Positions 1 to 64,000 of a stretch of 64,000 nucleotides of DNA are shown one piece after another. Under the pieces are notes generated by a model that worked only from the letters and a program-made list of their open reading frames with translations, was not told the origin of the DNA and searched no databases. The stretch comes from Octopus sinensis (Eukaryota). Positions within the stretch are counted from its first letter, which is position 1; every line of letters starts with the position of its first letter. The stretch lies in contig NC_043010.1 of the NCBI RefSeq assembly GCF_006345805.1, positions 5,952,001-6,016,000 on the forward strand. The letters run 5' to 3'. A program made the position numbers and the translations under genes.

Positions 1-735
1 CCTGTGCTTGATGCCATGTACAATAGCACCTGTGCCGTGCCATGGAAAAAAAAGCACTTAGGCAAGTGCTATGTGAAAGCACCTGTCCTGTGCTGCAAAA
101 ATACATGTGCCGGGTTTTGCCACATAGAAAGCCCCCTGTGAGGCAGGACTGTACTTTTAACCAAAAAGTACCTGCGCTGGTGCACACCACAAAAAAGGCA
201 CCTGTGCCAGTGCCACAAAAAAAAAAGCCCTGGTGCTGGTGTCCCACAAAAAAGGCACTGTGCAGTGCACAAAAAAAAGCCCCTGTTCTGGTGTCACCAC
301 AAAAAAGGCACTGTGCCGGTGCACAAAAAAAAGACCCTGTGCTGTGTGCCACAAAAAAGGCATACTGTGCCAGTGCCCACTCAAAAAACCAAAACACCCT
401 GTGCCAGTACCATGTATATAGCCCCTTGTCCGTGTGTGCCACATAAAAACCACATATGCTGATCTCCACATAGAAAACAGCTTTACGAGTGGTGTCATGT
501 AAAAGTACATTACTGCACTGCCATGTGAAACAGCACCCAGTACACACATTAAGTGGTTAGCATTAGAAAGGGCCGCAGCTGTAGAAACCAAGCCGAAAAC
601 ACATGACTGGAAACTGGTGCAGCTCTCCAGTTTCTAGCCACAAACCATCAAACCATGCCAGCATGCAAAACATATGGTGTTTATTATCGCCAACACATGA
701 ACTACAATGGAAAAAAGTTCGACACAATTAAAAAG
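1..735 (+). repeat. Indel-rich duplicate of 18562-19260 (minisatellite retroposon plus 3' flank)
   Basis: Colinear with 18562 onward, including unique segments (AAAAGTACCTGCGCTGG, CTACAATGGAAAAAAGT). Confidence 0.8.
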
Positions 736-1596
736 ACCTGAACGATTATATATATTATATATATATGTATATATCTGCACGCGTACACGCACATACACAG
801 CAAATTTCTTTCGGTTTTTGTCAACAAAATCCAAACACAAGGATTTGGTCACCCCAGTACTATAGTAGAAGACACTTGCCTATAGTGCCACAGAGTGGTA
901 CTAAACCTGGAACCATGCGGTTAGAAAGCAAACCTCTTACTTACACCTTAAAAAAAAATGCTCAACAGTCTTGAATTTTGGAAAGACACAACCGCCACCC
1001 ACCCCGAGGTGATGAAGTGGTTTTGTTTGTTGCAGCATACCAAGTTTCTCTTTGTAGCCCTGAGGAGGGACTGCAAAGGATATGATCATTACTCCAACTA
1101 TCCTAATGAGTAGCGTAAAATAAAAAGAAAGCGTTACTTCACGTAATCAGAGTTATTGCCCTTGGATACTGACCTAGAAGAAATAAAACTATTTTTAAAA
1201 AAAGTACGAAAATATTTTCTTCTTCTCACATTCTAATTACTAATTAATAAACCTATACCTAACATTAGTTTCTAATTAAACATTAATTATTCTATTCATA
1301 GATCAACTTTCCATAATTCTGAAATTGTTTGTAACAGTGAAAAATAATGTTTTTGAAATTATATCAGTTTCTACACTTGAAAAGCTTTGATGAATATTAT
1401 CTTCATTTCTGATTAGATTTCTGGAAATCACAATGAGAGAGTAATATCTGTGGAAAATTCTAGCAATAGTAAGTGAATTGTTGTATCACATCCTCTATCT
1501 AACAAAGGGAAGAACTTGCGAATAAATAAACCATTTAAAAAAATACATAAATATTTACATATTAGATTATCAAAATGACTTTTAATAAGTACTTAC

Positions 1597-1830
1597 CAAC
1601 AGTTGTCAGTTGTTTGTTCTGTTGTTGCTGTGCTGTTTCAGTGTTCTGATAACAAAGTTGTAGTAGTAGCAGAAGTTTGGTAAGTGATAGTGTTATACAG
1701 TTCTATGGAGTTGGTTGTGTAGTGTGTAATGTGTGTTGTAGCCAATGACAAGCTGTCTTTTATTCCAATGCAAGGAAACGGAAATACAGCCTCCAACTTT
1801 TGCAGTTAATGATGGGCTGACTCACATACA
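1597..1830 (-). promoter_or_regulatory. Conserved promoter/non-coding leader exon of a further Pcdh unit left of the window
   Basis: Copy of the block found upstream of every gene: TGACTCA 1818-1824, CCAAT 1742-1746, donor TTG|GTAAGT at 1597/1596. Confidence 0.65.
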
Positions 1831-2681
1831 GTATCACTTAGGCCCACATACACTTGTGTGTGTGTGTGTGTGTTAGTAGAGTGTACATAAATGAACAAGG
1901 AAGAAATGTCTAATATCTAAAATGGAAAGGATAGGCAATAAATTCAGTATGGAAAATGTTATTTCTAAATAATGATTATATAGTTTATAAATAGTATAAG
2001 AAAACTAAAATTAGCAAGTTTACTTATGATACTAAATTGGCATAATCTGCCAAAAAAAAAGAAATTGTAAAATGAATGTCAAATTATTCTATATGAACTG
2101 TTTCCAATTATAATAATATGCCAGGTTTTACAAAGAAACTTTTAGAAAATACGAAACTGTGGCTATCAATAAACAAATGTCTCTTGAGTAAAGATTTGTA
2201 TGATTGAAAACTGACTTAAGAGTAATATTTAGGAATCACCTAAATACAAAGCTGTTATTTTAAATCAAAAGTGTACTTTAATTTTGAATGCAGTGTCAGT
2301 TTCAAAATAATCATTAATATTAAAAAAATTTTAGCAAGAAATAAGTACATAGAAATAACTAACAAAGTAAACTGGAAAAAAAAAAAAAAAAAAATATTTC
2401 CTTGCCAGGAAACTATAACATGGATCTTTAATTTTAGTATCATACATTGATATTTAAAAAATCTGGTAAAATGTTTGGGAGAAACCTGCTTTGACTAAAT
2501 GTTAGATGGAATATCAATAAGTTTCTAAAAATTACTGCTTATGATACACAATGAATACAAGTTCCATTGTGGAAGGAAATACTCCCATAATATAATTATT
2601 TTCCATTAATTTATTCCACTCAGTGAGTTCATTGCCTGTATTGTGTAAAGGGTAGCTTGGAATATTCTTGAAATTGTATAA

Positions 2682-5600
2682 TTAGTTGTTTGTTAAAGGT
2701 GGAGGTGGAGGTACCTCCGGTATTGAAAGTCTGTTTGGTAGTGTTGTTACTTTAGGTACAGTTGGAAAAGATGATTCACAGTCTGAAGTAAACTGACTAA
2801 TTACTGGTATTTCAGGTACAGTTGGAAGAGATGATTTACAGTCTGAAGCAAATTGACTAGTTACTGGTATTTCGTATAGTGGTTCAGTTTCGTTAGATGT
2901 AGTACCAGTTATAGTCAAAGGTATTTGCTCGGGAAAACTGGAAGTGTTAATACCAATATCTGGTTGATAAGGATAGCCTTTGTTATTACCTCCACTTGAT
3001 CTCTTCAGAGTGTATGGAAGCAGATTTCTCTGTGTATGATCACATTGGTAGCTGTATTTGTCTGAAAAATGCATAGATATATGAAAAGGTACTTTGAAAC
3101 AAACAAACTTTGTTTTTTTATGAATAAAATTATCCAATACTTATGTATTATTTATGTGAACTTGTGTATTTGTCACCAATATATTGACGGAGTAACTGTT
3201 AAAGTGGTATTGAATAGCATCCATATTTACATCATACTTCGATTTTATTTTTCCATTATGGTTAAGTTAGAGAAAAAACTTTGGTAGGACAATTTGCATG
3301 TAGTGGACTCTAATGTGATCAAAGAAACTTCCAAATAATCTACATACTCTTGTAGTGATGCTGCTGTGTAAGGTTCAGCGCACATGCACAGAATTGGATT
3401 ACTTCCGGTTGGCCACCGGAAGTCTTCCTCATGCGCATGTGCAGGAACTGACCCCTAAAACGCAGTTCGCTAACTCATCCTTTCTGGCTCAGGCAGCACC
3501 CGAGAATGGACGTGTATTGGCAGTCTCTCTGAGGACTTCTCACCAACCAAGCAGCAAACCCGACGAATCGTTTGACTAACAAACAAGAAAGCGAGTAATC
3601 AGTCCTGCGGATTCGGCTGTCGGTTTCCCTCCAGAGAACACGTACACCAGTTCTTGATTGTGACGAGAAATAAACAACCATTTTGCTGTGTTCGTAGACC
3701 ACCTGACTTTGTCTGTTATTCTACCTAAATTGAATGTGACGGAATCAGATCGGACACCCCTCCAGTGATACCGAAACTGATCCTGTTACACTCTTATGAA
3801 AGGAATCACCCCCAAACTTCCCTTTGTATACAACTTCTTGTACATTGAGGGTTTGCTCTGGTATGCCATCACTACTTTCTTTTATCTCCTCCTCAACTAC
3901 TTCCATCCACCCCTATATACAATGTGAGGTGGGTGGGAGTAATGGAGGAAGAGATATAAAAAAAAGCAGTGTGGCATACCAGAGCAAACCTCCAAGGTAG
4001 AAGACATACTCAATGTGAGGCAGCTATGTGTCTCCTCTACAGCAAGGCAACTGTGCTTATCACTATCATACATTAGCCTTTCAACCCCTAGTGTAAAACC
4101 ACTTTTCCCTCTCAAAAACTAGCCCACCTTCACTTAAAAGTTCAGCTGTTTTTCTTTTCCATTTTTCCTGTTCTTTATCTGTCCTGCAAAATATTTGGCA
4201 ACCTCACTAGTGCCATCAACATAAGAAAAAGCAACCAGAATGCACTGTATTGTAGTAGGTATTAATAATAGCATATAGCCTTAGAAATCAACTCAAAGTA
4301 TACTCTATAACTCAGCACAGCCCTACAGCTTACTGGATCTTGTCAATTTATCCAATTCATGCCATTACTGATTACAGACATTAAATGATGATGTTCATGG
4401 CAGAGTTTTAGAAAAGCACAATAAGTGTTAATTTTTATGATCACATCAAATGTCCACTTTTCCATACTTGCATAGTTCAAACAGAATTTGTCGATGCAGG
4501 TATTCTATAATTGGATGCCCTTCCTTTTGCCAACCTTCACTTGTTTCTAAGCAATGCGATATTTTCCCATGACTGGGCAAGTTTTTTGTGGAAAATTGGA
4601 AATGTAGGACAACACTTGTATAACAGTGACTCTTGTTAACATCTACTATGAGATGTCTAGACAAGGAGGCACAAACAGACACTCACACAAATATATATAA
4701 ATAAGGCGGCGAGCTGGCAGAAACGTTAGCACGCCGGGCGAAATGCGTAGCCGTATTTCGTCTGTCGCTACGTTCTGAGTTCAAATTCCGCCGAGGTCGA
4801 CTTTGCCTTTCATCCTTTCGGGGTCGATAAATTAAGTACCAGTTATGCACTGGGGTCAATGTAATTGACTTAATCCGTTTGTCTGTCCTTGTTTGTCCCC
4901 TCTGTGTTTAGCCCCTTGTGGGTAGTAAAGAAATATATATAAATACATGCATGTGTGTGTGTGCATGCGTGCATACAGGCATACGTACATGCATGATGGA
5001 CTTCTTTCAGTTTCCATCAACTATAATCCACTCACCAAGCTTTGGTCAGCTGAAAAATTTAGTCGAAGGCACTTGCTCAATGAGACTAAGTGGTATTGTG
5101 GTTAGGAAGTGAACCTGTTCACCACACAGCCATGCTTAATGCCGTGTGCTTACAATGGTTATATTAGTCCACAATGATGAGAAGTAAATGAGTGAAAACC
5201 TCGGATGCCTCTTATAACTGAATATCACAGTTTACCAACATCATCCAACTAGCAAACTCTGAAAAGGTGTTTGACAGTGAATTTTATGCTAGTTGGAACC
5301 TCAAATAGTCCCAACCAACATAAGCATGCAAATACATGCAACAGTATTAGCTTAATGATATCACAAGCTAGATAAATACAAAACATTTAGTGGGCAAGTG
5401 TTGTACAGATATATACATAGAATAGTAATGGAATCTCTATATATATAAACGGCAAAATGTCTGTCTGTGTGTGTGTCCGTTATACAAATCTACAACTTTT
5501 CAGTTAGAGGGCATGTACTTTCTATGATCATTCAAAACCGTCCAAGGGTGGTCGTGCACATCTTTACATTTCCCCAGTCACCCCGCAAAGCCATTAAAAA

Positions 5601-8468
5601 ATCAATTGAAGTGACTTTTTTTGTGAATTTTCTATCCAAAACTCAATCAAAATGCCCGAAACTTGATACGCTAATTGAATGCCAGCTAGCTGTATGCGAT
5701 TGGTCAGAGATTTGGACAGTACTCGCATGTATGTGTGCACGCATGCAGCTGTATATGCATGCACTAGCACTATGACCCGGTGTTGCCGGGTCATAGTGCT
5801 AGTAATATTATATAAATTACTCCAGTTATGAATTATAAATCTTATATTTTTGACTTCTGAATTCCCTTTCAACTCTCAGCTCATATATTCTGGTTTTGAA
5901 GGACCCTTTAAGCTTTTGTGTGGATTACCAGGGTTTAATAGTATTGGAGACTGAATTGCAGCAATAATAACTAAAAATGATGATTTATTTGAAATATTAC
6001 CACAAGGTAATGATCACATGGTCAATCAATCATCTACAAAATGGAACAGCTAGTGATAGTGAGCTACTGATAACATTATCAGGATTAGCAGATGAGTTTG
6101 GTGAAAGATTGTTTAGCAGTTAGTTCTTCACTTGATCTTTACAGGTAGTTTTCACATTTAGATTCAATGCAGTTTCTCTATGTATGAATTGGCTACCAAA
6201 TATCTTCCGGGAAATCTCATTACATTGTTGTTATAAATTAATTATTTGGTTAAACATTTGAAGAAAGTTTACAGCCGCTCTTAACTGTTGCCAAATAATT
6301 TTTCCACAAAAAAAAAAAATCATGTATCAGACCATTATAGCATTTGAAAATAACCCTGCGCAAATATTAATGAAACTTTCCATTTGATTGACTGTAGCCT
6401 TTTAAAACTGATTTTTTTAAAATGATGGTTTGCATAGTTTTCTGCTGCACTATTATATTTTGAAATGAAGGAAGAAATTTCAACTTCCTTGTAGACAAGA
6501 CAATGTAACAAGGTAAATCTGGTTCATTGTCTGATACCATTGTCAGACAATATCATACCAACAGACAGTGGGAAATGAACATTTCCTCAGGTTTTGTGGG
6601 TTCCTACTGTAACGTAATGTAAACAGACTTCAATCAAAGTAGTGCCAAGTCAAATGTATTCAACAAATATCCAGTATTTTGTATTCATACTCAATCCATA
6701 CGTAATCTATCCTGGAGTTCTGACTGAGTCAATAAAAGGGCTACCATTAAAGATGATTCTAGCACACAAACTCCACAAGATCTGATAAATTCTTTAACAT
6801 TTCTACCAAGATTAGTTTACCAAGCACAAGTCCTTCTTACTTCAGTGTTTATTGCACAAATATGTGTGTCATGAACTGAAGAAAGAAGTAATGCATGATA
6901 ACATTCAGAAATAAATAGAATAGTTTTACTTGGAATAAAATTATTATCTACAAAGTATTAACATGAATGACTCAAACATTGTCATTGTAAGACATGGTTT
7001 CAACCAAACTTTTCCAGCAGTGTGATTTTTAAGTAAACATAGAGAGCAACCTTTAACCCTTTAGTGTTCAGATTATTCTATCAAACATAATGCCTATTGA
7101 TTCCCATTGATTTGAATTAATCATGCATTATCTCATATCTTCAAGATCTTAATGGTGTAATTACTTAATGTAGAATAACATTGTAGGGTAGGTGTGAGAG
7201 TCTGGATCTGGTCAGTTTGAACATAAAACGGATTAGCTATTTTGGCCGGATATGGCCGGTTTAAATACTAAAGGGTTAAATCTTTAAAATGATTTTTGAT
7301 GTCTTAGTCTGAACTTTAGCATAAATGAATTCAATGTCACTTTTATGACAATGAAAAGCATTTGTAAAATATCTCAGACTTACCAGGCATTTCCACAAAT
7401 TGTCCAGCACTACTGACACTCCAGCCATGGCCATTATCATTGCAAGACGATAATGTTGACATATCACTGAATTGGTGGGTGTTGTTTAGTCCGCTGTAAC
7501 TTGGAGACATATTTTCTCTTGGAACAAACATCTGAAAACACAAAAAATCCATAGTTAGGACATAGTGAAAAGGATTGAAATATATGCAATATCTTTATAT
7601 ATAAAAGTGAGGTTGTGTGCTATCTGTCTCCTACGATTTAGATTCCTAACTACTCCCACATTTTGCGGTGCAGTTTAACCAAAACCGGGTATCTTATAGT
7701 CGTGATTCATATCGAGCCCTTCTGGGTATTAGCATGAGTCTACGATTTTAAAAAAAATTTACCATTAATTTTTCCCATTTTTAATGCATTTTTGGCATAT
7801 ATAAGGGAAGTAACTCTCTCAAAATTTATTATTAAATCTCACAACGTAAAAAGCTACAGTAACACCCCGCCCCTTTGTGGTTAGCCATATTGAGATGGCT
7901 ATTATACTTTACATCTCTAAAAATGCTTATATAGTTATTTCCCTTACAAACCCGAGCAACGCCAGGCGATACTGCTAGTGTTATATATAACTAAAACAAT
8001 TAATAATGGTTTCTGAATTATGTACATAGCTAGCAATTTTGTTGGGTCGAAGGGAAACTTGTACATAACTATTATTTTATTTAATCAACTTCAGAGGGAT
8101 AAAAGGCAAAGTAGGTCTTGCCAGGAGAAGTACAATGAACCATTTTCACTAACTACCCACTGACACTAGCAACCCACCAACCTGATGAACACATAATTAT
8201 AATCGATTAAAAATATTGATACAAAATGCAGATTGTAGATAGAGCAGTTGAATTGTCATAGTAGCATGCAATCAAATGAAAACATGAGAAAAACCTTTAG
8301 GAGTGGCTGTGTGGTAAGTAGCTTGCCAACCAACCACATGGTTGCGGGTTCAGTCCCACTGCGTGGCATCTTGGGCAAGTGTCTTCTGCTATAGCCCCAG
8401 GCCGACCAATGCCTTGTGAGTGGATTTGGTAGACGGAAACTGAAAGAAGCCTGTCGTATATATATGTG

Positions 8469-8507
<39 letters not shown>

Positions 8508-11151
8508 TTGTGTGTCTGTGTTTGTCCCCCTAGCATTGCTTGACAACCGATGCTGGTGTGTCTATGTCCCCGCCACTTAGTGGTTCGGCAAAAGAGACCG
8601 ATAGAATAAGTACTGGGCTTACAAAGAATAAGTTCCGGGGTCGATTTGATCGACTAAAGGCGGTGCTCCAGCATGGCCGCAGTCAAATGACTGAAACAAG
8701 TAAAAGAGAAAGAGAGAAAGGATCTACATTTCAGAGAAAAAGATATTGAAAGCATCTCACCTGTTGATGTCGTCTTAAAGTCAGATCCTCCCATCTACCA
8801 CCTGATATAGCTGTGTAGAGAGAATTTTTCCTGTACACCATTGCTTGTTCAGATTCCTTCAGATCTTTCTCCATTGTGTTCTGAACTCCAGGAGCAACAC
8901 AAATAGGATTGGACACATATCTTGATTGCATGTTTAATGCTGGTGTGACATTGTAGAACATAGATCTACTCTCATAGTTGTTGTCTGTCTGCTTCAGTCT
9001 ATGAACTATACAGATTGATATGGAGATCACTATGACAACTGATACGATCACAGCTGCTATAACAATAACAATCATCACATTCAATTGGAGACCATTACTT
9101 GATTCTGTTGTTGTCTTTGAAGGGGCCTTAAATATCTTTGATGTGCTGTTACTAACTGTGAGAGTCAAAGACAAAGTTGTTGTCGATGACAGAACTGGAC
9201 TGCCACTGTCTTTCACACCTAATTCCAGTTCATAGAATCCAGCATCATTTTGGTAAAGTGAGCGAGAGAAAGATAAGACACCAGAGTGATGGTTCATTTG
9301 AAATAAGTGTTTCTCATTACCTCTGAGTATTTCATATGTGAGGAAGGCATTGTGTTGACTGTCTCTGTCGGAGGCCCTAACAACTGTGATATCATGGTCA
9401 GAGTGGGGATGGTAGTGGACATTAAGACTGAAAGGGTCAACATTAGGGAAACTGAAATAGGGAGCATTATCATTTAAATCCATAACCTCAACAACAACAT
9501 TTGCTCTCTTCTCCAGTGATGGTGTTCCTTTATCTTTTACTAAAACCTTAAACTCATACAGGTTCTTTTCTTCTCTGTCTAGGGACTCAGTTGTGGAAAT
9601 GAATCCCACATCAGATATCTGAAATGGTAGAATATCTTTTCCATTAGATAATAGAGAATAGGTTAATTGTCCTCCGTCTCCAATATCTGGGTCTGTGGCA
9701 TTGACATATCCAACAGGGAAGTCTTTGTGTTCATTTTCATAGGTGAGAAACTTAAATATGTCCTGACTAAACTGAGGTTGTACATCATTTATGTCAGTGA
9801 CCAGCATTGAAAACTGTTTCTCTACTTTCAATGGAGGTAAACCATTATCTTGACATTTAATGGTGAAATTAAATCTCTTCTCACTCTCTCTATCTATTTC
9901 ACTCTTGACAACAACTTTGTATTTCTTTTTAGAAATTAAAATTAGCTGAAGATATCTATTTTGTAAATGACATTTCACTCGACAATTTTTTCCATTGTCA
10001 TTGTCAGTAACTTTGACATAAGCAACAAAGCTGTGAATTTTAGCTGCTTCTGAGATGACAGCTGTGTTTCCAGTTGACTCTATAACAAATTTGACATCAA
10101 TGTTTGGTGGATTATTACGATGTGTGACACCATTTATAAGGACGGTGGCTGTTGAGGACATAGGTATTTTACCATTATCTCTAGCTTCAACAACCAATTT
10201 ATAGGATTTTTTAAACTTGTATTCTTTCGTTATATGCATTTCTCCTGTTATTTCATCTAAAGTAAAGCATTGTTTAAATTTATTTAGTGTTTTAGCACTA
10301 AAAGCATAAGAAATTCTTCCATTTTCCCCTTCATCTATGTCTGCTGCAGACAGTCTTACAATAGGCTTGTTCATTTGATGTGTGTCATTTAGAGTCACAT
10401 TGTAGATATTTTGGGAAAATACAGGGAAATTATCATTTTTATCTTCCACTAAAATTTTGATGTCCAGTATACCTTCTTTTGGTGGAGATCCCCCATCTGT
10501 GGCAATCAGCTGAAGATTATAAATGCTTTTAGTCTCACGATCTAAGTTACCTTCTAAATTCAGTTGTAATAATTGACTTCCATCTGTTTTTTTAGAAACA
10601 AACAATTTGAAAGAAGTATCTTCATTCTCTACAAGTTGATAAGAGATTTTAGAATTCTGAATACTGACATCATTGTCAATGGCATTTGGAATTATTTCTT
10701 TTGTTCCAGCCAATACATTTTCATCAAATTGTATTTGAAATTCATTATTTGGAAACACTGGATAATTGTCATTGACATCGCCTATCATAAATTTGAATTC
10801 TAATATCTTGATTAAGGACTTGTCATGTTGAATTGCTACATCAAATATCCTGAAACATTCCACGTTATATCGACATAGAGATTCTGCATCCAATATGGCA
10901 GCTGAGTACAGTTTTCCTCCAGGTGTAACATTAAACAATTGAACAGTTTGATCAGTACTATCCCGGAGTATATTAAATGTCAGTTTGCTTCTATTAAACT
11001 GGGACTGTATATCATCCATTAAGTGTGTATCAGTGAAAATATTTCCAATATAGCTGTCTGTATCATTGTTCTCTTTCACATGGTAGATATGATCCACACA
11101 CCAGCAGTTGTTAGCCACCAGCACCACAATCAACAAAACCATTGAAAACAT
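2682..11151 (-). CDS. Pcdh: Protocadherin G1, join(complement 8761..11151, 7384..7531, 2682..3061), 972 aa
   Basis: Signal peptide, EC1 with C-x5-C, six cadherin repeats (DxNDN, LDRE, AxDxG motifs), TM VIVIAAVIVSVVIVISISICIV. Acceptor ttacag at 11252 and donor CAG|GTGAGA at 8761/8760; acceptor tttcag|ATG at 7531 and donor G|GTAAGT at 7384; acceptor tttcag at 3061; TAA at 2682-2684. Exon lengths 2391+148+380 are in frame. Confidence 0.93.
3351..3790 (+). mobile_element. Solo LTR, 440 bp (Ty3/gypsy-like by its 4-bp TSD)
   Basis: TGTA...TACA termini, CTCT duplication at 3347-3350 and 3791-3794, AATAAA at 3669-3674, GC-richer than its flanks. Confidence 0.7.
4703..4935 (+). mobile_element. tRNA-derived SINE, family A
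   Basis: A/B-box-like head (TGGCAGAAACGTTAG...GAGTTCAAATTCC). Close copies at 26758-26987 and 33788-34027. Confidence 0.8.
5434..5802 (+). mobile_element. Non-autonomous Helitron
   Basis: Starts TC(TCTATATATATAAA) after an A, ends with a perfect 18-bp hairpin and CTAG before a T; no TSD. Confidence 0.72.
7057..7275. mobile_element. piggyBac-like MITE
   Basis: TTAA flanks (7053-7056, 7276-7279) and TIRs CCCTTTAGT / ACTAAAGGG. Confidence 0.7.
7592..7978 (+). mobile_element. Non-autonomous Helitron (second family)
   Basis: A|TCTTTATATATAAAAG start; subterminal CCCGAGCAACGCC hairpin remnant; CTAG|T end. Confidence 0.68.
8298..8720 (+). mobile_element. tRNA-derived SINE, family B, with internal (TA)n/(TG)n
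   Basis: GGAGTGGCTGTGTGGTAAG...GGTTCAGTCCC head, CTTGGGCAAGTGTCTT core, GGCGGTGCTCCAGCATGGCC...GTAAAAGAG tail; several copies in the window. Confidence 0.82.
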
Positions 11152-11583
11152 GGCTAGTCTTCAGTAATGTTAGCAACAGAGATAGTATGCGGATAACAAT
11201 AATGAAGTATATCAAACAAATGTTGCACCCTCAGTTTTCTTCTGCCAACTCCTGTAAGCATGTAAATTTAGATTTCATTAAGCAATTAGAAAATCATAAA
11301 ATTTACAGATATGATATAAATACATTAATAATTCCATAAACATACAGATCCATGTCAAAATCTCTGCATTGTCGTTCATCTGTCTGTCTCAAAGCATTTT
11401 CATCAATATTATGCACTCTCTCACATCTAACAATATTATGTAATCCTAGAAATATTAAGTAAAGGCGTTTTATCATGAGTTAAATCTTTTTGCATTAGAT
11501 TCTTTTACTCTTCAACAATTTCTGAACCATAATAATCTACAGGTCTGACATTATTTAATAGATGAGGAAAAAAAAATATTTAC

Positions 11584-12119
11584 GTAGGTGCAAGAGTGGC
11601 TGTGTGGTAAGTAGCTTGCTTACCAACCATGTGGTTCTGGGTTCAGTCCCACTGTGTGGCACCTTGGGCAAGTGTCTTCTACTATAGCTTCGGGCCGACC
11701 AAAGCTTTGTGAGTGGATTTGGTAGATGGAAACTGAAAGAAGCCCATCGTATTTATGTATGCATATATACGTTTGTGTGTGTGTATGTTTATGTATCTGT
11801 GTTTGTCCCCCCAACATCGCTTGACAACTGATGCTGGTGTGTTTACGTCTCCGTAACTTAGCAGTTCGGCAAAAGATACCGATAGAATAAGTACTGGGCT
11901 TACAAAAGAATAAGTCCTGGGGTATCTGTGTTTGTCCCCCCAACATTGCTTGACAACCGATGCTGGTGTGTTTACGTCCCCGTAACTTTGCGGTTCGGCA
12001 AAAGATACCGATAGAATAAGTACTAGGCTTACAAACAATAAGTCCTGGAGAGGATTTGATTGACTAGAGGCAGTGCTCCTGCATGGCCACAGTCAAATGA
12101 CTTAAACAAGTAAAAGAGT
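11584..12119 (+). mobile_element. SINE family B with an internal ~129-bp tandem duplication
   Basis: Family B head and tail; the segment starting GTATCTGTGTTTGTCCCC occurs at 11793 and 11922. Confidence 0.82.
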
Positions 12120-12851
12120 ATATGCAGGACTCATTTATTTCAAGTTGCCACCCATGTAAGTGGTAACTATACTCAAATTAATTCAACACACATGATATAT
12201 ACTTGAAGTTTTGACTTATAAATGAAAACTGTACAGTGCACGTGAATTTACTAAATGGAGATCATATTGTTAAGTGGATCATCTTGAGTGTCAAGGCAGT
12301 CACAACTTTTAAATAATATACTTATAAATGCCTTGTTGTCAACTGCAAAGCTTTTGTAGTTTGAACAATAATGAATTTGGCTTTTCAACAATCTGCTGAA
12401 AATGTACGGTAGAAATCTTTAAATTTTGTAGCCACACAAGATTACCAAATTAAAAATGAAAACGCAGTTATTTAAACTAAATGGTTTGAGTTACTGCCCT
12501 TCGATACTACCCTTGTGAAAAGAAAAAATATTTGTGATAAAACTCAGAGTCTTTGTAATTATCATATATTCATTCTAGTCACTGACAATTAACATTTTGA
12601 TTGCACTTAAAATTATTTTCTAATTATAGATTCACCCTCTTACACATAGTCAAACTTTCATTAATTCTAGAATTCTCTGGAACAAAAATGATAAATTCTG
12701 AAATTTAATGAAATTATACCTTCTCTATTATTTACTATACTTGATCGTACAATTTACATTCCATTGTAAGACTTCTGGAAATCATGATGAAATACAAATA
12801 TTAGAAAATTATTTTAAAATCTCACGAGAGATATTCAGCAACAGTACTTAA

Positions 12852-13166
12852 GAGTAAAGGTTGTTTGCCAACATTACATAGCAGTCCTGGCTTAGGACAA
12901 ATGTTACTGTAATTTAGCCCCAAGAGACATCGTCTCCAGCTGGCTATTCGACACAATCTGTGTCCTTATATTTTCGAACAAGGGAATCTAGCACCCCCAC
13001 TCAGCTCAAAACAACATCTCTGTATCTTGATTTCCAGGTTATTTTCCTTCATCAGCACAGATCATGTGGTATAACCAGCTGGAGGCGATGTCTCCTGGGG
13101 CTAAATTACAGCAACATTCGTCCTAAACCAGGACTGCCATGTTATGTTGGCAAACAACCTTTACTC
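12852..13166. mobile_element. Fold-back MITE with ~110-bp inverted arms
   Basis: 12852-12963 is the reverse complement of 13055-13166 with scattered mismatches. A decayed relative lies at ~32730-32815. Confidence 0.7.
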
Positions 13167-13322
13167 CAAATACAAATATGTTTGAAAAATTCTAATGATA
13201 ATAAGTAAACTATTGAATTACATCATTCTCTATGTAACGACAGATTTAACTTGTGAATAAATAAACCATTTGAAAAACATATAAAAGATTACACAAGAGA
13301 ATAAGTTCTAATAAGTACTTAC

Positions 13323-13565
13323 CATCAGTTGTTAGTTGTTTGTACTGGTGCAACTGCTCTATTTGAGTGTTCTGATTACAAAGTTATAGTAGCAGCAGCA
13401 GTTCTGAGTAGGTTGGTACGTGATAGTGCTATATAGCTCTATGAAGTTGGTCGTTAGTTAGTACGTCATGTTTGTTGTAGCCAATGACAAGCTGTCTATT
13501 AGTCCAATGCAAGGGAATGGAAATACAGCCTCCAGTTCTTGCAGTTAATAATGGTCTGACTCACA
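13323..13565 (-). promoter_or_regulatory. Promoter/leader exon of G1
   Basis: Conserved block: TGACTCA 13557-13563, GCCAATGACAAGCTGTC, donor GTAAGT at 13322; matching acceptor at 11252/11251. Confidence 0.7.
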
Positions 13566-14514
13566 GACTAGTTCACTTTCACCACATGCACATGTGTATG
13601 TATGTGTGTTAGAAGAATGTACACAAATGAATAAGGAAGAAAAGTTTAATATTCGGAATGGAGAGGATAGGCAATAAATTCAATATGGAAAATATCATTT
13701 CTCAATAATTATAGCATATTTTTTTTTTAAATCTGAGAAAACTGGTTTTAAAGACTAAGGTGTTACCCAATCTAAAACAGTTTTTTTTTTAATAAAATGA
13801 GTATAGAATATGTTCCTTTAAAAATAAAATTCATAAGTAGTTTAAAGCAATATTATAAAATAGCTACAAAATTATGTCAAGAAACTTTTGAAAAGGCGGT
13901 GCTCCAGCATGGCCACAGTCAAAAGGCGGTGCTCCAGCATGGCCAAGTAAAAGAGTGGCTATCAATAAACAAATGTGTGCTCAATTGGAATGTGGGAAAC
14001 AGAAATGTGGAAAACCCACTATTGCTCTTTTGAAATTAAAACTGCAATTTAATAGATTTTGTTAGAATAAACAATAATAACGAAGAATTTCCTAATGAAA
14101 AGAACAGAACTATTAGAAAACAACTAACTTGTACAAGTGCTAACTACTGCAGTGGAATATGGATTAAATCTCTGATTTCAAGAAAAACATTAACATTTAG
14201 TATTCTGGGAAAATGTTGACTGAGAATATACAATATTACAAGAATATGATTGTAAGGTTTGAGAAGATTACAATTCCAAGCAGGAGATATACAGAAACAT
14301 TAGAATATTGGACGAAATGTCTGCATAATTTAGTCAAGATTATTTTACACTGAGTTCAAATTGCAATGTGGTTATCTTTAACATAACATTGGTAGAAAAG
14401 ATGAAATGCAAAATAGAGATCAAAAAATATAGTTGATTTAACCTCTAGCAGACAGTGGTAGGGGGAAACAATTCTAGAGTAAATGCAGAATGCTAAAGGT
14501 TAATGTTCCTTTAA

Positions 14515-14855
14515 CCCTTTCATTACTGTATTTTGAGATGCTTTGTGTTTCTTTCAATTAGTCTAAATATAACAAAGAATGTAATAAAATAATTTAGTTA
14601 TCATTAAGCTAGTGTTAGGGACACAAATTGTGACTAAGGTTTGGTGGAAGATTTTAATTCAAAACTTATGAAAACAAGACAATAGGCGTAGGAGTGGCTG
14701 TGTGGTAAGTAGCTTGCTAACCAACCACATGGTTCCGGGTTCAGTCCCACTGCATGGCAACTTGGGCAAGTGTCTTCTACTATAGCCTCGGGCCGACCAG
14801 AGCCTTGTGAGTGGATTTGGTAGGTGGAAACTGAAAGAAGCCCGTCGTATGTATG

Positions 14856-14900
<45 letters not shown>

Positions 14901-15164
14901 TTGTGTCTGTGTTTGTCCTCCTAGCATTGTTTGACAACCGATGCTGGTATGTTAATGTACCCGCTACTTAGCGGTTCGGCAAAAGACACCGATAGAATAA
15001 GTACTGGGCTTACAAAGAATAAGTCGTGGGGTCGATTTGCTCGATTGAAGGCGGTGCTCCAGCATGGCCGCAGTCAAATGACTGAAACAAGTAAAAGAGT
15101 AAAGAGTAAGACATTTGTATTACAGAGCTAGGGCTGGTTTCAGCCGGGGTTGGTAACGAAAGGG
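14515..15164. mobile_element. piggyBac-like MITE interrupted by a SINE
   Basis: TTAA|CCCTTTCATTAC ... GTAACGAAAGGG|TTAA. Confidence 0.65.
14682..15107 (+). mobile_element. SINE family B nested in the MITE
   Basis: Family B sequence with (TA)n at ~14859-14898; TSD AAGACA at 14676-14681 and 15108-15113. Confidence 0.85.
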
Positions 15165-15331
15165 TTAAGACTATAACGGGAGATGAAGAAAATTAAATCT
15201 AATAGTCACACATCATCGATAAATGTTCGATTGTGAGGAAAAAAAAAAACATTGCTATGACATTTTCCATACAGTGAATCTATTGCCAATGTTATGTAAT
15301 AATGGTTTGTTATGTTGTTGAAATTATGCTA

Positions 15332-18300
15332 TTAGACATCTGTTGCAGATAGAGAAGGTACCTGAAGTACTGTAGGTACCTTTGGTAGAGTTGTTACTTT
15401 AGGTACAGGCGGTAGAGGTGGTTTACAGTCTGAAGAAAAGTCACTTGTCATTGGTACGGTAGATGGTTGTTCACTTATGTCAGATGTGGTACCAGTTACT
15501 GTAAAAGGTATTTGGTCATGATCACAGGAAGTGTTAATATCAACGTTAGGCTGGTAATGGTATCCATTGTGATTATCTCCCCTTGATCTGTTCAATGTGT
15601 TTGAAAAATTGGGATTTCTCCTATTCCATGTACGGTCACATTGATAGCGGCACAGATCTAGAAATATCCAGATGTGAATGAAGTTAAAACGCAAGAAGAA
15701 AATAAAAATAACCCTTACATCTGTTTTATACACAAAATAATTAAACATCTATGTAGTATTCTATTGTGTCTGGGGAGAGTCATTTTCTTTTTGTGCCTTA
15801 TTGTGTAACACACTCACCGGTAAAATTGTCCTAAATAATAAGGCACAAAAAGAAAATGACTCTCTCCAGACACAGTAGAGTATGCTTCAACGCACGAACT
15901 CATAAAGAATCTTGCAAACCAAATCCAAAAACGAAATCTATGTAGTACTTGTATTGCTAATCAAAGCTTTGATATAATGACCTACCATGAAGAAAGAATT
16001 ATATTCCTGTGAATGCGATTTATTAAGATTTTTCTCTTGGTTATAGTCAGATTCAGGAAAAGATTTTGGAAGTAAAATCTATTTGCAACAGACTGATAGA
16101 ACATTTCAGGTAACAGCCTTGATGACAAAGGACAGAGGTATGGAAAACATTGCTGAAATCAAGAAGACCACCACAATCCAATTGATATCTTAAAACCAAG
16201 GTGCCACGTAAAAAGCATTGCTGCTAGGGCAACACAAAAAGCATTGGTGCTGGTGCCACATAAAAATTACTGGTGCCACATAAAATGTACTGGTGCCACA
16301 AAGTGCACTGGTGCTGGTGCCACATGAAAATTACTGGTGCCACAAAATGCACTGGTGCTGGTGCCACATAAAATGTACTGGTGCCACAAAGTGCACTGGT
16401 GCTGGTGCCACATAAAAATTACTGGTGCCACGTAAAATGCACTGGTGCTGGTGCCACATAAAATGTACTGGTGCCACAAAGTGCACTGGTGCTGGTGCCA
16501 CATAAAAATTACTGGTGCCACGTAAAATGCACTGGTGCTGGTGCCACATAAAAATTACTGGTGCCACGTAAAATGCACTGGTGCTGGTGCCACATAAAAA
16601 TTACTGGTGCCACGTAAAATGCACTGGTGCTGGTGCCACATAAAATGTACTGGTGCCACAAAGTGCACTGGTGCTGGTGCCACATGAAAAGTACTGGTGC
16701 CATGTAAAAATTACTGGTGCCACGTAAAATGCACTGGTGCTGGTGCCACATAAAAATTACTGGTGCCACGTAAAATGCACTGGTGCTGGTGCCACATAAA
16801 ATGTACTGGTGCCACAAAGTGCACTGGTGCTGGTGCCACATAAAAATTACTGGTGCCACGTAAAATGCACTGGTGCTGGTGCCACATAAAATGTACTGGT
16901 GCCACAAAGTGCACTGGTGCTGGTGCCACATAAAAATTACTGGTGCCACGTAAAATGCACTGGTGCTGGTGCCACATAAAATGTACTGGTGCCACAAAGT
17001 GCACTGGTGCTGGTGCCACATAAAAATTACTGGTGCCACGTAAAATGCACTGGTGCTGGTGCCACATAAAAATTACTGGTGCCACGTAAAATGCACTGGT
17101 GCTGGTGCCACATAAAAATTACTGGTGCCACGTAAAATGCACTGGTGCTGGTGCCACATAAAATGTACTGGTGCCACAAAGTGCACTGGTGCTGGTGCCA
17201 CATGAAAAGTACTGGTGCCATGTAAAAATTACTGGTGCCACGTAAAATGCACTGGTGCTGGTGCCACATAAAAATTACTGGTGCCACGTAAAATGCACTG
17301 GTGCTGGTGCCACATAAAATGTACTGGTGCCACAAAGTGCACTGGTGCTGGTGCCACATAAAAATTACTGGTGCCACGTAAAATGCACTGGTGCTGGTGC
17401 CACATAAAAATTACTGGTGCCACGTAAAATGCACTGGTGCTGGTGCCACATAAAAATTACTGGTGCCACGTAAAATGCACTGGTGCTGGTGCCACATAAA
17501 ATGTACTGGTGCCACAAAGTGCACTGGTGCTGGTGCCACATGAAAAGTACTGGTGCCATGTAAAAATTACTGGTGCCACGTAAAATGCACTGGTGCTGGT
17601 GCCACATAAAAATTACTGGTGCCACGTAACATGCACTGGTGCTGGTGCCACATAAAAATTACTGGTGCCACAAAGTGCACTGGTGCTGGTGCCACATGAA
17701 AAGTACTGGTGCCACGTAAAAAGTACTGGTGCTGGGGCCACGTAAAAAGTACTGAGTCCACTCTGTGGGGTGGTTGGTGTTAGGAAGAGCAACAGGCCAT
17801 AAAATCCTTTACCAAAAGAGACCCAGCAGCCTTGGGTAGGTTTTTTACTGGCTCCCGTCAACTGTCCTACCCATGCATGCATGGAAGATGGACATTAAAC
17901 GATGATGATGATGAATTTTAAACAGGTGGAAAAAAACTGTGGCTATGTATTTTGTCCTACAAGGTAGCAGTTCTGTCTGCTCACCTTTTCATTAATTTAG
18001 AAATAATAAAAGGTAATTTAATCAGGATTCAAACCACTTTATATGAAGCAATATTGTCTCAATACAAAATGATATCTCTGTACTAAACGTAGACATATCA
18101 TATTTTGATGAATACTTATCAGAGTAGGGCTGTATGGTTGAGATGCATGCCTCACAATCTCACAGTTCTGGGTTCAGTTCTGCATTGTGGCACTTGAGTA
18201 AGTGCCTTCTATTACTGGTATATACCAAGTAATGCACTGTGAACGGATTTGATAGAGAGAAACTATACGAAAGCAACAATGTTTATGTGAGTGTGACAAT

Positions 18301-21300
18301 GCTTACATTCTGCACTGAGGTGCTTTAGAGTGCCAGTTGTTGATATTTTCCTATCAACAAGTCTGGCAGTTCTGTACTCACGAAGACAAGAGGAAGGAAA
18401 ATTCCCTTATATGAAAAGTGGGTAAGTATTAATGTAAGGTACAAACAGTCAACATAAAACAATTCCCAATGCCACATAGATAGTACTGTAGTGAGGTCAT
18501 GTAAAAAGCCCCTTTGCTGATGCCACGTAAAAAGCTCCTGCACAGGTGCCACATAAAGAGCACCTGTGCTGATGCCATGTAAATAGCACCTGTGCCAGTG
18601 CCATGGAAAAAAAGCACTTATGCCAGTGCTATGTGAAAGCACCTGTCCCTGTGCTGCAAAAATACCACCTGTGCCGGTGCCACATAGAAAGCACCTGTGC
18701 AGGTGTACTGTTAAAAGTACCTGCGCTGGTGCCACAAAAAAGGCACCTGTGCCAGTGCCACAAAAAAAAAGCCCCTGTGCTGGTGCCACAAAAAAGGCAC
18801 CTGTGCCAGTGCCACAAAAAAAAGCCCCTGTTCTGGTGTCACAAAAAAGGCACCTGTGCCGGTGCCACAAAAAAAAGCCCCTGTGCTGGTGCCACAAAAA
18901 AGGCACCTGTGCCAGTGCCACAAAAAAAAAACCCTGTGCCAGTACCATGTATATAGCCCCTGTGCTGGTGCCACATAAAAACCACCTATGCTGATTCCAC
19001 ATAGAAAACAGCTTTACGAGTGTCATGTAAAAGTACATATACTGCTGCCATGTGAAAAGCACCCAGTACACACATTAAAGTGGTTAGCATTAGAAAGGGC
19101 AGCCAGCTGTAGAAACCAAGCCGAAACACATGACTGGAACCTGGTGCAGCTCTCCAGTTCTAGCCAAACCATCCAACCCATGCCAGCATGCAAAACATAT
19201 GTGTGTATTATCTGACACATGCTACAATGGAAAAAAGTGAACATTAAACAGACTGAAAGATGTATATTCGAGGTTTTACGTTATCATAAAACATCTCCTC
19301 ACATTTCAATATTCAATTCAAATACCTCTTGCTTTTGAAGAAATTTTGGGGATTTTTATTACTGACCTGGCAGTTCCTCGTAATGTCCAGCACTACCGAC
19401 ACTCCAACCATGACCACTATCAGTGTGAGATGACAATGTTGACATTTCACTGAATTGGTCAGCACCATTTAGTTCTCTGTAACCAGGAGGGATGCTTTCT
19501 TCTCTTGGAATAAACATCTGGAAAAATTTATTGCAGAGTGCAGTATACAATTACAATAATAAGAAGGATTCTAATAATCTAATATGGTGTTTCGTATTTA
19601 GCATTAGAATATTTTAAGTTATGAAATTATGAAGAACATTCTGTAATACTTATTTCTCCAAGATAAACTATGCACAAAAGCAGAATTTTCCCTGAAAGAT
19701 TTCCAAACACATGAAAATTTATGAACTCACCAGTTGTTTTCTTGAAGTTAGATCATCCCATCTATCAGCTGACATAGTTCTGCAGTAAATATTTTCCCTG
19801 TCTTCAATTGGTTGTTGAGGTTTCTTCAGATTTCTCTCCATTGTGCACTGAACTCCAGGAGGAACACAGGTAGGATCAAATATATATTTTGATTGGATGT
19901 TTAATGCAGGTGTAACCTTGTGGTACATATCAACACTGTTGTTATAGTTGTTGTCTGTCTGCTTCAGTCTATGAACTATACAGATCGATATAGAGATCAC
20001 TATGACAACTGATACGATCACAGCTGCTACAACAATAACAATCATCACATTCAATTGGAGACCATTACTTGATTCTGTTGTTGTCTTTGAAGGGGTCTTA
20101 AATATCTTTGATGTGCTGTTACTAACTGTTAGAGTCAAAGACAAAGTTGTTGTCGATGACAGAACTGGACTGCCACTGTCTTTCACACCTAATTCCAGTT
20201 CATAGAATCCAGCATCATTTTGGTAAAGTGAGCGAGAGAAAGATAAGACACCAGAGTGATGGTTCATTTGAAATAAGTGTTTCTCATTACCTCTGAGTAT
20301 TTCATATGTGAGGAAGGCATTGTGTTGGCTGTCTCTGTCAGAGGCCCTAACAACTGTGATATCCTGGTCAGAGTGGGGATGGTAGTGGACATTAAGACTG
20401 AAAGGGTCAACATTAGGGAAACTGAAATAGGGAGCATTATCATTTAAATCCATAACCTCAACAACAACATTTGCTCTCTTCTCCAGTGATGGTGTTCCTT
20501 TATCTTTTACTAAAACCTTAAACTCATACAGGTTCTTTTCTTCTCTGTCTAGGGACTCAGTTGTGGAAATGAATCCCACATCAGATATCTGAAATGGTAG
20601 AATATCTTTTCCATTAGATAATAGAGAATAGGTTAATTGTCCTCCATCTCCAATATCTGGGTCTGTGGCATTGACATATCCAACAGAGAAGTCTTTGTGT
20701 TCGTTTTCATAGGTGAGAAACTTAAATATGTCCTGACTAAACTGAGGTTGTACATCATTTATGTCAGTGACCAGCACAGAAAACTGTTTCTCTACTTTCA
20801 ATGGAGGTAAACCATTATCTTGACATTTAATGGTGAAATTAAAGCTCTTCTCACTCTCTCTATCTATTTCACTCTTGACAACAACTTTGTATTTCTTTTC
20901 AGAAATTAAAATTAGCTGAAGATATTTATTATGTAAATGACAGTTCACTTGTCCATTTTTTCCACCGTCACTGTCAGTAATTTTGACATAAGCAACAAAA
21001 CTGCCAATTTTAGATGCTTCTGAGATGACTGCTGTGTTTCCAGTTGACTCTATAACAAATTTGACATCGATTTTGGGAGGATTGTTAAGATGACTGATTC
21101 CAGTTACAAGAACAGTGGCAGCTGAGGACATTGGTGGGTTACCATTATCCCTAGCTTCAACATACAATTTATATATCCTTCCAAATTGGAATTCTTTCTT
21201 TAGAAACAAATATCCAGTTACTTCATCTAATCTGAAAAACTGTTCAGTATATTTTGATGTTATGGCATTGAAAAAATAAGATATTAATCCATTTTCTCCT

Positions 21301-22115
21301 TCATCTAAATCTGTAGCCGACAGCTTTGCAATCGGTTTGTTTAACTGGTGTGTGTCATTTACAGTGACATTATAATTCTTCTGAGAGAACAAAGGTTTAT
21401 TGTCATTTATATCCTTAACTAATATTTTTATATGAAGTACACCTTCTTTCTGTGGTGATCCATTATCTCTGGCAATTAGCTGAATTTCATAAATGCTTTT
21501 TGTCTCACGATCTAAGACGTTTTCGAGGTTTAGCTGCAATAAATCAGATCCATCCAACTCTTTAGAAACAATCAATTTAAAAGGAGTATTTAAATCTTCA
21601 ATCTCATAAGTGATTCTGGAATTCTGAATACTGACATCATTATCAATGGCATTTGGAATTATATACTTCGTTCCTATTGAATCATTTTCATCAAATTTTA
21701 AATGAAATTCCTCATTTGGAAACTTGGGAGAATTATCATTGACATCTTCTATTATAACTTTGATTTCTATTATCTTGAGAAAGGAATGGTCATGTTGAAC
21801 AGCTATTTCCAATATTCTGAAACATTCCACATCATATTGACACAGAATCTCTGCATCCAATATGGCAGCAGTGTATATTTGTCCTCCAGGTGTAACATTA
21901 AACAACTGAACATCTCCATCATTACCACCCTGGAGTATATTAAATGTCAGTTTGTTACTATCATCCTGAGACTGAATATTATGTAGTAAGTGTGCATCAG
22001 TGACAATATTTCCAATATAGCTGTGTATATCATTGTTCTCTTTCACATGGTAGGTATGATCCACACACCAGGAGTTGTCAGCCATCAACAACACCAACAT
22101 AACTATATATAACAT
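15332..22115 (-). CDS. Pcdh: Protocadherin G2, join(complement 19731..22115, 19367..19517, 15332..15657), 953 aa
   Basis: Same domain layout. The first ATG is at 22115 (GCCATG); the track start at 22130 is TTG. Donors GTGAGT (19730) and GTCAGT (19366); acceptors at 19517 and 15657. Lengths 2385+151+326 are in frame; ends ATDV-stop. Confidence 0.93.
16199..17913 (+). repeat. ~1.5-kb minisatellite array inside a (GAT)n-tailed retroposon
   Basis: Units TGGTGCCACATAAAAATTAC (20), TGGTGCCACGTAAAATGCACTGGTGC (26), TGGTGCCACATAAAATGTAC (20) and TGGTGCCACAAAGTGCACTGGTGC (24) form 46/44/90-bp higher-order repeats, followed by the retroposon 3' end and (GAT)4. Confidence 0.9.
18465..19200 (+). repeat. 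Second minisatellite-expanded copy of the same retroposon
   Basis: Degenerate GTGCCACAAAAAAAGGCACCTGTGCCA units followed by AAGTGGTTAGCATTAGAAAGGGC...CCAACCCATGCCAGCATG. Confidence 0.8.
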
Positions 22116-22336
22116 GGCTACAGTCTTCAAGTCTGTTGCAGGGAAATATATATGTAATGTTCCTAGAAACTTTCAAAGATTTGTGACTTCTTGGATTTTC
22201 TTCTGTTGCCTCCTGCAAACCTGTAAAAACATATAAACTTATTATGCATAAGAAAGGATGTAGTAATCAAGAAAAGGCATATAATTTCTAACTGTAATTA
22301 ATGAGATATTTTATGATAGAATTAGAAATTATGCAA

Positions 22337-22733
22337 AGGAGTGGCTGTGTGGTAAGTAGCTTGTTTACCAACCACATGGTTCCGGGTTCAGTCCCACTGT
22401 GTGGCACCTTGGGCAAGTGTCTTCTACTATAGCCTCGGGCCGACCAAAGCCTTGTGAGTGGATTTGGTAGACGGAAACTGAAAGAAGCCTGTCGTATATA
22501 TGTATGTATGTATGTGCGTGTATGTTTGTGTGTCTGTGTTTGTTCCCCTAGCATTGCTTGACAACCGATGCTGGTGTGTTTATGTCCCCGTTACATAGCG
22601 GTTTGGCAAAAGAGACCGATAGAATAAGTACTGGACTTACAAAGAATAAGTCCCAGTGTCGTGTTGCTCGATGCAAAGGCGGTGCTCCAGCATGGCCGCA
22701 GTCAAAATGACTGAAACAAGTAAAAAAAGAGAA
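22337..22733 (+). mobile_element. SINE family B
   Basis: Full-length family B sequence. Confidence 0.82.
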
Positions 22734-23205
22734 AGGTGGCAAGGTGGAAAGAATCAAGGTGGAAACACACCAGACAAAATGATTAGCAGTATTTTGTTCA
22801 TCTTTACATTCCAAGTTCAAATTCTTGCATAGTCAACTTTGTCTTTCATCCTTTCGGGATTGATAAAATCAATACCCATTGAACAGTACAGCTGATGGAA
22901 TTGATTTACCAAAATGGACTCAACTCATTTAGTCTTGTCTTTCTGATTCATATTAAACCAACACACTGGATGGTGGAGATCAAGGATGCCATTTGGTTAA
23001 ACACATCACTTGAATCTTTTTATCAAACACTTGTTTCAGTCATTAGAGAGCGGCCATGCTGTGGCACTGGCCTGATAACATATTCTCTCTTTACGACCGT
23101 AGTACTCCCCAACCGTTTTATTCCAAAAGTTAAGTTGCAGAACGTTTATAATGAGTCTCTGTTTCATTGATATTATTCGTTTTTAAGACTCATACTTATT
23201 GAGTC

Positions 23206-23496
23206 GTGGAGGCGCAATGGCACAGTGGTTAGGGCAGCGGACTCGCGGTCATAGGATGGCAGTGGATGGTGGTGATCCTTGCTGTACTCTTTCACCACAA
23301 CTTTCTCTCACTCTTACTTCCTGTTTCTGTTGTACCTGTATTTCAAAGGGCCGGCCTTGTCACTCTCTGTGTCACACTAAGGGTGCACGTGTCTGTGGAG
23401 TGCTCAGCCACTTGCACGTTAATTCCACGAGCAGGCTGTTCCGTTGATTCGGATCAACCGGAACCCTCATCGTCGTAACCGACGGAGTGCTTCTAC
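23206..23496 (+). mobile_element. tRNA-derived SINE, family C
   Basis: GGAGGCGCAATGGCACAGTGGTTAGGGCAGCGGACTCGCGG head; 11-bp TSD CTTATTGAGTC at 23195-23205 and 23497-23507; empty site in paralogs (~43818). Confidence 0.8.
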
Positions 23497-24031
23497 CTTA
23501 TTGAGTCACATTCTGTGATTAGTTATTTAGAAAAAAAAAAAATTCAGAAATATGACAACAAAATGAGTTGTTCCCCTTTAATATTGACCTACAAAAAATA
23601 CGAAACCAAGCAATAATTGCCAAAATAGCCTGAGCTGAAGAGATAATTTCCTTCATTACATCCACCTTCTAATTACAGATATTTAACCATTCTGTTATAT
23701 TTAACATCATTCTCTCATTAAACATTAGCTATTCTAATCATAGCCAAACCTCCAGTAATTCCAGAATTTACAGTAAGAGTTAAATTACAATTTTTTTAAT
23801 TTAGTGAAATTATAGCTTTCCTAAAATTTACTATTCTAGATGGTCTTCGAGAAAATACCATTTGTATTCCAGATTTGATATCTGGGAATCATGATGAGGT
23901 ACAAATATCTGAATAGAATAATATTCTATTATTACATCCTGTCTGTACCAGTAGAATGAACTTGTGAATAAATAAAAGTTTAAAAACATATAAAAGATTA
24001 CACAAGAGAATAAGTTCTAATAAGTACTTAC

Positions 24032-24270
24032 CAACAGGTATTAGTTATTTATATAGTTGTTGCTGTGCTGTTTCAGGGTTTTGGTAACAAAGTTATATCA
24101 GTAGCAGAAGTTCTGAGTAGTTTGGTATGTGACAGTGTTATGTAGTTCTATGGAGTTGGTTGTGTAGTATGTAATGTGTGTTGTAGCCAATGACAAGCTG
24201 TCTTTTATTCCAATGCAAGGAAACGGAAATACAGCCTCCAACTTTTGCAGTTAATGATGGGCTGACTCAC
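24032..24270 (-). promoter_or_regulatory. Promoter/leader exon of G2
   Basis: Conserved block; donor at 24031; acceptor ttacag before 22220. Confidence 0.7.
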
Positions 24271-25339
24271 AGACTGGTTTACTTAACCCACACCCACTTA
24301 CATATACATGTGAATGTGTGTTAGTACATAAATGAATAAGGAAGAAATGTCTAATGATTAGAATGAAGTGGACAGGCAATAAATTCAGTATGGAAAATAT
24401 TTCTAAATAAGGATGATATATATGAGTAAAATTATGGGAAATATGTCTAACTTTAGTAAATTTATCATACAAATTGTACTTAACTTTAAAAAAGTCATGA
24501 TGTAACCAAAGTAAAATTAATTGGTATAAAAAATAGATTTATGTAAATATTATGTTAACATAATAAAATTCCAGCGACAGTATGGAGAAAAACTTTTTAG
24601 AAAATACGAAACTGTGGCTATCAATAAACTAATAGTTGTTTGCTGGAAATCTCTGTAGCAGAGGATTAAAGGAATGCAGAATGGGAGAATGCGCATAAAG
24701 AATGATACTTTAAAAGTTGCATAATCACATTGGTGCATTTGTTAAATTAAATCAGCAGACTTCATTTTCAATTTGATAGCTTTTCTCAAAATAAAAAAAT
24801 AATATCCAAGAATTTCATAAAGAACAGAAGAATAAGGAGTTTCTAACAGATATAAATGGTACAAACTATTGCAGTAAAATATAGAATAAATCTCAGATCT
24901 TGTAACAGGACAGTAACAGCTAGGATTCTTCGAAAACGTAAATTCATAGCATAATAAAATACAAATTAAAAACTTCATGAGGTTTTCTATTTGAGGAATG
25001 GATTAGCAAAAATGTTAGAATGTTGAATAAAATGTTTGCTGTGTTTAGTTACAAACTATTATGCACTGTGCTGAAATTGCTATGAGGTTAACTTTATTTT
25101 ATCAATGCCAGACGAGATTAAATATAAGACAAGCAATGGGGTTGCTTTAATGTTATATTAAGTCTAAAATAGAAAATGAAAACTAATGGAAACTAAAACT
25201 GAAACATTAATGATCAGTGTTTTACTATAACAAGAAATATTGCTAAATCATTAATATTTTCCATTAATGTATTCCTTACTGGAAATGTATTGCCTGTCTT
25301 GAGAAAATAATGCTTTGTTATGTTCTTGAAATTATGCTA

Positions 25340-28300
25340 TTAGACGTCTGTTGCAGATAGAGGAGGGAGTGGAGGAGGTACCTGGGGTGATGAAGGTACC
25401 TTTGGTAGTGTTGTTATTTTGGGTACAGCTGGCAGAGATGGTTTACAGTCTGAAGTAAATTGACTTTTCACTGGTACTGTAGAATGTTGTTCAGTTATGT
25501 TAGATGTGGTCCCAGTAATAGTCAAAGGTGTTTGGTCAATCGAACAGGAAGTGTTATTATCGACATTAGGGTGATGGTGATATCCATATTTGTTATCTCC
25601 CCTTGATCTGTTGAGTGTGTTTTGAAGTTGATTTCTTCTATTCCATGTCTGGTCACTTTGGTAACGACACAGATCTAAAAAATAATGAGTTTGTATATAA
25701 ATTTACTTTGCAATCAAAAATTAACCTCATTAACATTTCTTTCATGTATAAAATTATTCTACATTTGTGTAGATTTGTTCGAAAGTTGGAATTTTTAATC
25801 CACAGCTTCATAATTTATTGATAATGAAGAATTTAATTAAATACAGATGTTTCTCATATTTACATTGTCTTTCTTGATTATGATCAGATTTGAAAAGAAA
25901 GTTTGGAAGGAAATATTCATGTGAATGAATTCTAATAGAACTTTTTATAATATCAATATATTTTACCTTGTTAGATATGAACAACAAACGTTAATTTGAA
26001 ATTACATTATAGTCCTGCACTTTTGGAGACCAGTGGAATGAAAGCACCCTTCCTTGAAAAGCAATGAAAGATTAGCAAAAGAAAGAGCTAAGTGTATGCA
26101 TTGCCTTAATATTCTACTCATCTGACTCATGCTAGCATACGAAAAATGAACAGGAAAAGAATGAACTAAATTAAATATATTTAATTCTCTTTCATTAGTA
26201 AATATAATATTCAATTTTAAAGTTTCTTACATCAGAAGAAATGTTTCCTGTTTTTAACTTACCTGGAAGTTCCTCATAGTGTCCAGCACTACCGACACTC
26301 CAGCCATGACCACTATCAGTGTGAGATAATGTTGACATCTCACTGAGTTGATCCGTATTGTTTAGCTCTCTGTAACCTGGAGACATAGTTTCCTCTCTTG
26401 GAATAAACATCTGAAAATATAAATCCAGTGGATCATCATGATGTTCTGAACATTTAAAAATCAAAATATAATTCAGAAATTTAAACAATTTTAAGAAACC
26501 TTCAGTTGGGAGGTTAATTTATAAAATTTGGTACAAGTCATCTGTTTGAAAGTTGAGTTCTTAAAGAAGATACAAAACATCTGTCAGAATACTGAAGCAA
26601 TTTACATTCTTTGCCTCCAAGGAATCTACTTCATCACCATTTCTTAACACAGATATTTTTGACTTGAGTTTGTAATATTTAGACAAGCTTACAACTCTAT
26701 ATTAAGAGATTTGAGTTCCGAAATATCTTTTTAAATTAGAGTGTGGATGGTATTAGAAGGCAGCGAGCTGGCAGAATCGTTAGCACGTCGGGCAAAATGC
26801 TTAGTGGTATGTCGTCTGCCGTTACATTCCGAGTTCAAATTCCGCCGAGGTCGACTTTGCCTTTCATCTTTTCGGGGTCGATAGATTAAGTACCAGTTAC
26901 GCACTAAGTTTGATGTAATCGACAATCCGTTTGTCTGACCCTGTTTGTCCCCTCTGTGTTTAGCCCCTTGTGGGTAGTAAAGAAATAGGTATTAGAGGGC
27001 AGATTTATGATTTTTTAAAAATGCATATATACTAACAGAAAAAATGCTATATTTTTACGAAAATAACAAACAAAGCTAAATTATCGATTTAATTCAATAA
27101 AACCACCATGACAAGCATCAATAACTGCTTCTACACAGAGTAGAAAGTGTTTACAAGCTCGGATTAAGAAGTTCTTGTTAGACATAACTCAAACCATGGT
27201 GGCTTTCAAAGAATCTTTGGTACTATTGGGGTGTTCATTGACATTTTACTCAAGGGTGCTCCATACGTAGTAGTCCAGTGGATTAAGAGCTAGAGAATTA
27301 AGAGGCCAAATGTTGGAGGTGATGTGATGATGCAAATTGTCAGCCATCTATTCTTGAGTCATTTGAGCCTTGTGTGATGGTACAGAATCTTGTTGAAAGG
27401 CATAAGGCCTTCCATTGCATACACTGATGACCCAAGGCTAAACTTTATCCAGAACCTCAGTATACACGGCAGCATTCACCCTAAGGCCCTGTGGGAAAAG
27501 TGAGGATGCATCATATGTCCTTCATTGCCAACAAAACCCAAAACTATAACACTTGCAGGAAATGCTGCACATTACTCTTGGAACCTCTGAAGGGTCTGCA
27601 CATAGCCATCTGTCAATTCTTCAATTAGTTTCCTGGTCCTGGTCAAAGTTTTTCTCACCTGAGGAAAAACAAAATCACACCATCTTCTAATGGATTTTAA
27701 AGTTTGTCAGAAAGTCTTCTGGATCTGATTAAATGGTTTTCTTTTGTTTTTTTCTCACGTGAATCGACCTCTCCTCATCACATAAGATTTGTATCTGATG
27801 TCTTCATGCACAACATTTCTGAATGGTTTTTCTAACAAAATGTTTTTACAATTGACCTCATTGATTTTCCTGGATTGTCTTCAATGTTTTGTCTAACTAC
27901 CTGAATAAATTCAGGTGTTCTGATAGAATCAGAGTGTTTGGAGTGTTTTTCATGCTTTGATACCAGTAATACACTTCCGTCATCATTCTGTAACTCACAC
28001 TAAATCTTGTGGACAAAAGATCTTGCAACCTTCAGAAACAAGAAATTTCTAAATCACCTTGCTTAGCCTTCAAAGCCACAATCACAGCTGACCTTTTCAT
28101 CTTAATTAGTAAGCACAAGACTTGTCATTGTTACTTTCTAAAATAGAAGTTCAATAAAAATCAAAGTAAAGACTAAAAATGCATGTGTCTTCGAATGCTG
28201 TCCATGCCCTGTACTTGATAGTTCACCAATATTATACGTGCAACATAGAAAATCTTTTCTACAGATAAAAATTAGCAAACGTTTAATTTACGTCTATTGT

Positions 28301-31300
28301 TTACTGCACTTGCATTTATATAAAAATACTAGTAAATGGGAGACCCATTTCGGTCATGAATGACCATGGGATTGCACCTAGAAAATCATCCTCCGAGGTA
28401 CAAGTCCAGGCAAGGGTGTTTATTGAAAGCCGGCAGTCGCCCATGCATACCAGCCTCCCCTCTCCACACCACTGATGTTATCCAAGGGAAAGGCAAAGGC
28501 CAATACAGCTTGGCACCAGTGATGTCGCAACTCATTTCTACAGCGGAGTTAACTGGGGCAACGTGAAATAAAGTGTCTTGCTCAAGAACACAACATGCAG
28601 CCTGGTCCGGAAATCGAGCTCACAGCCTCACGATCGTAAGCTCGATGCTCTAACCACTGAGCCATGCGCCTTCACAATAATAGCAATTATTTCAAATAGT
28701 GTAAATGTAATATTTCTCCAACCGTAAAGATTGTGGAAGTCAATAAATATTTGTTGCTTCTTGCAGCACTCATGTGGTGCTTTTCTCTTTTCAGTTCATT
28801 TTTTGAAGCAAATACATGCAGAGAAGACACAGGTACAATAGAGGGAACAATTGAAATGTAAAATAATGTGATTTTAAAATATTTTCTTAAAATGATTGCT
28901 CTGAAATATATAAATATAAAGCAGTTATACTTCATGCAGGAACACAAAAACAAATGAAGCATGCAACAGCCATTTTTACCTTGATATTTCAAATAAATAT
29001 AAGCAATTTACCTGTTCATGTCTGTTCAAAGTAAAATCGTTCCACTTATCACATGGCAGGGTTCTGCAGTAAGTATCTTCCCTATAAACCTTTGATTCTT
29101 GAGATGGCTTCAGTTTTCTCGACATTGTGTACTGAACTCCAGGAGGAACACAGGTAGGATCAAATATATATTTCGATTGGGCGTTTAATGCAGGTGTAAC
29201 CTTGTGGTACATATCAACACTGTTGTTATAGGTGTTGTCTGTCTGCTTCAGTCTATGAACTATACAGATTGATATAGAGATCACTATGACAACTGATACG
29301 ATCACAGCTGCTATAACAATAACAATCATCACATTCAATTGGAGACCATTACTTGATTCTGTTGTTGTCTTTGAAGGGGTCTTAAATATCTTTGATGTGC
29401 TGTTACTAACTATTAGGGTCAAAGACAAAGTTGTTGTCGATGACAGAACTGGACTGCCACTGTCTTTCACACCTAATTCCAGTTCATAGAATCCAGCATC
29501 ATTTTGGTAAAGTGAGCGAGAGAAAGATAAGACACCAGAGTGATGGTTCATTTGAAATAAGTGTTTCTCATTACCTCTGAGTATTTCATATGTGAGGAAG
29601 GCATTGTGTTGACTGTCTCTGTCGGAGGCCCTAACAACTGTGATATCATGGTCAGAGTGGGGATGGTAGTGGACATTAAGACTGAAAGGGTCAACATTAG
29701 GGAAACTGAAATAGGGAGCATTATCATTTAAATCCATAACCTCAACAACAACATTTGCTCTCTTCTCCAGTGATGGTGTTCCTTTATCTTTTACTAAAAC
29801 CTTAAACTCATACAGGTTCTTTTCTTCTCTGTCTAGGGACTCAGTTGTGGAAATGAATCCCACATCAGATATCTGAAATGGTAGAATATCTTTTCCATCA
29901 GATAATAGAGAATAGGTTAATTGTCCTCCATCTCCAATATCTGGGTCTGTGGCATTGACATATCCAACAGAGAAGTCTTTGTGTTCATTTTCATAGGTGA
30001 GAAACTTAAATATGTCCTGACTAAACTGAGGTTGTACATCATTTATGTCAGTGACCAGCACAGAAAACTGTTTCTCTACTTTCAATGGAGGTAAACCATT
30101 ATCTTGACATTTAATGGTGAAATTAAAGCTCTTCTCACTCTCTCTATCTATTTCACTCTTGACAACAACTTTGTATTTCTCTGCAGATACTAAGATTAGC
30201 TGAAGGTATCTGTTTTGTAAATGACACTTCACTTGTCCATTTTCTCCATTGTCATTGTCAGTAACTTTGACATAAGCAACATACCTGCCGGCTCGAATTG
30301 CTTCTGAAATGAGAATTGTGTTTCCAGTTGACTTTAAGAGAAACATGACATCAATATTTGGTGGATTATTACGATGTGTGACACCATTTACCAGAACAAT
30401 GGCTGTTGAGGACATAGGTATTTTACCACAATCCCTGGCTTCAACAGTTATTTTATACATTTTTCCGAATTGAAATTCATTTGTTATAAACATTTCTCCT
30501 GTTGTCTTATACAATTTAAAACACTGTTTGATTTTATTTGGAGTTTTAGCACCAAATATGTATGAAATTTTCCCATTTTCCCCATCATCTAAATCAGTAG
30601 CCAACAACCTCAGAATCGGTTGGCGCATTTGATGTGTGTCATTTAGAGTCACATTGTAGATATTTGGGGAAAATACAGGGAAATTATCATTTTTATCTTC
30701 CACTAATATTTTGATGTCCAGTATACCTTCTTTTGGTGGAGATCCCCCATCTGTGGCAATCAGCTGAAGATTATAAATGCTCTTAGTCTCACGATCTAAG
30801 TTACCTTCTAGAATTATCTGTAATACACTAGATTCATCTGCTCTCTTCAAAACAAACAATTTGAACGGAATACGTAAATCTCTTAGCTGATAATTGATCT
30901 TTGAGTTCTGAATACTGACATCTTTATCAATGGCATTTGGAAGTATTTCTCTTGTTCCTATCAATACGTTTTCATAGAGTTGCAGGTGAAATTCATTAAT
31001 TGGAAAGAAGGGATAATTGTCATTGATGTCTTCTATTATAACTTTGATTTCTAATATCTTCAGAAAAGAATGACCATGGTGAACTGCTATTTCCAATATC
31101 CTGAAACATTCCACATTATATTGACACAGAGTTTCTGCATCCAATATGGCAGCTGTGTGCAGTTGTCCTCCAGGTGTAACATTAAACAACTGAACACTTC
31201 CATCGGTACCACCCTGGAGTATATTAAATGAAAATTTGTTGCTCTCATCCTTAGTCTGTATATTATCCAATAAGTGCGTATCAGTGACAATATCTCCAAT

Positions 31301-31399
31301 ATAACTGTTTATATCATTGTTCTCTTTCACATGGTAGGTATGATCCACACACCTGCAGCTGTCAGCTGCCAACAGTACCAACAAAACTATGAATAACAT
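25340..31399 (-). CDS. Pcdh: Protocadherin G3, join(complement 29012..31399, 26263..26410, 25340..25674), 956 aa
   Basis: Six EC repeats and TM. ATG at 31399 (track start 31414 is TTG). GT-AG sites at 29011, 26410, 26262 and 25674. Lengths 2388+148+335 are in frame; ends ATDV-stop. Confidence 0.93.
26758..26987 (+). mobile_element. tRNA-derived SINE, family A
   Basis: Same sequence; 9-bp TSD GGTATTAGA at 26749-26757 and 26988-26996. Confidence 0.85.
27130..28240 (-). mobile_element. Decayed Tc1/mariner element, probably maT/DD37D-like; boundaries approximate
   Basis: Reverse-strand translation gives KRSAVIVALKA...VARSFVHKI...IRTPEFI...NPGKSMRSI and FQQDSVPSHKAQ...NIWPLNSLALNPLDYYVWS, with stops and frameshifts. 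TIRs not resolved. Confidence 0.7.
28337..28675 (-). mobile_element. tRNA-derived SINE, family D (reverse)
   Basis: Reverse strand reads GTGAAGGCGCATGGCTCAGTGGTTAGAGCATCG...GAGCTCGATTTCC (A/B boxes) followed by TTCTTGAGCAAGACACTT. Confidence 0.75.
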
Positions 31400-31621
31400 G
31401 GCTTCAGTCCTCAATTCTGTTGCAAGGATACGAATGTGTAAAGTTGATAGAATCTATCAAAGAATTGTGACTTCTTGAATATATTCTCTTTTTCTGTCCT
31501 GTAAACATGTAAACGTATTATGCATAAGAAAGGATGTAGTAATTAAGAAAATTCATATAATTTGTAAAATTATAAATTATGGCAAGGTGACAGAATCATT
31601 AGCACACCAGACAAAATGATT

Positions 31622-32032
31622 TTTACTCTCTCTCTTTTACTCATTTCAGTCATTTGACTGCGGCCATGCTGGAGCACCACCTTTAATCGAGCAACTCGAC
31701 CCCGGGACTTATTCTTTTGTAAGCCCAGTACTTATTCTATCGGTCTCTTTTGCCGAACCACTAAGTAACGGGGACATAAACACACCAGCATCGGTTGTCA
31801 AGCAATGCTAGGGGGACAAACACACTTACACAAACACACACACGCATATATATATATATACATATATACGACGGGCTTCTTTCAGTTTCCGTCTACCAAA
31901 TCCACTCACAAGGCTTTGGTCGGCCCGAGGCTATAGCAGAAGACATTTGCCCAAGGTGCCATGCAGTGGGACCGAACCTGGAACCATGTGGTTGGTAAAC
32001 AAGCTACTTACCACACAGCCACTCCTGCACCT
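31622..32032 (-). mobile_element. SINE family B (reverse)
   Basis: Reverse complement of family B, inserted into an older family-A-like remnant. Confidence 0.82.
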
Positions 32033-32297
32033 GGGACTGCAATAATTTGGTCATCTTTACATTCCAAATTCAAATTCTTCCATAGTTAACATTGCCTTTC
32101 ATCCTTTCGGGGCTTATAAAAGGAGCAGCCATTGAACAGTATGGTTGATGTAATTGATTTACCCCTTCCCCCAAAACTGCAGGCCTTCTGCTAATGTCTC
32201 TACATTTATGACAAAGACTCCTCAAACCTTTCCATTCTTTCTCTCAGGATGCATTTCCATCAACATATAGGTTGACCTCTTTCAAACAGTAGTCTAA

Positions 32298-32509
32298 CTC
32301 TTTAGTGTTCGCATTATTCTGCCAAAATTAATGCATTTTTATCCACATTGCCTTGAACTAATCGGGCATTATCTTGTAGCTTTGAGATTTTGATGAGGTA
32401 GCTGTTAATTTTTAAAACGATATTGTAGGGTTAGTGTGAGAGACCAGATATGGCCATAAAACAAGCAGAATACTTTTGGCCAGATATGGCCGGTTTAAAT
32501 GCTAAAGGG
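32298..32509. mobile_element. piggyBac-like MITE related to 7057-7275
   Basis: Shares TTTAGTGTTC...GATATGGCCGGTTTAAAT(G/A)CTAAAGGG|TTAA; left end degenerate. Confidence 0.6.
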
Positions 32510-33244
32510 TTAATACAATAGAATTTTATGATATTTCCCTCCTGCACAAATAAATTATGCTTTGATGTGTAAAAATATTACATAAATCATCTTATCTCTT
32601 TTTCTGTAACAAATATTACTTAAATTGTTATCATTTCAGGAACCTACTTTATCACTAAAACAAATGAAGCTGCTGACCTCCTCTGTTCGAAGGTTATAAT
32701 GGACACAGGTTTGTGTGTCACATAGCTAGCTAGAGGTGATGGCCTCTTGGAGCTAATCAATGGCAGCATTCGTCCTATTTATCTGAACTGCCATGTTAGG
32801 TTGGCGATAACTATTAATATCCAGTACCGCTTCTGTAGTCTCCTTTAGAGAGACTTAGAAATAATGATATTTCTATAAATGAAGGAAAGATATTTACATA
32901 AATTCAATTAGCCAAGAATTTTATGATACTATTTTCCTCCAACACAAACAAGTTATGTTTTGGTATCTAAAAATATTACATCACATGTCTGATCTCTTAC
33001 TTGACACAATATCTTAAATTTTCATCATTTCAGAAACCCAATTTATCACTTCAACTAGTGAAAAAGATAAATACATAAATTTCATTTGTCTACATCCCTT
33101 AAATCATTTAATTTTCTCAATAGGCAAAAAAACAAAAAAAAAACAGCATCTACACTGACACTCAAAGACCCCTTTTCGAATATTTGTTGAAACTGTTTCC
33201 CCCATCACAAACTGTCATAATATTTAAAAAGTGAATACATTGGA

Positions 33245-33514
33245 TGATGCCGTTGCCAGCCTCGCCTGGCCCCATGCCGGTGGCACGTAAAAAGCACCAT
33301 CCGTCCGTGGTCGTTTGCCAGCCCCGTCTGGCACGTAAAAAGCACCCACTACACTCACGGAGTGGTTGGCGTTAGGAAGGGCATCCAGCCGTTGAAACAC
33401 TGCCAGATCAGACTGGACCTGGCGCAGCCTACTGGCTTCCCAGTCCCCAGTTGAACCGTCCAACCCATGCTAGCATGGAAAGCGGATGCTAAATGATGAT
33501 GATGATGATGATGA
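33245..33514 (+). mobile_element. (GAT)n-tailed retroposon 3' end (RTE-like, assignment tentative)
   Basis: GGCACGTAAAAAGCACC twice, then GTGGTTGGCGTTAGGAAGGGCATCCAGCC...CCAACCCATGCTAGCATGG and (GAT)7. Absent from paralogous sites. Confidence 0.65.
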
Positions 33515-33787
33515 TATATCAATATCCACAAAGAAACAGAAAACTCAATAAAAAAAACAATATGACTATCATGGCTAAAACTATCTTTGACCATCGATTA
33601 TTTCAATCAGAAACAACTTGGAATTAAAAGGCAGCTGTGACGCAAATAATGTATAACTAGCTTTTCCACTGAAATCATATTCCTATAAACTATTAACAAT
33701 TAGTCTGATTAATTAATGATAAATACATTTTTCAGAAATACATTCATAAATTCATTATGGTTAGCAGTAACTTTTGTAGTCTGAAGA

Positions 33788-34027
33788 TATACCTATTTCT
33801 TTACTACCCACAACGGGCTAAACACAGATGGGGACAAACAAGGACAGACAAACGGATTAAGTCGATTACATCGATCTCCAGTACGTAACTGGTACTTAAT
33901 TTATCGACCCCGAAAGGATGAAAGGCAAAGTCAACCTCGGCGGAATTTGAACTCAGAACGTAACGGTAGACGAAATACGGCTACGCATTTCATCCAGCGT
34001 GCTAACGATTCTGCCAGCTTGCCGCCC
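33788..34027 (-). mobile_element. tRNA-derived SINE, family A (reverse)
   Basis: Reverse complement of family A; TSD TCTGAAGA at 33780-33787 and 34028-34035; empty site seen in paralogous units (~43525, ~51070). Confidence 0.85.
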
Positions 34028-34504
34028 TCTGAAGAAAAACAGTTGAGATTTTCAGCAATCTGTTGGAGATAGAAAACCATAACTTTTACTCTAACATGCT
34101 AAAGGCCTGATATGCAATAGGGATTCCTTTAGCTTTTTTTCTATATTTATACTAATGCCATACTTAACAAGTTTCACAACGCTAGTTATGCCACGATATT
34201 GCCAAAATATCTTACTGATTATTCTACTACTAAACATATTTATAGTAGGCCACAAGGATATGCCTCAAGCCACTGCAATGAAGTTGCAGCCTTTACATTT
34301 AGACACAATTCATAATTTTTTAGACATGGTTCATAAATTATTTTTGATACGGAAATTTTAAGAATTTTAGTGTTTTCTTCCACTACTGCAATGGACTCAA
34401 CTCATTTCAAATTGTCTTCTCTGATTCATATTAAAACTACTCACTGCATGATGGGTTAAAGATGCCATTTCCTTTAACACCAACACCTGGATCTTTTATC
34501 TTAT

Positions 34505-34851
34505 AATAATAATGAAATTATTGTATACAGTGCTCAGGTGCACCACAACTTGTCAGAAAGTGCGTATAGAGTATATGCAGTAATGTACAAATGTCTGGAA
34601 AGCGAACAATGCACGACTCAGATACATGCTTGTGTGTGTATAGAGGGGAGACGAATCTCAGAAAGCATGGAAGTTTTGAAGGATGCAGTGCTCCGACAAC
34701 TAACAACTGATGCAGGCAGTTTGTTCCATACTTCAGCAACTCTCAGCGTGAAAACATGTTTCCTGAAGTCATGGGAGCTGTGCTGTTTTCTGACTTTGTA
34801 AATATGTCCACGGGTGTTAGATGGGTGGAGTTTGAAAAGGTGCTCGGAGTT
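34505..34851 (-). mobile_element. 5'-truncated CR1/L2-clade LINE 3' end
   Basis: Reverse translation NTRGHIYKVRKQHSSHDFRKHVFTLRVAEVWNKLPASVVSCRSTASFK matches the typical CR1 ORF2 C-terminus; short (ATT)n tail. Absent at the equivalent site in unit 2 (~23020). Confidence 0.75.
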
Positions 34852-35553
34852 TACCTGTTTAAGTCATAGGACTGTGGCCATACTGGGGCACCGCCTCGAT
34901 ACTTATAATCGATTTGCAATTTTACACCGTTAGTACTTCCCAACCATTTTAATTCTAAAGTTCCTTTGTTGCAGACATTTACAATGGGTTTCTGTTTCAT
35001 TGATATCGTTCGTTTTTCAGATTCATCATTGCAGAGTAAAATTCAGTGATTAGAGATTTGGAGAAAAGATTTAAAAAAAAACTAATACTAACAGAACTCT
35101 AACTAAAGGAGTTGTTGCCCTTTGAGCCTGACCTACAAAAGAATAAAGTTACATTTGCCTAATAGTTTAAGTTGAAAAAATGTTCTTCATCACATTTACC
35201 TTCTAATTACACATATTTAATCATTAAGTTACATTTAACATCAATCTCCCATTAAATAGCCAATCTAAATCATAGTCGTAATTCAAGAATTTAGTGAAAC
35301 AATAAAATTACGAATTTTGGAATTTTGTGAATATTTCCTAAATTTTACTCTTTAGGAAATACCATTTATATTCCAGATTTGATAAATAGAAATCACTACA
35401 AGATACAAATAACCGTGAAAAATTCTAACATCAAATAAACTTGTTCTATAATTACATCCTGTCTGTAACAGTAGAATGAACTTGTGATTAAATAACAGAT
35501 TTGAAAAACATATAAAAGTTTACACAAGAGAATAAGTTCTAATAAGTACTTAC

Positions 35554-35792
35554 CAACAGTTGTCAGTGGTTTATATAGTTGTTGCTGTGCTGTTTCAGGG
35601 TTTTGGTAACAAAGTTATATCAGTAGCAGAAGTTCTGAGTAGTTTGGTATGTGACAGTGTTATGTAGTTCTATGGAGTTGGTTGTGTAGTATGTAATGTG
35701 TGTTGTAGCCAATGACAAGCTGTCTTTTATTCCAGTGCAAGGAAACGGAAATACAGCCTCCAACTTTTGCAGTTAATGATGGGCTGACTCAC
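35554..35792 (-). promoter_or_regulatory. Promoter/leader exon of G3
   Basis: Conserved block; donor at 35553; acceptor before 31498. Confidence 0.7.
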
Positions 35793-36605
35793 AGACTGGT
35801 TTACTTAACCCACACCCACTTACATATACATGTGAATGTGTGTTAGTACATAAATGAATAAGGAAGAAATGTCTAATGATTAGAAGGAAGTGGACAGGCA
35901 ATAAATTCAGTATGGAAAATATTGATTCAAAATAATGTTAATATAAATGTGTAAAAGTATAAGGAACCTAACTTTAGTAACTTTATGTTACAAACTGCAC
36001 ATAACTCTCAGAAAAGTTATGATGGAACCAAGATAACATTAATTCACATAAAAAATTAATATTTGGAAATATTATATTAATACAATAAAACAGCAGTGGA
36101 GTCAAAAAAGAAAATATTTTAGAAAATACGAAACTATGGCTATCAATAAACTTATTTATGTTCAGTAGAAATGTGTGAAGTAGAACACTGAAGAACAGCA
36201 GAATAAGAGAATGAGCAGAAGGAATGATATTTACCAAACCTTTTGCATTTGTTAGGTTAAAGGGGTTTACTTCATTTTGGATTTCATAGATTTCCTCAGA
36301 ATTAATAAATAATAATATTGAAGAATTTCATGAAGAACAGAAGTAGAAGGCAACTACTAATAGATATAACTTCTACAAACTACCATAGTAAAATATTCTG
36401 TAAATCTCAGATTTTCTAACAAAACATTAACATCTTGGAGCCTTCAAAGTGAACACTGATAGCATTACAGAATATAAATATAAGATTATTAAGATTTTGC
36501 TATTTCAGAAATGGATTTGCAGAGAAGTTAGGATGTTGTATAAAATGTTTGCTGTATTTAGTTACAAATTATTATGCACTGTGCTAAAATTGCTCTGAGA
36601 TTAGA

Positions 36606-36611
36606 TTTATT
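36606..36611 (-). terminator. Candidate poly(A) signal AATAAA of G4
   Basis: AATAAA on the minus strand about 250 nt after the stop. Found at the same relative place in G3 (25093), G5 (45410), G6 (53270) and G7 (61996). The sequence is AT-rich, so this is only suggestive. Confidence 0.45.
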
Positions 36612-36857
36612 TTATCAATACAATAAATGAGATTAAATACAAACCAAATAATTGGGTTGATTTACCGTAAATTAAAATCTAAAAAACAGAATCTGAAAAC
36701 TAACGGAAACTAATGAATGAAACATTATTGATGCGTGTTCCACTATGAAATGAAATATTGTTTTGTTATTAATATTTTCTTTTAATGTATTCCTTACTGG
36801 AAATGTATTGCCTGTCTTGAGAAAATAATGCTTTGTTATGTTCTTGAAATTATGCTA

Positions 36858-39800
36858 TTAGACGTCTGTTGCAGACAGGGGAGGAAGTGGAGGTACCTGG
36901 GGTGATGAAGGTACCTTTGGTAGTGTTGTTATTTTGGGTACAGCTGGCAGAGATGGTTTACAGTCTGAAGTAAACTGACTTTTCACTGGTACTGTAGAAT
37001 GTTGTCCAGTTATGTTAGATGTGGTCCCAGTAATAGTCAAAGGTGTTTGGTCAAACGAACAGGAAGTGTTATTATCGACATTAGGTTGATGGTGATATCC
37101 ATATTTGTTATCTCCCCTTGATCTGTTGAGTGTGTTTTGAAGTTGATTTCTTCTATTCCATGTCTGGTCACTTTGGTAACGGCACAGATCTAAAAATATC
37201 GAGATTTTATATAAATTTACTTTCCAATGAAAAATTAAACTCTTTAAAATTTCTTTCTTGCATAAAACTATTCTCCATCTGTGCAGGTTTGCTTGCAAAT
37301 TTTTAATTTCTAAGAAACAACTTGATAATTTATTGATAATGAAGAAGATAATTAAATTCAGATGGTTCTCATATTAACATTCTCATTTTTGATTATGGAT
37401 CAGTCTTGAGAAGGAATTTTGCAAGAAAAATATATTTTAAATTTTATACAATCAGTATCTTAACCCCTATTTCTGAAAGTGTTACAAATGGACAATAATC
37501 ATTAATTTGAAATTAAATCATAGTCCTTTTTATTTGGAGACTGGTGGAATGAAAGCTCCCTTGTTTGAAAAGCATTCAATGGATTAGTTACAGAAAGAGT
37601 CTCTATGTGTAAAGCACTGCCTTAATATCCTACTCATCTGACTCATGCTATCATAAGAAAAATGAACGTAAAAGGAATGAACAAACTAAATTAAATATAT
37701 GTATTACACTTTCGTTAGGAAATATGATATTTAATTTAAAAGTTTCTTACATCTGAAGAAATGCTTAGTATTTTTAACTTACCTGGTAGTTCCTCATAAT
37801 GTCCAGCACTACCGACACTCCAGCCATGACCACTATCAGTGTGAGATGACAATGTTGACATCTCACTAAATTGGTCAGGATTGTTCAGTTCTCTGTAACC
37901 TGGAGACATACTTTCTTCTCTGGGAATAAACATCTATAAATATAGATCCAATGGATCGTCATAATGTTCTGGACATTAAAAAAAAAGAAATATATCTCAA
38001 AGATTTAGACAATTCTAAGGAATTTTAATCATTGTATACTCTAAGTTCTAAACTTTCTGAAGTCTACAAGTAATTTCCTAGAAAGATGACCTCAAAACAT
38101 TAGTCGGAATATATATAGGTAATTTTTAGTATATTTTATTTACTCTGTCTCCAGGATATCTTCATCATCGCCATCTCAGAGTGCTATGACTTATGAGTTT
38201 ATAATATACAAAGAAGCTTCAATTAGTAAGAAAGAATCATATATTAAGTAATTTAGTCACCCCAGTAAACTGGGGATATGAAGAATAACAAGCAGAGTAA
38301 ATAATTCAATATGAAAACAGCAGTCGAGTTCCAAACTAACTTTTCAAATTGTATATGATAGATCATCAATATTACCCCAGTAACATAGGAAAACTATTCT
38401 ACAGATGAAAATAGCAGACCTGTTTTATTCATGTCTAATGCTGACTGCAATTGTACAGATAAAATTTACAATTGTCTAAAATACTGTGTATATAACATTC
38501 CTCCAACCACAAAGATTGCACGTGTCAATAAATATTTGTTACTTCTCAATTTCCTTTGCAGCATTCAGATGAAGTTTTTCTAGGAATAACCAAAATTGAA
38601 AAGAATGCAAAAATACATTTGGAAAAGATTGATGAACAATAAAGGGAATGATTTGAATGTAAAATAGTGAGAGTGGTCATCATCATCTTTGAACATCAGT
38701 TCTCGATGCTGACATGGGATGGAGAGTAGGACAGGAGTTAGCTAGCCTGAGGGTTGTCCATGCTTCATCTCCCTATTTTTCTATAGTTTCTATGAAGGGA
38801 TGCACTTCATAACACCAACCACATAACACAGTGGCCCCAACATGGGAACTTTTATGTGGAACCTCTATGGGCAATTTTACATGGCACCTGCAAAGGTGTA
38901 TTTACATGGTTGCAAAATGTTTGCTCTGAAATATATATAAAGCAATTATATTTCATGTAGCAACACAAAAACAAATGAAATATGCAACAACCCTTTTTTT
39001 TCTTGATATTTCAAATAAATATAAGCAATTTACCTGTTCAGGTCTGTTCAAAGTAAAATCATTCCACTTATCACATGGCATGGTTCTGCAGTAAGTATCT
39101 TCCCTATAAACCTTTGATTCTTGAGATGGCTTCAGTTTTCTCGACATCGTGTACTGAACTCCAGGAGGAACACAGGTAGGATCAAATATATATTTTGATT
39201 GGATGTTTAATGCAGGTGTAACCTTGTGGTACATATCAACACTGTTGTTATGGTTGCCGTCTGTCTGCTTCAACCTATGAACTATACAGATCGATATAGA
39301 GATCACTATGACAACTGATACGATCACAGCTGCTACAACAATAACAATCATCACATTCAATTGGAGACCATTACTTGATTCTGTTGTTGTCTTTGAAGGG
39401 GTCTTAAATATCTTTGATGTGCTGTTACTAACTGTTAGAGTCAAAGACAAAGTTGTTGTCGACGACAGAACTGGACTGCCACTGTCTTTCACACCTAATT
39501 CCAGTTCATAGAATCCAGCATCATTTTGGTAAAGTGAGCGAGAGAAAGATAAGACACCAGAGTGATGGTTCATTTGAAATAAGTGTTTCTCATTACCTCT
39601 GAGTATTTCATATGTGAGGAAGGCATTGTGTTGACTGTCTCTGTCAGAGGCCCTAACAACTGTGATATCATGGTCAGAGTGGGGATGGTAGTGGACATTA
39701 AGAGTGAAAGGGTCAACATTAGGGAAACTGAAATAGGGAGCATTATCATTTAAATCCATAACCTCAACAACAACATTTGCTCTCTTCTCCAGTGATGGTG

Positions 39801-41421
39801 TTCCTTTATCTTTTACTAAAACCTTAAACTCATACAAGTTCTTTTCTTCTCTGTCTAGGGACTCAGTTGTGGAAATGAATCCCACATCAGATATCTGAAA
39901 TGGTAGAATATCTTTTCCATTAGATAATAGAGAATAGGTTAATTGTCCTCCATCTCCAATATCTGGGTCTGTGGCATTGACATATCCAACAGGTAAGTCT
40001 TTGTGTTCATTTTCATAGGTGAGAAACTTAAATATGTCCTGACTAAACTGAGGTTGTACATCATTTATGTCAGTAACCACCACAGAAAACCGTTTCTCTA
40101 CTTTCAATGGAGGTAAACCATTATCTTGACATTTAATGGTGAAATTAAAGCTCTTCTCTCTCTCTCTATCTATTTCACTCTTGACAACAACTTTGTATTT
40201 CTTTTCAGACATTGAAATAAGCTGAAGATATCTGTTTTGTAAATGACATTTCACTTGTCCATTTGCTCCACTGTCATTGTCAATAACTTTGACAAAAGCA
40301 ACAAAACTATGAATTTGAGCTGCTTCTGAGATGAAAGCTGTTTTTCCAGTTGACTTAACAAAAAATTTGAAGTCAATGTTTGGTGGATTATTCAAATGAG
40401 TGACACCATTTACCAGAACAGTGGCAGCTGAGGACATTGGTGGGTTACCATTATCCCTAGCTTCAACAAACAATTTATATATCCTTCCAAATTGAAATTC
40501 TTTCTTTAAAAACAAATATCCAGTTACTTCATCTAATCTGAAAAACTGTTCAGTATATTTTGATGTTATGGCATTGAAAAAATAAGATATTAATCCATTT
40601 TCTCCTTCATCTAAATCTGTGGCTGACAGCTTTGCAATCGGTTTGTTTAACTGGTGTGTGTCATTTACAGTGATATTATAATTCTTCTCAGAGAACAAAG
40701 GTTTATTGTCATTTATATCCTTAACTAATATTTTAATACGAAGTACACCTTTTTTCTGTGGTGACCCATTATCTCTGGCAATTAGCTGAATTTCATAAAT
40801 GCTTTTTGTCTCACGATCTAAGACATTTTCAAGGTTTAGTTGCAACAAATCAGATCCATCCAACTCTTTAGAAACAATCAATTTAAAAGGAGTATTTAAA
40901 TCTTCAATCTCATAAGTGATTCTGGAATTCTGAATATTGACATCATTATCAATGGCATTTGGAATTATATACTTCGTTCCTATTGAATCATTTTCATCAA
41001 ATTTTAAGTGAAATTCCTTTTTTGGAAACTTGGGAGAATTATCATTAACATCTTCTATTATAACTTTGATTTCTAATATCTTAATAACAGAATAGCCATG
41101 TTGAACAGTTATTTCTAATATTCTGAAACATTCTACATTAAATTGACACAGAATTTCTGCATCCAATATGGCAGCAGTGTACAAGTGTCCTCCCTGTGTA
41201 ACATTAAATAACGGAGCTGCTCCATTTGTACTTCCCTGAACAACATTAAATGTCAGTTTGCTGTTATCGTCAAGAGATGGTACAGTATCCAATAAGTGTG
41301 TATCAATGACAATATCTCCAATGAAGCTGTGTATATCATTGTTCTCTTTCACATGGTAGGTATGATCCACACACCAACAATTGTTAACCATTAACAACAC
41401 CAACGAAAGTATGTATAACAT
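36858..41421 (-). CDS. Pcdh: Protocadherin G4, join(complement 39034..41421, 37783..37933, 36858..37189), 956 aa
   Basis: Six EC repeats and TM; GT-AG sites at positions equivalent to the paralogs; 2388+151+332 in frame. Confidence 0.93.
38675..38910 (-). mobile_element. Old reverse-oriented copy of the (GAT)n retroposon shared by units 4, 5 (47472-47712) and 6 (55371-55526)
   Basis: CATCATCATC tail, CATGCTGACATGGGATGG and CTAACACCAACCAC motifs just downstream of the large-exon donor; truncated in G6. Confidence 0.55.
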
Positions 41422-42227
41422 GGTTACAGTCTACAATTCTGTTACAAGGAAATATATGTAAAATGTTGTTGAAACCTAAGAAATAATGACTTCTTGAATA
41501 TTTTCTTCTGTTATCACCTGTAAACATATGAAACAAAAATTTATTTATGCATTAATAAACCAGAAAATTCACATCACTGAACACTGACAGTAATGAAAAA
41601 AAATTGTACCAACATTTTACAAGTTATGACAAAAAATCTACATTATCATTCCATTCTTTATCACTATATGCATTTGATAGAATTTTCAACTTATTTTCCT
41701 CCTACAGATTTAAGTTATATTTTTGTGTGCAAAAATATTATATCAATTGTATAATCTCTTATTCTTTGTAACAAACATTTCTTAAATTTTCATCATTTCA
41801 AGAACCTAATTTATACTTCAAATAAAAGAAGGAAGCATTAACATATGTTTGACTGGTCTACATCTGCTAATTTATCTTAAATTCTCATTTTGTGTACTAA
41901 GAAAGGAAGCCTACACTGACAATTAATGAACCTTTCCCAAATATCAGTCAAATCTCCCCCAAATCACAAACTATCATAATATTTAAAAAGGGGACATATT
42001 GGATAACATATTGAATACTATATATCAAAGTACAGCATGACACAAGAAAAAAAAGATATGATTATTATGGTTAGAACTGCCTCTGATTATTGATCTATCC
42101 AATTGCAAACAACATGAGATTTAAATTTTGTTTGGCAGTCAAGTAATATATAATATATAATTATGTTTCTATACATTATCCACAATCAAGTCTGATTAAT
42201 AAATGATAAATGTATTTTTCAGCAATA

Positions 42228-43484
42228 TTAGGTTGTCAAGAAAGTTCTTGCAGTTTTTAACCTTTAAATTCAGTTGCACAAATCTCAGCTTAAACAGAAC
42301 TTTATTAATCAAAATAAACACCATCAGAATCAACACACTTTTGCCAACACGAAACAAGTTTATTTATGCCAGTAGCATAAAAATCCTGCATTCTGGTAGC
42401 AATGAAGTCGTTGAGGGTGTGTTTGGCATCATCTTGGTTTTTGAAGAATTTCTGACACAGGATGTTGTTGAGATGCTTGAATAAGTGGTAGTCGGTTGGC
42501 AAGAGGTCTGGTGACTATGGCATATGAGGCTGTGTTTCGTAACCCAATTCGTTCAACTTCTGCAGGGTCAGTTGTGCGACGTGTAGTTGAGTGTTGTCGT
42601 GGAGAAGAATTGGTAATTTTCTATTGACCAATGCTGGCTGTTGTTGTCGGAGTTTCTTATGCATTTCATCTATTTACAGACAGAACTTCTCTGCCATAAT
42701 GGTTTCGCCTGGATCCAAAAAGGCGTGATGGATTACAATGGCCGCAGACCACCATGACCTTCTTTTGGTGCAACTTTGGCTTTGGGAAGTGCTGTGGAGC
42801 TTTGTCGGTGCCCAACCACTGAGCTGAGCATCACCGGTTGTTGTAAAGTATCCATTTTTCATCACAAGTCACAATCCAGTCGTTCTTGCTGTGTAAAAGA
42901 AGGGAAGACGACACTTTAAAATGGCATTTTTTTGGGTTGTCGTTCAATTCATGCGGCACCCATTTCTCAAGTAATATTTTTCTAATCTCTTTCAAGTGGT
43001 TGGAAATTGTCACATACGTTACGTCTAATTCAGAATCAAGTTCTCGAACAGTTGTGCGTGAATTGGCTTCCACTAAGGCTCTTAGTTGATCATTGTCAAC
43101 ATCCGATGGCTGACCACCATGCTTATCTTCAAGACTCTTGTCACCGCTACGAAATTTCTTGAACCACGATTGTGCTGTATGTTCATTAGTGGTTCCTGGG
43201 CCAAATGCATCGTTGATATCATGAGCTATTTCAGCAGCTTTTCGGCCTAGCTTGAACTGGAATAAGAAAATTGTGCGAATTTGCTTTTTGTCCATGTTGT
43301 ATGCAACGTTCTGGACAAAATGGTCTAATTATTCAATAAGAAAAAGAGTAACACGATTAGATAGAACGAAAAATGGGCTTTAAAATGACATATAAAGTCT
43401 TAGTAATTTAATGATATTTAATTTGAAAATATATCATTTAAAACCAAAATGTAAAATTCAGCAAGAACTTTCTTGACAACCTAA
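42228..43484 (-). mobile_element. Degenerate mariner transposon (Hsmar1/cecropia-like), 1257 bp
   Basis: 24-bp TIRs TTAGGTTGTCAAGAAAGTTCTTGC and TA duplications at 42226-42227 and 43485-43486. Transposase fragments: MDKKQIRTIFLFQFKLGRKAAE...WVPHEL...TCDEKW (42831-43295) and PTDYHLF (42305-42502). Frameshifted. Confidence 0.92.
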
Positions 43485-44356
43485 TACGTTCATAAATACA
43501 TTATGGTAAGCAGTAAGTTTTGTAGTCTGAAGAATATCCGGTTAAGCTTTTCAGCAATCTGCTGTAGATAGGGAACCTAAATTTTTGCTGTAAGATGCTA
43601 AGATCTTAATATTCTAAGGGGTTTCTTTTTTATCCTTTATTTCTTTTAGGAACTGGACTCCAGCTTTGCTGGGGTACTCCCTTGATACTTATAACACATT
43701 CACTCTTTTACAACATTAGTACTCCCCAACCGTTCTATTCCTAAAGCTATTAAGTTGCAGACTTTGAAAATGGTTCTCTTGCTTCATTGATAGGGTTCGT
43801 TTCTTAGATTCACAGTTACTGAGTCACAATCTGTAATTCACGATTTGATGCAAAGGAAGTAAAAGATAAAACTGACAGAACACTAATTAAATGAGTTGTT
43901 GCCCTTTGATTCTGGCCTAAAAATAACAACAAAAAAAAAATGTCTGCCTAACAATCTAAGCTGAAAAAATAATTTCCTTCATCACATCTCCCTTCTAATT
44001 ATCAATATTTAGCGTCATTCTCACATTAAACATTTGACAATCTAATCACAATTAAACATTCAGTAATCTTGCGATTCCTTGGAACAGAAAAATCAAAAAT
44101 TTTACAATTTAGTAAAATTATATCTTTCCTAAAATTTACCATTCTAGACGGTCTTTGAGAAATAATATTTATATTCTAGATTTGATGAATGGAAATCGTG
44201 ACAAGGTACAAATATCTGTGAAAAGTTCTAACATCAAGTAAACTTATTCTATTTCTACATCCTGTCTGTAACAATAGAATGAACTTTTGATTAAATAAAC
44301 CATTTGAAAAACATATAAAAGATTACACAACAGAATAAGTTCTAATAAGTACTTAC

Positions 44357-44595
44357 CAACAGTTGTCAGTGGTTTATATAGTTGTTGCTGTGCTGTTTCA
44401 GGGTTTTGGTAACAAAGTTATATCAGTAGCAGAAGTTCTGAGTAGTTTGGTATGTGACAGTGTTATGTAGTTCTATGGAGTTGGTTGTGTAGTATGTAAT
44501 GTGTGTTGTAGCCAATGACAAGCTGTCTTTTATTCCAGTGCAAGGAAACGGAAATACAGCCTCCAACTTTTGCAGTTAATGATGGGCTGACTCAC
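44357..44595 (-). promoter_or_regulatory. Promoter/leader exon of G4
   Basis: Conserved block; donor at 44356; acceptor before 41517. Confidence 0.7.
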
Positions 44596-45660
44596 AGACT
44601 GGTTTACTTAACCCACACCCACTTACGTATACATGTGAATGTGTGTTAGTACATAAATGAATAAGGAAGAAATGTCTAATGATTAGAATGAAGTGGACAG
44701 GCAATAAATTCAGTATGGAAAATATTGATTCAAAATAATGTTAACATAAATGTGTAAAAGTAAAAGGAACCTAACTTTAGTAACTTTATGTTACAAACTG
44801 CACATAACTCTCAGAAAAGTTATGATGGAACCAAGATAAAATTGATTCATATAAAAGATAAATATTTGGAAATATTATTATATTAATACAATAAAACAGC
44901 AGTGGAGTCAAAAAAGAAAATATTTTAGAAAATACGAAACTATGGCTATCAATAAACTTATTTATGTTCAGTAGAAACGTGTGAAGTAGAAAACTGAAGA
45001 ACAGCAGAATAAGAGAATGAGCAGAAGGAATGATATTTACCAAACCTTTTGCATTTGTTAGGTTAAAGGGGTATACTTCATTTTGGGTTATATAGATTTC
45101 CTCAGAATTAATAATAATAATATTGAAGAATTTCATGAAGAACAGAAGTGGAAGGCAACTACTAATAGATATAACTTCTACAAACTACCATAGTAAAATA
45201 TTCAGTAAATCTCAGATTTTGTAACAAAACATTAACATCTTGGAGCCTTCGAAGTGAACACTGATAGCATTACAGAATATAAATATAAGATTCTTAAGAT
45301 TTACTATTTCAGAAATGGATTTGCAGAGAAGTTAGGATGTTGTATAAAATGTTTGCTGTATTTAGTTACAAATTATTATGCACTGTGCTGAAATTGCTAT
45401 GAATTTAGATTTATTTTATCAATACAATAAATGAGATTAAATACTAACCAAATAATTGGGTTGATTTACTGTAAATTAAAAGCTAAAAACAGAATCTGAA
45501 AACTAACTGAAACTAATTAATGAAACATTATTGATGCGTGTTCTACTATGAAATGAAATATTGTTTTGTTATTAATATTTTCTTTTAATGTATTCCTTAC
45601 TGGAAACGTATTGCCTGTCTTGAGAAAATAATGCTTTGTTATGTTCTTGAAATTATGCTA

Positions 45661-48600
45661 TTAGACGTCTGTTGCAGACAGGGGAGGAAGTGGAGGTACC
45701 TGGGGTGATGATGGTACCTTTGGTAGTGTTGTTATTTTGGGTACAGCTGGCAGAGATGGTTTACAGTCTGAAGTAAACTGACTTTTCACTGGTACTGTAG
45801 AATGTTGTTCAGTTATGTTAGATGTGGTCCCAGTAATAGTCAAAGGTGTTTGGTCAATCGAACAGGAAGTGTTATTATCGACATTAGGTTGATGGTGATA
45901 TCCATATTTGTTATCTCCCCTTGATCTGTTGAGTGTGTTTTGAAGTTGATTTCTTCTATTCCATGTTTGGTCACTTTGGTAACGGCACAGATCTAAAAAT
46001 ATCGAGATTTTATACAAATTTACTTTGCAATCAAAAATTAAACTCTTTAAAATTTCTTTCGTGCATAAAACTATTCTCAACAACAACTTGATAATTTATT
46101 GATAATGAAGAATATAATTAAATTCAGATGGTTCTCATATTAACATTCTCATTTTTAATTAGTGATTAGTCTTGAAAAGGAATTTTCCAAGAAAAATATA
46201 TTTTCAAGAAATTTTAATAGAACATTTAATACAATCAACATTAACCCCTATTTCTGAAAGTGTTACAAATGGACAATAATCATTAATTTGAAATTAAATC
46301 ATAGTCCTTTTTATTTGGAGACTGGTGGAATGAAAGCTCCCTTGTTTGAAAAGCATTCAATGGATTAGTTATAGAAAGAGCCTCTATGTGTAAAGCACTG
46401 CCTTAATAGTCTACTCATCTGATTCATGCTAGCATAAGAAAAATGAACGTAAAAGGAATGAACAATCTAAATTAAATATATGTATTACACTCTCATTAGG
46501 AAATATGATATAAAATTTAAAAGTTTCTTACAACTGAAGAAATTCTTGGTATTTTTATCTTACCTGGCAGTTCCTCATAATGTCCAGCACTACCAACACT
46601 CCAGCCATGACCACTATCAGTGTGAGATGACAATGTTGACATCTCACTGAATTGGTCAGGATTGTTCAGTTCACTGTAACCTGGAGACATACTTTCTTCT
46701 CGGGGAATAAACATCTATAAATATAAATCAATGGATCATCATAATGTTCTGGACATTCAAAAACAGGAAATATATTTCAAAAATTTAGACAATTTTAAGG
46801 AACCTTCGGTTGGGATGTTAACTTCTAAGCATTGTATACTTTGAATTCTAAACTTTCGAAAGTCTACAAATGATTTGTTAGAAGGTTGACCTCGAAACAC
46901 CAGTCGGAATATAAATAAGTAATTTTTAGTATATTTTATTTATTCTGTCTCCAGGATATCTTCATCATCGCCATCTGAGAGTGCTATGACTTTTGAGTTT
47001 ATAATATACAAAGAAGCTTCAATTAGTAAGAAAGAATTATATATTAAGTAATTTAGTTACCCCAGTAAACTGAGGATATGAACAATAACAAGCAGAGTAA
47101 ATAATTCAATATGAAAACAGCAGTCAGGTTTCAAACTAACTTTTCAAATTGTATATGATAGATCATCAATATTACCCCAGTAACATAGGAAAACTATTCT
47201 ACAAATGAAAATAGTAAACCTGTTTTATTCATGTCTAATGATGACTGCAATTGTACAGATAAGATTAGCAATTGTCTAAAATACTGTGTATATAACATTC
47301 CTCCAACCATAAAGATTGTACATGTCAATAAATATTTGTTAGTTCTCAATTTCTTTTGCAGCATTCACCTGTTTTTCCAGGAATACCCAAAATTGAAAAG
47401 TATGCAAAAATACATTTGGAAAAGATAGATGAACAATAAGGTGAATGATTTGAATGTAAAATAGTGAGAGTGGTCATCATCATCTTTGAACATCATTCTC
47501 CATGCTGACATGGGATGGAGAGTAGAACAGGAGTTAGCTAGCCTTAGAGCTGTCCATGCTTCATCTCCCTATTTTTGTATAGTTTCTATGAAGGGACACT
47601 CATCCTAACTCCAACCACTTAACACAGTGGGTGCTTTTATACGGCCCCAACATGGGAACTTTTAGGAGGAATCTCTCTAGGCAATTTTACATGGCACCAA
47701 AATGATTTATTTACATGGTACTAAAAATGATTGCTCTGAAATATATATAAAGCAATAATATTTCATACAGGAACACAAAGACAAATGAAATATGCAACAA
47801 AACCTTTTCTTTCTTGATATTTCAAATAAATATAAGCAATTTACCTGTTCTGGTCTGTTCAAAGTGAAATCATTCCACTTATCACATGGCATGGTTCTGC
47901 AGTAAGCATCTTCCCTATAAACATTTGATTCTTGAGATGGCTTCAGTTTTCTCGACATTGTGTACGAAATGCCAGGTGGAACACAGGTAGGATCAAATAT
48001 ATATTTCGATTGGGTGTTTAATGCAGGTGTAACCTTGTGGTACATATCAACACTGTTGTTATAGTTGCTGTCTGTCTGCTTCAGTCTATGAACTATACAG
48101 ATTGATATAGAGATCACTATGACAACTGATACGATCACAGCTGCTACAACAATAACAATCATCACATTCAATTGGAGACCATTACTTGATTCTGTTGTTG
48201 TCTTTGAAGGGATCTTAAATATCTTTGATGTGTTGTTACTAACTGTGAGAGTCAAAGACAAAGTTGTTGTCGATGACAGAACTGGACTGCCACTGTCTTT
48301 CACACCTAATTCCAGTTCATAGAATCCAGCATCATTTTGGTAAAGTGAGCGAGAGAAAGATAAGACACCAGAGTGATGGTTCATTTGAAATAAGTGTTTC
48401 TCATTACCTCTGAGTATTTCATATGTGAGGAAGGCATTGTGTTGGCTGTCTCTGTCAGAGGCCCTAACAACTGTGATATCATGGTCAGAGTGGGGATGGT
48501 AGTGGACATTAAGAGTGAAAGGGTCAACATTAGGGAAACTGAAATAGGGAGCATTATCATTTAAATCCATAACCTCAACAACAACATTTGCTCTCTTCTC

Positions 48601-50232
48601 CAGTGATGGTGTTCCTTTATCTTTTACTAAAACCTTAAACTCATACAGGTTCTTTTCTTCTCTGTCTAGGGACTCAGTTGTGGAAATGAATCCCACATCA
48701 GATATCTGAAATGGTAGAATATCTTTTCCATTAGATAATAGAGAATAGGTTAATTGTCCTCCATCTCCAATATCTGGGTCTGTGGCATTGACTTGTCCAA
48801 CAGGGAAGTCTTTGTGTTCATTTTCATAGGTGAGAAACTTAAATATGTCCTGACTAAACTGAGGTTGTACATCATTTATGTCAGTAACCAGCACAGAAAA
48901 CTGTTTCTCTACTTTCAATGGAGGTAAACCATTATCTTGACATTTAATGGTGAAATTAAAGCTCTTCTCACTCTCTCTATCTATTTCACTCTTGACAACA
49001 ACTTTGTAATTCTTTTCAGACATTGAGACTAACTGAAGGTATTTATTTTGTAAATGACACTTCACTTGTCCATTTACTCCACTGTCATTGTCAATAGCAT
49101 TGACAAAAGCAACAAAACTCTGAATTTGTGTTCCTTCTGAGATGACTGCTGTGTTTCCAGTTGACTTTAAGAGAAATTTGAAGTCAATGTTTGGTGGATT
49201 ATTCAAATGAGTGACACCATTTACCAGAACAATGGTAGTTGATGACATTGGTGGATTACCATTATCCCTAGCTTCAACAAACAATTTATATATCCTTCCA
49301 AATTGAAATTCTTTCTTTAGAAACAAATATCCAGTTACTTCATCTAATCTGAAACACTTTATAGCATATGTTGATGTTTTACTATTGAAGACGTAAGATA
49401 TTAATCCATTTTCTCCTTCATCTAAATCTGTGGCTGACAGCTTTGCAATCGGTTTGTTTAACTGGTGTGTGTCATTTACAGTGACATTATAAGTATTTTG
49501 GGAGAACACAGGGAAATTATCATTAATATCTTTAATAATTATTTTTATATGAAGTACACCTTTTTTCTGTGGTGATCCATTATCTCTGGCAATTAGCTGA
49601 ATTTCATAAATGCTTTTTGTCTCACGATCTAAGACGTTTTCTAGATTGAGTTGCAATAAATCAGATCCATCCAATTTTTTAGAAACAATCAATTTAAAAG
49701 GAGTATTTAAATCTTCAATCTTATAAGTGATTCTGGAATTCTGAATACTGACATCATTATCAATGGCATTTGGAATTATATACTTGGTTCCTATGAAATC
49801 ATTTTCCTCAAATTTTAAATGAAATTCCTTTTTTGGAAACTTTGGAGAATTATCATTGACATCTTCTATTATAACTTTGAGTTTTAATAACTTAATAAAA
49901 GAATGGCCGTGTTGAACAGCTATTTCTAACATCCTGAAACATTCCACATTACATTGACACAGAATTTCTGCATCCAATATGGCAGCTGTGTACAAGTGTC
50001 CTCCCTGTGTAACATTAAATAACTGGTCTGTTTCATCAGAACTTCTCTGAAGTACATTAAACATCAGTTTGCTGTTATCATCAAGAGATGGTACAGTATC
50101 CAATAGGTGTGTATCAGTGACAATATCTCCAATAAAGCTGTGTATATCATTGTTCTCTTTCACATGGTAGGTATGATCCACACACCAACAATTGTTAACC
50201 ATTAACAACACCAACCAAAGTATGTATAACAT
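45661..50232 (-). CDS. Pcdh: Protocadherin G5, join(complement 47845..50232, 46564..46714, 45661..45992), 956 aa
   Basis: Six EC repeats and TM; conserved splice sites; 2388+151+332 in frame. Confidence 0.93.
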
Positions 50233-52216
50233 GGTTACAATCTACAATTCTGTTACAAGGAAATATATGTATAATGTTTTTGAAGACTTCTGTAATATTT
50301 TCTTCTGTTATCACCTGTAAACATATGAAACAAAAACTTAATTATGCATTGATAATGATGAAGTAATCTATATATATTCACATCACTGAAAACTGATAGC
50401 ATTGAAAAAAAATTGTCCCAAGATATTACAAGTTATGCCAAAGAATCTAAATTATCATTCTTTTTTTATCTTTATATGTATTTGATAGATTTTTATATTA
50501 TTTTCTTCCTACACATTTAAGTTATGTTTTAGTGTGTAAAAATATTACAACAGTTGTATGATCTCTCACTCTTTGTAACAAACATTTCTTAAGTTTTCAT
50601 CATTTCAAGAACCTAATTTATACCTCATATAAATGAAGGAAGTATATTAACATATGTCTGACTGGTCTACATCTGCTAATTTATCTTAAATTCTCATTAG
50701 GTGTACAAAAAAATGAATCCTACACTGACAATTAACAAACCTCTTCCAAATATCAGTCAAATCTCCCCCAAATCACAAACTATCATAATATTTAAGAAGG
50801 GGACATATTGGATAATATATATCAAAGTCCAGCATGGCACAAGACAAAAAGATATGATTATTATGGTTAGAACTGACTTTGATCACTGATCTATCCAATT
50901 AGAAACAACATGAGATTTAAATTTTGTTTGGCAGTCAAGTAATATATAATTAGCTTTTCCACTGAAATCATATTTCTATACATTATCCACAATCAAGTCT
51001 GATTAATTAATGATAAATGCATTTTTCAAAAATACATTCATAATCACATTATGGTAAGCAGTAAGTTTTGTAGTCTGAAGAACATCCAGTTGAGCTTTTC
51101 AGCAATCTGCTGTAGAAAGAAAAACTTAATTTTTGCTGTAACATTCTAAAAGCACAATATGCTATGGGGTTTTCTTTTTCTGTGACCGCATGTGTATCAT
51201 TGGCTATTTTCTTTCTCCGTTTTCCCTTCCTTGGACCCTTCCTTTTTCTATGTTTCTGATTAGGGGCTTCGCTCGAAATGTTAAATACTCCATCTTTCAT
51301 TTCTTTCCTAAGTGTCGAAGAACTCTGTACTTGTTCCACGTCCTTGCGTTGATGTGTTTTCTCTTTATTCATTTTTGGAGTAACTATATATATATATATA
51401 TATGTATACACAAATAGAAATTTCTATCGGTTTGTTTTGAGACGCATAAATTATAATGGTTATTGACAATTTTTGTCTTTTTTTCGGCATATTTGGCATT
51501 AGAATTTTTCTTTTGCCCTTATTTTTGTACATTATTTATAAATTTAACCTTTAAAGGTATTTTTTGATATGCTGGCCAGTGGTGTTGTTTAACTGAATAG
51601 CATCTTTGTTCTCCATCATCCCATAACTAAACTCAATACTCAATATGCATCAGGAAGACAAGTTGAAATGAATGTTCCTGAGTCACAATCTGTAATTTAC
51701 TATTTGATGAAAAGGAAGTAAAAGATAAAACTAACAGAACACTAACTAAAGGAGTTGTTGCCCTTTGATTCTGACCTAAAAATAACAAAAAACAAATAAT
51801 GTCTGCCTAACAGTCTAAGCTGAACAAAATAATTTCCTTCATCACATCTCCCTTCTAATTACTAATATTTAGCATCATTCTCACATTAAACATTTGCCAA
51901 TCTAATCACAATTAAACAATCAGTAATTTAGTGATTCCCTGGAACAGTAAAATTACAAATTTTAAAATTTAGTAAAATTATATCTTTCCTAAAATTTACC
52001 ATTCTAGACGGTCTTTGAGAAATAATATTTATATTTTAGATTTGATGAATGGAAATCATGACAAGGTACAAATATCTGTGAAAAATTCTAACAATAAGTA
52101 AACTTACTCTATTTTTACATCCTGTCTGTAACAGTAGAATGAACTTTTGATTAAATAAAAGATTTGAAAAATATACAAAAGATTACACAACAGAATAAGT
52201 TCTAATAAGTACTTAC

Positions 52217-52455
52217 CAACAGTTGTCAGTGGTTTATATAGTTGTTGCTGTGCTGTTTCAGGGTTTTGGTAACAAAGTTATATTACTAGCAGAAGTTCTG
52301 AGTAGTTTGGTATGTGACAGTGTTATGTAGTTCTATGGAGTTGGTTGTGTAGTATGTAATGTGTGTTGTAGCCAATGACAAGCTGTCTTTTATTCCAGTG
52401 CAAGGAAACGGAAATACAGCCTCCAACTTTTGCAGTTAATGATGGGCTGACTCAC
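52217..52455 (-). promoter_or_regulatory. Promoter/leader exon of G5
   Basis: Conserved block; donor at 52216; acceptor before 50314. Confidence 0.7.
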
Positions 52456-53521
52456 AGACTGGTTTACTTAACCCACACCCACTTACATATACATGTGAAT
52501 GTGTGTTAGTACATAAATGAATAAGGAAGAAATGTCTAATGATTAGAAGGAAGTGGACAGGCAATAAATTCAGTATGGAAAATATTGATTCAAAATAATG
52601 TTAATATAAATGTGTAAAAGTATAAGGAACCTAACTTTAGTAACTTTATGTTACAAACTGCACATAACTCTCAGAAAAGTTATCATGGAACCAAAATAAA
52701 ATTGATTCATATAAAAGATAAATATTTGGAAATATTATTATATTAATACAATAAAACAGCAGTGGAGTCACAAAGAAAACTTTTTAGAAAATACGAAACT
52801 ATGGCTATCAATGAACTTATTTATGTTCAGTAGAAATGTGTGAAGTAGAACACTGAAGAATAGCAGAATAAGAGAATGAGCAGAAAGAATGATATTTACC
52901 AAACCTTTTGCATTTGTTAGGTTAAAGGGGTTTACTTCATTTTGGATTTCATAGATTTCCTCAGAATTAATAATAATAATATTGAAGAATTTCGTGAAGA
53001 ACAGAAGTGGAAGGCAACTACTAATAGATATAACTTCTACAAACTACCGTAGTAAAATATTCTGTAAATCTCAGATTTTGTAACAAAACATTAACATCTT
53101 GGAGCCTTCAAAGTGAACACTGATAGCATTACAGAATATAAATATAAGATTCTTAAGATTTTGCTATTTCAGAAATGGATTTGCAGAGAAGTTAGGATGT
53201 TGTATAAAATGTTTGCTGTATTTAGTTACAAATTGTTATGCAATGTGCTAAAATTGCTCTGAGATTAGATTTATTTTATCAATACAATAAATGAGATTAA
53301 ATAGGAACCAAATAATTGGGTTGATTTACTGTAAATTAAAAGCTAAAAAACAGAATCTGAAACCAAACAGAAACTAATGAATGAAACATTATTGATGCGT
53401 GTTCTACTATCAAATGAAATATTGTTTTGTTATTAATATTTTCTTTTAATGTATTCCTTACTGGAAATGTATTGCCTGTCTTGAGAAAATAATGCTTTGT
53501 TATGTTCTTGAAATGATGCTA

Positions 53522-56500
53522 TTAGACGTCTGTTGCAGACAGAGGAGGAGGAAGTGGAGGTACCTGGGGTGATGAAGGTACCTTTGGTAGTGTTGTTATT
53601 TTGGGTACAGCTGGCAGAGATGGTTTACAGTCTGAAGTAAACTGACTTTTCACTGGTACTGTAGAATGTTGTCCAGTTATGTTAGATGTGGTCCCAGTAA
53701 TAGTCAAAGGTGTTTGGTCAATCGAACAGGAAGTGTTATTATCGACATTAGGTTGATGGTGATATCCATATTTGTTATCTCCCCTTGATCTGTTGAGTGT
53801 GTTTTGAAGTTGATTTCTTCTATTCCATGTTTGGTCACTTTGGTAACGGCACAGATCTAAAAACAATATTAAGATTTTATATAAATTTACTTTGCAATCA
53901 AAAATTAAGCATTTGTTTCATGCGTAAAATTATCCTAAATCTATGCAGGTTTACTCAAAACTTTGAATGTTTAATGAACAACTTGATAATTTATTGATAA
54001 TGAAGAATTTAATTAAATTCAGATGTTTTTCATTTTAACATTCTCATTTTTAATTAGGGATTAGTCTTGAGAAGGAGTTTTGGGAGAATAATATATGTGA
54101 ATAAATTTCACGAGAACATTATATATATTGAATATCTTGACCTATATCTTTTTAAAGATTTGCAAATGGACACTAATCATTAATTTATAATTAAATTTTA
54201 GTCGTGTATCTATGGAGATTGGTGGAATGAAAGCTTCCTAGCTTGAAAATTAATGAATGGGTGAACAACAGAAAGAGCCACGAGGTGTAAAGCATTGCCT
54301 TAATATTCTACTCATCTGATTCATGCTAACATACGCAAAATGAATGTAAAACGAATGAACAAACTAGATATGTATTATTATATCATTAGGAAATATAATA
54401 TTAAATTTAAAAGTTTCTTACATTTGAAGAAATTCTTGGCATTTTTATCTTACCTGGCAGTTCCTCATAATGTCCAGCACTACCAACACTCCAGCCATGA
54501 CCACTATCAGTGTGAGATGACAATGTTGACATCTCACTGAATTGGCCAGGATTGTTCAGTTCTCTGTAACCTGGAGACATACTTTCTTCTCTGGGAATGA
54601 ACATCTATAAATATAAGTCCAATGGATCATCATGATGTTCTGCACATTCAAAAGAAAAAATATACATCTCAAAGATTTAGACAATTCTTAGGATTCTTCA
54701 ATTGGGAGGTTAATTTCTAATCTTTCTATAGTCTAGATTCTAAACTTTCTGAAGTCTACAAGTAATTTCCTAGAAAGATGACTTCAAAACATCAGTCAGA
54801 ATATATATATATAAGTAATTTTTAGTATATTGTATTTACTCTGTCTCCAGGATATCTTCATCATTGCCATCTCAGAGTGCTATGACTTTTGAGTTTAAAA
54901 TATTCAAAGAAGCTTCAATTAGTAAGAAAGAATCATATATTAAGTAATTTAGTCACCCCAGTAAACTGAGGATATGAACAATAACAAGCAGAGTAAATAA
55001 TTCAATATGAAAACAGCAGTCGAGTTTCAAACTAACTTTTCAAATTGTATATGATAGTTTATTAGTATTACCGCAGTAACAGAGGAAAACTATTCTACAG
55101 ATGAAAATAGCAGACCTGTTTTATTCATGTCTAATGATGACTGCAATTGTACAGATAAGATTAGCAAGTGTTTAAAATACTGTGTATATAACATTCTTCC
55201 AACCATAAAGATTGCACGTGTCAATAAATATTTGTTACTTCTCAATTTCCTTTGCAGCATTCAGATGAAGTTTTTCTAGGAATAACCAATATTGAAAAGA
55301 ATGCAAAAATACATTTGGAAAAGATAGATGAACAATAAAGGGAATGGTTCAAATGTAAAATAGTGAGAGTGGTCATCATCATCTTTGAACATCAGTTCTC
55401 CATTCCGACATGGGATGGAGAGTAGGAGAGGAGTTAGCTAGCCTTAGAGCTGTCCATGCTTCATCTCTATTTTTCTATAGTTTCTATGAAGGGACGACCA
55501 TCCTAACACCAACCACTTAACACAGTTATATTTCATGCAGGAACACAAAAACAAATGAAGCATGCAACAGCCATTTTTTCCTTGATATTTCAAATAAATA
55601 TAAGCAATTTACCTGTTCAGGTCTGTTCAAAGTAAAATCATTCCACTTATCACATGGCATGGTTCTGCAGTAAGTATCTTCCCTATAAACCTTTGATTCT
55701 TGAGATGGCTTCAGTTTTCTCGACATTGTGTACGAAATGCCAGGTGGAACACAGGTAGGATCAAATATATATTTCGATTGCATGTTTAATGCAGGTGTAA
55801 CCTTGTGGTACATATCAACACTGTTGTTATAGTTGCTGTCTGTCTGCTTCAGTCTATGAACTATACAGATTGATATGGAGATCACTATGACAACTGATAC
55901 GATCACAGCTGCTACAACAATAACAATCATCACATTCAATTGGAGACCATTACTTGATTCTGTTGTTGTCTTTGAAGGGGTCTTAAATATCTTTGATGTG
56001 CTGTTACTAACTGTTAGAGTCAAAGACAAAGTTGTTGTCGATGACAGAACTGGACTGCCACTGTCTTTCACACCTAATTCCAGTTCATAGAATCCAGCAT
56101 CATTTTGGTAAAGTGAGCGAGAGAAAGATAAGACACCAGAGTGATGGTTCATTTGAAATAAGTGTTTCTCATTACCTCTGAGTATTTCATATGTGAGGAA
56201 GGCATTGTGTTGACTGTCTCTGTCAGAGGCCCTAACAACTGTGATATCATGGTCAGAGTGGGGATGGTAGTGGACATTAAGAGTGAAAGGGTCAACATTA
56301 GGGAAACTGAAATAGGGAGCATTATCATTTAAATCCATAACCTCAACAACAACATTTGCTCTCTTCTCCAGTGATGGTGTTCCTTTATCTTTTACTAAAA
56401 CCTTAAACTCATACAAGTTCTTTTCTTCTCTGTCTAGGGACTCAGTTGTGGAAATGAATCCCACATCAGATATCTGAAATGGTAGAATATCTTTTCCATT

Positions 56501-57999
56501 AGATAATAGAGAATAGGTTAATTGTCCTCCATCTCCAATATCTGGGTCTGTGGCATTGACATATCCAACAGGGAAGTCTTTGTGTTCATTTTCATAGGTG
56601 AGAAACTTAAATATGTCCTGACTAAACTGAGGTTGTACATCATTTATGTCAGTGACCAGCACAGAAAACCGTTTCTCTACTTTCAATGGAGGTAAACCAT
56701 TATCTTGACATTTAATGGTGAAATTAAAGCTCTTCTCACTCTCTCTATCTATTTCACTCTTGACAACAACTTTGTATTTCTTTTCAGACTCTGAGATAAG
56801 CTGAAGATATCTATTTTGTAAATGGCACTTCACTTGTCCATTTTCTCCATTGTCATTGTCAATGACATTCACAAAAGCAACAAAACTGTGAATTTGTGTT
56901 CCTTCAGAGATGACAGCTGTTTTTCCAGTTGACTTAACAAAAATTTGAAGTCAATGTTTGGTGGATTATTCAAATGAGTGACACCATTTACCAGAACAAT
57001 GGCAGCTGAGGACATTGGAGGGTTACCATTATCCCTAGCTTCAACATACAATTTATATATCCTTCCAAATTGAAATTCTTTCTTCAGAAACAAATATCCA
57101 GTTACTTCATCTAATCTGAAAAACTGTTCAGTATATTTTGATGTTATGGCATTGAAAAAATAAGATATTAATCCATTTTCTCCTTCATCTAAATCTGTGG
57201 CTGACAGCTTTGCAATCGGTTTGTTTAACTGGTGTGTGTCATTTACAGTGACATTATAATTCTTCTGAGAGAACAAAGGTTTATTGTCATTTATATCCTT
57301 CACTAATATTTTAATACGAAGTACACCTTTTTTCTGTGGTGATCCATTATCTCTGGCATTTAACTGAATTTCATAATTGCTTTTTGTCTCACGATCTAAG
57401 ACGTTTTCTAGATTGAGTTGCAATAGATCAGATCCATCCAAATATTTAGAAACAATCAATTTAAAAGGAGTATTTAAATCTTCAATCCCATAAGTGATTC
57501 TGGAATTCTGAATACTGACATCATTATCAATGGCATTTGGAATTATATACTTTTTTCCTATTAAATCATTTTCCTCAAATTTTAAATGAAATTCCTTTTT
57601 TGGAAACTTGGGAGAATTATCATTGACATCTTCTATTATAACTTTGAGTTTTAATATCTTAATAACAGAATAGCCATGTTGAACAGTTATTTCTAATATT
57701 CTGAAACATTCCACATTATATTGACACAGAATTTCTGCATCCAATATGGCAGCAGTGTACAAGTGTCCTCCCTGTGTAACATTAAATAACGGAGCTGCTC
57801 CATCTGTACTTCCCTGAACAACATTAAATGTCAGTTTGCTGTTATCGTCAAGAGATGGTACAGTATCCAATAGGTGTGTATCAGTGACAATATCTCCAAT
57901 AAAGCTGTGTATATCATTGTTCTCTTTCACATGGTAGGTATGATCCACACACCAACAATTGTTAACCATTAACAACACCAACAAAAATATGTATAACAT
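53522..57999 (-). pseudogene. Pcdh: Protocadherin G6 with a 1-bp frameshift at 56939-56943 (pseudogene, null allele or assembly indel); exons 55613..57999, 54454..54604, 53522..53856
   Basis: The large exon is 2387 bp versus 2388 in G3-G5. The A-run after GACTTAAC has 5 A here and 6 in G4 (40350-40355). The ORF track splits it into 56869..57999 and 55526..56872. Everything else, including splice sites, is intact. Confidence 0.8.
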
Positions 58000-58812
58000 G
58001 GTTACAGTCTACAATTCTGTTACAAGGAATTATATGTAAAATGTTGTTGAAACCTATGAAATTATGACCTTGAATATTTTCTTGTTATCACCTGTAAATA
58101 TATAAAAATATAAAAACTGATTTATGCATTTAATTATGATGAAGTAATCTAGGAAATACACATCAGTGAAAACTGGTAGCAATACAAAATTTTACCAACA
58201 TATTACAAGGTACGCAAAAAAAATCTACATTATCGTTCCATTCTTTATCTTTATATGCATTTGATAGAATTTAAAGTTATTTTCCTCCTACACATTTAAG
58301 TTATGTTTTAGTGTGCAAAAATATTATATCAATTGTATAATCTCTTATTCTTTGTAACAAACATTTCTTAAATTTTCATCATTTCAAGAACCTAATTTAT
58401 ACTTCAAATAAAAGAAGGAAGCATTAACATATGTTTGACTGGTCTACATCTGCTAATTTATCTTAAATTCTCATTTTGTGTACTAAGGAAGCCTACACTG
58501 ACAATTAATGAACCTTTTCCAAATATCAGTCAAATCTCCCCCAAATCACAAACTATCATAATATTTAAAAAGGGGACATATTGGATAACATATTGAATAC
58601 TATATATCAAAGTACAGCATGACACAAGAAAAAAAAGATATGATTATTATGGTTAGAACTGCCTCTGATTATTGATCTATCCAATTGCAAACAACATGAG
58701 ATTTAAATTTTGTTTGGCAGTCAAGTAATATATAATATATAATTATCATGTTTCTATACATTATCCACAATCAAGTCTGATTAATAAATGATAAATGTAT
58801 TTTTCAGCAATA

Positions 58813-60069
58813 TTAGGTTGTCAAGAAAGTTCTTGCAGTTTTTAACCTTTAAATTCAGTTGCACAAATCTCAGCTTAAACAGAACTTTATTAATCGAAAT
58901 AAACACCATCAGAATCAACACACTTTTGCCAACGCGAAACAAGTTTATTTATGCCAGTAGCATAAAAATCCTGCATTCTGGTAGCAATGAAGTCGTTGAG
59001 GGTGTGTTTGGCATCATCTTGGTTTTTGAAGAATTTCTGACACAGGATGTTGTTGAGATGCTTGAATAAGTGGTAGTCGGTTGGCAAGAGATCTGGTGAC
59101 TATGGCATATGAGGCTGTGTTTCGTAACCCAATTCGTTCAACTTCTGCAGGGTCAGTTGTGCGACGTGTAGTTGAGTGTTGTCATGGAGAAGAATTGGTA
59201 ATTTTCTATTGATCAATGCTGGCTGTTGTTGTCGGAGTTTCTTATGCATTTCATCTATTTACAGACAGAACTTCTCTGCCATAATGGTTTCGCCTGGATC
59301 CAAAAAGGCGTGATGGATTACAATGGCCGCAGACCACCATGACCTTCTTTTGGTGCAACTTTGGCTTTGGGAAGTGCTGTGGAGCTTTGTCGGTGCCCAA
59401 CCACTGAGCTGAGCATCACCGGTTGTTGTAAAGTATCCATTTTTCATCACAAGTCACAATCCAGTCGTTCTTGCTGTGTAAAAGAAGGGAAGACGACACT
59501 TTAAAATGGCATTTTTTTGGGTTGTCGTTCAATTCATGCGGCACCCATTTCTCAAGTAATATTTTTCCAATCTCTTTCAAGTGGTTGGAAATTGTCACAT
59601 ACGTTACGTCTAATTCAGAATCAAGTTCTCGAACAGTTGTGCGTGAATTGGCTTCCACTAAGGCTCTTAGTTGATCATTGTCAACATCCGATGGCTGACC
59701 ACCATGCTTATCTTCAAGACTCTTGTCACCGCTACGAAATTTCTTGAACCACGATTGTGCTGTATGTTCATTAGTGGTTCCTGGGCCAAATGCATCGTTG
59801 ATATCATGAGCTATTTCAGCAGCTTTTCGGCCTAGCTTGAACTGGAATAAGAAAATTGTGCGAATTTGCTTTTTGTCCATGTTGTATGCAACGTTCTGGA
59901 CAAAATGGTCTAATTATTCAATAAGAAAAAGAGTAACACGATTAGATAGAACGAAAAATGGGCTTTAAAATGACATATAAATTCTAAGTAATTTAATGAT
60001 ATTTAATTTGAAAATATATCATTTAAAACCAAAATGTAAAATTCAGCAAGAACTTTCTTGACAACCTAA
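58813..60069 (-). mobile_element. Second copy of the same degenerate mariner, 1257 bp
   Basis: Same TIRs, TA duplications, flanks and ORF breakpoints as 42228-43484. Confidence 0.92.
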
Positions 60070-60941
60070 TACGTTCATAAATACATTATGGTAAGCAGTA
60101 AGTTTTGTAGTCTGAAGAATATCCGGTTAAGCTTTTCAGCAATCTGCTGTAGATAGGGAACCTAAATTTTTGCTGTAAGATGCTAAGATCTTAATATTCT
60201 AAGGGGTTTCTTTTTTATCCTTTATTTCTTTCAGGAACTGGACTCCAGCTTTGCTGGGGTACTCCCTTGATACTTATAACACATTCACTCTTTTACAACA
60301 TTAGTACTCCCCAACCGTTCTATTCCTAAAGCTATTAAGTTGCAGACTTTGAAAATGGTTCTCTTGCTTCATTGATAGGGTTCGTTTCTTAGATTCACAG
60401 TTACTGAGTCACAATCTGTAATTCACGATTTGATGCAAAGGAAGTAAAAGATAAAACTGACAGAACACTAATTAAATGAGTTGTTGCCCTTTGATTCTGG
60501 CCTAAAAATAACAACAAAAAAAAAATGTCTGCCTAACAATCTAAGCTGAAAAAATAATTTCCTTCATCACATCTCCCTTCTAATTATCAATATTTAGCGT
60601 CATTCTCACATTAAACATTTGACAATCTAATCACAATTAAACATTCAGTAATCTTGCAATTCCTTGGAACAGAAAAATCAAAAATTTTACAATTTAGTAA
60701 AATTATATCTTTCCTAAAATTTACCATTCTAGACGGTCTTTGAGAAATAATATTTATATTCTAGATTTGATGAATGGAAATCGTGACAAGGTACAAATAT
60801 CTGTGAAAAGTTCTAACATCAAGTAAACTTATTCTATTTCTACATCCTGTCTGTAACAATAGAATGAACTTTTGATTAAATAAACCATTTGAAAAACATA
60901 TAAAAGATTACACAACAGAATAAGTTCTAATAAGTACTTAC

Positions 60942-61180
60942 CAACAGTTGTCAGTGGTTTATATAGTTGTTGCTGTGCTGTTTCAGGGTTTTGGTAACAA
61001 AGTTATATCAGTAGCAGAAGTTCTGAGTAGTTTGGTATGTGACAGTGTTATGTAGTTCTATGGAGTTGGTTGTGTAGTATGTAATGTGTGTTGTAGCCAA
61101 TGACAAGCTGTCTTTTATTCCAGTGCAAGGAAACGGAAATACAGCCTCCAACTTTTGCAGTTAATGATGGGCTGACTCAC
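60942..61180 (-). promoter_or_regulatory. Promoter/leader exon of G6
   Basis: Conserved block; donor at 60941; acceptor before 58091. Confidence 0.7.
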
Positions 61181-62247
61181 AGACTGGTTTACTTAACCCA
61201 CACCCACTTACATATATATATGTGAATGTTTGTTAGTACATAAATGAATAAGGAAGAAATGTCTAATGACTAGAATGAAGTGGACAGGCAATAAATTCAG
61301 TATGGAAAATATTGATTCAAAATAATGTTAATATAAATGTGTAAAAGTATAAGGAACCTAACTTTAGTAACTCTATGTTACAAACTGCACATAACTCTCA
61401 GAAAAGTTATCATGGAACCAAGATAAAATTAATTCATATAAAAAATAAATATTTGGAAATATTATTATATTAATACAATAAAACAGCAGTGGAGTCACAA
61501 AGAAAACTTTTTAGAAAATACGAAACTATGGCTATCAATGAACTTATTTATGTTCAGTAGAAATGTGTGAAGTAGAATACTGAAGAACAGCAGAATAAGA
61601 GAATGAGCAGAAAGAATGATATTTACCAAACCTTTTGCATTTGTTAGGTTAAAGGGGTTTACTTCATTTTGGATTTCATAGATTTCCTCAGAATTAATAA
61701 TAATAATATTGAAGAATTTCACAAAGAACAGAAGTGGAAGGCAACTACTAATAGATATAACTTCTACAAACTACCATAGTAAAATATTCTGTAAATCTCA
61801 GATTTTCTAGCAAAACATTAACATCTTGGAGCCTTCAAAGTGAACACTGATAGCATTACAGAATATAAATATAAGATTCTTAAGATTTACTATATCAGAA
61901 ATGGATTTGCAGAGAAGTTAGAATGTTGAATAAAATGATTGCTGTATTTAGGTACAAATTATTATGCACTGTGCTAAAATTGCTATGAGATTAGATTTAT
62001 TTTATCAATACAATAAATGAGATTAAATAGGAACCAAATAATTGGGTTGATTTACTGTAAATTAAAATCTAAAAAACAGAATCTGAAAACTAACAGAAAC
62101 TAATGAATGAAACATTATTGATGCGTGTTCTACTATGAAATGAAATATTGTTTTGTTATTAATATTTTCTTTTAATGTATTCCTTACTGAAATTGTATTG
62201 CCTGTCTTGAGAAAATAATGCTTTGTTATGTTCTTGAAATTATGCTA

Positions 62248-63329
62248 TTAGACGTCTGTTGCAGACAGGGGAGGAAGTGGAGGTACCTGGGGTGATGAAG
62301 GTACCTTCGGTAGTGTTGTTATTTTGGGTACAGCTGGCAGAGATGGTTTACAGTCTGAAGTAAACTGACTTTTCACTGGTACTGTAGAATGTTGTCCAGT
62401 TATGTTAGATGTGATCCCAGTAATAGTCAAAGGTGTTTGGTCAATCGAACAGGAAGTGTTATTATCGACATTAGGTTGATGGTGATATCCATATTTGTTA
62501 TCTCCCCTTGATCTGTTGAGTGTGTTTTGAAGTTGATTTCTCCTATTCCATGTCTGGTCACTTTGGTAACGGCACAGATCTAAAAAATAATGAGTTTGTA
62601 TATGAATTTACTTTGCAATCAACAATTAACCTCATTAACATTTCTTTCGGGCATAAAATTATTCTCCATCTGTGCAGGTTTGCTTGCAAATTTTTAATTT
62701 CTAAGAAACAACTTGATAATTTATTGATAACGAAGAAGATAATTAAATTCAGATAATTAACATTCTCATTTTTAATTAGGGATTAGTCTTGAAAACGAAT
62801 TTTCCAAGAAAAATACATGTAAAGAAATTTTAATAGAACATTTTATACAATCAATATCTTAACCCCTATTTCTGAAAGTGTTACAAATGGACAATAATCA
62901 TTAATTTGAAATTAAATCATAGTCCTTTTTATTTGGAGACTGGTGGAATGAAAGCTCCCTTGTTTGAAAAGCATTCAATGGATTAGTTACAGAAAGAGCC
63001 TCTAGGTGTAAAGCACTGCCTTAATATTCTACTCATCTGACTGATGCTAGCATAAGAAAAATGAACGTAAAAGGAATGAACAAACTAAATTAAATATATG
63101 TATTACGCTCTCATTAGGAAATATATTAAATTTAAAAGTTTCTTACAACTGAAGAAATGCTTGGTAATTTTATCTTACCTGGCAGTTCCTCATAATGTCC
63201 AGCACTACCGACACTCCAGCCTTGACCACTATCAGTGTGAGATGACAATGTTGACATCTCACTGAATTGGTCAGGATTGTTCAGTTCTCTGTAACCTGGA
63301 GACATACTTTCCTCTCTGGGAATAAAAAT
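62248..63329 (-). CDS. Pcdh: Protocadherin G7, 3' part only: join(complement 63179..63329, 62248..62579); ectodomain exon lies beyond the window
   Basis: A 151-bp exon (IFIPREESMSPGYRELNNPDQFSEMSTLSSHTDSGQGWS...) and a 332-bp terminal exon ending ATDV-stop, both nearly identical to those of G4 and G5. Confidence 0.88.
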
Positions 63330-64000
63330 CTATAAATATAAACCCAATGGATCATCAAGATGTTCTGAACGTTCAAAAAAAGAAATATATCTCAAAGATT
63401 TAGACAATTCTAAGGAATTTTAATCATTGTATACTCTAAGTTCTAAACTTTCTGAAGTCTACAAGTAATTTCCTAGAAAGATGACCTCAAAACATCAGTC
63501 AGAATATATATAGGTAATTTTTAGTATATTGTATTTACTCTGTCTCCAGGATATCTTCATCATCGCCATCTCAGAGTGCTATGACTTTTGAGTTTATAAT
63601 ATTCAAAGAAGCTTCAATTAGTAAGAAATAATCATATATTAATTTAGTTGCTCCAGTAAGCTAAGGATATGAACAATAACAAGCAGAGGTAATAATTCAA
63701 TTTGAAAACAGCAGTCGAGTTTCAAACTAACTTTTCAAATTGTATCTGACAGTTTATTAGTATTACCCTAGTAACATAGGAAAACTATTCTACAGGTGAA
63801 AATAGCAGACCTGTTTTATTCATGTCTAATGATGACTGCAATTGTACAGATAAGATTAGCAATTGTCTAAAATACTGTGTATATAACATTCCTCCAACCA
63901 TAAAGATTGCACGTGTCAATAAATATTTGTTACTTCTCAATTTCCTTTGCAGCATTCACATGAAGTTTTTCTAGGAATACCCAAAATTGAAAAGAATGCA

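What the first reader, a model, noticed from the sequence alone, without database searches (positions are those of the whole stretch)
8985..9960. Variable/constant protocadherin design built by homogenisation rather than shared exons
Seen: in all six paralogs about 0.95 kb running from mid-EC4 (YKVVVKSEIDRE) through EC5, EC6 and the TM to RLKQTD differs only at scattered single bases, synonymous sites included (G1 8985-9960, G2 ~19945-20930, G3 ~29235-30210, G4 ~39255-40230, G5 ~48065-49040, G6 ~55835-56810). EC1 to early EC4, and the introns of G1-G3, are clearly diverged. The two tail exons are also near-identical in G3-G7. Established: vertebrate clustered Pcdhs use EC1-EC4 for trans specificity and EC5-EC6 for cis dimers, and obtain a constant tail by splicing to shared exons; octopus Pcdhs expanded independently. 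Inference: this cluster reaches the same logic convergently. Diversified recognition domains sit on a cis-interface/TM/tail module kept identical by gene conversion, which would allow promiscuous cis-heterodimers and a combinatorial neuronal identity code.
Basis: partly seen in the sequence, partly recalled or inferred. Interest (0 to 1): 0.82.

Follow-up and report, generated by a model that had tools for sequence, protein, structure and literature searches.

The report
Octopus protocadherin genes share a homogenised block
Six neighbouring octopus protocadherin genes keep the membrane-proximal 0.94 kb of their main exon almost identical by copying it among themselves (gene conversion) while their outer binding domains stay diverged. 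Fish and mammal protocadherin clusters are already known to do this, so here it has arisen independently.

Summary
In all six paralogs (- strand) a 939-bp block, from mid-EC4 through EC5, EC6 and the TM to RLKQTD, has 31 variable columns (98.7% mean pairwise identity). The sequence on either side in the same exon is about 83% identical.

- **Synonymous divergence:** dS is 0.03 in the block and 0.41 in EC1-EC4a (0.7-0.84 in EC2-EC3).
- **Source:** the window is Octopus sinensis CM016872.1.
- **Other species:** the same block is homogenised in O. vulgaris and Argonauta hians, and more weakly in O. bimaculoides.
- **Trees:** EC1-EC4a groups cross-species orthologs (100% bootstrap). The block groups all copies by species (100%). 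This is concerted evolution by gene conversion.

Recent duplication, codon-level constraint and assembly collapse are all contradicted.

Fugu, zebrafish and human clustered Pcdhs also homogenise the 3' part of their variable exons, with a discrete boundary in EC4/EC5. Gene conversion had been suggested for octopus only in general terms.

The near-constant tail holds only for exon 3 of G3-G8. Conversion tracts also occur inside EC2-EC4. The proposed cis-heterodimer and neuronal-code function was not tested here.

In passing I found a conserved promoter-like element with a 5' exon, once per gene.

The parts
8983..9921 (-). G1 homogenised block (second half of EC4, EC5, EC6, TM, first 6 cytoplasmic residues)
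   Evidence: 31 of 939 variable columns among six paralogs, dS 0.02-0.056
19953..20891 (-). G2 homogenised block
29237..30175 (-). G3 homogenised block
39259..40197 (-). G4 homogenised block
48070..49008 (-). G5 homogenised block
55838..56776 (-). G6 homogenised block
8761..11151 (-). G1 large coding exon (signal peptide, EC1-EC6, TM, about 70 aa juxtamembrane); donor CAG|GTGAGA
   Evidence: ORF, Pfam, donor
19731..22115 (-). G2 large coding exon (ATG at 22115)
29012..31399 (-). G3 large coding exon (ATG at 31399)
39034..41421 (-). G4 large coding exon
47845..50232 (-). G5 large coding exon
55613..57999 (-). G6 large coding exon, with a 1-bp deletion in a T run near 56940 that breaks the frame
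25343..25675 (-). G3 tail exon 3 (coding part). It is 97-99% identical to exon 3 of G4 (36861-37190), G5 (45664-45993), G6 (53525-53857) and G7 (62251-62580). The G1 (2712-3062) and G2 (15335-15676) versions are 72-81% identical to these
   Evidence: tblastn with the tails of public models; identity matrix; unit alignment
26264..26410 (-). G3 tail exon 2, with AG/GT splice sites. Counterparts: G1 7385-7531, G2 19368-19517, G4 37772-37933, G5 46553-46714, G6 54443-54604, G7 63168-63329. Identity is 87-95% among G3-G7
24031..24277 (-). Conserved promoter-like element plus putative 5' non-coding exon. It contains a TGAGTCA motif, an AATAAAAG motif, an inverted CCAAT box and a conserved GT donor. 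It occurs once per gene unit. Other copies are at about 1596-1832, 13322-13571, 35553-35799, 44356-44602, 52216-52462 and 60941-61187
   Evidence: Seven exact copies of a 23-mer and of the donor 16-mer, none expected by chance. Conserved in O. vulgaris, O. bimaculoides and Argonauta. The exon is read in an O. vulgaris read-through gene model

Best explanation
The window holds six (of at least ten) tandem, same-orientation protocadherin genes of one Octopus sinensis subcluster. Each is its own transcription unit: a putative 5' non-coding exon, a 2.4-kb exon encoding the signal peptide, six cadherin repeats, the TM and a juxtamembrane stretch, and two private tail exons.

Recurrent non-allelic gene conversion between the large exons keeps their 3' 0.94 kb (second half of EC4, EC5, EC6, TM) nearly identical within a species. 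The block still diverges between species. This is concerted evolution, and it is shown here.

The rest is inferred. Conversion tracts that reach into EC2-EC3 do occur but are rarer or are mostly removed, so EC2-EC3 remain the diversified part. High identity in the block in turn favours further conversion. The functional reading is that all members of a subcluster share one membrane-proximal module and differ in a membrane-distal recognition cassette. In vertebrate clustered Pcdhs that arrangement corresponds to a shared cis-interaction and surface-delivery module plus isoform-specific trans binding. Whether octopus proteins use it in that way is untested.
For: 1. **Regional drop in dS.** In O. 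sinensis the per-domain values are EC1 0.31, EC2 0.71, EC3 0.84, EC4a 0.25, EC4b 0.038, EC5 0.018, EC6 0.032, TM 0.026, and the cytoplasmic rest of exon 1 0.20. Synonymous polymorphism in amino-acid-identical codons is 4.7% in the block against 37% upstream, p = 4e-20.
2. **An internal island.** The block is flanked on both sides by diverged sequence within one exon. A single unequal crossover cannot produce that.
3. **Tree incongruence.** In EC1-EC4a, Os_G9 groups with its O. bimaculoides ortholog in 100% of bootstraps and the O. sinensis/vulgaris copies never form a clade. In the block, all 11 O. sinensis/vulgaris copies form a clade in 100% and G9+ortholog in 0% (protein trees).
4. **Species-level differences.** There are 95 fixed differences in 936 block sites between the Octopus copies and the three Argonauta copies. 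Within-species dS is 0.01-0.056. Between-species dN/dS is about 0.4, so the block is not frozen by purifying selection.
5. **Conversion is recent.** The O. vulgaris ortholog of G2 matches Os_G2 at 217 of 218 bases just downstream of the block, but at only 750 of 764 bases inside it. There it is equidistant from all O. sinensis paralogs, and it shares variants with another O. vulgaris paralog. The O. vulgaris G1 ortholog carries a G3-type tract of about 0.8-1.25 kb.
6. **Shuffled residual variants.** Of 17 informative sites in the block, 67 of 136 site pairs fail the four-gamete test, giving Rm = 8.
7. **GC3 is raised** in the block, 0.34 against 0.26, as in converted fugu Pcdh regions.
8. **Seen in independent assemblies and other subclusters.** Three other species show the pattern. 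So do other Pcdh subclusters: groups of 5 (O. sinensis) and of 9 and 11 (Argonauta) paralogs have EC5-TM 97-100% identical but EC2-3 55-84% identical. The reverse pattern was never seen in 1487 within-species pairs.
Against: - No sequencing reads were available. Nothing in the sequence or tools says how the O. sinensis assembly was sequenced or polished; if short reads were used to polish it, they could homogenise or shuffle variants among near-identical copies. The 1-bp homopolymer frameshift in G6 shows that small errors, or real decay, exist.
- O. bimaculoides paralogs are much less homogenised (block dS 0.12-0.15), so the process is not uniform across species.
- The G4-G7 units are 90-95% identical over their whole length. 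For those pairs, part of the block's similarity is simply recent duplication.
- The GC3 rise is modest and could partly reflect amino-acid composition.
- Whether the boundary is set by selection or by the identity requirement of recombination is unresolved. Conversion clearly also occurs in EC2-EC4.
- The functional (cis-module) part has no direct support. The PDB sequence search matches delta2 protocadherins about as well as clustered ones.
Confidence: 0.88

Rival explanations
1. The genes duplicated very recently and EC1-EC4 then diverged fast under positive selection. On this view the block is simply what has not yet changed.
For: The G4, G5, G6 and G7 units are 90-95% identical over 8 kb including intergenic DNA, so some paralogs are young.
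Against: Synonymous divergence in EC2-EC3 is 0.7-0.84 and dN/dS there is 0.27-0.34, not above 1. The introns and flanks of G1-G3 are 45-85% identical or unalignable. The paralog lineages predate the O. sinensis / O. bimaculoides split (orthologous pairs at 100% bootstrap), yet their blocks are closer to each other than to their orthologs.
Confidence: 0.02
2. The block is held constant by selection alone. This would be very strong purifying selection on the protein, plus constraint on synonymous sites (for example RNA structure for A-to-I editing, or exonic regulatory elements), with no exchange between copies.
For: The block encodes the TM and membrane-proximal domains, which are generally the more conserved part of protocadherins. 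In 98% of 1485 within-species pairs, EC5-TM is more conserved than EC2-3.
Against: The block differs between species: 95 fixed differences against Argonauta, with dN 0.10 and dS 0.25. It is nearly identical within species. Paralogs older than the O. sinensis / O. bimaculoides split are closer to each other (dS 0.01-0.056) than to their orthologs (0.074-0.148). Variants are shuffled among copies. Orthologs differ more in the block than in the adjacent sequence. Block dS between O. sinensis and O. bimaculoides (0.08) is similar to upstream non-coding divergence (5-10%), so no special synonymous constraint is needed.
Confidence: 0.03
3. The identical block is an assembly artefact: a collapsed or mis-polished consensus written into several copies.
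For: The window is from the O. sinensis assembly GCA_006345805.1, for which no reads were available. G6 carries a homopolymer frameshift.
Against: The copies are not identical. They carry 31 scattered differences, many shared by subsets of copies. The same block structure is present in three other, independently produced assemblies: O. vulgaris GCA_951406725.2, O. bimaculoides GCA_001194135.2 and Argonauta hians GCA_054771915.1. Each has its own species-specific substitutions.
Confidence: 0.03
4. Unequal crossing-over and birth-and-death turnover of whole units, rather than patch-wise gene conversion, homogenise the array.
For: Whole-unit similarity of G4-G7 shows that unit duplication is active. 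Copy content differs between species.
Against: The block is an island bounded on both sides by diverged sequence in every pair involving G1 or G2. Further separate islands lie in exon 3 and in the promoter-like element. Short mosaic tracts of 0.1-1.2 kb occur within otherwise orthologous genes. These features need non-reciprocal patches or double exchanges.
Confidence: 0.05

Closest known systems
Regional gene conversion in teleost clustered protocadherins (fugu Pcdh2 alpha/gamma subclusters; zebrafish), also detectable in human, mouse and Xenopus
   Same: Tandem paralogs whose large exon has a diverged 5' part (EC1-EC3) and a 3' part (EC4/5 to TM) that is more than 99% identical at the nucleotide level. 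There is a discrete boundary in EC4 or EC5, the homogenised consensus is specific to each subcluster, GC3 is raised in the converted part, and dS is lowest in EC5/EC6 and highest in EC2/EC3 (PMC1852091; PMC4978886). All of these are seen here.
   Different: The octopus array arose by an independent expansion (stated in PMC9068888, and PMC4978886). The units are whole multi-exon genes with private tails, not variable exons spliced to constant exons. The GC3 shift is smaller (0.26 to 0.34, against about 0.40 to 0.60 in fugu). In Argonauta EC1 is also homogenised.
Vertebrate alpha/gamma Pcdh constant exons (shared cytoplasmic tail by cis-alternative splicing)
   Same: The outcome for part of the array is similar. 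G3-G8 have an almost identical distal cytoplasmic tail (exon 3, 97-99%).
   Different: Every octopus gene has its own exons 2 and 3. Tail similarity is not universal, since G1 and G2 are 72-82% identical to the rest. It is achieved by duplication and conversion, not by splicing.
Earlier statements on cephalopod Pcdh evolution
   Same: Styfhals et al. 2019 (PMC6339937), citing Albertin et al. 2015, say that clustered octopus Pcdhs are very similar, possibly through recent duplication or gene conversion. Albertin et al. 2022 (PMC9068888) say lineage-specific subfamilies suggest duplication and homogenisation through gene conversion.
   Different: Those are whole-gene, tree-level remarks. In the searchable library I found no domain-resolved description: no mention of the block, its boundaries, regional dS, ortholog/paralog incongruence, or the EC2-EC3 variable cassette. 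Albertin 2015 and Noonan 2004 themselves could not be read.
Concerted evolution of other tandem gene families (globins, MHC class I, KRTAP, rDNA)
   Same: Paralogs are closer within a species than orthologs are between species. Mosaic tracts and GC-biased signatures are present.
   Different: Here homogenisation is confined to a defined part of one exon, while a neighbouring part of the same exon stays diversified.

Membership tests
Protocadherin (six-EC, single-pass cadherin-superfamily protein) | Six extracellular cadherin repeats followed by one TM helix | tested here: met
   Pfam finds Cadherin in 5 stretches, Cadherin_2 at the N-terminus and a CELSR2-like cadherin domain at the EC6 position. 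Five linker motifs of the DxNDN type and a hydrophobic TM segment are visible in the translations. The protein aligns end to end with the gammaB4 EC1-6 structure 6E6B (query 80-666 to chain 49-631) and with Pcdh10 6VG4.
Vertebrate-style clustered protocadherin organisation | Tandem array of paralogs in one orientation, each with the whole ectodomain and TM in one large exon | tested here: met
   Six ORFs of 2.4 kb lie on the - strand at 8-10 kb spacing. Three more lie beyond the window in L004.
Vertebrate-style clustered protocadherin organisation | Variable exons spliced to shared constant exons that encode a common cytoplasmic tail | tested here: not met
   Each unit has its own exon 2 and exon 3 with AG/GT splice sites. 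This agrees with PMC9068888.
Vertebrate-style clustered protocadherin organisation | Own promoter with a conserved sequence element upstream of every variable exon | tested here: inconclusive
   A conserved element of about 100 bp plus a putative 5' exon occurs once per unit and is conserved as far as Argonauta. Promoter activity was not shown, and the motif is unrelated to the vertebrate CSE.
Vertebrate-style clustered protocadherin organisation | Orthology to vertebrate alpha/beta/gamma clusters | not tested
   The literature states independent expansion. The PDB search scores clustered and delta2 Pcdhs alike.
Regional gene conversion / concerted evolution of Pcdh paralogs | Regional collapse of synonymous divergence among paralogs, with a discrete boundary | tested here: met
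   dS is 0.018-0.038 in EC4b-EC6 and 0.71-0.84 in EC2-EC3. The density of variable columns jumps at alignment column 1245.
Regional gene conversion / concerted evolution of Pcdh paralogs | In the converted region paralogs are closer than orthologs, and the tree conflicts with that of the unconverted region | tested here: met
   Bootstrap support is 100% against 0% in opposite directions for the two partitions. The dS matrix is and the O. vulgaris G2 ortholog comparison.
Regional gene conversion / concerted evolution of Pcdh paralogs | Mosaic tracts and recombination signal | tested here: met
   In a runs test, 12 of 55 pairs reach p < 0.001 in EC1-EC4a. In the block, 67 of 136 four-gamete tests fail, giving Rm = 8. 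Tracts are mapped.
Regional gene conversion / concerted evolution of Pcdh paralogs | Raised GC3 in the converted region (GC-biased conversion) | tested here: met
   GC3 is 0.33-0.35 in the block against 0.25-0.30 upstream in all O. sinensis and O. vulgaris copies. The shift is smaller in O. bimaculoides and Argonauta.
Clustered-Pcdh recognition unit (trans specificity in EC1-EC4, promiscuous cis dimer through EC5-EC6) | EC5-EC6 mediated cis (hetero)dimerisation and EC1-EC4 antiparallel homophilic trans binding | not testable with these tools
   This needs biophysics or cell-aggregation assays. Only the distribution of variability (EC2-EC3 variable, EC4b-EC6 constant) is consistent with it.

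The most novel reading that the evidence does not exclude
Octopod protocadherin clusters have convergently arrived at the full vertebrate clustered-Pcdh logic without shared exons. That logic has three parts. The first is an EC2-EC3 specificity cassette kept diverse. The second is a subcluster-wide EC4b-EC6-TM module, and in part a tail, kept interchangeable by ongoing gene conversion so that all isoforms can pair in cis and co-evolve as one interface. The third is a conserved per-gene promoter element that would allow combinatorial isoform choice in neurons.
Probability: 0.3. Interest if true: 0.8.

Novelty: new member of a known kind. Interest (0 to 1): 0.55.

Why it matters
1. **It settles an open alternative for this subcluster.** The octopus literature left open whether similar clustered Pcdhs reflect recent duplication or gene conversion. 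Here it is conversion, it is regional, and it has continued since the O. sinensis / O. vulgaris split.
2. **It shows convergence with vertebrates.** An independently expanded invertebrate Pcdh array has the same pattern of variability as teleost and mammalian clusters: EC2-EC3 variable, EC4/5-TM constant, and a consensus specific to each subcluster. That argues for a common structural or functional constraint. It also predicts which domains set specificity in cephalopod Pcdhs, which cell-aggregation and biophysical assays can test directly.
3. **It has practical consequences.**
   - Whole-gene trees and dS dating of cephalopod Pcdh expansions will be biased towards young, lineage-specific bursts if homogenised regions are included. 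An example that may be affected is the recent 8-14 Ma expansion reported in PMC9795677. I did not check that paper's method.
   - Orthology should be called from EC2-EC3.
   - Short-read or 3'-biased single-cell RNA-seq cannot separate paralogs that share the block, exon 3 and the 5' exon.

Tried and rejected
- **Rfam scan** of the whole window at gathering thresholds found no match. No known structured RNA explains the nucleotide conservation.
- **Key papers not available.** Albertin et al. 2015 and Noonan et al. 2004 are not held. Their content is cited only through papers that quote them.
- **First PDB query failed** because of a wrong frame and was repeated. The result cannot tell clustered-type from delta2-type protocadherins, so it gives no handle on cis-dimer capacity.
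- **Structure prediction was considered and dropped.** A monomer model cannot test a cis interface, and I could not list the vertebrate interface residues reliably from memory.
- **Synonymous-site constraint as the sole cause was rejected.** Paralogs are closer than orthologs, and block dS between O. sinensis and O. bimaculoides is about the same as upstream non-coding divergence.
- **Direction of one conversion event is unresolved.** For the G1/G3-type tract that differs between O. sinensis and O. vulgaris, I could not tell which species was converted, because the O. vulgaris G3 ortholog was not fetched.
- **The 248-aa ORF at 18325-19071** lies in a 53-bp minisatellite and is not a gene.
Full report
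**What is in the window.** Six ORFs of about 2.4 kb lie on the - strand at 8-10 kb spacing. Each encodes a signal peptide, six cadherin repeats, a TM helix and about 70 cytoplasmic residues (translations; Pfam; full-length alignment to the gammaB4 EC1-6 structure 6E6B and the Pcdh10 structure 6VG4).

Each large exon ends at a canonical donor, CAG|GTRAGT or CAG|GTAAAT. It is followed by its own exon 2 (about 150 bp) and exon 3 (about 330 bp coding). I located these with the C-terminal parts of public gene models, and they have AG/GT borders. A seventh gene has only its tail exons in the window.

Window 60026-64000 is 100% identical to Octopus sinensis CM016872.1 (locus L004). The window is therefore about 5,952,001-6,016,000 of that chromosome. 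Three more paralogs (G7-G9) lie just beyond its end.

In an alignment of the six large exons, the stretch from YKVVVKSEIDRE to RLKQTD has 31 variable columns out of 939 (mean pairwise identity 0.987). Upstream there are 457 of 1223 (0.829), and in the cytoplasmic remainder of the same exon 83 of 219 (0.837). At the upstream rate the probability of so few is about 2e-140.

Exact block coordinates are G1 8983-9921, G2 19953-20891, G3 29237-30175, G4 39259-40197, G5 48070-49008 and G6 55838-56776.

Synonymous sites are included. Nei-Gojobori dS averages 0.030 in the block, and is flat at 0.020-0.056 whichever pair is compared. In EC1-EC4a it averages 0.41 (0.12-0.65). Restricting to codons that encode the same amino acid in all six genes, 14 of 295 are polymorphic in the block against 70 of 187 upstream (p = 4e-20).

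By domain, dS is EC1 0.31, EC2 0.71, EC3 0.84, EC4a 0.25, EC4b 0.038, EC5 0.018, EC6 0.032, TM 0.026 and cytoplasmic 0.20.

**Background divergence.** Self-comparison of the window and unit alignments show that G4-G7 are young whole-unit duplicates, 90-95% identical including intergenic DNA. The non-coding DNA of G1, G2 and G3 is only 45-85% identical to the others, or unalignable.

Against that background, G3 compared with G4/G5 shows separate islands of 97-99% identity:
- the block, continuing at 92-97% to the end of exon 1;
- exon 3;
- an element of about 440 bp downstream of exon 3.

Exon 2 is only 87-89% identical between G3 and G4-G7. The tails of G1 and G2 are 72-82% identical to the rest. 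The statement that the tail exons are near-identical in G3-G7 is therefore true for exon 3 only.

**It is concerted evolution, not recent duplication, constraint or artefact.** A protein search found a distinct subfamily (P0001-P0017) in O. sinensis, O. vulgaris, O. bimaculoides and Argonauta hians. The next hits drop to about 52% identity. I fetched DNA for arrays in all four species and built codon alignments of 17 large exons.

Within-species paralog dS, upstream partition against block:
- O. sinensis/vulgaris: 0.12-0.69 against 0.010-0.056
- Argonauta: 0.37-0.47 against 0.010-0.034
- O. bimaculoides: 0.61-0.68 against 0.116-0.150

Between species the block is not conserved to the same degree. 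Block dS is 0.074-0.148 for O. sinensis against O. bimaculoides. For Octopus against Argonauta it is 0.23-0.30, with dN about 0.10. There are 95 fixed differences in 936 sites between the 11 O. sinensis/vulgaris copies and the 3 Argonauta copies.

Bootstrapped NJ trees conflict completely (protein trees). In EC1-EC4a, Os_G9 pairs with its O. bimaculoides ortholog (100%) and the O. sinensis/vulgaris copies never form a clade (0%). In the block, all O. sinensis/vulgaris copies form a clade (100%) and the ortholog pair is never recovered (0%).

Upstream non-coding DNA of that ortholog pair is 90-95% identical. The block's between-species dS of 0.08 therefore looks neutral, and no special synonymous constraint is needed.

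Because the block is bounded by diverged sequence on both sides within one exon, single unequal crossovers cannot explain it. Patch-wise non-reciprocal exchange can.

**Conversion is ongoing and not confined to the block.** The O. vulgaris locus L003 is syntenic with window 747-20716 at 95-98% identity.

The O. vulgaris ortholog of G2 matches Os_G2 at 217 of 218 bases immediately 3' of the block. Inside the block it matches at only 750 of 764 bases, no better than it matches any other O. sinensis paralog. It lacks the private variants of G2, and it shares three variants with another O. vulgaris paralog. Two of those are in no O. sinensis copy and one is found only in G3.

The O. vulgaris ortholog of G1 is 97-100% G1-like over most of the exon. 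It has one unexplained patch in late EC1 (alignment columns 390-510) where it is only 78% identical to G1. From the second half of EC3 into the block it is 96-100% identical to Os_G3 and only 70-91% identical to G1. This tract is about 0.8-1.25 kb.

G2 carries EC2-EC3 sequence 95-100% identical to G4/G6, although its flanks are 72-88% identical.

A Sawyer-type runs test on polymorphic sites of EC1-EC4a gives p < 0.001 for 12 of 55 pairs. In the block, 67 of 136 pairs of informative sites fail the four-gamete test, giving a minimum of 8 exchange events. GC3 is higher in the block (0.34 against 0.26), the direction expected from GC-biased conversion.

**Generality.** Boundaries differ by species. 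In Argonauta the homogenised 3' region starts at the beginning of EC4 and runs further into the cytoplasmic part. EC1 is also homogenised there (dS 0.06). Only EC2-EC3 vary (dS 0.72 and 1.37).

I also looked at the more distant hits P0018-P0120, which are other Pcdh subclusters. I scored 1487 within-species pairs for EC5-TM at least 95% identical with EC2-EC3 at most 85% identical:
- O. sinensis: 9 pairs, forming one group of 5
- O. vulgaris: 2 pairs
- Argonauta: 91 pairs, forming groups of 9 and 11
- O. bimaculoides: none
- the reverse pattern: none

A constant 3' block specific to each subcluster is thus a general property of octopod Pcdh arrays. It is weaker in O. bimaculoides.

**Comparison with what is known.** This is the pattern described for fugu. 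There the 3' region of variable exons is more than 99% identical among paralogs of a subcluster, the 5' region is diverged, the boundary in EC4 or EC5 is discrete, GC3 is raised, and the consensus is subcluster-specific (PMC1852091). It has also been reported for zebrafish, human, mouse and others, with the lowest dS in EC5/EC6 and the highest in EC2/EC3 (PMC4978886).

For cephalopods I found only whole-gene remarks. Similarity is described as possibly due to recent duplications or gene conversions (PMC6339937), and as a combination of duplication and homogenisation through gene conversion (PMC9068888). The latter paper also states that cephalopods do not splice to shared exons. Searches for a domain-resolved account found nothing.

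But framing it as homogenisation instead of shared exons misses that vertebrates use homogenisation for this very region as well.

**How it most likely works.**
- *Shown:* recurrent non-allelic conversion among tandem large exons homogenises EC4b-TM within each species, while the region diverges between species.
- *Inferred:* conversions that overwrite EC2-EC3 are rarer or mostly eliminated, and high identity in the block feeds back to favour more conversion.
- *Inferred by analogy with vertebrate clustered Pcdhs:* the shared module serves cis association, surface delivery or processing that is common to all isoforms of a subcluster, and EC2-EC3 carry isoform-specific trans recognition.

Octopus brain cells express about 19-21 Pcdh genes each (PMC9712504). 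This is compatible with a combinatorial use but does not demonstrate it. The cis-dimer claim could not be tested here.

**Caveats.** No reads were available. G6 has a T6-to-T5 frameshift that may be an assembly error or a real pseudogene. If it is real, a decaying copy still carries a 99% identical block, which fits a mechanistic process. Some shuffling of block variants within the O. sinensis assembly could in principle be a polishing artefact. The cross-species evidence does not depend on it.

**Seen in passing.** Once per gene unit, 1.9-4.1 kb upstream of the next gene's ATG, there is a conserved element containing three recognisable motifs:
- TGTGAGTCAGCCCATCATTAACTGC
- an AATAAAAG motif
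- GACAGCTTGTCATTGGCTACAAC, which is an inverted CCAAT box

About 145 nt further on there is a perfectly conserved donor, TG|GTAAGTAC. There are seven exact copies in the window. It is present once per unit in O. vulgaris and O. bimaculoides, and with one mismatch in the 23-mer in Argonauta.

In G2-G6 an AG acceptor sits 16-18 nt before the ATG. An O. vulgaris gene model reads through this exon. I interpret it as the core promoter plus a 5' non-coding exon of each gene. That would parallel the per-exon promoters of vertebrate clusters, but this is an inference only.

**Verdict.** The feature is real and general, and its mechanism is well supported. It is a convergent new instance of a known process, not a new design. 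The functional reading is plausible but untested.

Noticed in passing
window 24031-24277 (-); also about 1596-1832, 13322-13571, 35553-35799, 44356-44602, 52216-52462, 60941-61187: A promoter-like element occurs once per gene. It has a TGAGTCA motif, an AATAAAAG motif and an inverted CCAAT 23-mer that is exact in all 7 copies. About 145 nt further on there is an exactly conserved splice donor. It lies 1.9-4.1 kb upstream of the next gene's ATG. It is conserved in O. vulgaris, O. bimaculoides and Argonauta, and is 99% identical among the G3-G7 units. It is probably the core promoter plus a 5' non-coding exon.
   Followed up: partly
window about 56940 (G6, - strand): A 1-bp deletion in a T run (T6 in G4, T5 in G6) splits G6 into two ORFs (55526-56872 and 56869-57999). 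It is either an assembly indel or a young pseudogene. Its block is still about 99% identical to the others.
   Followed up: partly
L003 9629-12055 (O. vulgaris ortholog of G1) compared with window G1 and G3: The ortholog is G1-like except from the second half of EC3 into the block, where it is 96-100% identical to O. sinensis G3. This is a conversion tract of 0.8-1.25 kb that differs between the two sister species. Which species was converted is unresolved.
   Followed up: partly
window about 21020-21620 (G2 EC2-EC3) compared with G4 and G6: G2 carries EC2-EC3 sequence 95-100% identical to G4/G6, although its EC1, EC4a and flanks are 72-88% identical to them. Two otherwise distinct paralogs therefore share the presumed specificity domains.
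   Followed up: partly
L001 (Argonauta hians) large exons 2238-4739, 9944-12460, 17748-20291: In Argonauta EC1 (dS 0.06) and all of EC4 are homogenised as well. Only EC2-EC3 vary (dS 0.72 and 1.37).
   Followed up: yes
L002 (O. bimaculoides) large exons 3-2159, 9881-12418, 20477-22915: Homogenisation is much weaker in O. bimaculoides (block dS 0.12-0.15). None of 231 O. bimaculoides pairs from other subclusters showed the constant-3'/variable-5' pattern at the thresholds used. The cause is unknown.
   Followed up: partly
window 8761-8982 and equivalents (cytoplasmic end of exon 1): The juxtamembrane cytoplasmic segment right after the block has dN/dS of about 1.1 among O. sinensis paralogs (dN 0.19-0.22). 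It is either relaxed or diversifying, in sharp contrast to the block.
   Followed up: no
window 16200-17754, 18503-19001, 163-376: GC-richer minisatellites (periods 46/90 bp and 53 bp) lie in intron 2 of G2 and at the start of the window. The 248-aa ORF at 18325-19071 lies inside one and is not a gene.
   Followed up: partly
window 8276-8714, 11585-12120, 14668-15110, 22324-22735, 31623-32032 (inverted); also 4703-4941, 26755-26992, 33788-34030: Two dispersed repeat families, of about 430 bp and about 240 bp and 84-92% identical, flank several large exons. They are probably transposable elements and were not classified.
   Followed up: no
L004 1-5498; L003 1-9635; proteins P0008, P0009: Public gene models in this array include fused or read-through products. 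Examples are a 6653-residue model in O. sinensis, a 1619-residue model and a 1091-residue model with a duplicated tail in O. vulgaris, and P0009, which runs into the next gene's 5' exon. None of the window's six genes appeared as its own protein among the 120 hits listed.
   Followed up: no

Follow-up and report, generated by a model that had tools for sequence, protein, structure and literature searches.

Six tandem protocadherin genes of Octopus sinensis encode proteins in which Ca2+ sites 1 and 2 are without their canonical motifs at one junction alone, EC3-EC4, as an earlier note on this DNA had proposed. We give a probability of roughly one half to the reading that EC3-EC4 descends from the common ancestor of coleoid protocadherins as a cadherin linker partly free of Ca2+, one that likely binds a single Ca2+ ion, at site 3, and is more compliant. 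Bends or flexibility have indeed been described for non-canonical cadherin linkers of this kind (PMC7547225, PMC5120219).

The window, by which we mean the whole 64-kb stretch of DNA that was analysed, holds six protocadherin genes in tandem (G1-G6), all on the minus strand in the list of open reading frames (ORFs). In each, a single exon with an ORF of ~2.4 kb carries the ectodomain, the transmembrane segment (TM) and the proximal tail, and the copies are spaced ~9-10 kb apart. The G1 exon encodes a signal peptide, EC1-EC6, the TM and the start of the tail, and the final ~10 codons of its ORF are probably intron read-through. Pfam matched G1 to Cadherin (PF00028, E=1.2e-71) over 5 stretches, with an N-terminal Cadherin_2 and a CELSR2-like sixth EC; a hydrophobic TM follows EC6. 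Six EC repeats and then one TM is the architecture of a six-EC single-pass protocadherin of the delta/clustered type. In four copies the ORF is followed by a CAG/GTAAA splice donor, and in O. sinensis the orthologue has further exons downstream of the large exon. The frameshift in G6 is a 1-bp deletion in a T-run (~56939), ~20 nt downstream of the G6 linker. G1 is 79-91% identical to Octopus vulgaris/sinensis protocadherins; O. sinensis, O. vulgaris, O. bimaculoides and Argonauta hians all have orthologues annotated as protocadherins. A look-up of the exact G1 sequence gave zero records, and the amino-acid identity that places this DNA close to O. vulgaris/O. sinensis is 92-94%. In both sequence and fold, the octopus proteins are matched best by vertebrate clustered (alpha/beta/gamma) and delta-2 protocadherins, with which they share six ECs, a long EC4 A-strand, a single large ectodomain exon, tandem clustering and a 3' part of the ectodomain that is homogenised among paralogs. 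The octopus genes have their own small 3' exons each, whereas the vertebrate clustered type uses shared constant exons.

Table 1. Positions within the window of the protocadherin first exons and of the motifs at the EC3-EC4 junction.
Feature	Positions	Strand	Evidence or remark
G1 protocadherin large first exon	8731..11151	(-)	ORF list, Pfam
G2 protocadherin first exon	19719..22130	(-)	
G3 protocadherin first exon	28976..31414	(-)	
G4 protocadherin first exon	38953..41421	(-)	
G5 protocadherin first exon	47707..50232	(-)	
G6 protocadherin first exon	55526..57999	(-)	frameshifted, two ORFs
G1 linker GVTHRNNPP	10105..10131	(-)	regex scan; gap-free alignment under DVNDNAP/DANDNAP
G2 linker GISHLNNPP	21075..21101	(-)	regex scan
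G3 linker GVTHRNNPP	30359..30385	(-)	regex scan
G4 linker GVTHLNNPP	40381..40407	(-)	regex scan; copy used for structure prediction
G5 linker GVTHLNNPP	49192..49218	(-)	regex scan
G6 linker GVTHLNNPP	56959..56985	(-)	regex scan
G1 EC3 DRE-equivalent KEYKF	10213..10227	(-)	E under the DRE Asp, K under the DRE Glu
G1 EC3 xEx-equivalent N-D-T	10381..10389	(-)	Asp at the glutamate position
G1 EC4 DxD motif TDNDNG	9991..10008	(-)	retained site-3 and bridging ligands
G1 EC4 top xDx motif CQDNG	9841..9855	(-)	retained site-3 ligand

EC1-2, EC2-3, EC4-5 and EC5-6 keep the canonical Ca2+ motifs in G1-G6, and EC3-4 is without them. In a regex scan, D.ND[NV].P linkers and DRE/DAE motifs each number exactly four per copy, with zero at EC3-4. 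There, all six copies read G[VI][TS]H[RL]NNPP instead of DxNDNxP, within 1-2 bases of where the earlier note had placed it, and KEYKF/KEFQF/NEFQF and NDTHQ were found in each copy. Using HMMER, we aligned the junction to four solved protocadherins: Xenopus Pcdh8.1 (6vg1), PCDH10 (6vg4), gamma-B2 (5t9t) and gamma-B4 (6e6b). T-H-[L/R]-N-N sits under D-x-N-D-N with no indel, and the linker is as long as that of canonical protocadherins. Because this alignment is gap-free, the loss at EC3-4 is not a misalignment, a worry raised together with the original observation. Unlike the octopus junction, the vertebrate EC3-4 is canonical (DVNDN in 6vg1, DANDN in 6vg4, DENDC in 5t9t and DENDN in 6e6b).

In the G1 linker, D100 is changed to T, N102 to R and D103 to N, with N104 and P106 unchanged. 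With T-H-[LR]-N-N, E-[YF]-[KQ] and N-D-T, EC3-4 does not have the makeup of a canonical three-Ca2+ linker, which the other four junctions do. Neither is it a fully Ca2+-free linker by motif, as EC4 keeps D-x-D ([TI]D[NS]D) and x-D-x-G (CQDNG) in all six copies. Degenerate XEX, DRE and DXNDN, together with intact DXD and XDX on EC4, are the motif pattern of a partial linker with site 3 only. The earlier claim that the xE and DRE motifs are lost holds in that the canonical forms are gone; however, Asp stands at the xEx Glu and Glu at the DRE Asp, so that two ligands counted as "lost" are in fact conservative acidic swaps. Similarly, the loss does occur in every paralog, but the six copies are recent duplicates and thus represent one inherited state, not six independent events. 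The N-D-T triplet of G1 also doubles as an N-x-T glycosylation sequon.

The proposed hinge had further been placed exactly between the variable and the homogenised halves of the genes, and this placement was not borne out. Nucleotide identity among the six copies stays at ~80-85% until codon ~380 and does not rise to 98-100% before codon ~425, whereas the EC3-4 linker occupies codons 339-347. The homogenised block begins ~80 codons downstream of the linker, within EC4.

We then took a census of the junction, ligand by ligand, in 244 protocadherins among the matches listed (126 octopod and 118 cuttlefish-type). Each homolog search used a full-length query and covered the best 120 matches, all coleoid, and the MAFFT alignments, of 126 and 119 sequences, were mutually consistent. 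With the EC3-4 fragment alone as the query, a word-indexed homolog search gave zero matches, and the best 150 matches of an HMMER search with an EC3-4 profile, ranked by summed score, were all giant multi-EC cadherins. Among the octopod and cuttlefish-type protocadherins in the matches listed, DxNDN was found at EC3-4 in 0/244, the usual form being N-Q-Q-N-N-[AP]-P. The change is therefore a single ancient, inherited one, and it is family-wide and not, as had been suggested, specific to this subfamily. Within the same listed matches, position D103 is N in 244/244 and D100 is N, S or T in 239/244 (N in 192 of the 221 sequences outside the subfamily of the octopus cluster). N104 and P106 are essentially invariant, and the EC3 positions E11, D67 and E69 are variable. 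N102 is replaced, by L/R/H in the subfamily of the octopus cluster and by Q/H/E elsewhere in the family.

The EC4 side of the junction is kept: among the matches listed, D134 is present in 244/244 (126/126 and 118/118 in the two sets), D136 in 240/244 (124/126 and 116/118) and D195 in 243/244 (125/126 and 118/118). This conservation of DxD and xDxG, 98-100% among the 244 matches listed, equals that at canonical junctions. At the other four junctions of the same proteins, side-chain ligands are canonical in 85-100% of sequences and in at least 96% for most positions; N104 alone, a backbone-carbonyl ligand, varies there, with H at EC1-2 and V at EC4-5. The acidic swaps belong to the subfamily of the octopus cluster, in which, among the matches listed, 22/23 have Asp at xEx and 19/23 have Glu in place of the DRE Asp; other cephalopod protocadherins have N/H/S and N/K/S at these positions. 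In these alignments, a non-canonical EC3-4 is a diagnostic character of coleoid protocadherins.

The mechanism that we favour starts from the residue pattern: the side chains of Ca2+ sites 1 and 2 are mostly lost at EC3-4. In the octopus cluster E69 is represented by Q/K, D100 by T/S, D103 by N and the site-3 ligand N102 by L/R, and across the wider family Asn mostly stands at D100, at D103 and at the xEx glutamate. The acidic cluster of site 3 at the top of EC4 (both DxD Asp and the xDxG Asp) is intact and under strong purifying selection, and site 3 would also use the backbone carbonyls of N104 and of the DxDxGxN Asn. With this cluster intact and sites 1 and 2 mostly gone, EC3-4 most likely holds a single Ca2+, the one at site 3, where canonical junctions hold three. 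To judge from PCDH15 EC5-6, its compliance would exceed that of the protein's four canonical junctions, although the invariant N-N-[AP]-P still gives the linker a defined backbone. Weighing against greater compliance, near-invariant N100, N103, N104 and P106 argue for a structured linker over a floppy one, and AlphaFold2 keeps the two domains extended. Weighing against the one-ion reading, N102, the side-chain ligand of site 3, is itself replaced, which makes site 3 non-canonical as well.

In PCDH15 EC5-6, XEX is modified, DRE is missing, PPNNQ stands in place of DXNDN, and DXD and XDX are retained; every crystal of it holds a single Ca2+, at site 3, and three different inter-repeat orientations are seen (PMC7547225). 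Like this mouse/human junction, the cephalopod one has an N-N-containing Pro-rich linker (T-H-L-N-N-P-P or N-Q-Q-N-N-A-P, against PPNNQ) and keeps DXD and XDX of the next repeat. N102, however, is kept in PCDH15 EC5-6 and replaced in the cephalopod proteins. PCDH15 is an 11-EC tip-link cadherin working under tension, whereas the cephalopod linker lies in a 6-EC protocadherin of the delta/clustered type, inside the EC1-4 region that is the rigid trans-dimer surface in its vertebrate relatives.

AlphaFold2 modelling of G4 gave the EC3-4 linker block a pLDDT of 70, the lowest of the five (the others had 75, 87, 88 and 89). EC3-EC4 was the one pair modelled as two domains (pLDDT 88.9, pTM 0.56), and AlphaFold2, a method blind to Ca2+, keeps it extended with no sharp kink; compared with canonical pairs, both domains align over ~220 columns at rmsd 3.9-6.2 A. 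The full-length predicted fold matches EC1-6 protocadherin structures (E~1e-57), and EC3-6 crystal structures fit the full ectodomain model at rmsd 6.5-8 A. The same model has a sharp bend at EC2-3, a fully canonical junction, and EC1-4 and EC1-6 crystal structures fit it only at rmsd ~50 A. Because of this bend at a canonical junction, the inter-domain angles of the model are untrustworthy, and its predicted geometry is not decisive for EC3-4.

It is possible, though unlikely, that EC3-4 is instead rigid and Ca2+-independent, with a hydrogen-bond network replacing Ca2+ at sites 1 and 2 and fixing a near-canonical geometry with no hinge. Exchanging carboxylates for their isosteric carboxamides (D100N, D103N and E11N family-wide) would remove the charge repulsion behind floppy apo-cadherin linkers. 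The prevalence of Asn at positions 100 and 103 among the matches listed agrees with such an amide lock, as do the near-fixed N104 and P106 in those matches, the canonical linker length and the extended EC3-4 in the models. Against it, the octopus cluster, with T/S at D100 and L/R at N102, has an incomplete amide set, and the DRE-equivalent positions of EC3 are highly variable across the family, unlike those of a precisely packed network. Further, the solved NN-type partial linker, PPNNQ of PCDH15 EC5-6, is flexible, and AlphaFold2 is biased to canonical geometry yet placed a big bend at a canonical junction, which makes its extended EC3-4 unreliable.

Quite unlikely, in our estimate, is the wholly Ca2+-free hinge that had been envisaged, in which EC3-4 would hold zero ions and kink like PCDH15 EC9-10 or Drosophila N-cadherin EC2-3. 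Those Ca2+-free linkers are associated with bends and have special elements such as a 3-10 helix (PMC5120219 and work cited there), and they share with the cephalopod junction the loss of XEX, DRE/DYE and DXNDN on the N-terminal repeat and linker (PMC5120219). The absence of DxNDN and DRE, the change of the site-3 ligand N102 to L/R and the lowest linker confidence of the five in the AlphaFold2 model are consistent with such a hinge. However, in Ca2+-free PCDH15 EC9-10 DXD and XDX are gone too (AIN and DSL in EC10; PMC5120219), whereas the cephalopod EC4 keeps both, among the 244 matches listed, as faithfully as canonical junctions do. The dispensable EC3-side positions drifted freely and those on the EC4 side did not, and the models have no sharp kink.

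More improbable is a junction in which substitute ligands, D254, E308, N344 and D383 (G4 numbering) with backbone carbonyls, hold a second, low-affinity Ca2+, leaving the linker effectively rigid at high blood Ca2+; cephalopod blood Ca2+ is ~10 mM. The residues at the xEx and DRE Asp positions (Asp and Glu), acidic in the subfamily and not in other cephalopod protocadherins, might together with N344 and D383 form a weak second site. Of the five site-1/2 carboxylates, however, three remain missing, and position D100 holds T/S. A second site cannot have been the ancestral role, since most of the family retains this linker while having neither acidic residue. That canonical motifs were misplaced, or that the ORFs are not real genes, has practically no probability: the alignments rule it out, being gap-free over the linker in HMMER with MAFFT concurring, the orthologues are annotated protocadherins in the four species named above, and we found nothing in its favour.

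Partially Ca2+-free linkers are already known; for cephalopod protocadherins none is described in the literature covered, in which papers mentioning octopus protocadherins leave Ca2+ sites undiscussed (Albertin 2015 and Wang & Ragsdale 2017 lie outside this scope). Mutual recognition of vertebrate clustered and delta protocadherins relies on a rigid antiparallel EC1-EC4 dimer, which in turn depends on Ca2+-stiffened linkers. Cephalopods enlarged their protocadherin complement independently, to 168 genes in O. bimaculoides (PMC10084454), and this expansion is frequently held up as a case of convergence on a neuronal identity code.

An adaptive, coleoid-wide re-engineering of EC3-4, in which site-1/2 carboxylates largely became amides and site 3 was kept, possibly with docking unlike that of the vertebrate proteins, is a doubtful idea that we rank between the ion-free hinge and the second low-affinity site. 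It could take the form of a hinge reorienting EC1-3 against EC4-6 or of a Ca2+-tunable switch. More remotely, A-to-I editing might act as the switch, as an Asn codon AAT edited to GAT would restore Asp at position 103; in G1 this codon is AAT. If the adaptive reading were true, two independent "neuronal barcode" expansions would have different adhesive architectures. If EC3-4 binds one Ca2+ and is compliant, as we favour, EC4 would be coupled differently to the EC1-3 recognition module, and this would be a concrete structural difference between the cephalopod and vertebrate systems.

The ORF listing of the 64-kb window contained six long ORFs on the minus strand, spaced ~9-10 kb apart and each encoding a signal peptide, six EC repeats, a transmembrane (TM) helix and the beginning of a cytoplasmic tail. 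Pfam confirmed the cadherin repeats. Octopus sinensis and O. vulgaris have the closest proteins (91-94% identity), followed by O. bimaculoides and Argonauta hians, and these are annotated as protocadherins. We refer to the six genes as G1 to G6 and number residues by G4. Upstream of the ATG, pairwise identity is ~0.70-0.76 in the proximal ~150 nt (e.g. 41422-41570 in G4) and ~0.5 beyond, which suggests a putative conserved promoter element for each gene. G6 carries a 1-bp deletion (TTTTT vs TTTTTT in G4) at ~56939, between 56869 and 56960 and ~20 nt 3' of the EC3-4 linker, which leaves two separate ORFs (56869-57999 and 55526-56872). The remainder of G6 is intact, with EC5-TM 98-100% identical to the neighbouring copies; G6 has either become a pseudogene recently or been misassembled at the homopolymer.

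An earlier note had claimed that the Ca2+-binding motifs of this cluster are lost at the EC3-EC4 junction. A pattern scan found the linker strings it listed (GVTHRNNPP, GISHLNNPP or GVTHLNNPP) in all six copies, at most 1-2 bases from where it had placed them, together with KEYKF/KEFQF/NEFQF and NDTHQ. The D.ND[NV].P linker and the DRE/DAE motif each occur exactly four times per protein, never at EC3-4. HMMER alignments to four solved protocadherins (Xenopus Pcdh8.1 6vg1, human PCDH10 6vg4, gamma-B2 5t9t and gamma-B4 6e6b) are gap-free across the junction and place T-H-[L/R]-N-N beneath D-x-N-D-N. These alignments exclude misalignment or artefact, and we conclude that the motif loss is real. 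An insertion between the linker and the xEx motif of EC4 was also rejected, because a long stretch there is normal in protocadherins. In the alignments, the Asp of N-D-T occupies the xEx glutamate position, and K-E-[YF]-[KQ] puts Glu at the aspartate and Q or K at the glutamate position of DRE. Using classical-cadherin ligand numbering, the EC3-4 junction of this cluster has D at E11, E at D67, Q or K at E69, T or S at D100, L or R at N102 and N at D103, with N104, D134, D136 and D195 unchanged. The N-D-T (10381-10389 in G1, and equivalents) sits within N-x-T sequons (N-V-T-[LV]-N-D-T), and an N-[VI]-[TS] sequon five residues upstream is common to almost all aligned relatives listed; a glycan may adjoin the non-canonical junction.

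For all five junctions we tallied, position by position, the Ca2+-ligand residues in 244 sequences. One alignment held the six copies and their best 120 database relatives, every one of them from a cephalopod (O. sinensis, O. vulgaris, O. bimaculoides, Argonauta hians and one cuttlefish), and a second held another 118 sequences related to a cuttlefish protocadherin. At EC1-2, EC2-3, EC4-5 and EC5-6, side-chain ligands were canonical in 85-100% of sequences (at least 96% at most positions), the sole varying position being the backbone-carbonyl ligand N104 (H at EC1-2, V at EC4-5). D103 of EC3-4 was Asn in 244/244. At this junction, outside the cluster's 23-member subfamily, D100 was Asn in 192 of 221 sequences, and within it Ser/Thr in 23/23; N102 was L, R or H in the subfamily and Q, H, E or K in the remaining sequences; and the EC3-side positions E11, D67 and E69 were variable. 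The EC4-side ligands were retained (D134 in 244/244, D136 in 240/244 and D195 in 243/244). The usual EC3-4 linker among these sequences is V-N-V-I-N-Q-Q-N-N-[AP]-P, and the subfamily is distinct only by Asp at E11 (22/23) and Glu at D67 (19/23). Common to all 244 sequences aligned, the loss is not specific to this cluster; it is present in every paralog as claimed, as one inherited state. Because octopod and cuttlefish-type sequences share the non-canonical junction, we conclude that it is older than the octopod-decapodiform split.

The EC3-4 pattern, with XEX, DRE and DXNDN degenerate and DXD and XDX of the next repeat intact, has the motif signature of a published partial Ca2+-free linker, PCDH15 EC5-6. 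There, XEX is modified (YTD), DRE is absent (IVG), DXNDN is replaced by PPNNQ and the site-3 motifs are mostly unchanged; all crystals have a single Ca2+ at site 3, and EC5/EC6 orientations are substantially different (PMC7547225). The truly Ca2+-free PCDH15 EC9-10, bent by ~90 degrees, has lost DXD (AIN) and XDX (DSL) as well (PMC5120219), whereas cephalopod EC4 keeps both. Ca2+-free linkers and partial ones form an established class, known from PCDH15, CDH23, DN-cadherin, LI-cadherin and CELSR1 (PMC7547225, PMC5120219), and judged by its motifs the octopus protocadherin EC3-4 is another case of a partial Ca2+-free linker.

Within the cephalopod family the EC3-side ligand positions have drifted freely and the EC4-side acidic cluster is as conserved as at canonical junctions, a contrast in favour of the partial-linker reading; it suggests that the EC4 cluster is still in use, most simply for a site-3 Ca2+. 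We infer, with a probability of about 0.5, that the junction would bind one Ca2+, at site 3, instead of three and would be less stiff than the other four. The near-invariance of N100, N103, N104 and P106 and the isosteric D-to-N substitutions would also suit an "amide-locked" linker, Ca2+-independent yet structured and with no hinge, which we consider unlikely. The fully Ca2+-free hinge read by the earlier note is somewhat more doubtful, being disfavoured by the conservation of the EC4-side ligands. A second weak Ca2+ site in the subfamily via D254, E308, N344 and D383 is improbable.

For the G4 ectodomain (residues 18-670, window 39412-41370, minus strand), AlphaFold2 with 113 aligned sequences as input gave a model of mean pLDDT 82.8 and pTM 0.50, with the lowest linker-block confidence at EC3-4 (70 vs 89, 75, 87 and 88). 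Foldseek matched the model to EC3-6 crystal structures at rmsd 6.5-8 A (TM 0.71-0.76) and to EC1-4 and EC1-6 structures at ~50 A, indicating that the large bend in the model lies at the canonical EC2-3 rather than at EC3-4. With such a fold-back, EC1 would lie close to EC4 and EC2 close to EC3; the bend may represent trans-dimer covariation taken as intramolecular contacts, or a plain artefact. In a model of EC3-4 only (pLDDT 88.9, pTM 0.56), both domains aligned to canonical protocadherin pairs over ~220 columns (rmsd 3.9-6.2 A), and the shape was extended, with a modest orientation difference and no sharp kink. Since AlphaFold2 models no Ca2+ and bent a canonical junction, its geometry is weak evidence either way on a hinge at EC3-4.

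The linker had also been placed exactly between variable and homogenised halves of these genes. In the six-gene nucleotide alignment, pairwise identity is ~80-85% over codons ~40 to ~380, rises over codons ~390-~425 and is then 98-100% until just beyond the TM helix, at ~codon 710. The linker occupies codons 339-347, so the block starts ~80 codons downstream, in the last third of EC4, rather than at the junction. Identity drops again 3' of the TM helix, and in G4 the homogenised block spans ~39290-40150. Gene conversion, or very recent exchange, confined to the codon ~425-710 block (the last third of EC4, EC5, EC6 and the TM helix) would fit this pattern. A separate pair of small 3' exons belongs to each gene, indicating that three-exon genes were duplicated whole; the pairs are up to 98% identical to the tail of the O. 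sinensis orthologue. Vertebrate clusters, in contrast, share constant exons among their genes. In G3-G6 the end of the large ORF is read-through past a CAG|GTAAA splice donor at 29014, 39036, 47847 and 55615, respectively.

Small 3' exons of the protocadherin genes in the window
Gene	Small 3' exons	Strand	Remark
G1	7531-7385 and 3062-2712	minus	rest of cytoplasmic tail
G2	19517-19368 and 15676-15335	minus	rest of cytoplasmic tail
G3	26410-26264 and 25675-25343	minus	rest of cytoplasmic tail
G4	37933-37772 and 37190-36861	minus	rest of cytoplasmic tail
G5	46714-46553 and 45993-45664	minus	rest of cytoplasmic tail
G6	54604-54443 and 53857-53525	minus	rest of cytoplasmic tail
Seventh gene	63329-63168 and 62580-62251		large exon past window end

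Taken together, the observation of motif loss is confirmed and its interpretation is partly supported, given the outcomes for cluster specificity and the block boundary. In the octopus-protocadherin literature searched, whose coverage is incomplete so that an earlier description is possible, we found no discussion of Ca2+ sites, and neither "calcium" nor "linker" occurs in the text of the O. vulgaris survey. What sets this case apart is that the non-canonical linker falls within the recognition region (EC1-4) of a delta/clustered-type protocadherin and that this linker type is fixed across coleoid cephalopods. That the EC3-4 junction would alter adhesion geometry is a testable hypothesis.

What the first reader, a model, noticed from the sequence alone, without database searches (positions are those of the whole stretch)
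44357..44595. Per-gene promoter/leader cassette conserved in all seven units (possible promoter-choice element)
Seen: a ~237-bp block (TGACTCA ... CAGCCTCCAACTTTTGCAG ... GGAAACGGAAAT ... GCCAATGACAAGCTGTC ... TTG|GTAAGTACTTATT) recurs at 1597, 13323, 24032, 35554, 44357, 52217 and 60942. It stays conserved even in G1 and G2, whose surrounding introns have decayed. Donor-to-TGACTCA spacing is 237 bp in five copies. It lies 2-4 kb upstream of each ectodomain exon, whose acceptor is also conserved. Established: TGACTCA is the AP-1 site and CCAAT the NF-Y site; vertebrate clustered Pcdhs each carry a conserved promoter element used in stochastic promoter choice. Inference: an analogous octopus element, possibly activity-responsive. 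Caveat: on the minus strand the same bases read GTGAGT, so this could instead be a second splice donor.
Basis: partly seen in the sequence, partly recalled or inferred. Interest (0 to 1): 0.7.

Follow-up and report, generated by a model that had tools for sequence, protein, structure and literature searches.

The report
Octopus protocadherin promoter and leader exon
Each gene in this tandem array of octopus protocadherin genes carries its own copy of a deeply conserved 240-base non-coding module, most likely a promoter plus an untranslated first exon, which is the expected layout for duplicated genes but is unusually well conserved and apparently undescribed.

Summary
The window is Octopus sinensis CM016872.1, with genes on the minus strand. 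The ~239-nt block occurs seven times, at exactly the stated coordinates.

Across O. vulgaris, O. bimaculoides and Argonauta hians, only the three coding exons and this block still align. The block has three parts:
- a sharp-edged, ungapped 100-nt core, 70/100 columns invariant in 18 copies and 88% identical to Argonauta, against ~80% for the main coding exon. It holds TGAGTCA, TTCCGTTTCC and an inverted CCAAT box at fixed spacing;
- an indel-rich, CA-rich, non-coding stretch;
- an invariant TTG|GTAAGTA splice donor, after which conservation stops.

Every ectodomain exon examined has an AG acceptor site 7-105 nt before its ATG. One deposited O. vulgaris gene model (CAI9732425.1) uses exactly the block-donor to ectodomain-acceptor intron.

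The best reading is a proximal promoter plus untranslated exon 1, copied with each gene. The transcription start is not mapped.

The analogy to the vertebrate promoter-choice element (CSE) is only positional. There is no CGCT box or CTCF-like site, each unit has its own 3' exons, and two other protocadherin loci lack the element (one has an analogous block of its own). Stochastic choice and activity-responsiveness remain untested. This is ordinary in kind, useful as a handle, and apparently undescribed.

The parts
44357..44599 (-). Focal copy of the cassette (serves gene G4, ATG 41421): conserved core plus putative untranslated exon 1, up to its last exon base
44500..44599 (-). 100-nt ungapped conserved core (putative proximal promoter), GTCTGTGAGTCAG...ATTGGCTACAACACACA
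   Evidence: 70/100 columns invariant in 18 copies of 4 species; 87.8% identical to Argonauta, against 40% for the 50 nt upstream
44588..44594 (-). TGAGTCA heptamer (AP-1/TRE-type bZIP consensus; with its flanks GTGAGTCAGC it also fits the ARE/CNC-Maf pattern)
   Evidence: intact in 17/18 copies; TGACTCA in the L005 paralog; the motif naming is from general knowledge
44542..44553 (-). TTCCGTTTCCTT (tandem GGAA on the other strand; ETS- or IRF-like)
   Evidence: exact or within one mismatch in the block of 18 of the 19 copies listed (not in window G2, not in L005); the motif naming is from general knowledge
44512..44516 (-). Inverted CCAAT box (ATTGG on the sense strand), inside the 13-mer CTTGTCATTGGCT
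   Evidence: the 13-mer is invariant in all copies, including L005; fixed 78 nt downstream of TGAGTCA
44357..44499 (-). CA-rich, G-poor, indel-tolerant stretch: putative untranslated exon 1 (5' end not mapped); its last ~14 nt, CTGACAACTGTTG, are conserved
   Evidence: the homologous last 49 nt are an annotated exon in O. vulgaris
44350..44356 (-). 5' splice site GTAAGTA (intron 44356..41518, 2839 nt)
   Evidence: GGTAAGTA invariant in 18 copies, conservation ends after it; the homologous donor is used in model CAI9732425.1
41422..41517 (-). 5' untranslated part of exon 2 of G4, starting at the acceptor tgtttcatatgtttacag|GTGATAAC
1597..1829 (-). Cassette copy 1 (old unit; its gene lies beyond the window start)
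13323..13568 (-). Cassette copy 2 (serves G1, exon 2 starts 11251, ATG 11151; intron 2071 nt)
24032..24274 (-). Cassette copy 3 (serves G2, exon 2 starts 22220, ATG 22115)
35554..35796 (-). Cassette copy 4 (serves G3, exon 2 starts 31498, ATG 31399; intron 4055 nt)
52217..52459 (-). Cassette copy 6 (serves G5, exon 2 starts 50314, ATG 50232)
60942..61184 (-). Cassette copy 7 (serves the frameshifted G6, exon 2 starts 58091, ATG 57999)
36861..37190 (-). Last coding exon of G4. Its stop lies ~1.07 kb before the next cassette, with an AATAAA ~250 nt after the stop (context for the 3'-UTR rival)

Best explanation
The block is the proximal promoter plus the untranslated first exon of the protocadherin gene that lies 2-4 kb downstream of it on the minus strand.

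The 100-nt core is a fixed-spacing cluster of transcription-factor sites: a TGAGTCA bZIP site, an ATTAAC motif, TTCCGTTTCC, and an inverted CCAAT box with ideal NF-Y flanks. Transcription probably starts some tens of bases downstream of the ATTGG box (inferred, not mapped). That would give a short, CA-rich, unstructured leader with few upstream ATGs.

The leader ends at TTG|GTAAGTA and is spliced over a 1.8-4.1-kb intron to an acceptor 82-105 nt before the ATG of the large ectodomain exon. Tandem duplication copied the whole transcription unit, so every gene has its own copy. Purifying selection then kept the core and the donor while the introns and spacers decayed.

Each gene is therefore an autonomous unit under a shared, subfamily-specific regulatory logic.

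Shown: the anatomy, the conservation pattern, the non-coding nature, and the donor/acceptor pairing in one annotated model.
Inferred: promoter activity, the transcription start site, and which factors bind.
For: - The copies are in register and far beyond chance.
- Against O. bimaculoides and Argonauta hians only the three coding exons and this block align; O. vulgaris, the closest relative, also keeps some flanking stretches. The same holds between old and young units inside the window.
- In the 18-copy alignment conservation starts abruptly at AGTCTGTGAGTCAG. It runs ungapped for 100 nt, relaxes into an indel-rich stretch ((CTA)n expansions in Argonauta), rises again over the last ~20 nt, and stops right after GGTAAGTA.
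- Core identity to Argonauta is 87.8%, against 40% for the 50 nt upstream and 53% for the middle stretch. The main coding exon is ~80% identical.
- The TGAGTCA-to-ATTGG spacing is identical in all 18 copies, while the ATTGG-to-donor distance ranges from 149 to 194 nt.
- The block has stops in all six frames in nearly every copy, and its length (229-274 nt) varies by amounts that are not multiples of three.
- There is no Rfam match, and the block folds worse than shuffled sequence (z = +1.69).
- An AG acceptor site precedes the ATG by 7-105 nt in all 20 ectodomain exons examined. On a crude pyrimidine-tract score most are stronger than background (mean 10.9 of 15 against 8.2), a few are not, and no significance test was run. 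These exons therefore need an upstream exon.
- O. vulgaris model CAI9732425.1 has CDS exons L004 ..6921 | 8025-8073 | 9897-9931. The middle exon is the last 49 nt of the block, ending at the donor. The last exon starts at the acceptor 104 nt before the next gene's ATG. That annotation was built from Iso-Seq and RNA-seq through PASA and EVM (PMC10700109).
- A deep paralog in L005 keeps TGACTCA, CTTGTCATTGGCT and TTG|GTGAGTA while the sequence around them has diverged.
- A non-homologous block with the same layout (ATTGG, CA/CAG-rich leader, CAG|GTAAGT, ~1 kb after the previous stop and 2.9 kb before the next ATG) exists in another protocadherin subfamily.
Against: - No transcript, CAGE or chromatin data could be reached, so neither the start site nor promoter activity is shown.
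- The only transcript-type evidence is one gene model, and I could not inspect its read support. In that model the block exon is internal, entered from the upstream gene through an acceptor inside the block, not a first exon.
- A second model (XP_036365131.1, L005) also splices from an upstream gene into the core itself. At least there, part of the 'promoter' is annotated as transcribed.
- The block lies closer to the upstream gene's stop (0.6-2 kb) than to the downstream ATG.
- A TATAAA-like motif ~24 nt before the donor occurs in many copies. If functional, it would put a start site at the donor; it is absent from G1, G2 and one O. vulgaris copy.
- The motif assignments are consensus matches recalled from general knowledge, not tests.
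Confidence: 0.75

Rival explanations
1. The whole block is transcribed, with the start site at or upstream of its sharp 5' edge. On this reading the 100-nt core acts at the RNA level in the 5' UTR, for example in translation control or localisation, and is not a promoter.
For: The 5' edge of conservation is sharp and could be a transcription start. The L005 model places the part of the core that includes ATTGG inside an exon. The sense strand of the core has no ATG in the Octopus copies.
Against: A promoter has to exist somewhere, and nothing upstream of the block is conserved (40% identity). There is no stable or conserved fold (z = +1.69) and no Rfam family. The most conserved positions coincide with classical DNA-binding consensus sequences at fixed spacing. 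The Argonauta and L005 copies do carry an ATG in the core.
Confidence: 0.1
2. The block belongs to the upstream gene, as the end of its 3' UTR or as an alternative or internal 3' exon of read-through transcripts. It has no promoter role.
For: It lies 0.6-2 kb after the upstream stop codon. Two annotated upstream-gene models splice into it.
Against: The acceptors used by those models are copy-specific. One is an 8-nt insertion in L005. The other is a YAG that the five young window copies lack (TTACCAAAAC). The invariant feature is the donor, which leads into the downstream gene's exon 2. AATAAA is not conserved inside the block, while an AATAAA lies ~250 nt after the upstream stop, ~800 nt before the block. 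Every downstream ectodomain exon needs an upstream exon.
Confidence: 0.08
3. The core is an enhancer, silencer or boundary element between units, and the nearby GTAAGTA is incidental.
For: It is a cluster of factor-binding consensus sequences lying between genes.
Against: The donor is invariant across four species and retained as GTGAGTA in the deep paralog. Conservation ends exactly after it. It is used in an annotated model. There is no CTCF-like match.
Confidence: 0.04
4. The GTGAGT overlapping TGAGTCA is a second splice donor, for an exon that lies upstream of the block.
For: GTGAGT is intact in 17 of 18 copies.
Against: The exonic side (TCT|GTGAGT) fits the consensus poorly, and the sequence upstream is not conserved. 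L005 has GTGACT, which spoils a donor but keeps the TGACTCA palindrome. No model uses it.
Confidence: 0.03

Closest known systems
Vertebrate clustered-protocadherin variable-exon promoters with the conserved sequence element (CSE, a CTCF site; summarised in PMC7811963)
   Same: There is one conserved non-coding element per gene in a tandem protocadherin array. It is shared among paralogs, lies upstream of the large ectodomain exon, and is more conserved than its surroundings.
   Different: There is no sequence similarity: no CGCT box and no CTCF-like match. The octopus element is a ~100-nt core plus a separate untranslated exon, 2-4 kb and one intron away from the ATG, not ~200 bp upstream on the same exon. 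Each octopus unit has its own cytoplasmic exons. The element is restricted to a subfamily. Stochastic choice is untested.
Generic TATA-less RNA polymerase II promoters driven by an NF-Y CCAAT box, followed by an untranslated first exon
   Same: An inverted CCAAT box with RRCCAATSR flanks, accompanied by other factor sites at fixed spacing, then a short unstructured leader and a consensus donor. This is the simplest description of what is seen.
   Different: Neither the distance of the box from the start site nor NF-Y binding is known here. The degree of conservation (70/100 invariant columns across four species, above that of the coding sequence) is higher than usual.
Chelicerate shortened Dscam arrays, whose tandem 5' cassettes each have their own promoter (cited in PMC6339937)
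   Same: An invertebrate cell-recognition gene family diversified by tandem duplication, with one promoter per unit.
   Different: A different gene family. There the cassettes share downstream constant exons. Here whole genes are duplicated.
The analogous block in another O. sinensis protocadherin subfamily (L008 14257-14863 and 913-1545)
   Same: The same layout and position: ATTGG, a CA/CAG-rich leader and CAG|GTAAGT, ~1 kb after the previous stop and 2.9 kb before the next ATG.
   Different: No detectable homology to the block studied here. It has no TGAGTCA. Only two nearly identical copies were seen, so its own conservation carries no information yet.

Membership tests
Vertebrate Pcdh CSE / CTCF-bound promoter-choice element | One copy per variable (ectodomain) exon | tested here: met
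   One block per unit in the window and in loci L001-L004
Vertebrate Pcdh CSE / CTCF-bound promoter-choice element | CGCT box and CTCF-type core motif | tested here: not met
   No CGCT/AGCG in 16 of 19 copies. The best match to CCASYAGRKGGCRS has 3 or more mismatches, falling in the G-rich core. The consensus was recalled from memory.
Vertebrate Pcdh CSE / CTCF-bound promoter-choice element | Fixed short distance upstream of the ATG, on the same exon | tested here: not met
   1.9-4.2 kb from the ATG, separated from it by an intron of 1.8-4.1 kb
Vertebrate Pcdh CSE / CTCF-bound promoter-choice element | Variable exons spliced to shared constant exons | tested here: not met
   Each unit has its own exon 3 and exon 4. 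Read-through models exist in O. vulgaris, but they are exceptions.
Vertebrate Pcdh CSE / CTCF-bound promoter-choice element | Stochastic, mutually exclusive promoter use in single neurons | not testable with these tools
   Needs single-cell, isoform-resolved expression data
Untranslated first exon (5' leader) | Consensus 5' splice site, conserved, with conservation ending at it | tested here: met
   GGTAAGTA invariant in 18 copies; GTGAGTA in L005
Untranslated first exon (5' leader) | Acceptor upstream of the start codon of the next exon | tested here: met
   An AG acceptor site 7-105 nt before the ATG in all 20 exons examined. Mean pyrimidine-tract score 10.9 of 15 against a background of 8.2; the measure is crude, a few sites score at or below background, and no significance test was run.
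Untranslated first exon (5' leader) | The junction is seen in transcripts | tested here: inconclusive
   The intron is used in one deposited model (CAI9732425.1) from an annotation based on Iso-Seq and RNA-seq. I could not inspect the reads, and in that model the exon is internal.
Untranslated first exon (5' leader) | No coding potential | tested here: met
   Stops in all frames in nearly every copy; length differences not multiples of three
Untranslated first exon (5' leader) | A transcription start site inside or at the block | not testable with these tools
   No CAGE, 5'RACE or transcript contigs could be reached
NF-Y (CCAAT-box) promoter | CCAAT pentamer with RRCCAATSR flanks, conserved | tested here: met
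   AGCCAATGA on the plus strand; the 13-mer CTTGTCATTGGCT is invariant in all copies
NF-Y (CCAAT-box) promoter | Box at about -60 to -100 from the start site; NF-Y binding | not testable with these tools
   The start site is unknown and there are no binding data
AP-1/TRE (activity-responsive bZIP site) | TGA(C/G)TCA heptamer, conserved | tested here: met
   17/18 copies have TGAGTCA; L005 has TGACTCA; one copy has TGAGGCA
AP-1/TRE (activity-responsive bZIP site) | Fos/Jun binding and induction by neuronal activity | not testable with these tools
   The sequence fits ARE/CNC-Maf sites equally well (GTGAGTCAGC)
Structured non-coding RNA | Rfam match or a stable conserved fold | tested here: not met
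   No match at E <= 1; fold z = +1.69
Dispersed repeat / transposable element | Copies outside the per-gene position | tested here: not met
   nhmmer finds only the expected one copy per unit in ~330 kb of loci, plus one in L005

The most novel reading that the evidence does not exclude
The 100-nt core could be a subfamily-wide regulatory 'address' through which octopus neurons pick one or a few genes of the tandem array, either stochastically or in response to activity through the bZIP site. Read-through transcripts that enter the block's 49-nt mini-exon and continue into the next gene (as in CAI9732425.1) would then be a regulated cis-splicing route. Together these would amount to an independently evolved counterpart of vertebrate protocadherin promoter choice, built from bZIP, ETS-like and NF-Y sites instead of CTCF.
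Probability: 0.1. Interest if true: 0.8.

Novelty: new member of a known kind. Interest (0 to 1): 0.4.

Why it matters
Octopus protocadherins are the best-known invertebrate parallel to the vertebrate neuronal self-recognition code. I found no paper that describes how individual octopus genes are switched on.

This module gives a concrete, sequence-defined handle for that question:
- a ~100-nt core with invariant sites to mutate;
- a defined leader-to-ectodomain junction to count in RNA-seq;
- an expectation that each subfamily has its own version.

It also shows that annotation of these arrays should include an untranslated exon 1. That could help to undo the fused and truncated gene models seen here.

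In kind it is what tandem duplication of whole genes predicts, so it is useful but not surprising.

Tried and rejected
Searches for transcripts:
- An exact look-up of the 822-aa ORF product found nothing.
- A profile search with the N-termini, aimed at partial products from RNA-seq contigs, returned only short genomic models.
- The one Logan contig fetched (L007) is genomic: intron, acceptor, exon, donor.
- The gene ranges returned by the contig look-up cover only the CDS, so they say nothing about UTR exons.

Fused gene model:
- I tried to reconstruct how the 2898-aa fused model in the window joins genes G5, G4 and G3. Too many in-frame GT-AG paths exist, and none for G5 to G4 passes through the block, so I dropped it.

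Readings considered and rejected:
- Coding exon, rejected on stops and indels.
- Structured RNA, rejected.
- Polyadenylation signal inside the block, rejected because neither AATAAA in the core nor TATAAA near the donor is conserved.
- CTCF/CSE, rejected.
- Transposable element, rejected.

Tests that gave nothing:
- An array-edge test to decide whether the block belongs to the upstream or the downstream gene failed. The gene upstream of the first Argonauta block is also a protocadherin.
- A cuttlefish locus (L006) has no homolog of the block.
- I found no published divergence time for Argonauta and Octopus beyond a fossil lower bound of ~29 Ma. The unalignable flanks serve as the neutral control instead.

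Full report
**What the window is.** The window is 100% identical over 3,975 bases to part of a locus fetched from Octopus sinensis chromosome record CM016872.1 (GCA_006345805.1). That places it at about 5,952,001-6,016,000 of the record. All large ORFs are on the minus strand, and they encode protocadherins. The closest listed relative is XP-type 'protocadherin beta-2-like' of O. sinensis, at 91% identity.

Mapping a full-length relative onto the window shows that each gene has a large exon (signal peptide to transmembrane segment) and two small cytoplasmic exons of its own. The window holds seven repeat units of 8-11 kb: six large exons, one of them frameshifted, and seven last exons.

**The observation.** It is correct. 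The two long motifs each occur seven times, against at most 1-2 in 100 shuffles. The donor positions are exactly those listed, and the spacing is identical in five copies.

On the gene-sense (minus) strand the module reads:

GTCTGTGAGTCAGCCCATCATTAACTGCAAAAGTTGGAGGCTGTATTTCCGTTTCCTTGCACTGGAATAAAAGACAGCTTGTCATTGGCTACAACACACA ... (CA-rich, ~140 nt) ... CTGACAACTGTTG|GTAAGTACTTATT.

The five young units are ~97-98% identical over their whole length, so their agreement carries no information. The informative comparisons are with the two old units and with other species.

**Conservation.** Between young and old units in the window, only the exons and a 550-650-nt stretch around the block align.

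I fetched related loci from O. sinensis (L001), O. bimaculoides (L002), Argonauta hians (L003) and O. vulgaris (L004). When a whole unit is compared with O. bimaculoides and with Argonauta, exactly four things align: the three coding exons and this block, once per unit. O. vulgaris, the closest relative, also keeps some flanking stretches.

An alignment of 18 copies shows the anatomy:
- Conservation begins abruptly at AGTCTGTGAGTCAG.
- It runs without a single indel for 100 nt, to ATTGGCTACAACACACA.
- It then relaxes into a stretch with many indels, including (CTA)n expansions in Argonauta.
- It rises again over the last ~20 nt.
- It stops immediately after GGTAAGTA.

In the core 70 of 100 columns are invariant. 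O. sinensis against Argonauta is 87.8% identical in the core, 92.9% at the donor region, 53% in the middle and 40% in the 50 nt upstream. The main coding exon is ~80% identical. The distance from TGAGTCA to ATTGG is the same in all 18 copies, while ATTGG to the donor ranges from 149 to 194 nt.

The 13-mer CTTGTCATTGGCT is invariant everywhere. Conservation in a genus whose flanks are unalignable cannot come from gene conversion within one genome, so the core and the donor are under purifying selection.

**What it is not.**
- It is not coding. There are stops in all six frames in nearly every copy, and the lengths (229-274 nt) differ by amounts that are not multiples of three.
- It is not a known or evidently structured RNA. 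There is no Rfam match, and the sense strand folds worse than its shuffles.
- It is not a dispersed repeat. A profile of the block finds only the expected one copy per unit.
- It is not the vertebrate CSE. There is no CGCT box and no CTCF-like match.

**Evidence that the donor feeds the ectodomain exon.** All six large exons in the window have an acceptor (…ttacag|G) 82-105 nt before the ATG.

Every homologous exon in the other three species, and exons of three unrelated protocadherin loci, also has an AG acceptor site 7-105 nt before the ATG. On a crude pyrimidine-tract score most are stronger than background (mean 10.9 of 15 against 8.2), a few are not, and I ran no significance test. These exons therefore need an upstream exon, and the block is the only conserved candidate that carries a donor.

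The strongest single item is a deposited O. vulgaris gene model, CAI9732425.1 (P0016). It ends …IP|ENTETAQQQQNKQLTTV|GQSKGISPHNK*. Exhaustive GT-AG reconstruction gives one solution: CDS exons L004 …6921 | 8025-8073 | 9897-9931. The exon 8025-8073 is the last 49 nt of the block and ends at the TTG|GTAAGTA donor. Position 9897 is the first base after the tttttcag acceptor, 104 nt before the next gene's ATG.

That annotation was built from Iso-Seq and RNA-seq with PASA and EVM (PMC10700109). A C-terminus of this kind is unlikely to come from protein homology or ab initio prediction. I could not inspect the reads.

The caveat is that in this model the 49-nt exon is internal. It is entered from an internal donor in the upstream gene's last exon through an acceptor (TTATCAG|AAC). 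That acceptor is also present in G1 and G2 of the window but lost in the five young copies (TTACCAAAAC).

**Promoter or transcribed element?** No start-site data could be reached, so this step is inference. Four points argue for a promoter:
- A promoter must exist, and nothing else in the 3-5 kb between one gene's stop and the next gene's acceptor is conserved.
- The invariant positions coincide with classical DNA-site consensus sequences at fixed spacing. These are TGAGTCA (AP-1/TRE; with its flanks also ARE/CNC-Maf), TTCCGTTTCC (tandem GGAA, ETS- or IRF-like) and AGCCAATGA (the NF-Y consensus RRCCAATSR, inverted relative to transcription). The names come from general knowledge and are not tests.
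- The indel-tolerant, G-poor, unstructured stretch downstream looks like a 5' UTR.
- An NF-Y box usually lies 60-100 nt upstream of the start site. That would give a leader of roughly 60-100 nt.

Two points argue against, or complicate the picture. A second model, XP_036365131.1, splices from an upstream gene into the core of the L005 copy through an acceptor created by an 8-nt insertion. A TATAAA-like motif ~24 nt before the donor occurs in many but not all copies.

**How general is it?** A distant O. sinensis paralog locus (L005; its protein is 49% identical) holds a clear homolog (nhmmer E = 4.6e-16). It keeps TGACTCA, CTTGTCATTGGCT and TTG|GTGAGTA, so the module predates the split of these subfamilies.

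Two other protocadherin loci (L008 in O. sinensis, L009 in O. bimaculoides) and a cuttlefish locus (L006) have no homolog. L008 does carry its own block with the same layout and position. The architecture may therefore be general, but this particular core is specific to a subfamily.

**Comparison with the vertebrate system.** The resemblance is positional: one conserved element per gene in a tandem protocadherin array. It fails the sequence and layout features that define the CSE, as set out in the membership table. Each unit has its own cytoplasmic exons, so promoter choice is not needed to build a transcript. Whether neighbouring genes are chosen stochastically, or whether the bZIP site confers activity-dependence, cannot be judged from sequence.

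I found no paper describing an octopus protocadherin promoter or leader exon. Jiang et al. (PMC9795677) place 161 protocadherin genes on one O. sinensis chromosome, with expansions at ~65 and 8-14 Ma. That fits the old and young units seen here.

**Verdict.** The feature is real and selectively conserved. It is most likely (about 0.75) the proximal promoter plus untranslated exon 1 of each gene, copied with the gene by tandem duplication. It is ordinary in kind, unusually well conserved, apparently undescribed, and a practical entry point for studying how octopus protocadherin genes are regulated. The promoter-choice and activity-response ideas remain speculation.

Noticed in passing
window main exons, e.g. 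G4 about 40221..39322 (nt 1201-2100 of each large exon): The part of the large exon that encodes roughly cadherin repeats EC4-EC6 is 96-100% identical at the DNA level among G1-G5. The first 1200 nt are 69-97% identical and the introns of G1 and G2 are unalignable. The same protein stretch is near-identical in O. vulgaris and O. bimaculoides relatives. This looks like gene conversion or homogenisation, as described for vertebrate clustered protocadherins.
   Followed up: partly
L004 6921 / 8025-8073 / 9897-9931 (O. vulgaris); window equivalents at about 1645..1597 and 13371..13323: A 49-nt mini-exon inside the block (acceptor TTATCAG|AAC) links the upstream gene's last exon to the next gene's exon 2 in model CAI9732425.1. 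The acceptor is present in window copies G1 and G2 and in several O. bimaculoides and Argonauta copies, but is lost in the five young copies.
   Followed up: partly
P0006 = CAI9732431.1 (O. vulgaris, 1091 aa): This isoform carries the cytoplasmic exons of two successive genes in one product (…VPSIPQ|IFVPREESMSP…). It is a read-through that skips the next gene's leader and ectodomain exon.
   Followed up: no
window 57999..53522 (G6): The large exon of G6 is split by a frameshift into ORFs 56869-57999 and 55526-56872. It is annotated as two genes of 376 and 550 aa. This is either a pseudogene or an assembly error in a near-identical array.
   Followed up: partly
window from 50202 downwards (G5, G4, G3); also upstream of L001: The deposited annotation fuses neighbouring genes into single products of 2898 aa (three genes in the window) and 6653 aa (about seven genes just outside it). 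I could not reconstruct how they are joined.
   Followed up: partly
loci of P0018 and P0021 (L005), O. sinensis: Other protocadherin subfamilies have coding ranges of 279 kb and 39 kb for products of ~900 aa, with small 3' exons 20-30 kb or more away. This hints at distant, possibly shared, 3' exons. It is unlike the compact self-contained units in the window.
   Followed up: no
L008 14257-14863 and 913-1545 (O. sinensis, 60.5 Mb): A non-homologous but analogous intergenic block in another protocadherin subfamily: ATTGG, then ~300 nt of CA/CAG-rich sequence, then CAG|GTAAGT. Identity drops right after the donor.
   Followed up: partly
window 16200-17754: A ~1.5-kb minisatellite (periods 20/46/90, unit CTGGTGCCACATAAAA…) lies in the intron between G2's two small cytoplasmic exons. 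It accounts for much of that unit's extra length.
   Followed up: partly
window 18325-19071 (-): A 248-aa ORF in the same intron of G2 has no Pfam match and is probably spurious.
   Followed up: partly
L005 9510-9700; window plus-strand sites 8311, 11604, 14702, 22349: The recurrent GTGGTAAGTAGCTTGCTTACC… sequence looks like a tRNA-derived SINE. It produces donor-like GTAAGTA matches unrelated to the block.
   Followed up: no
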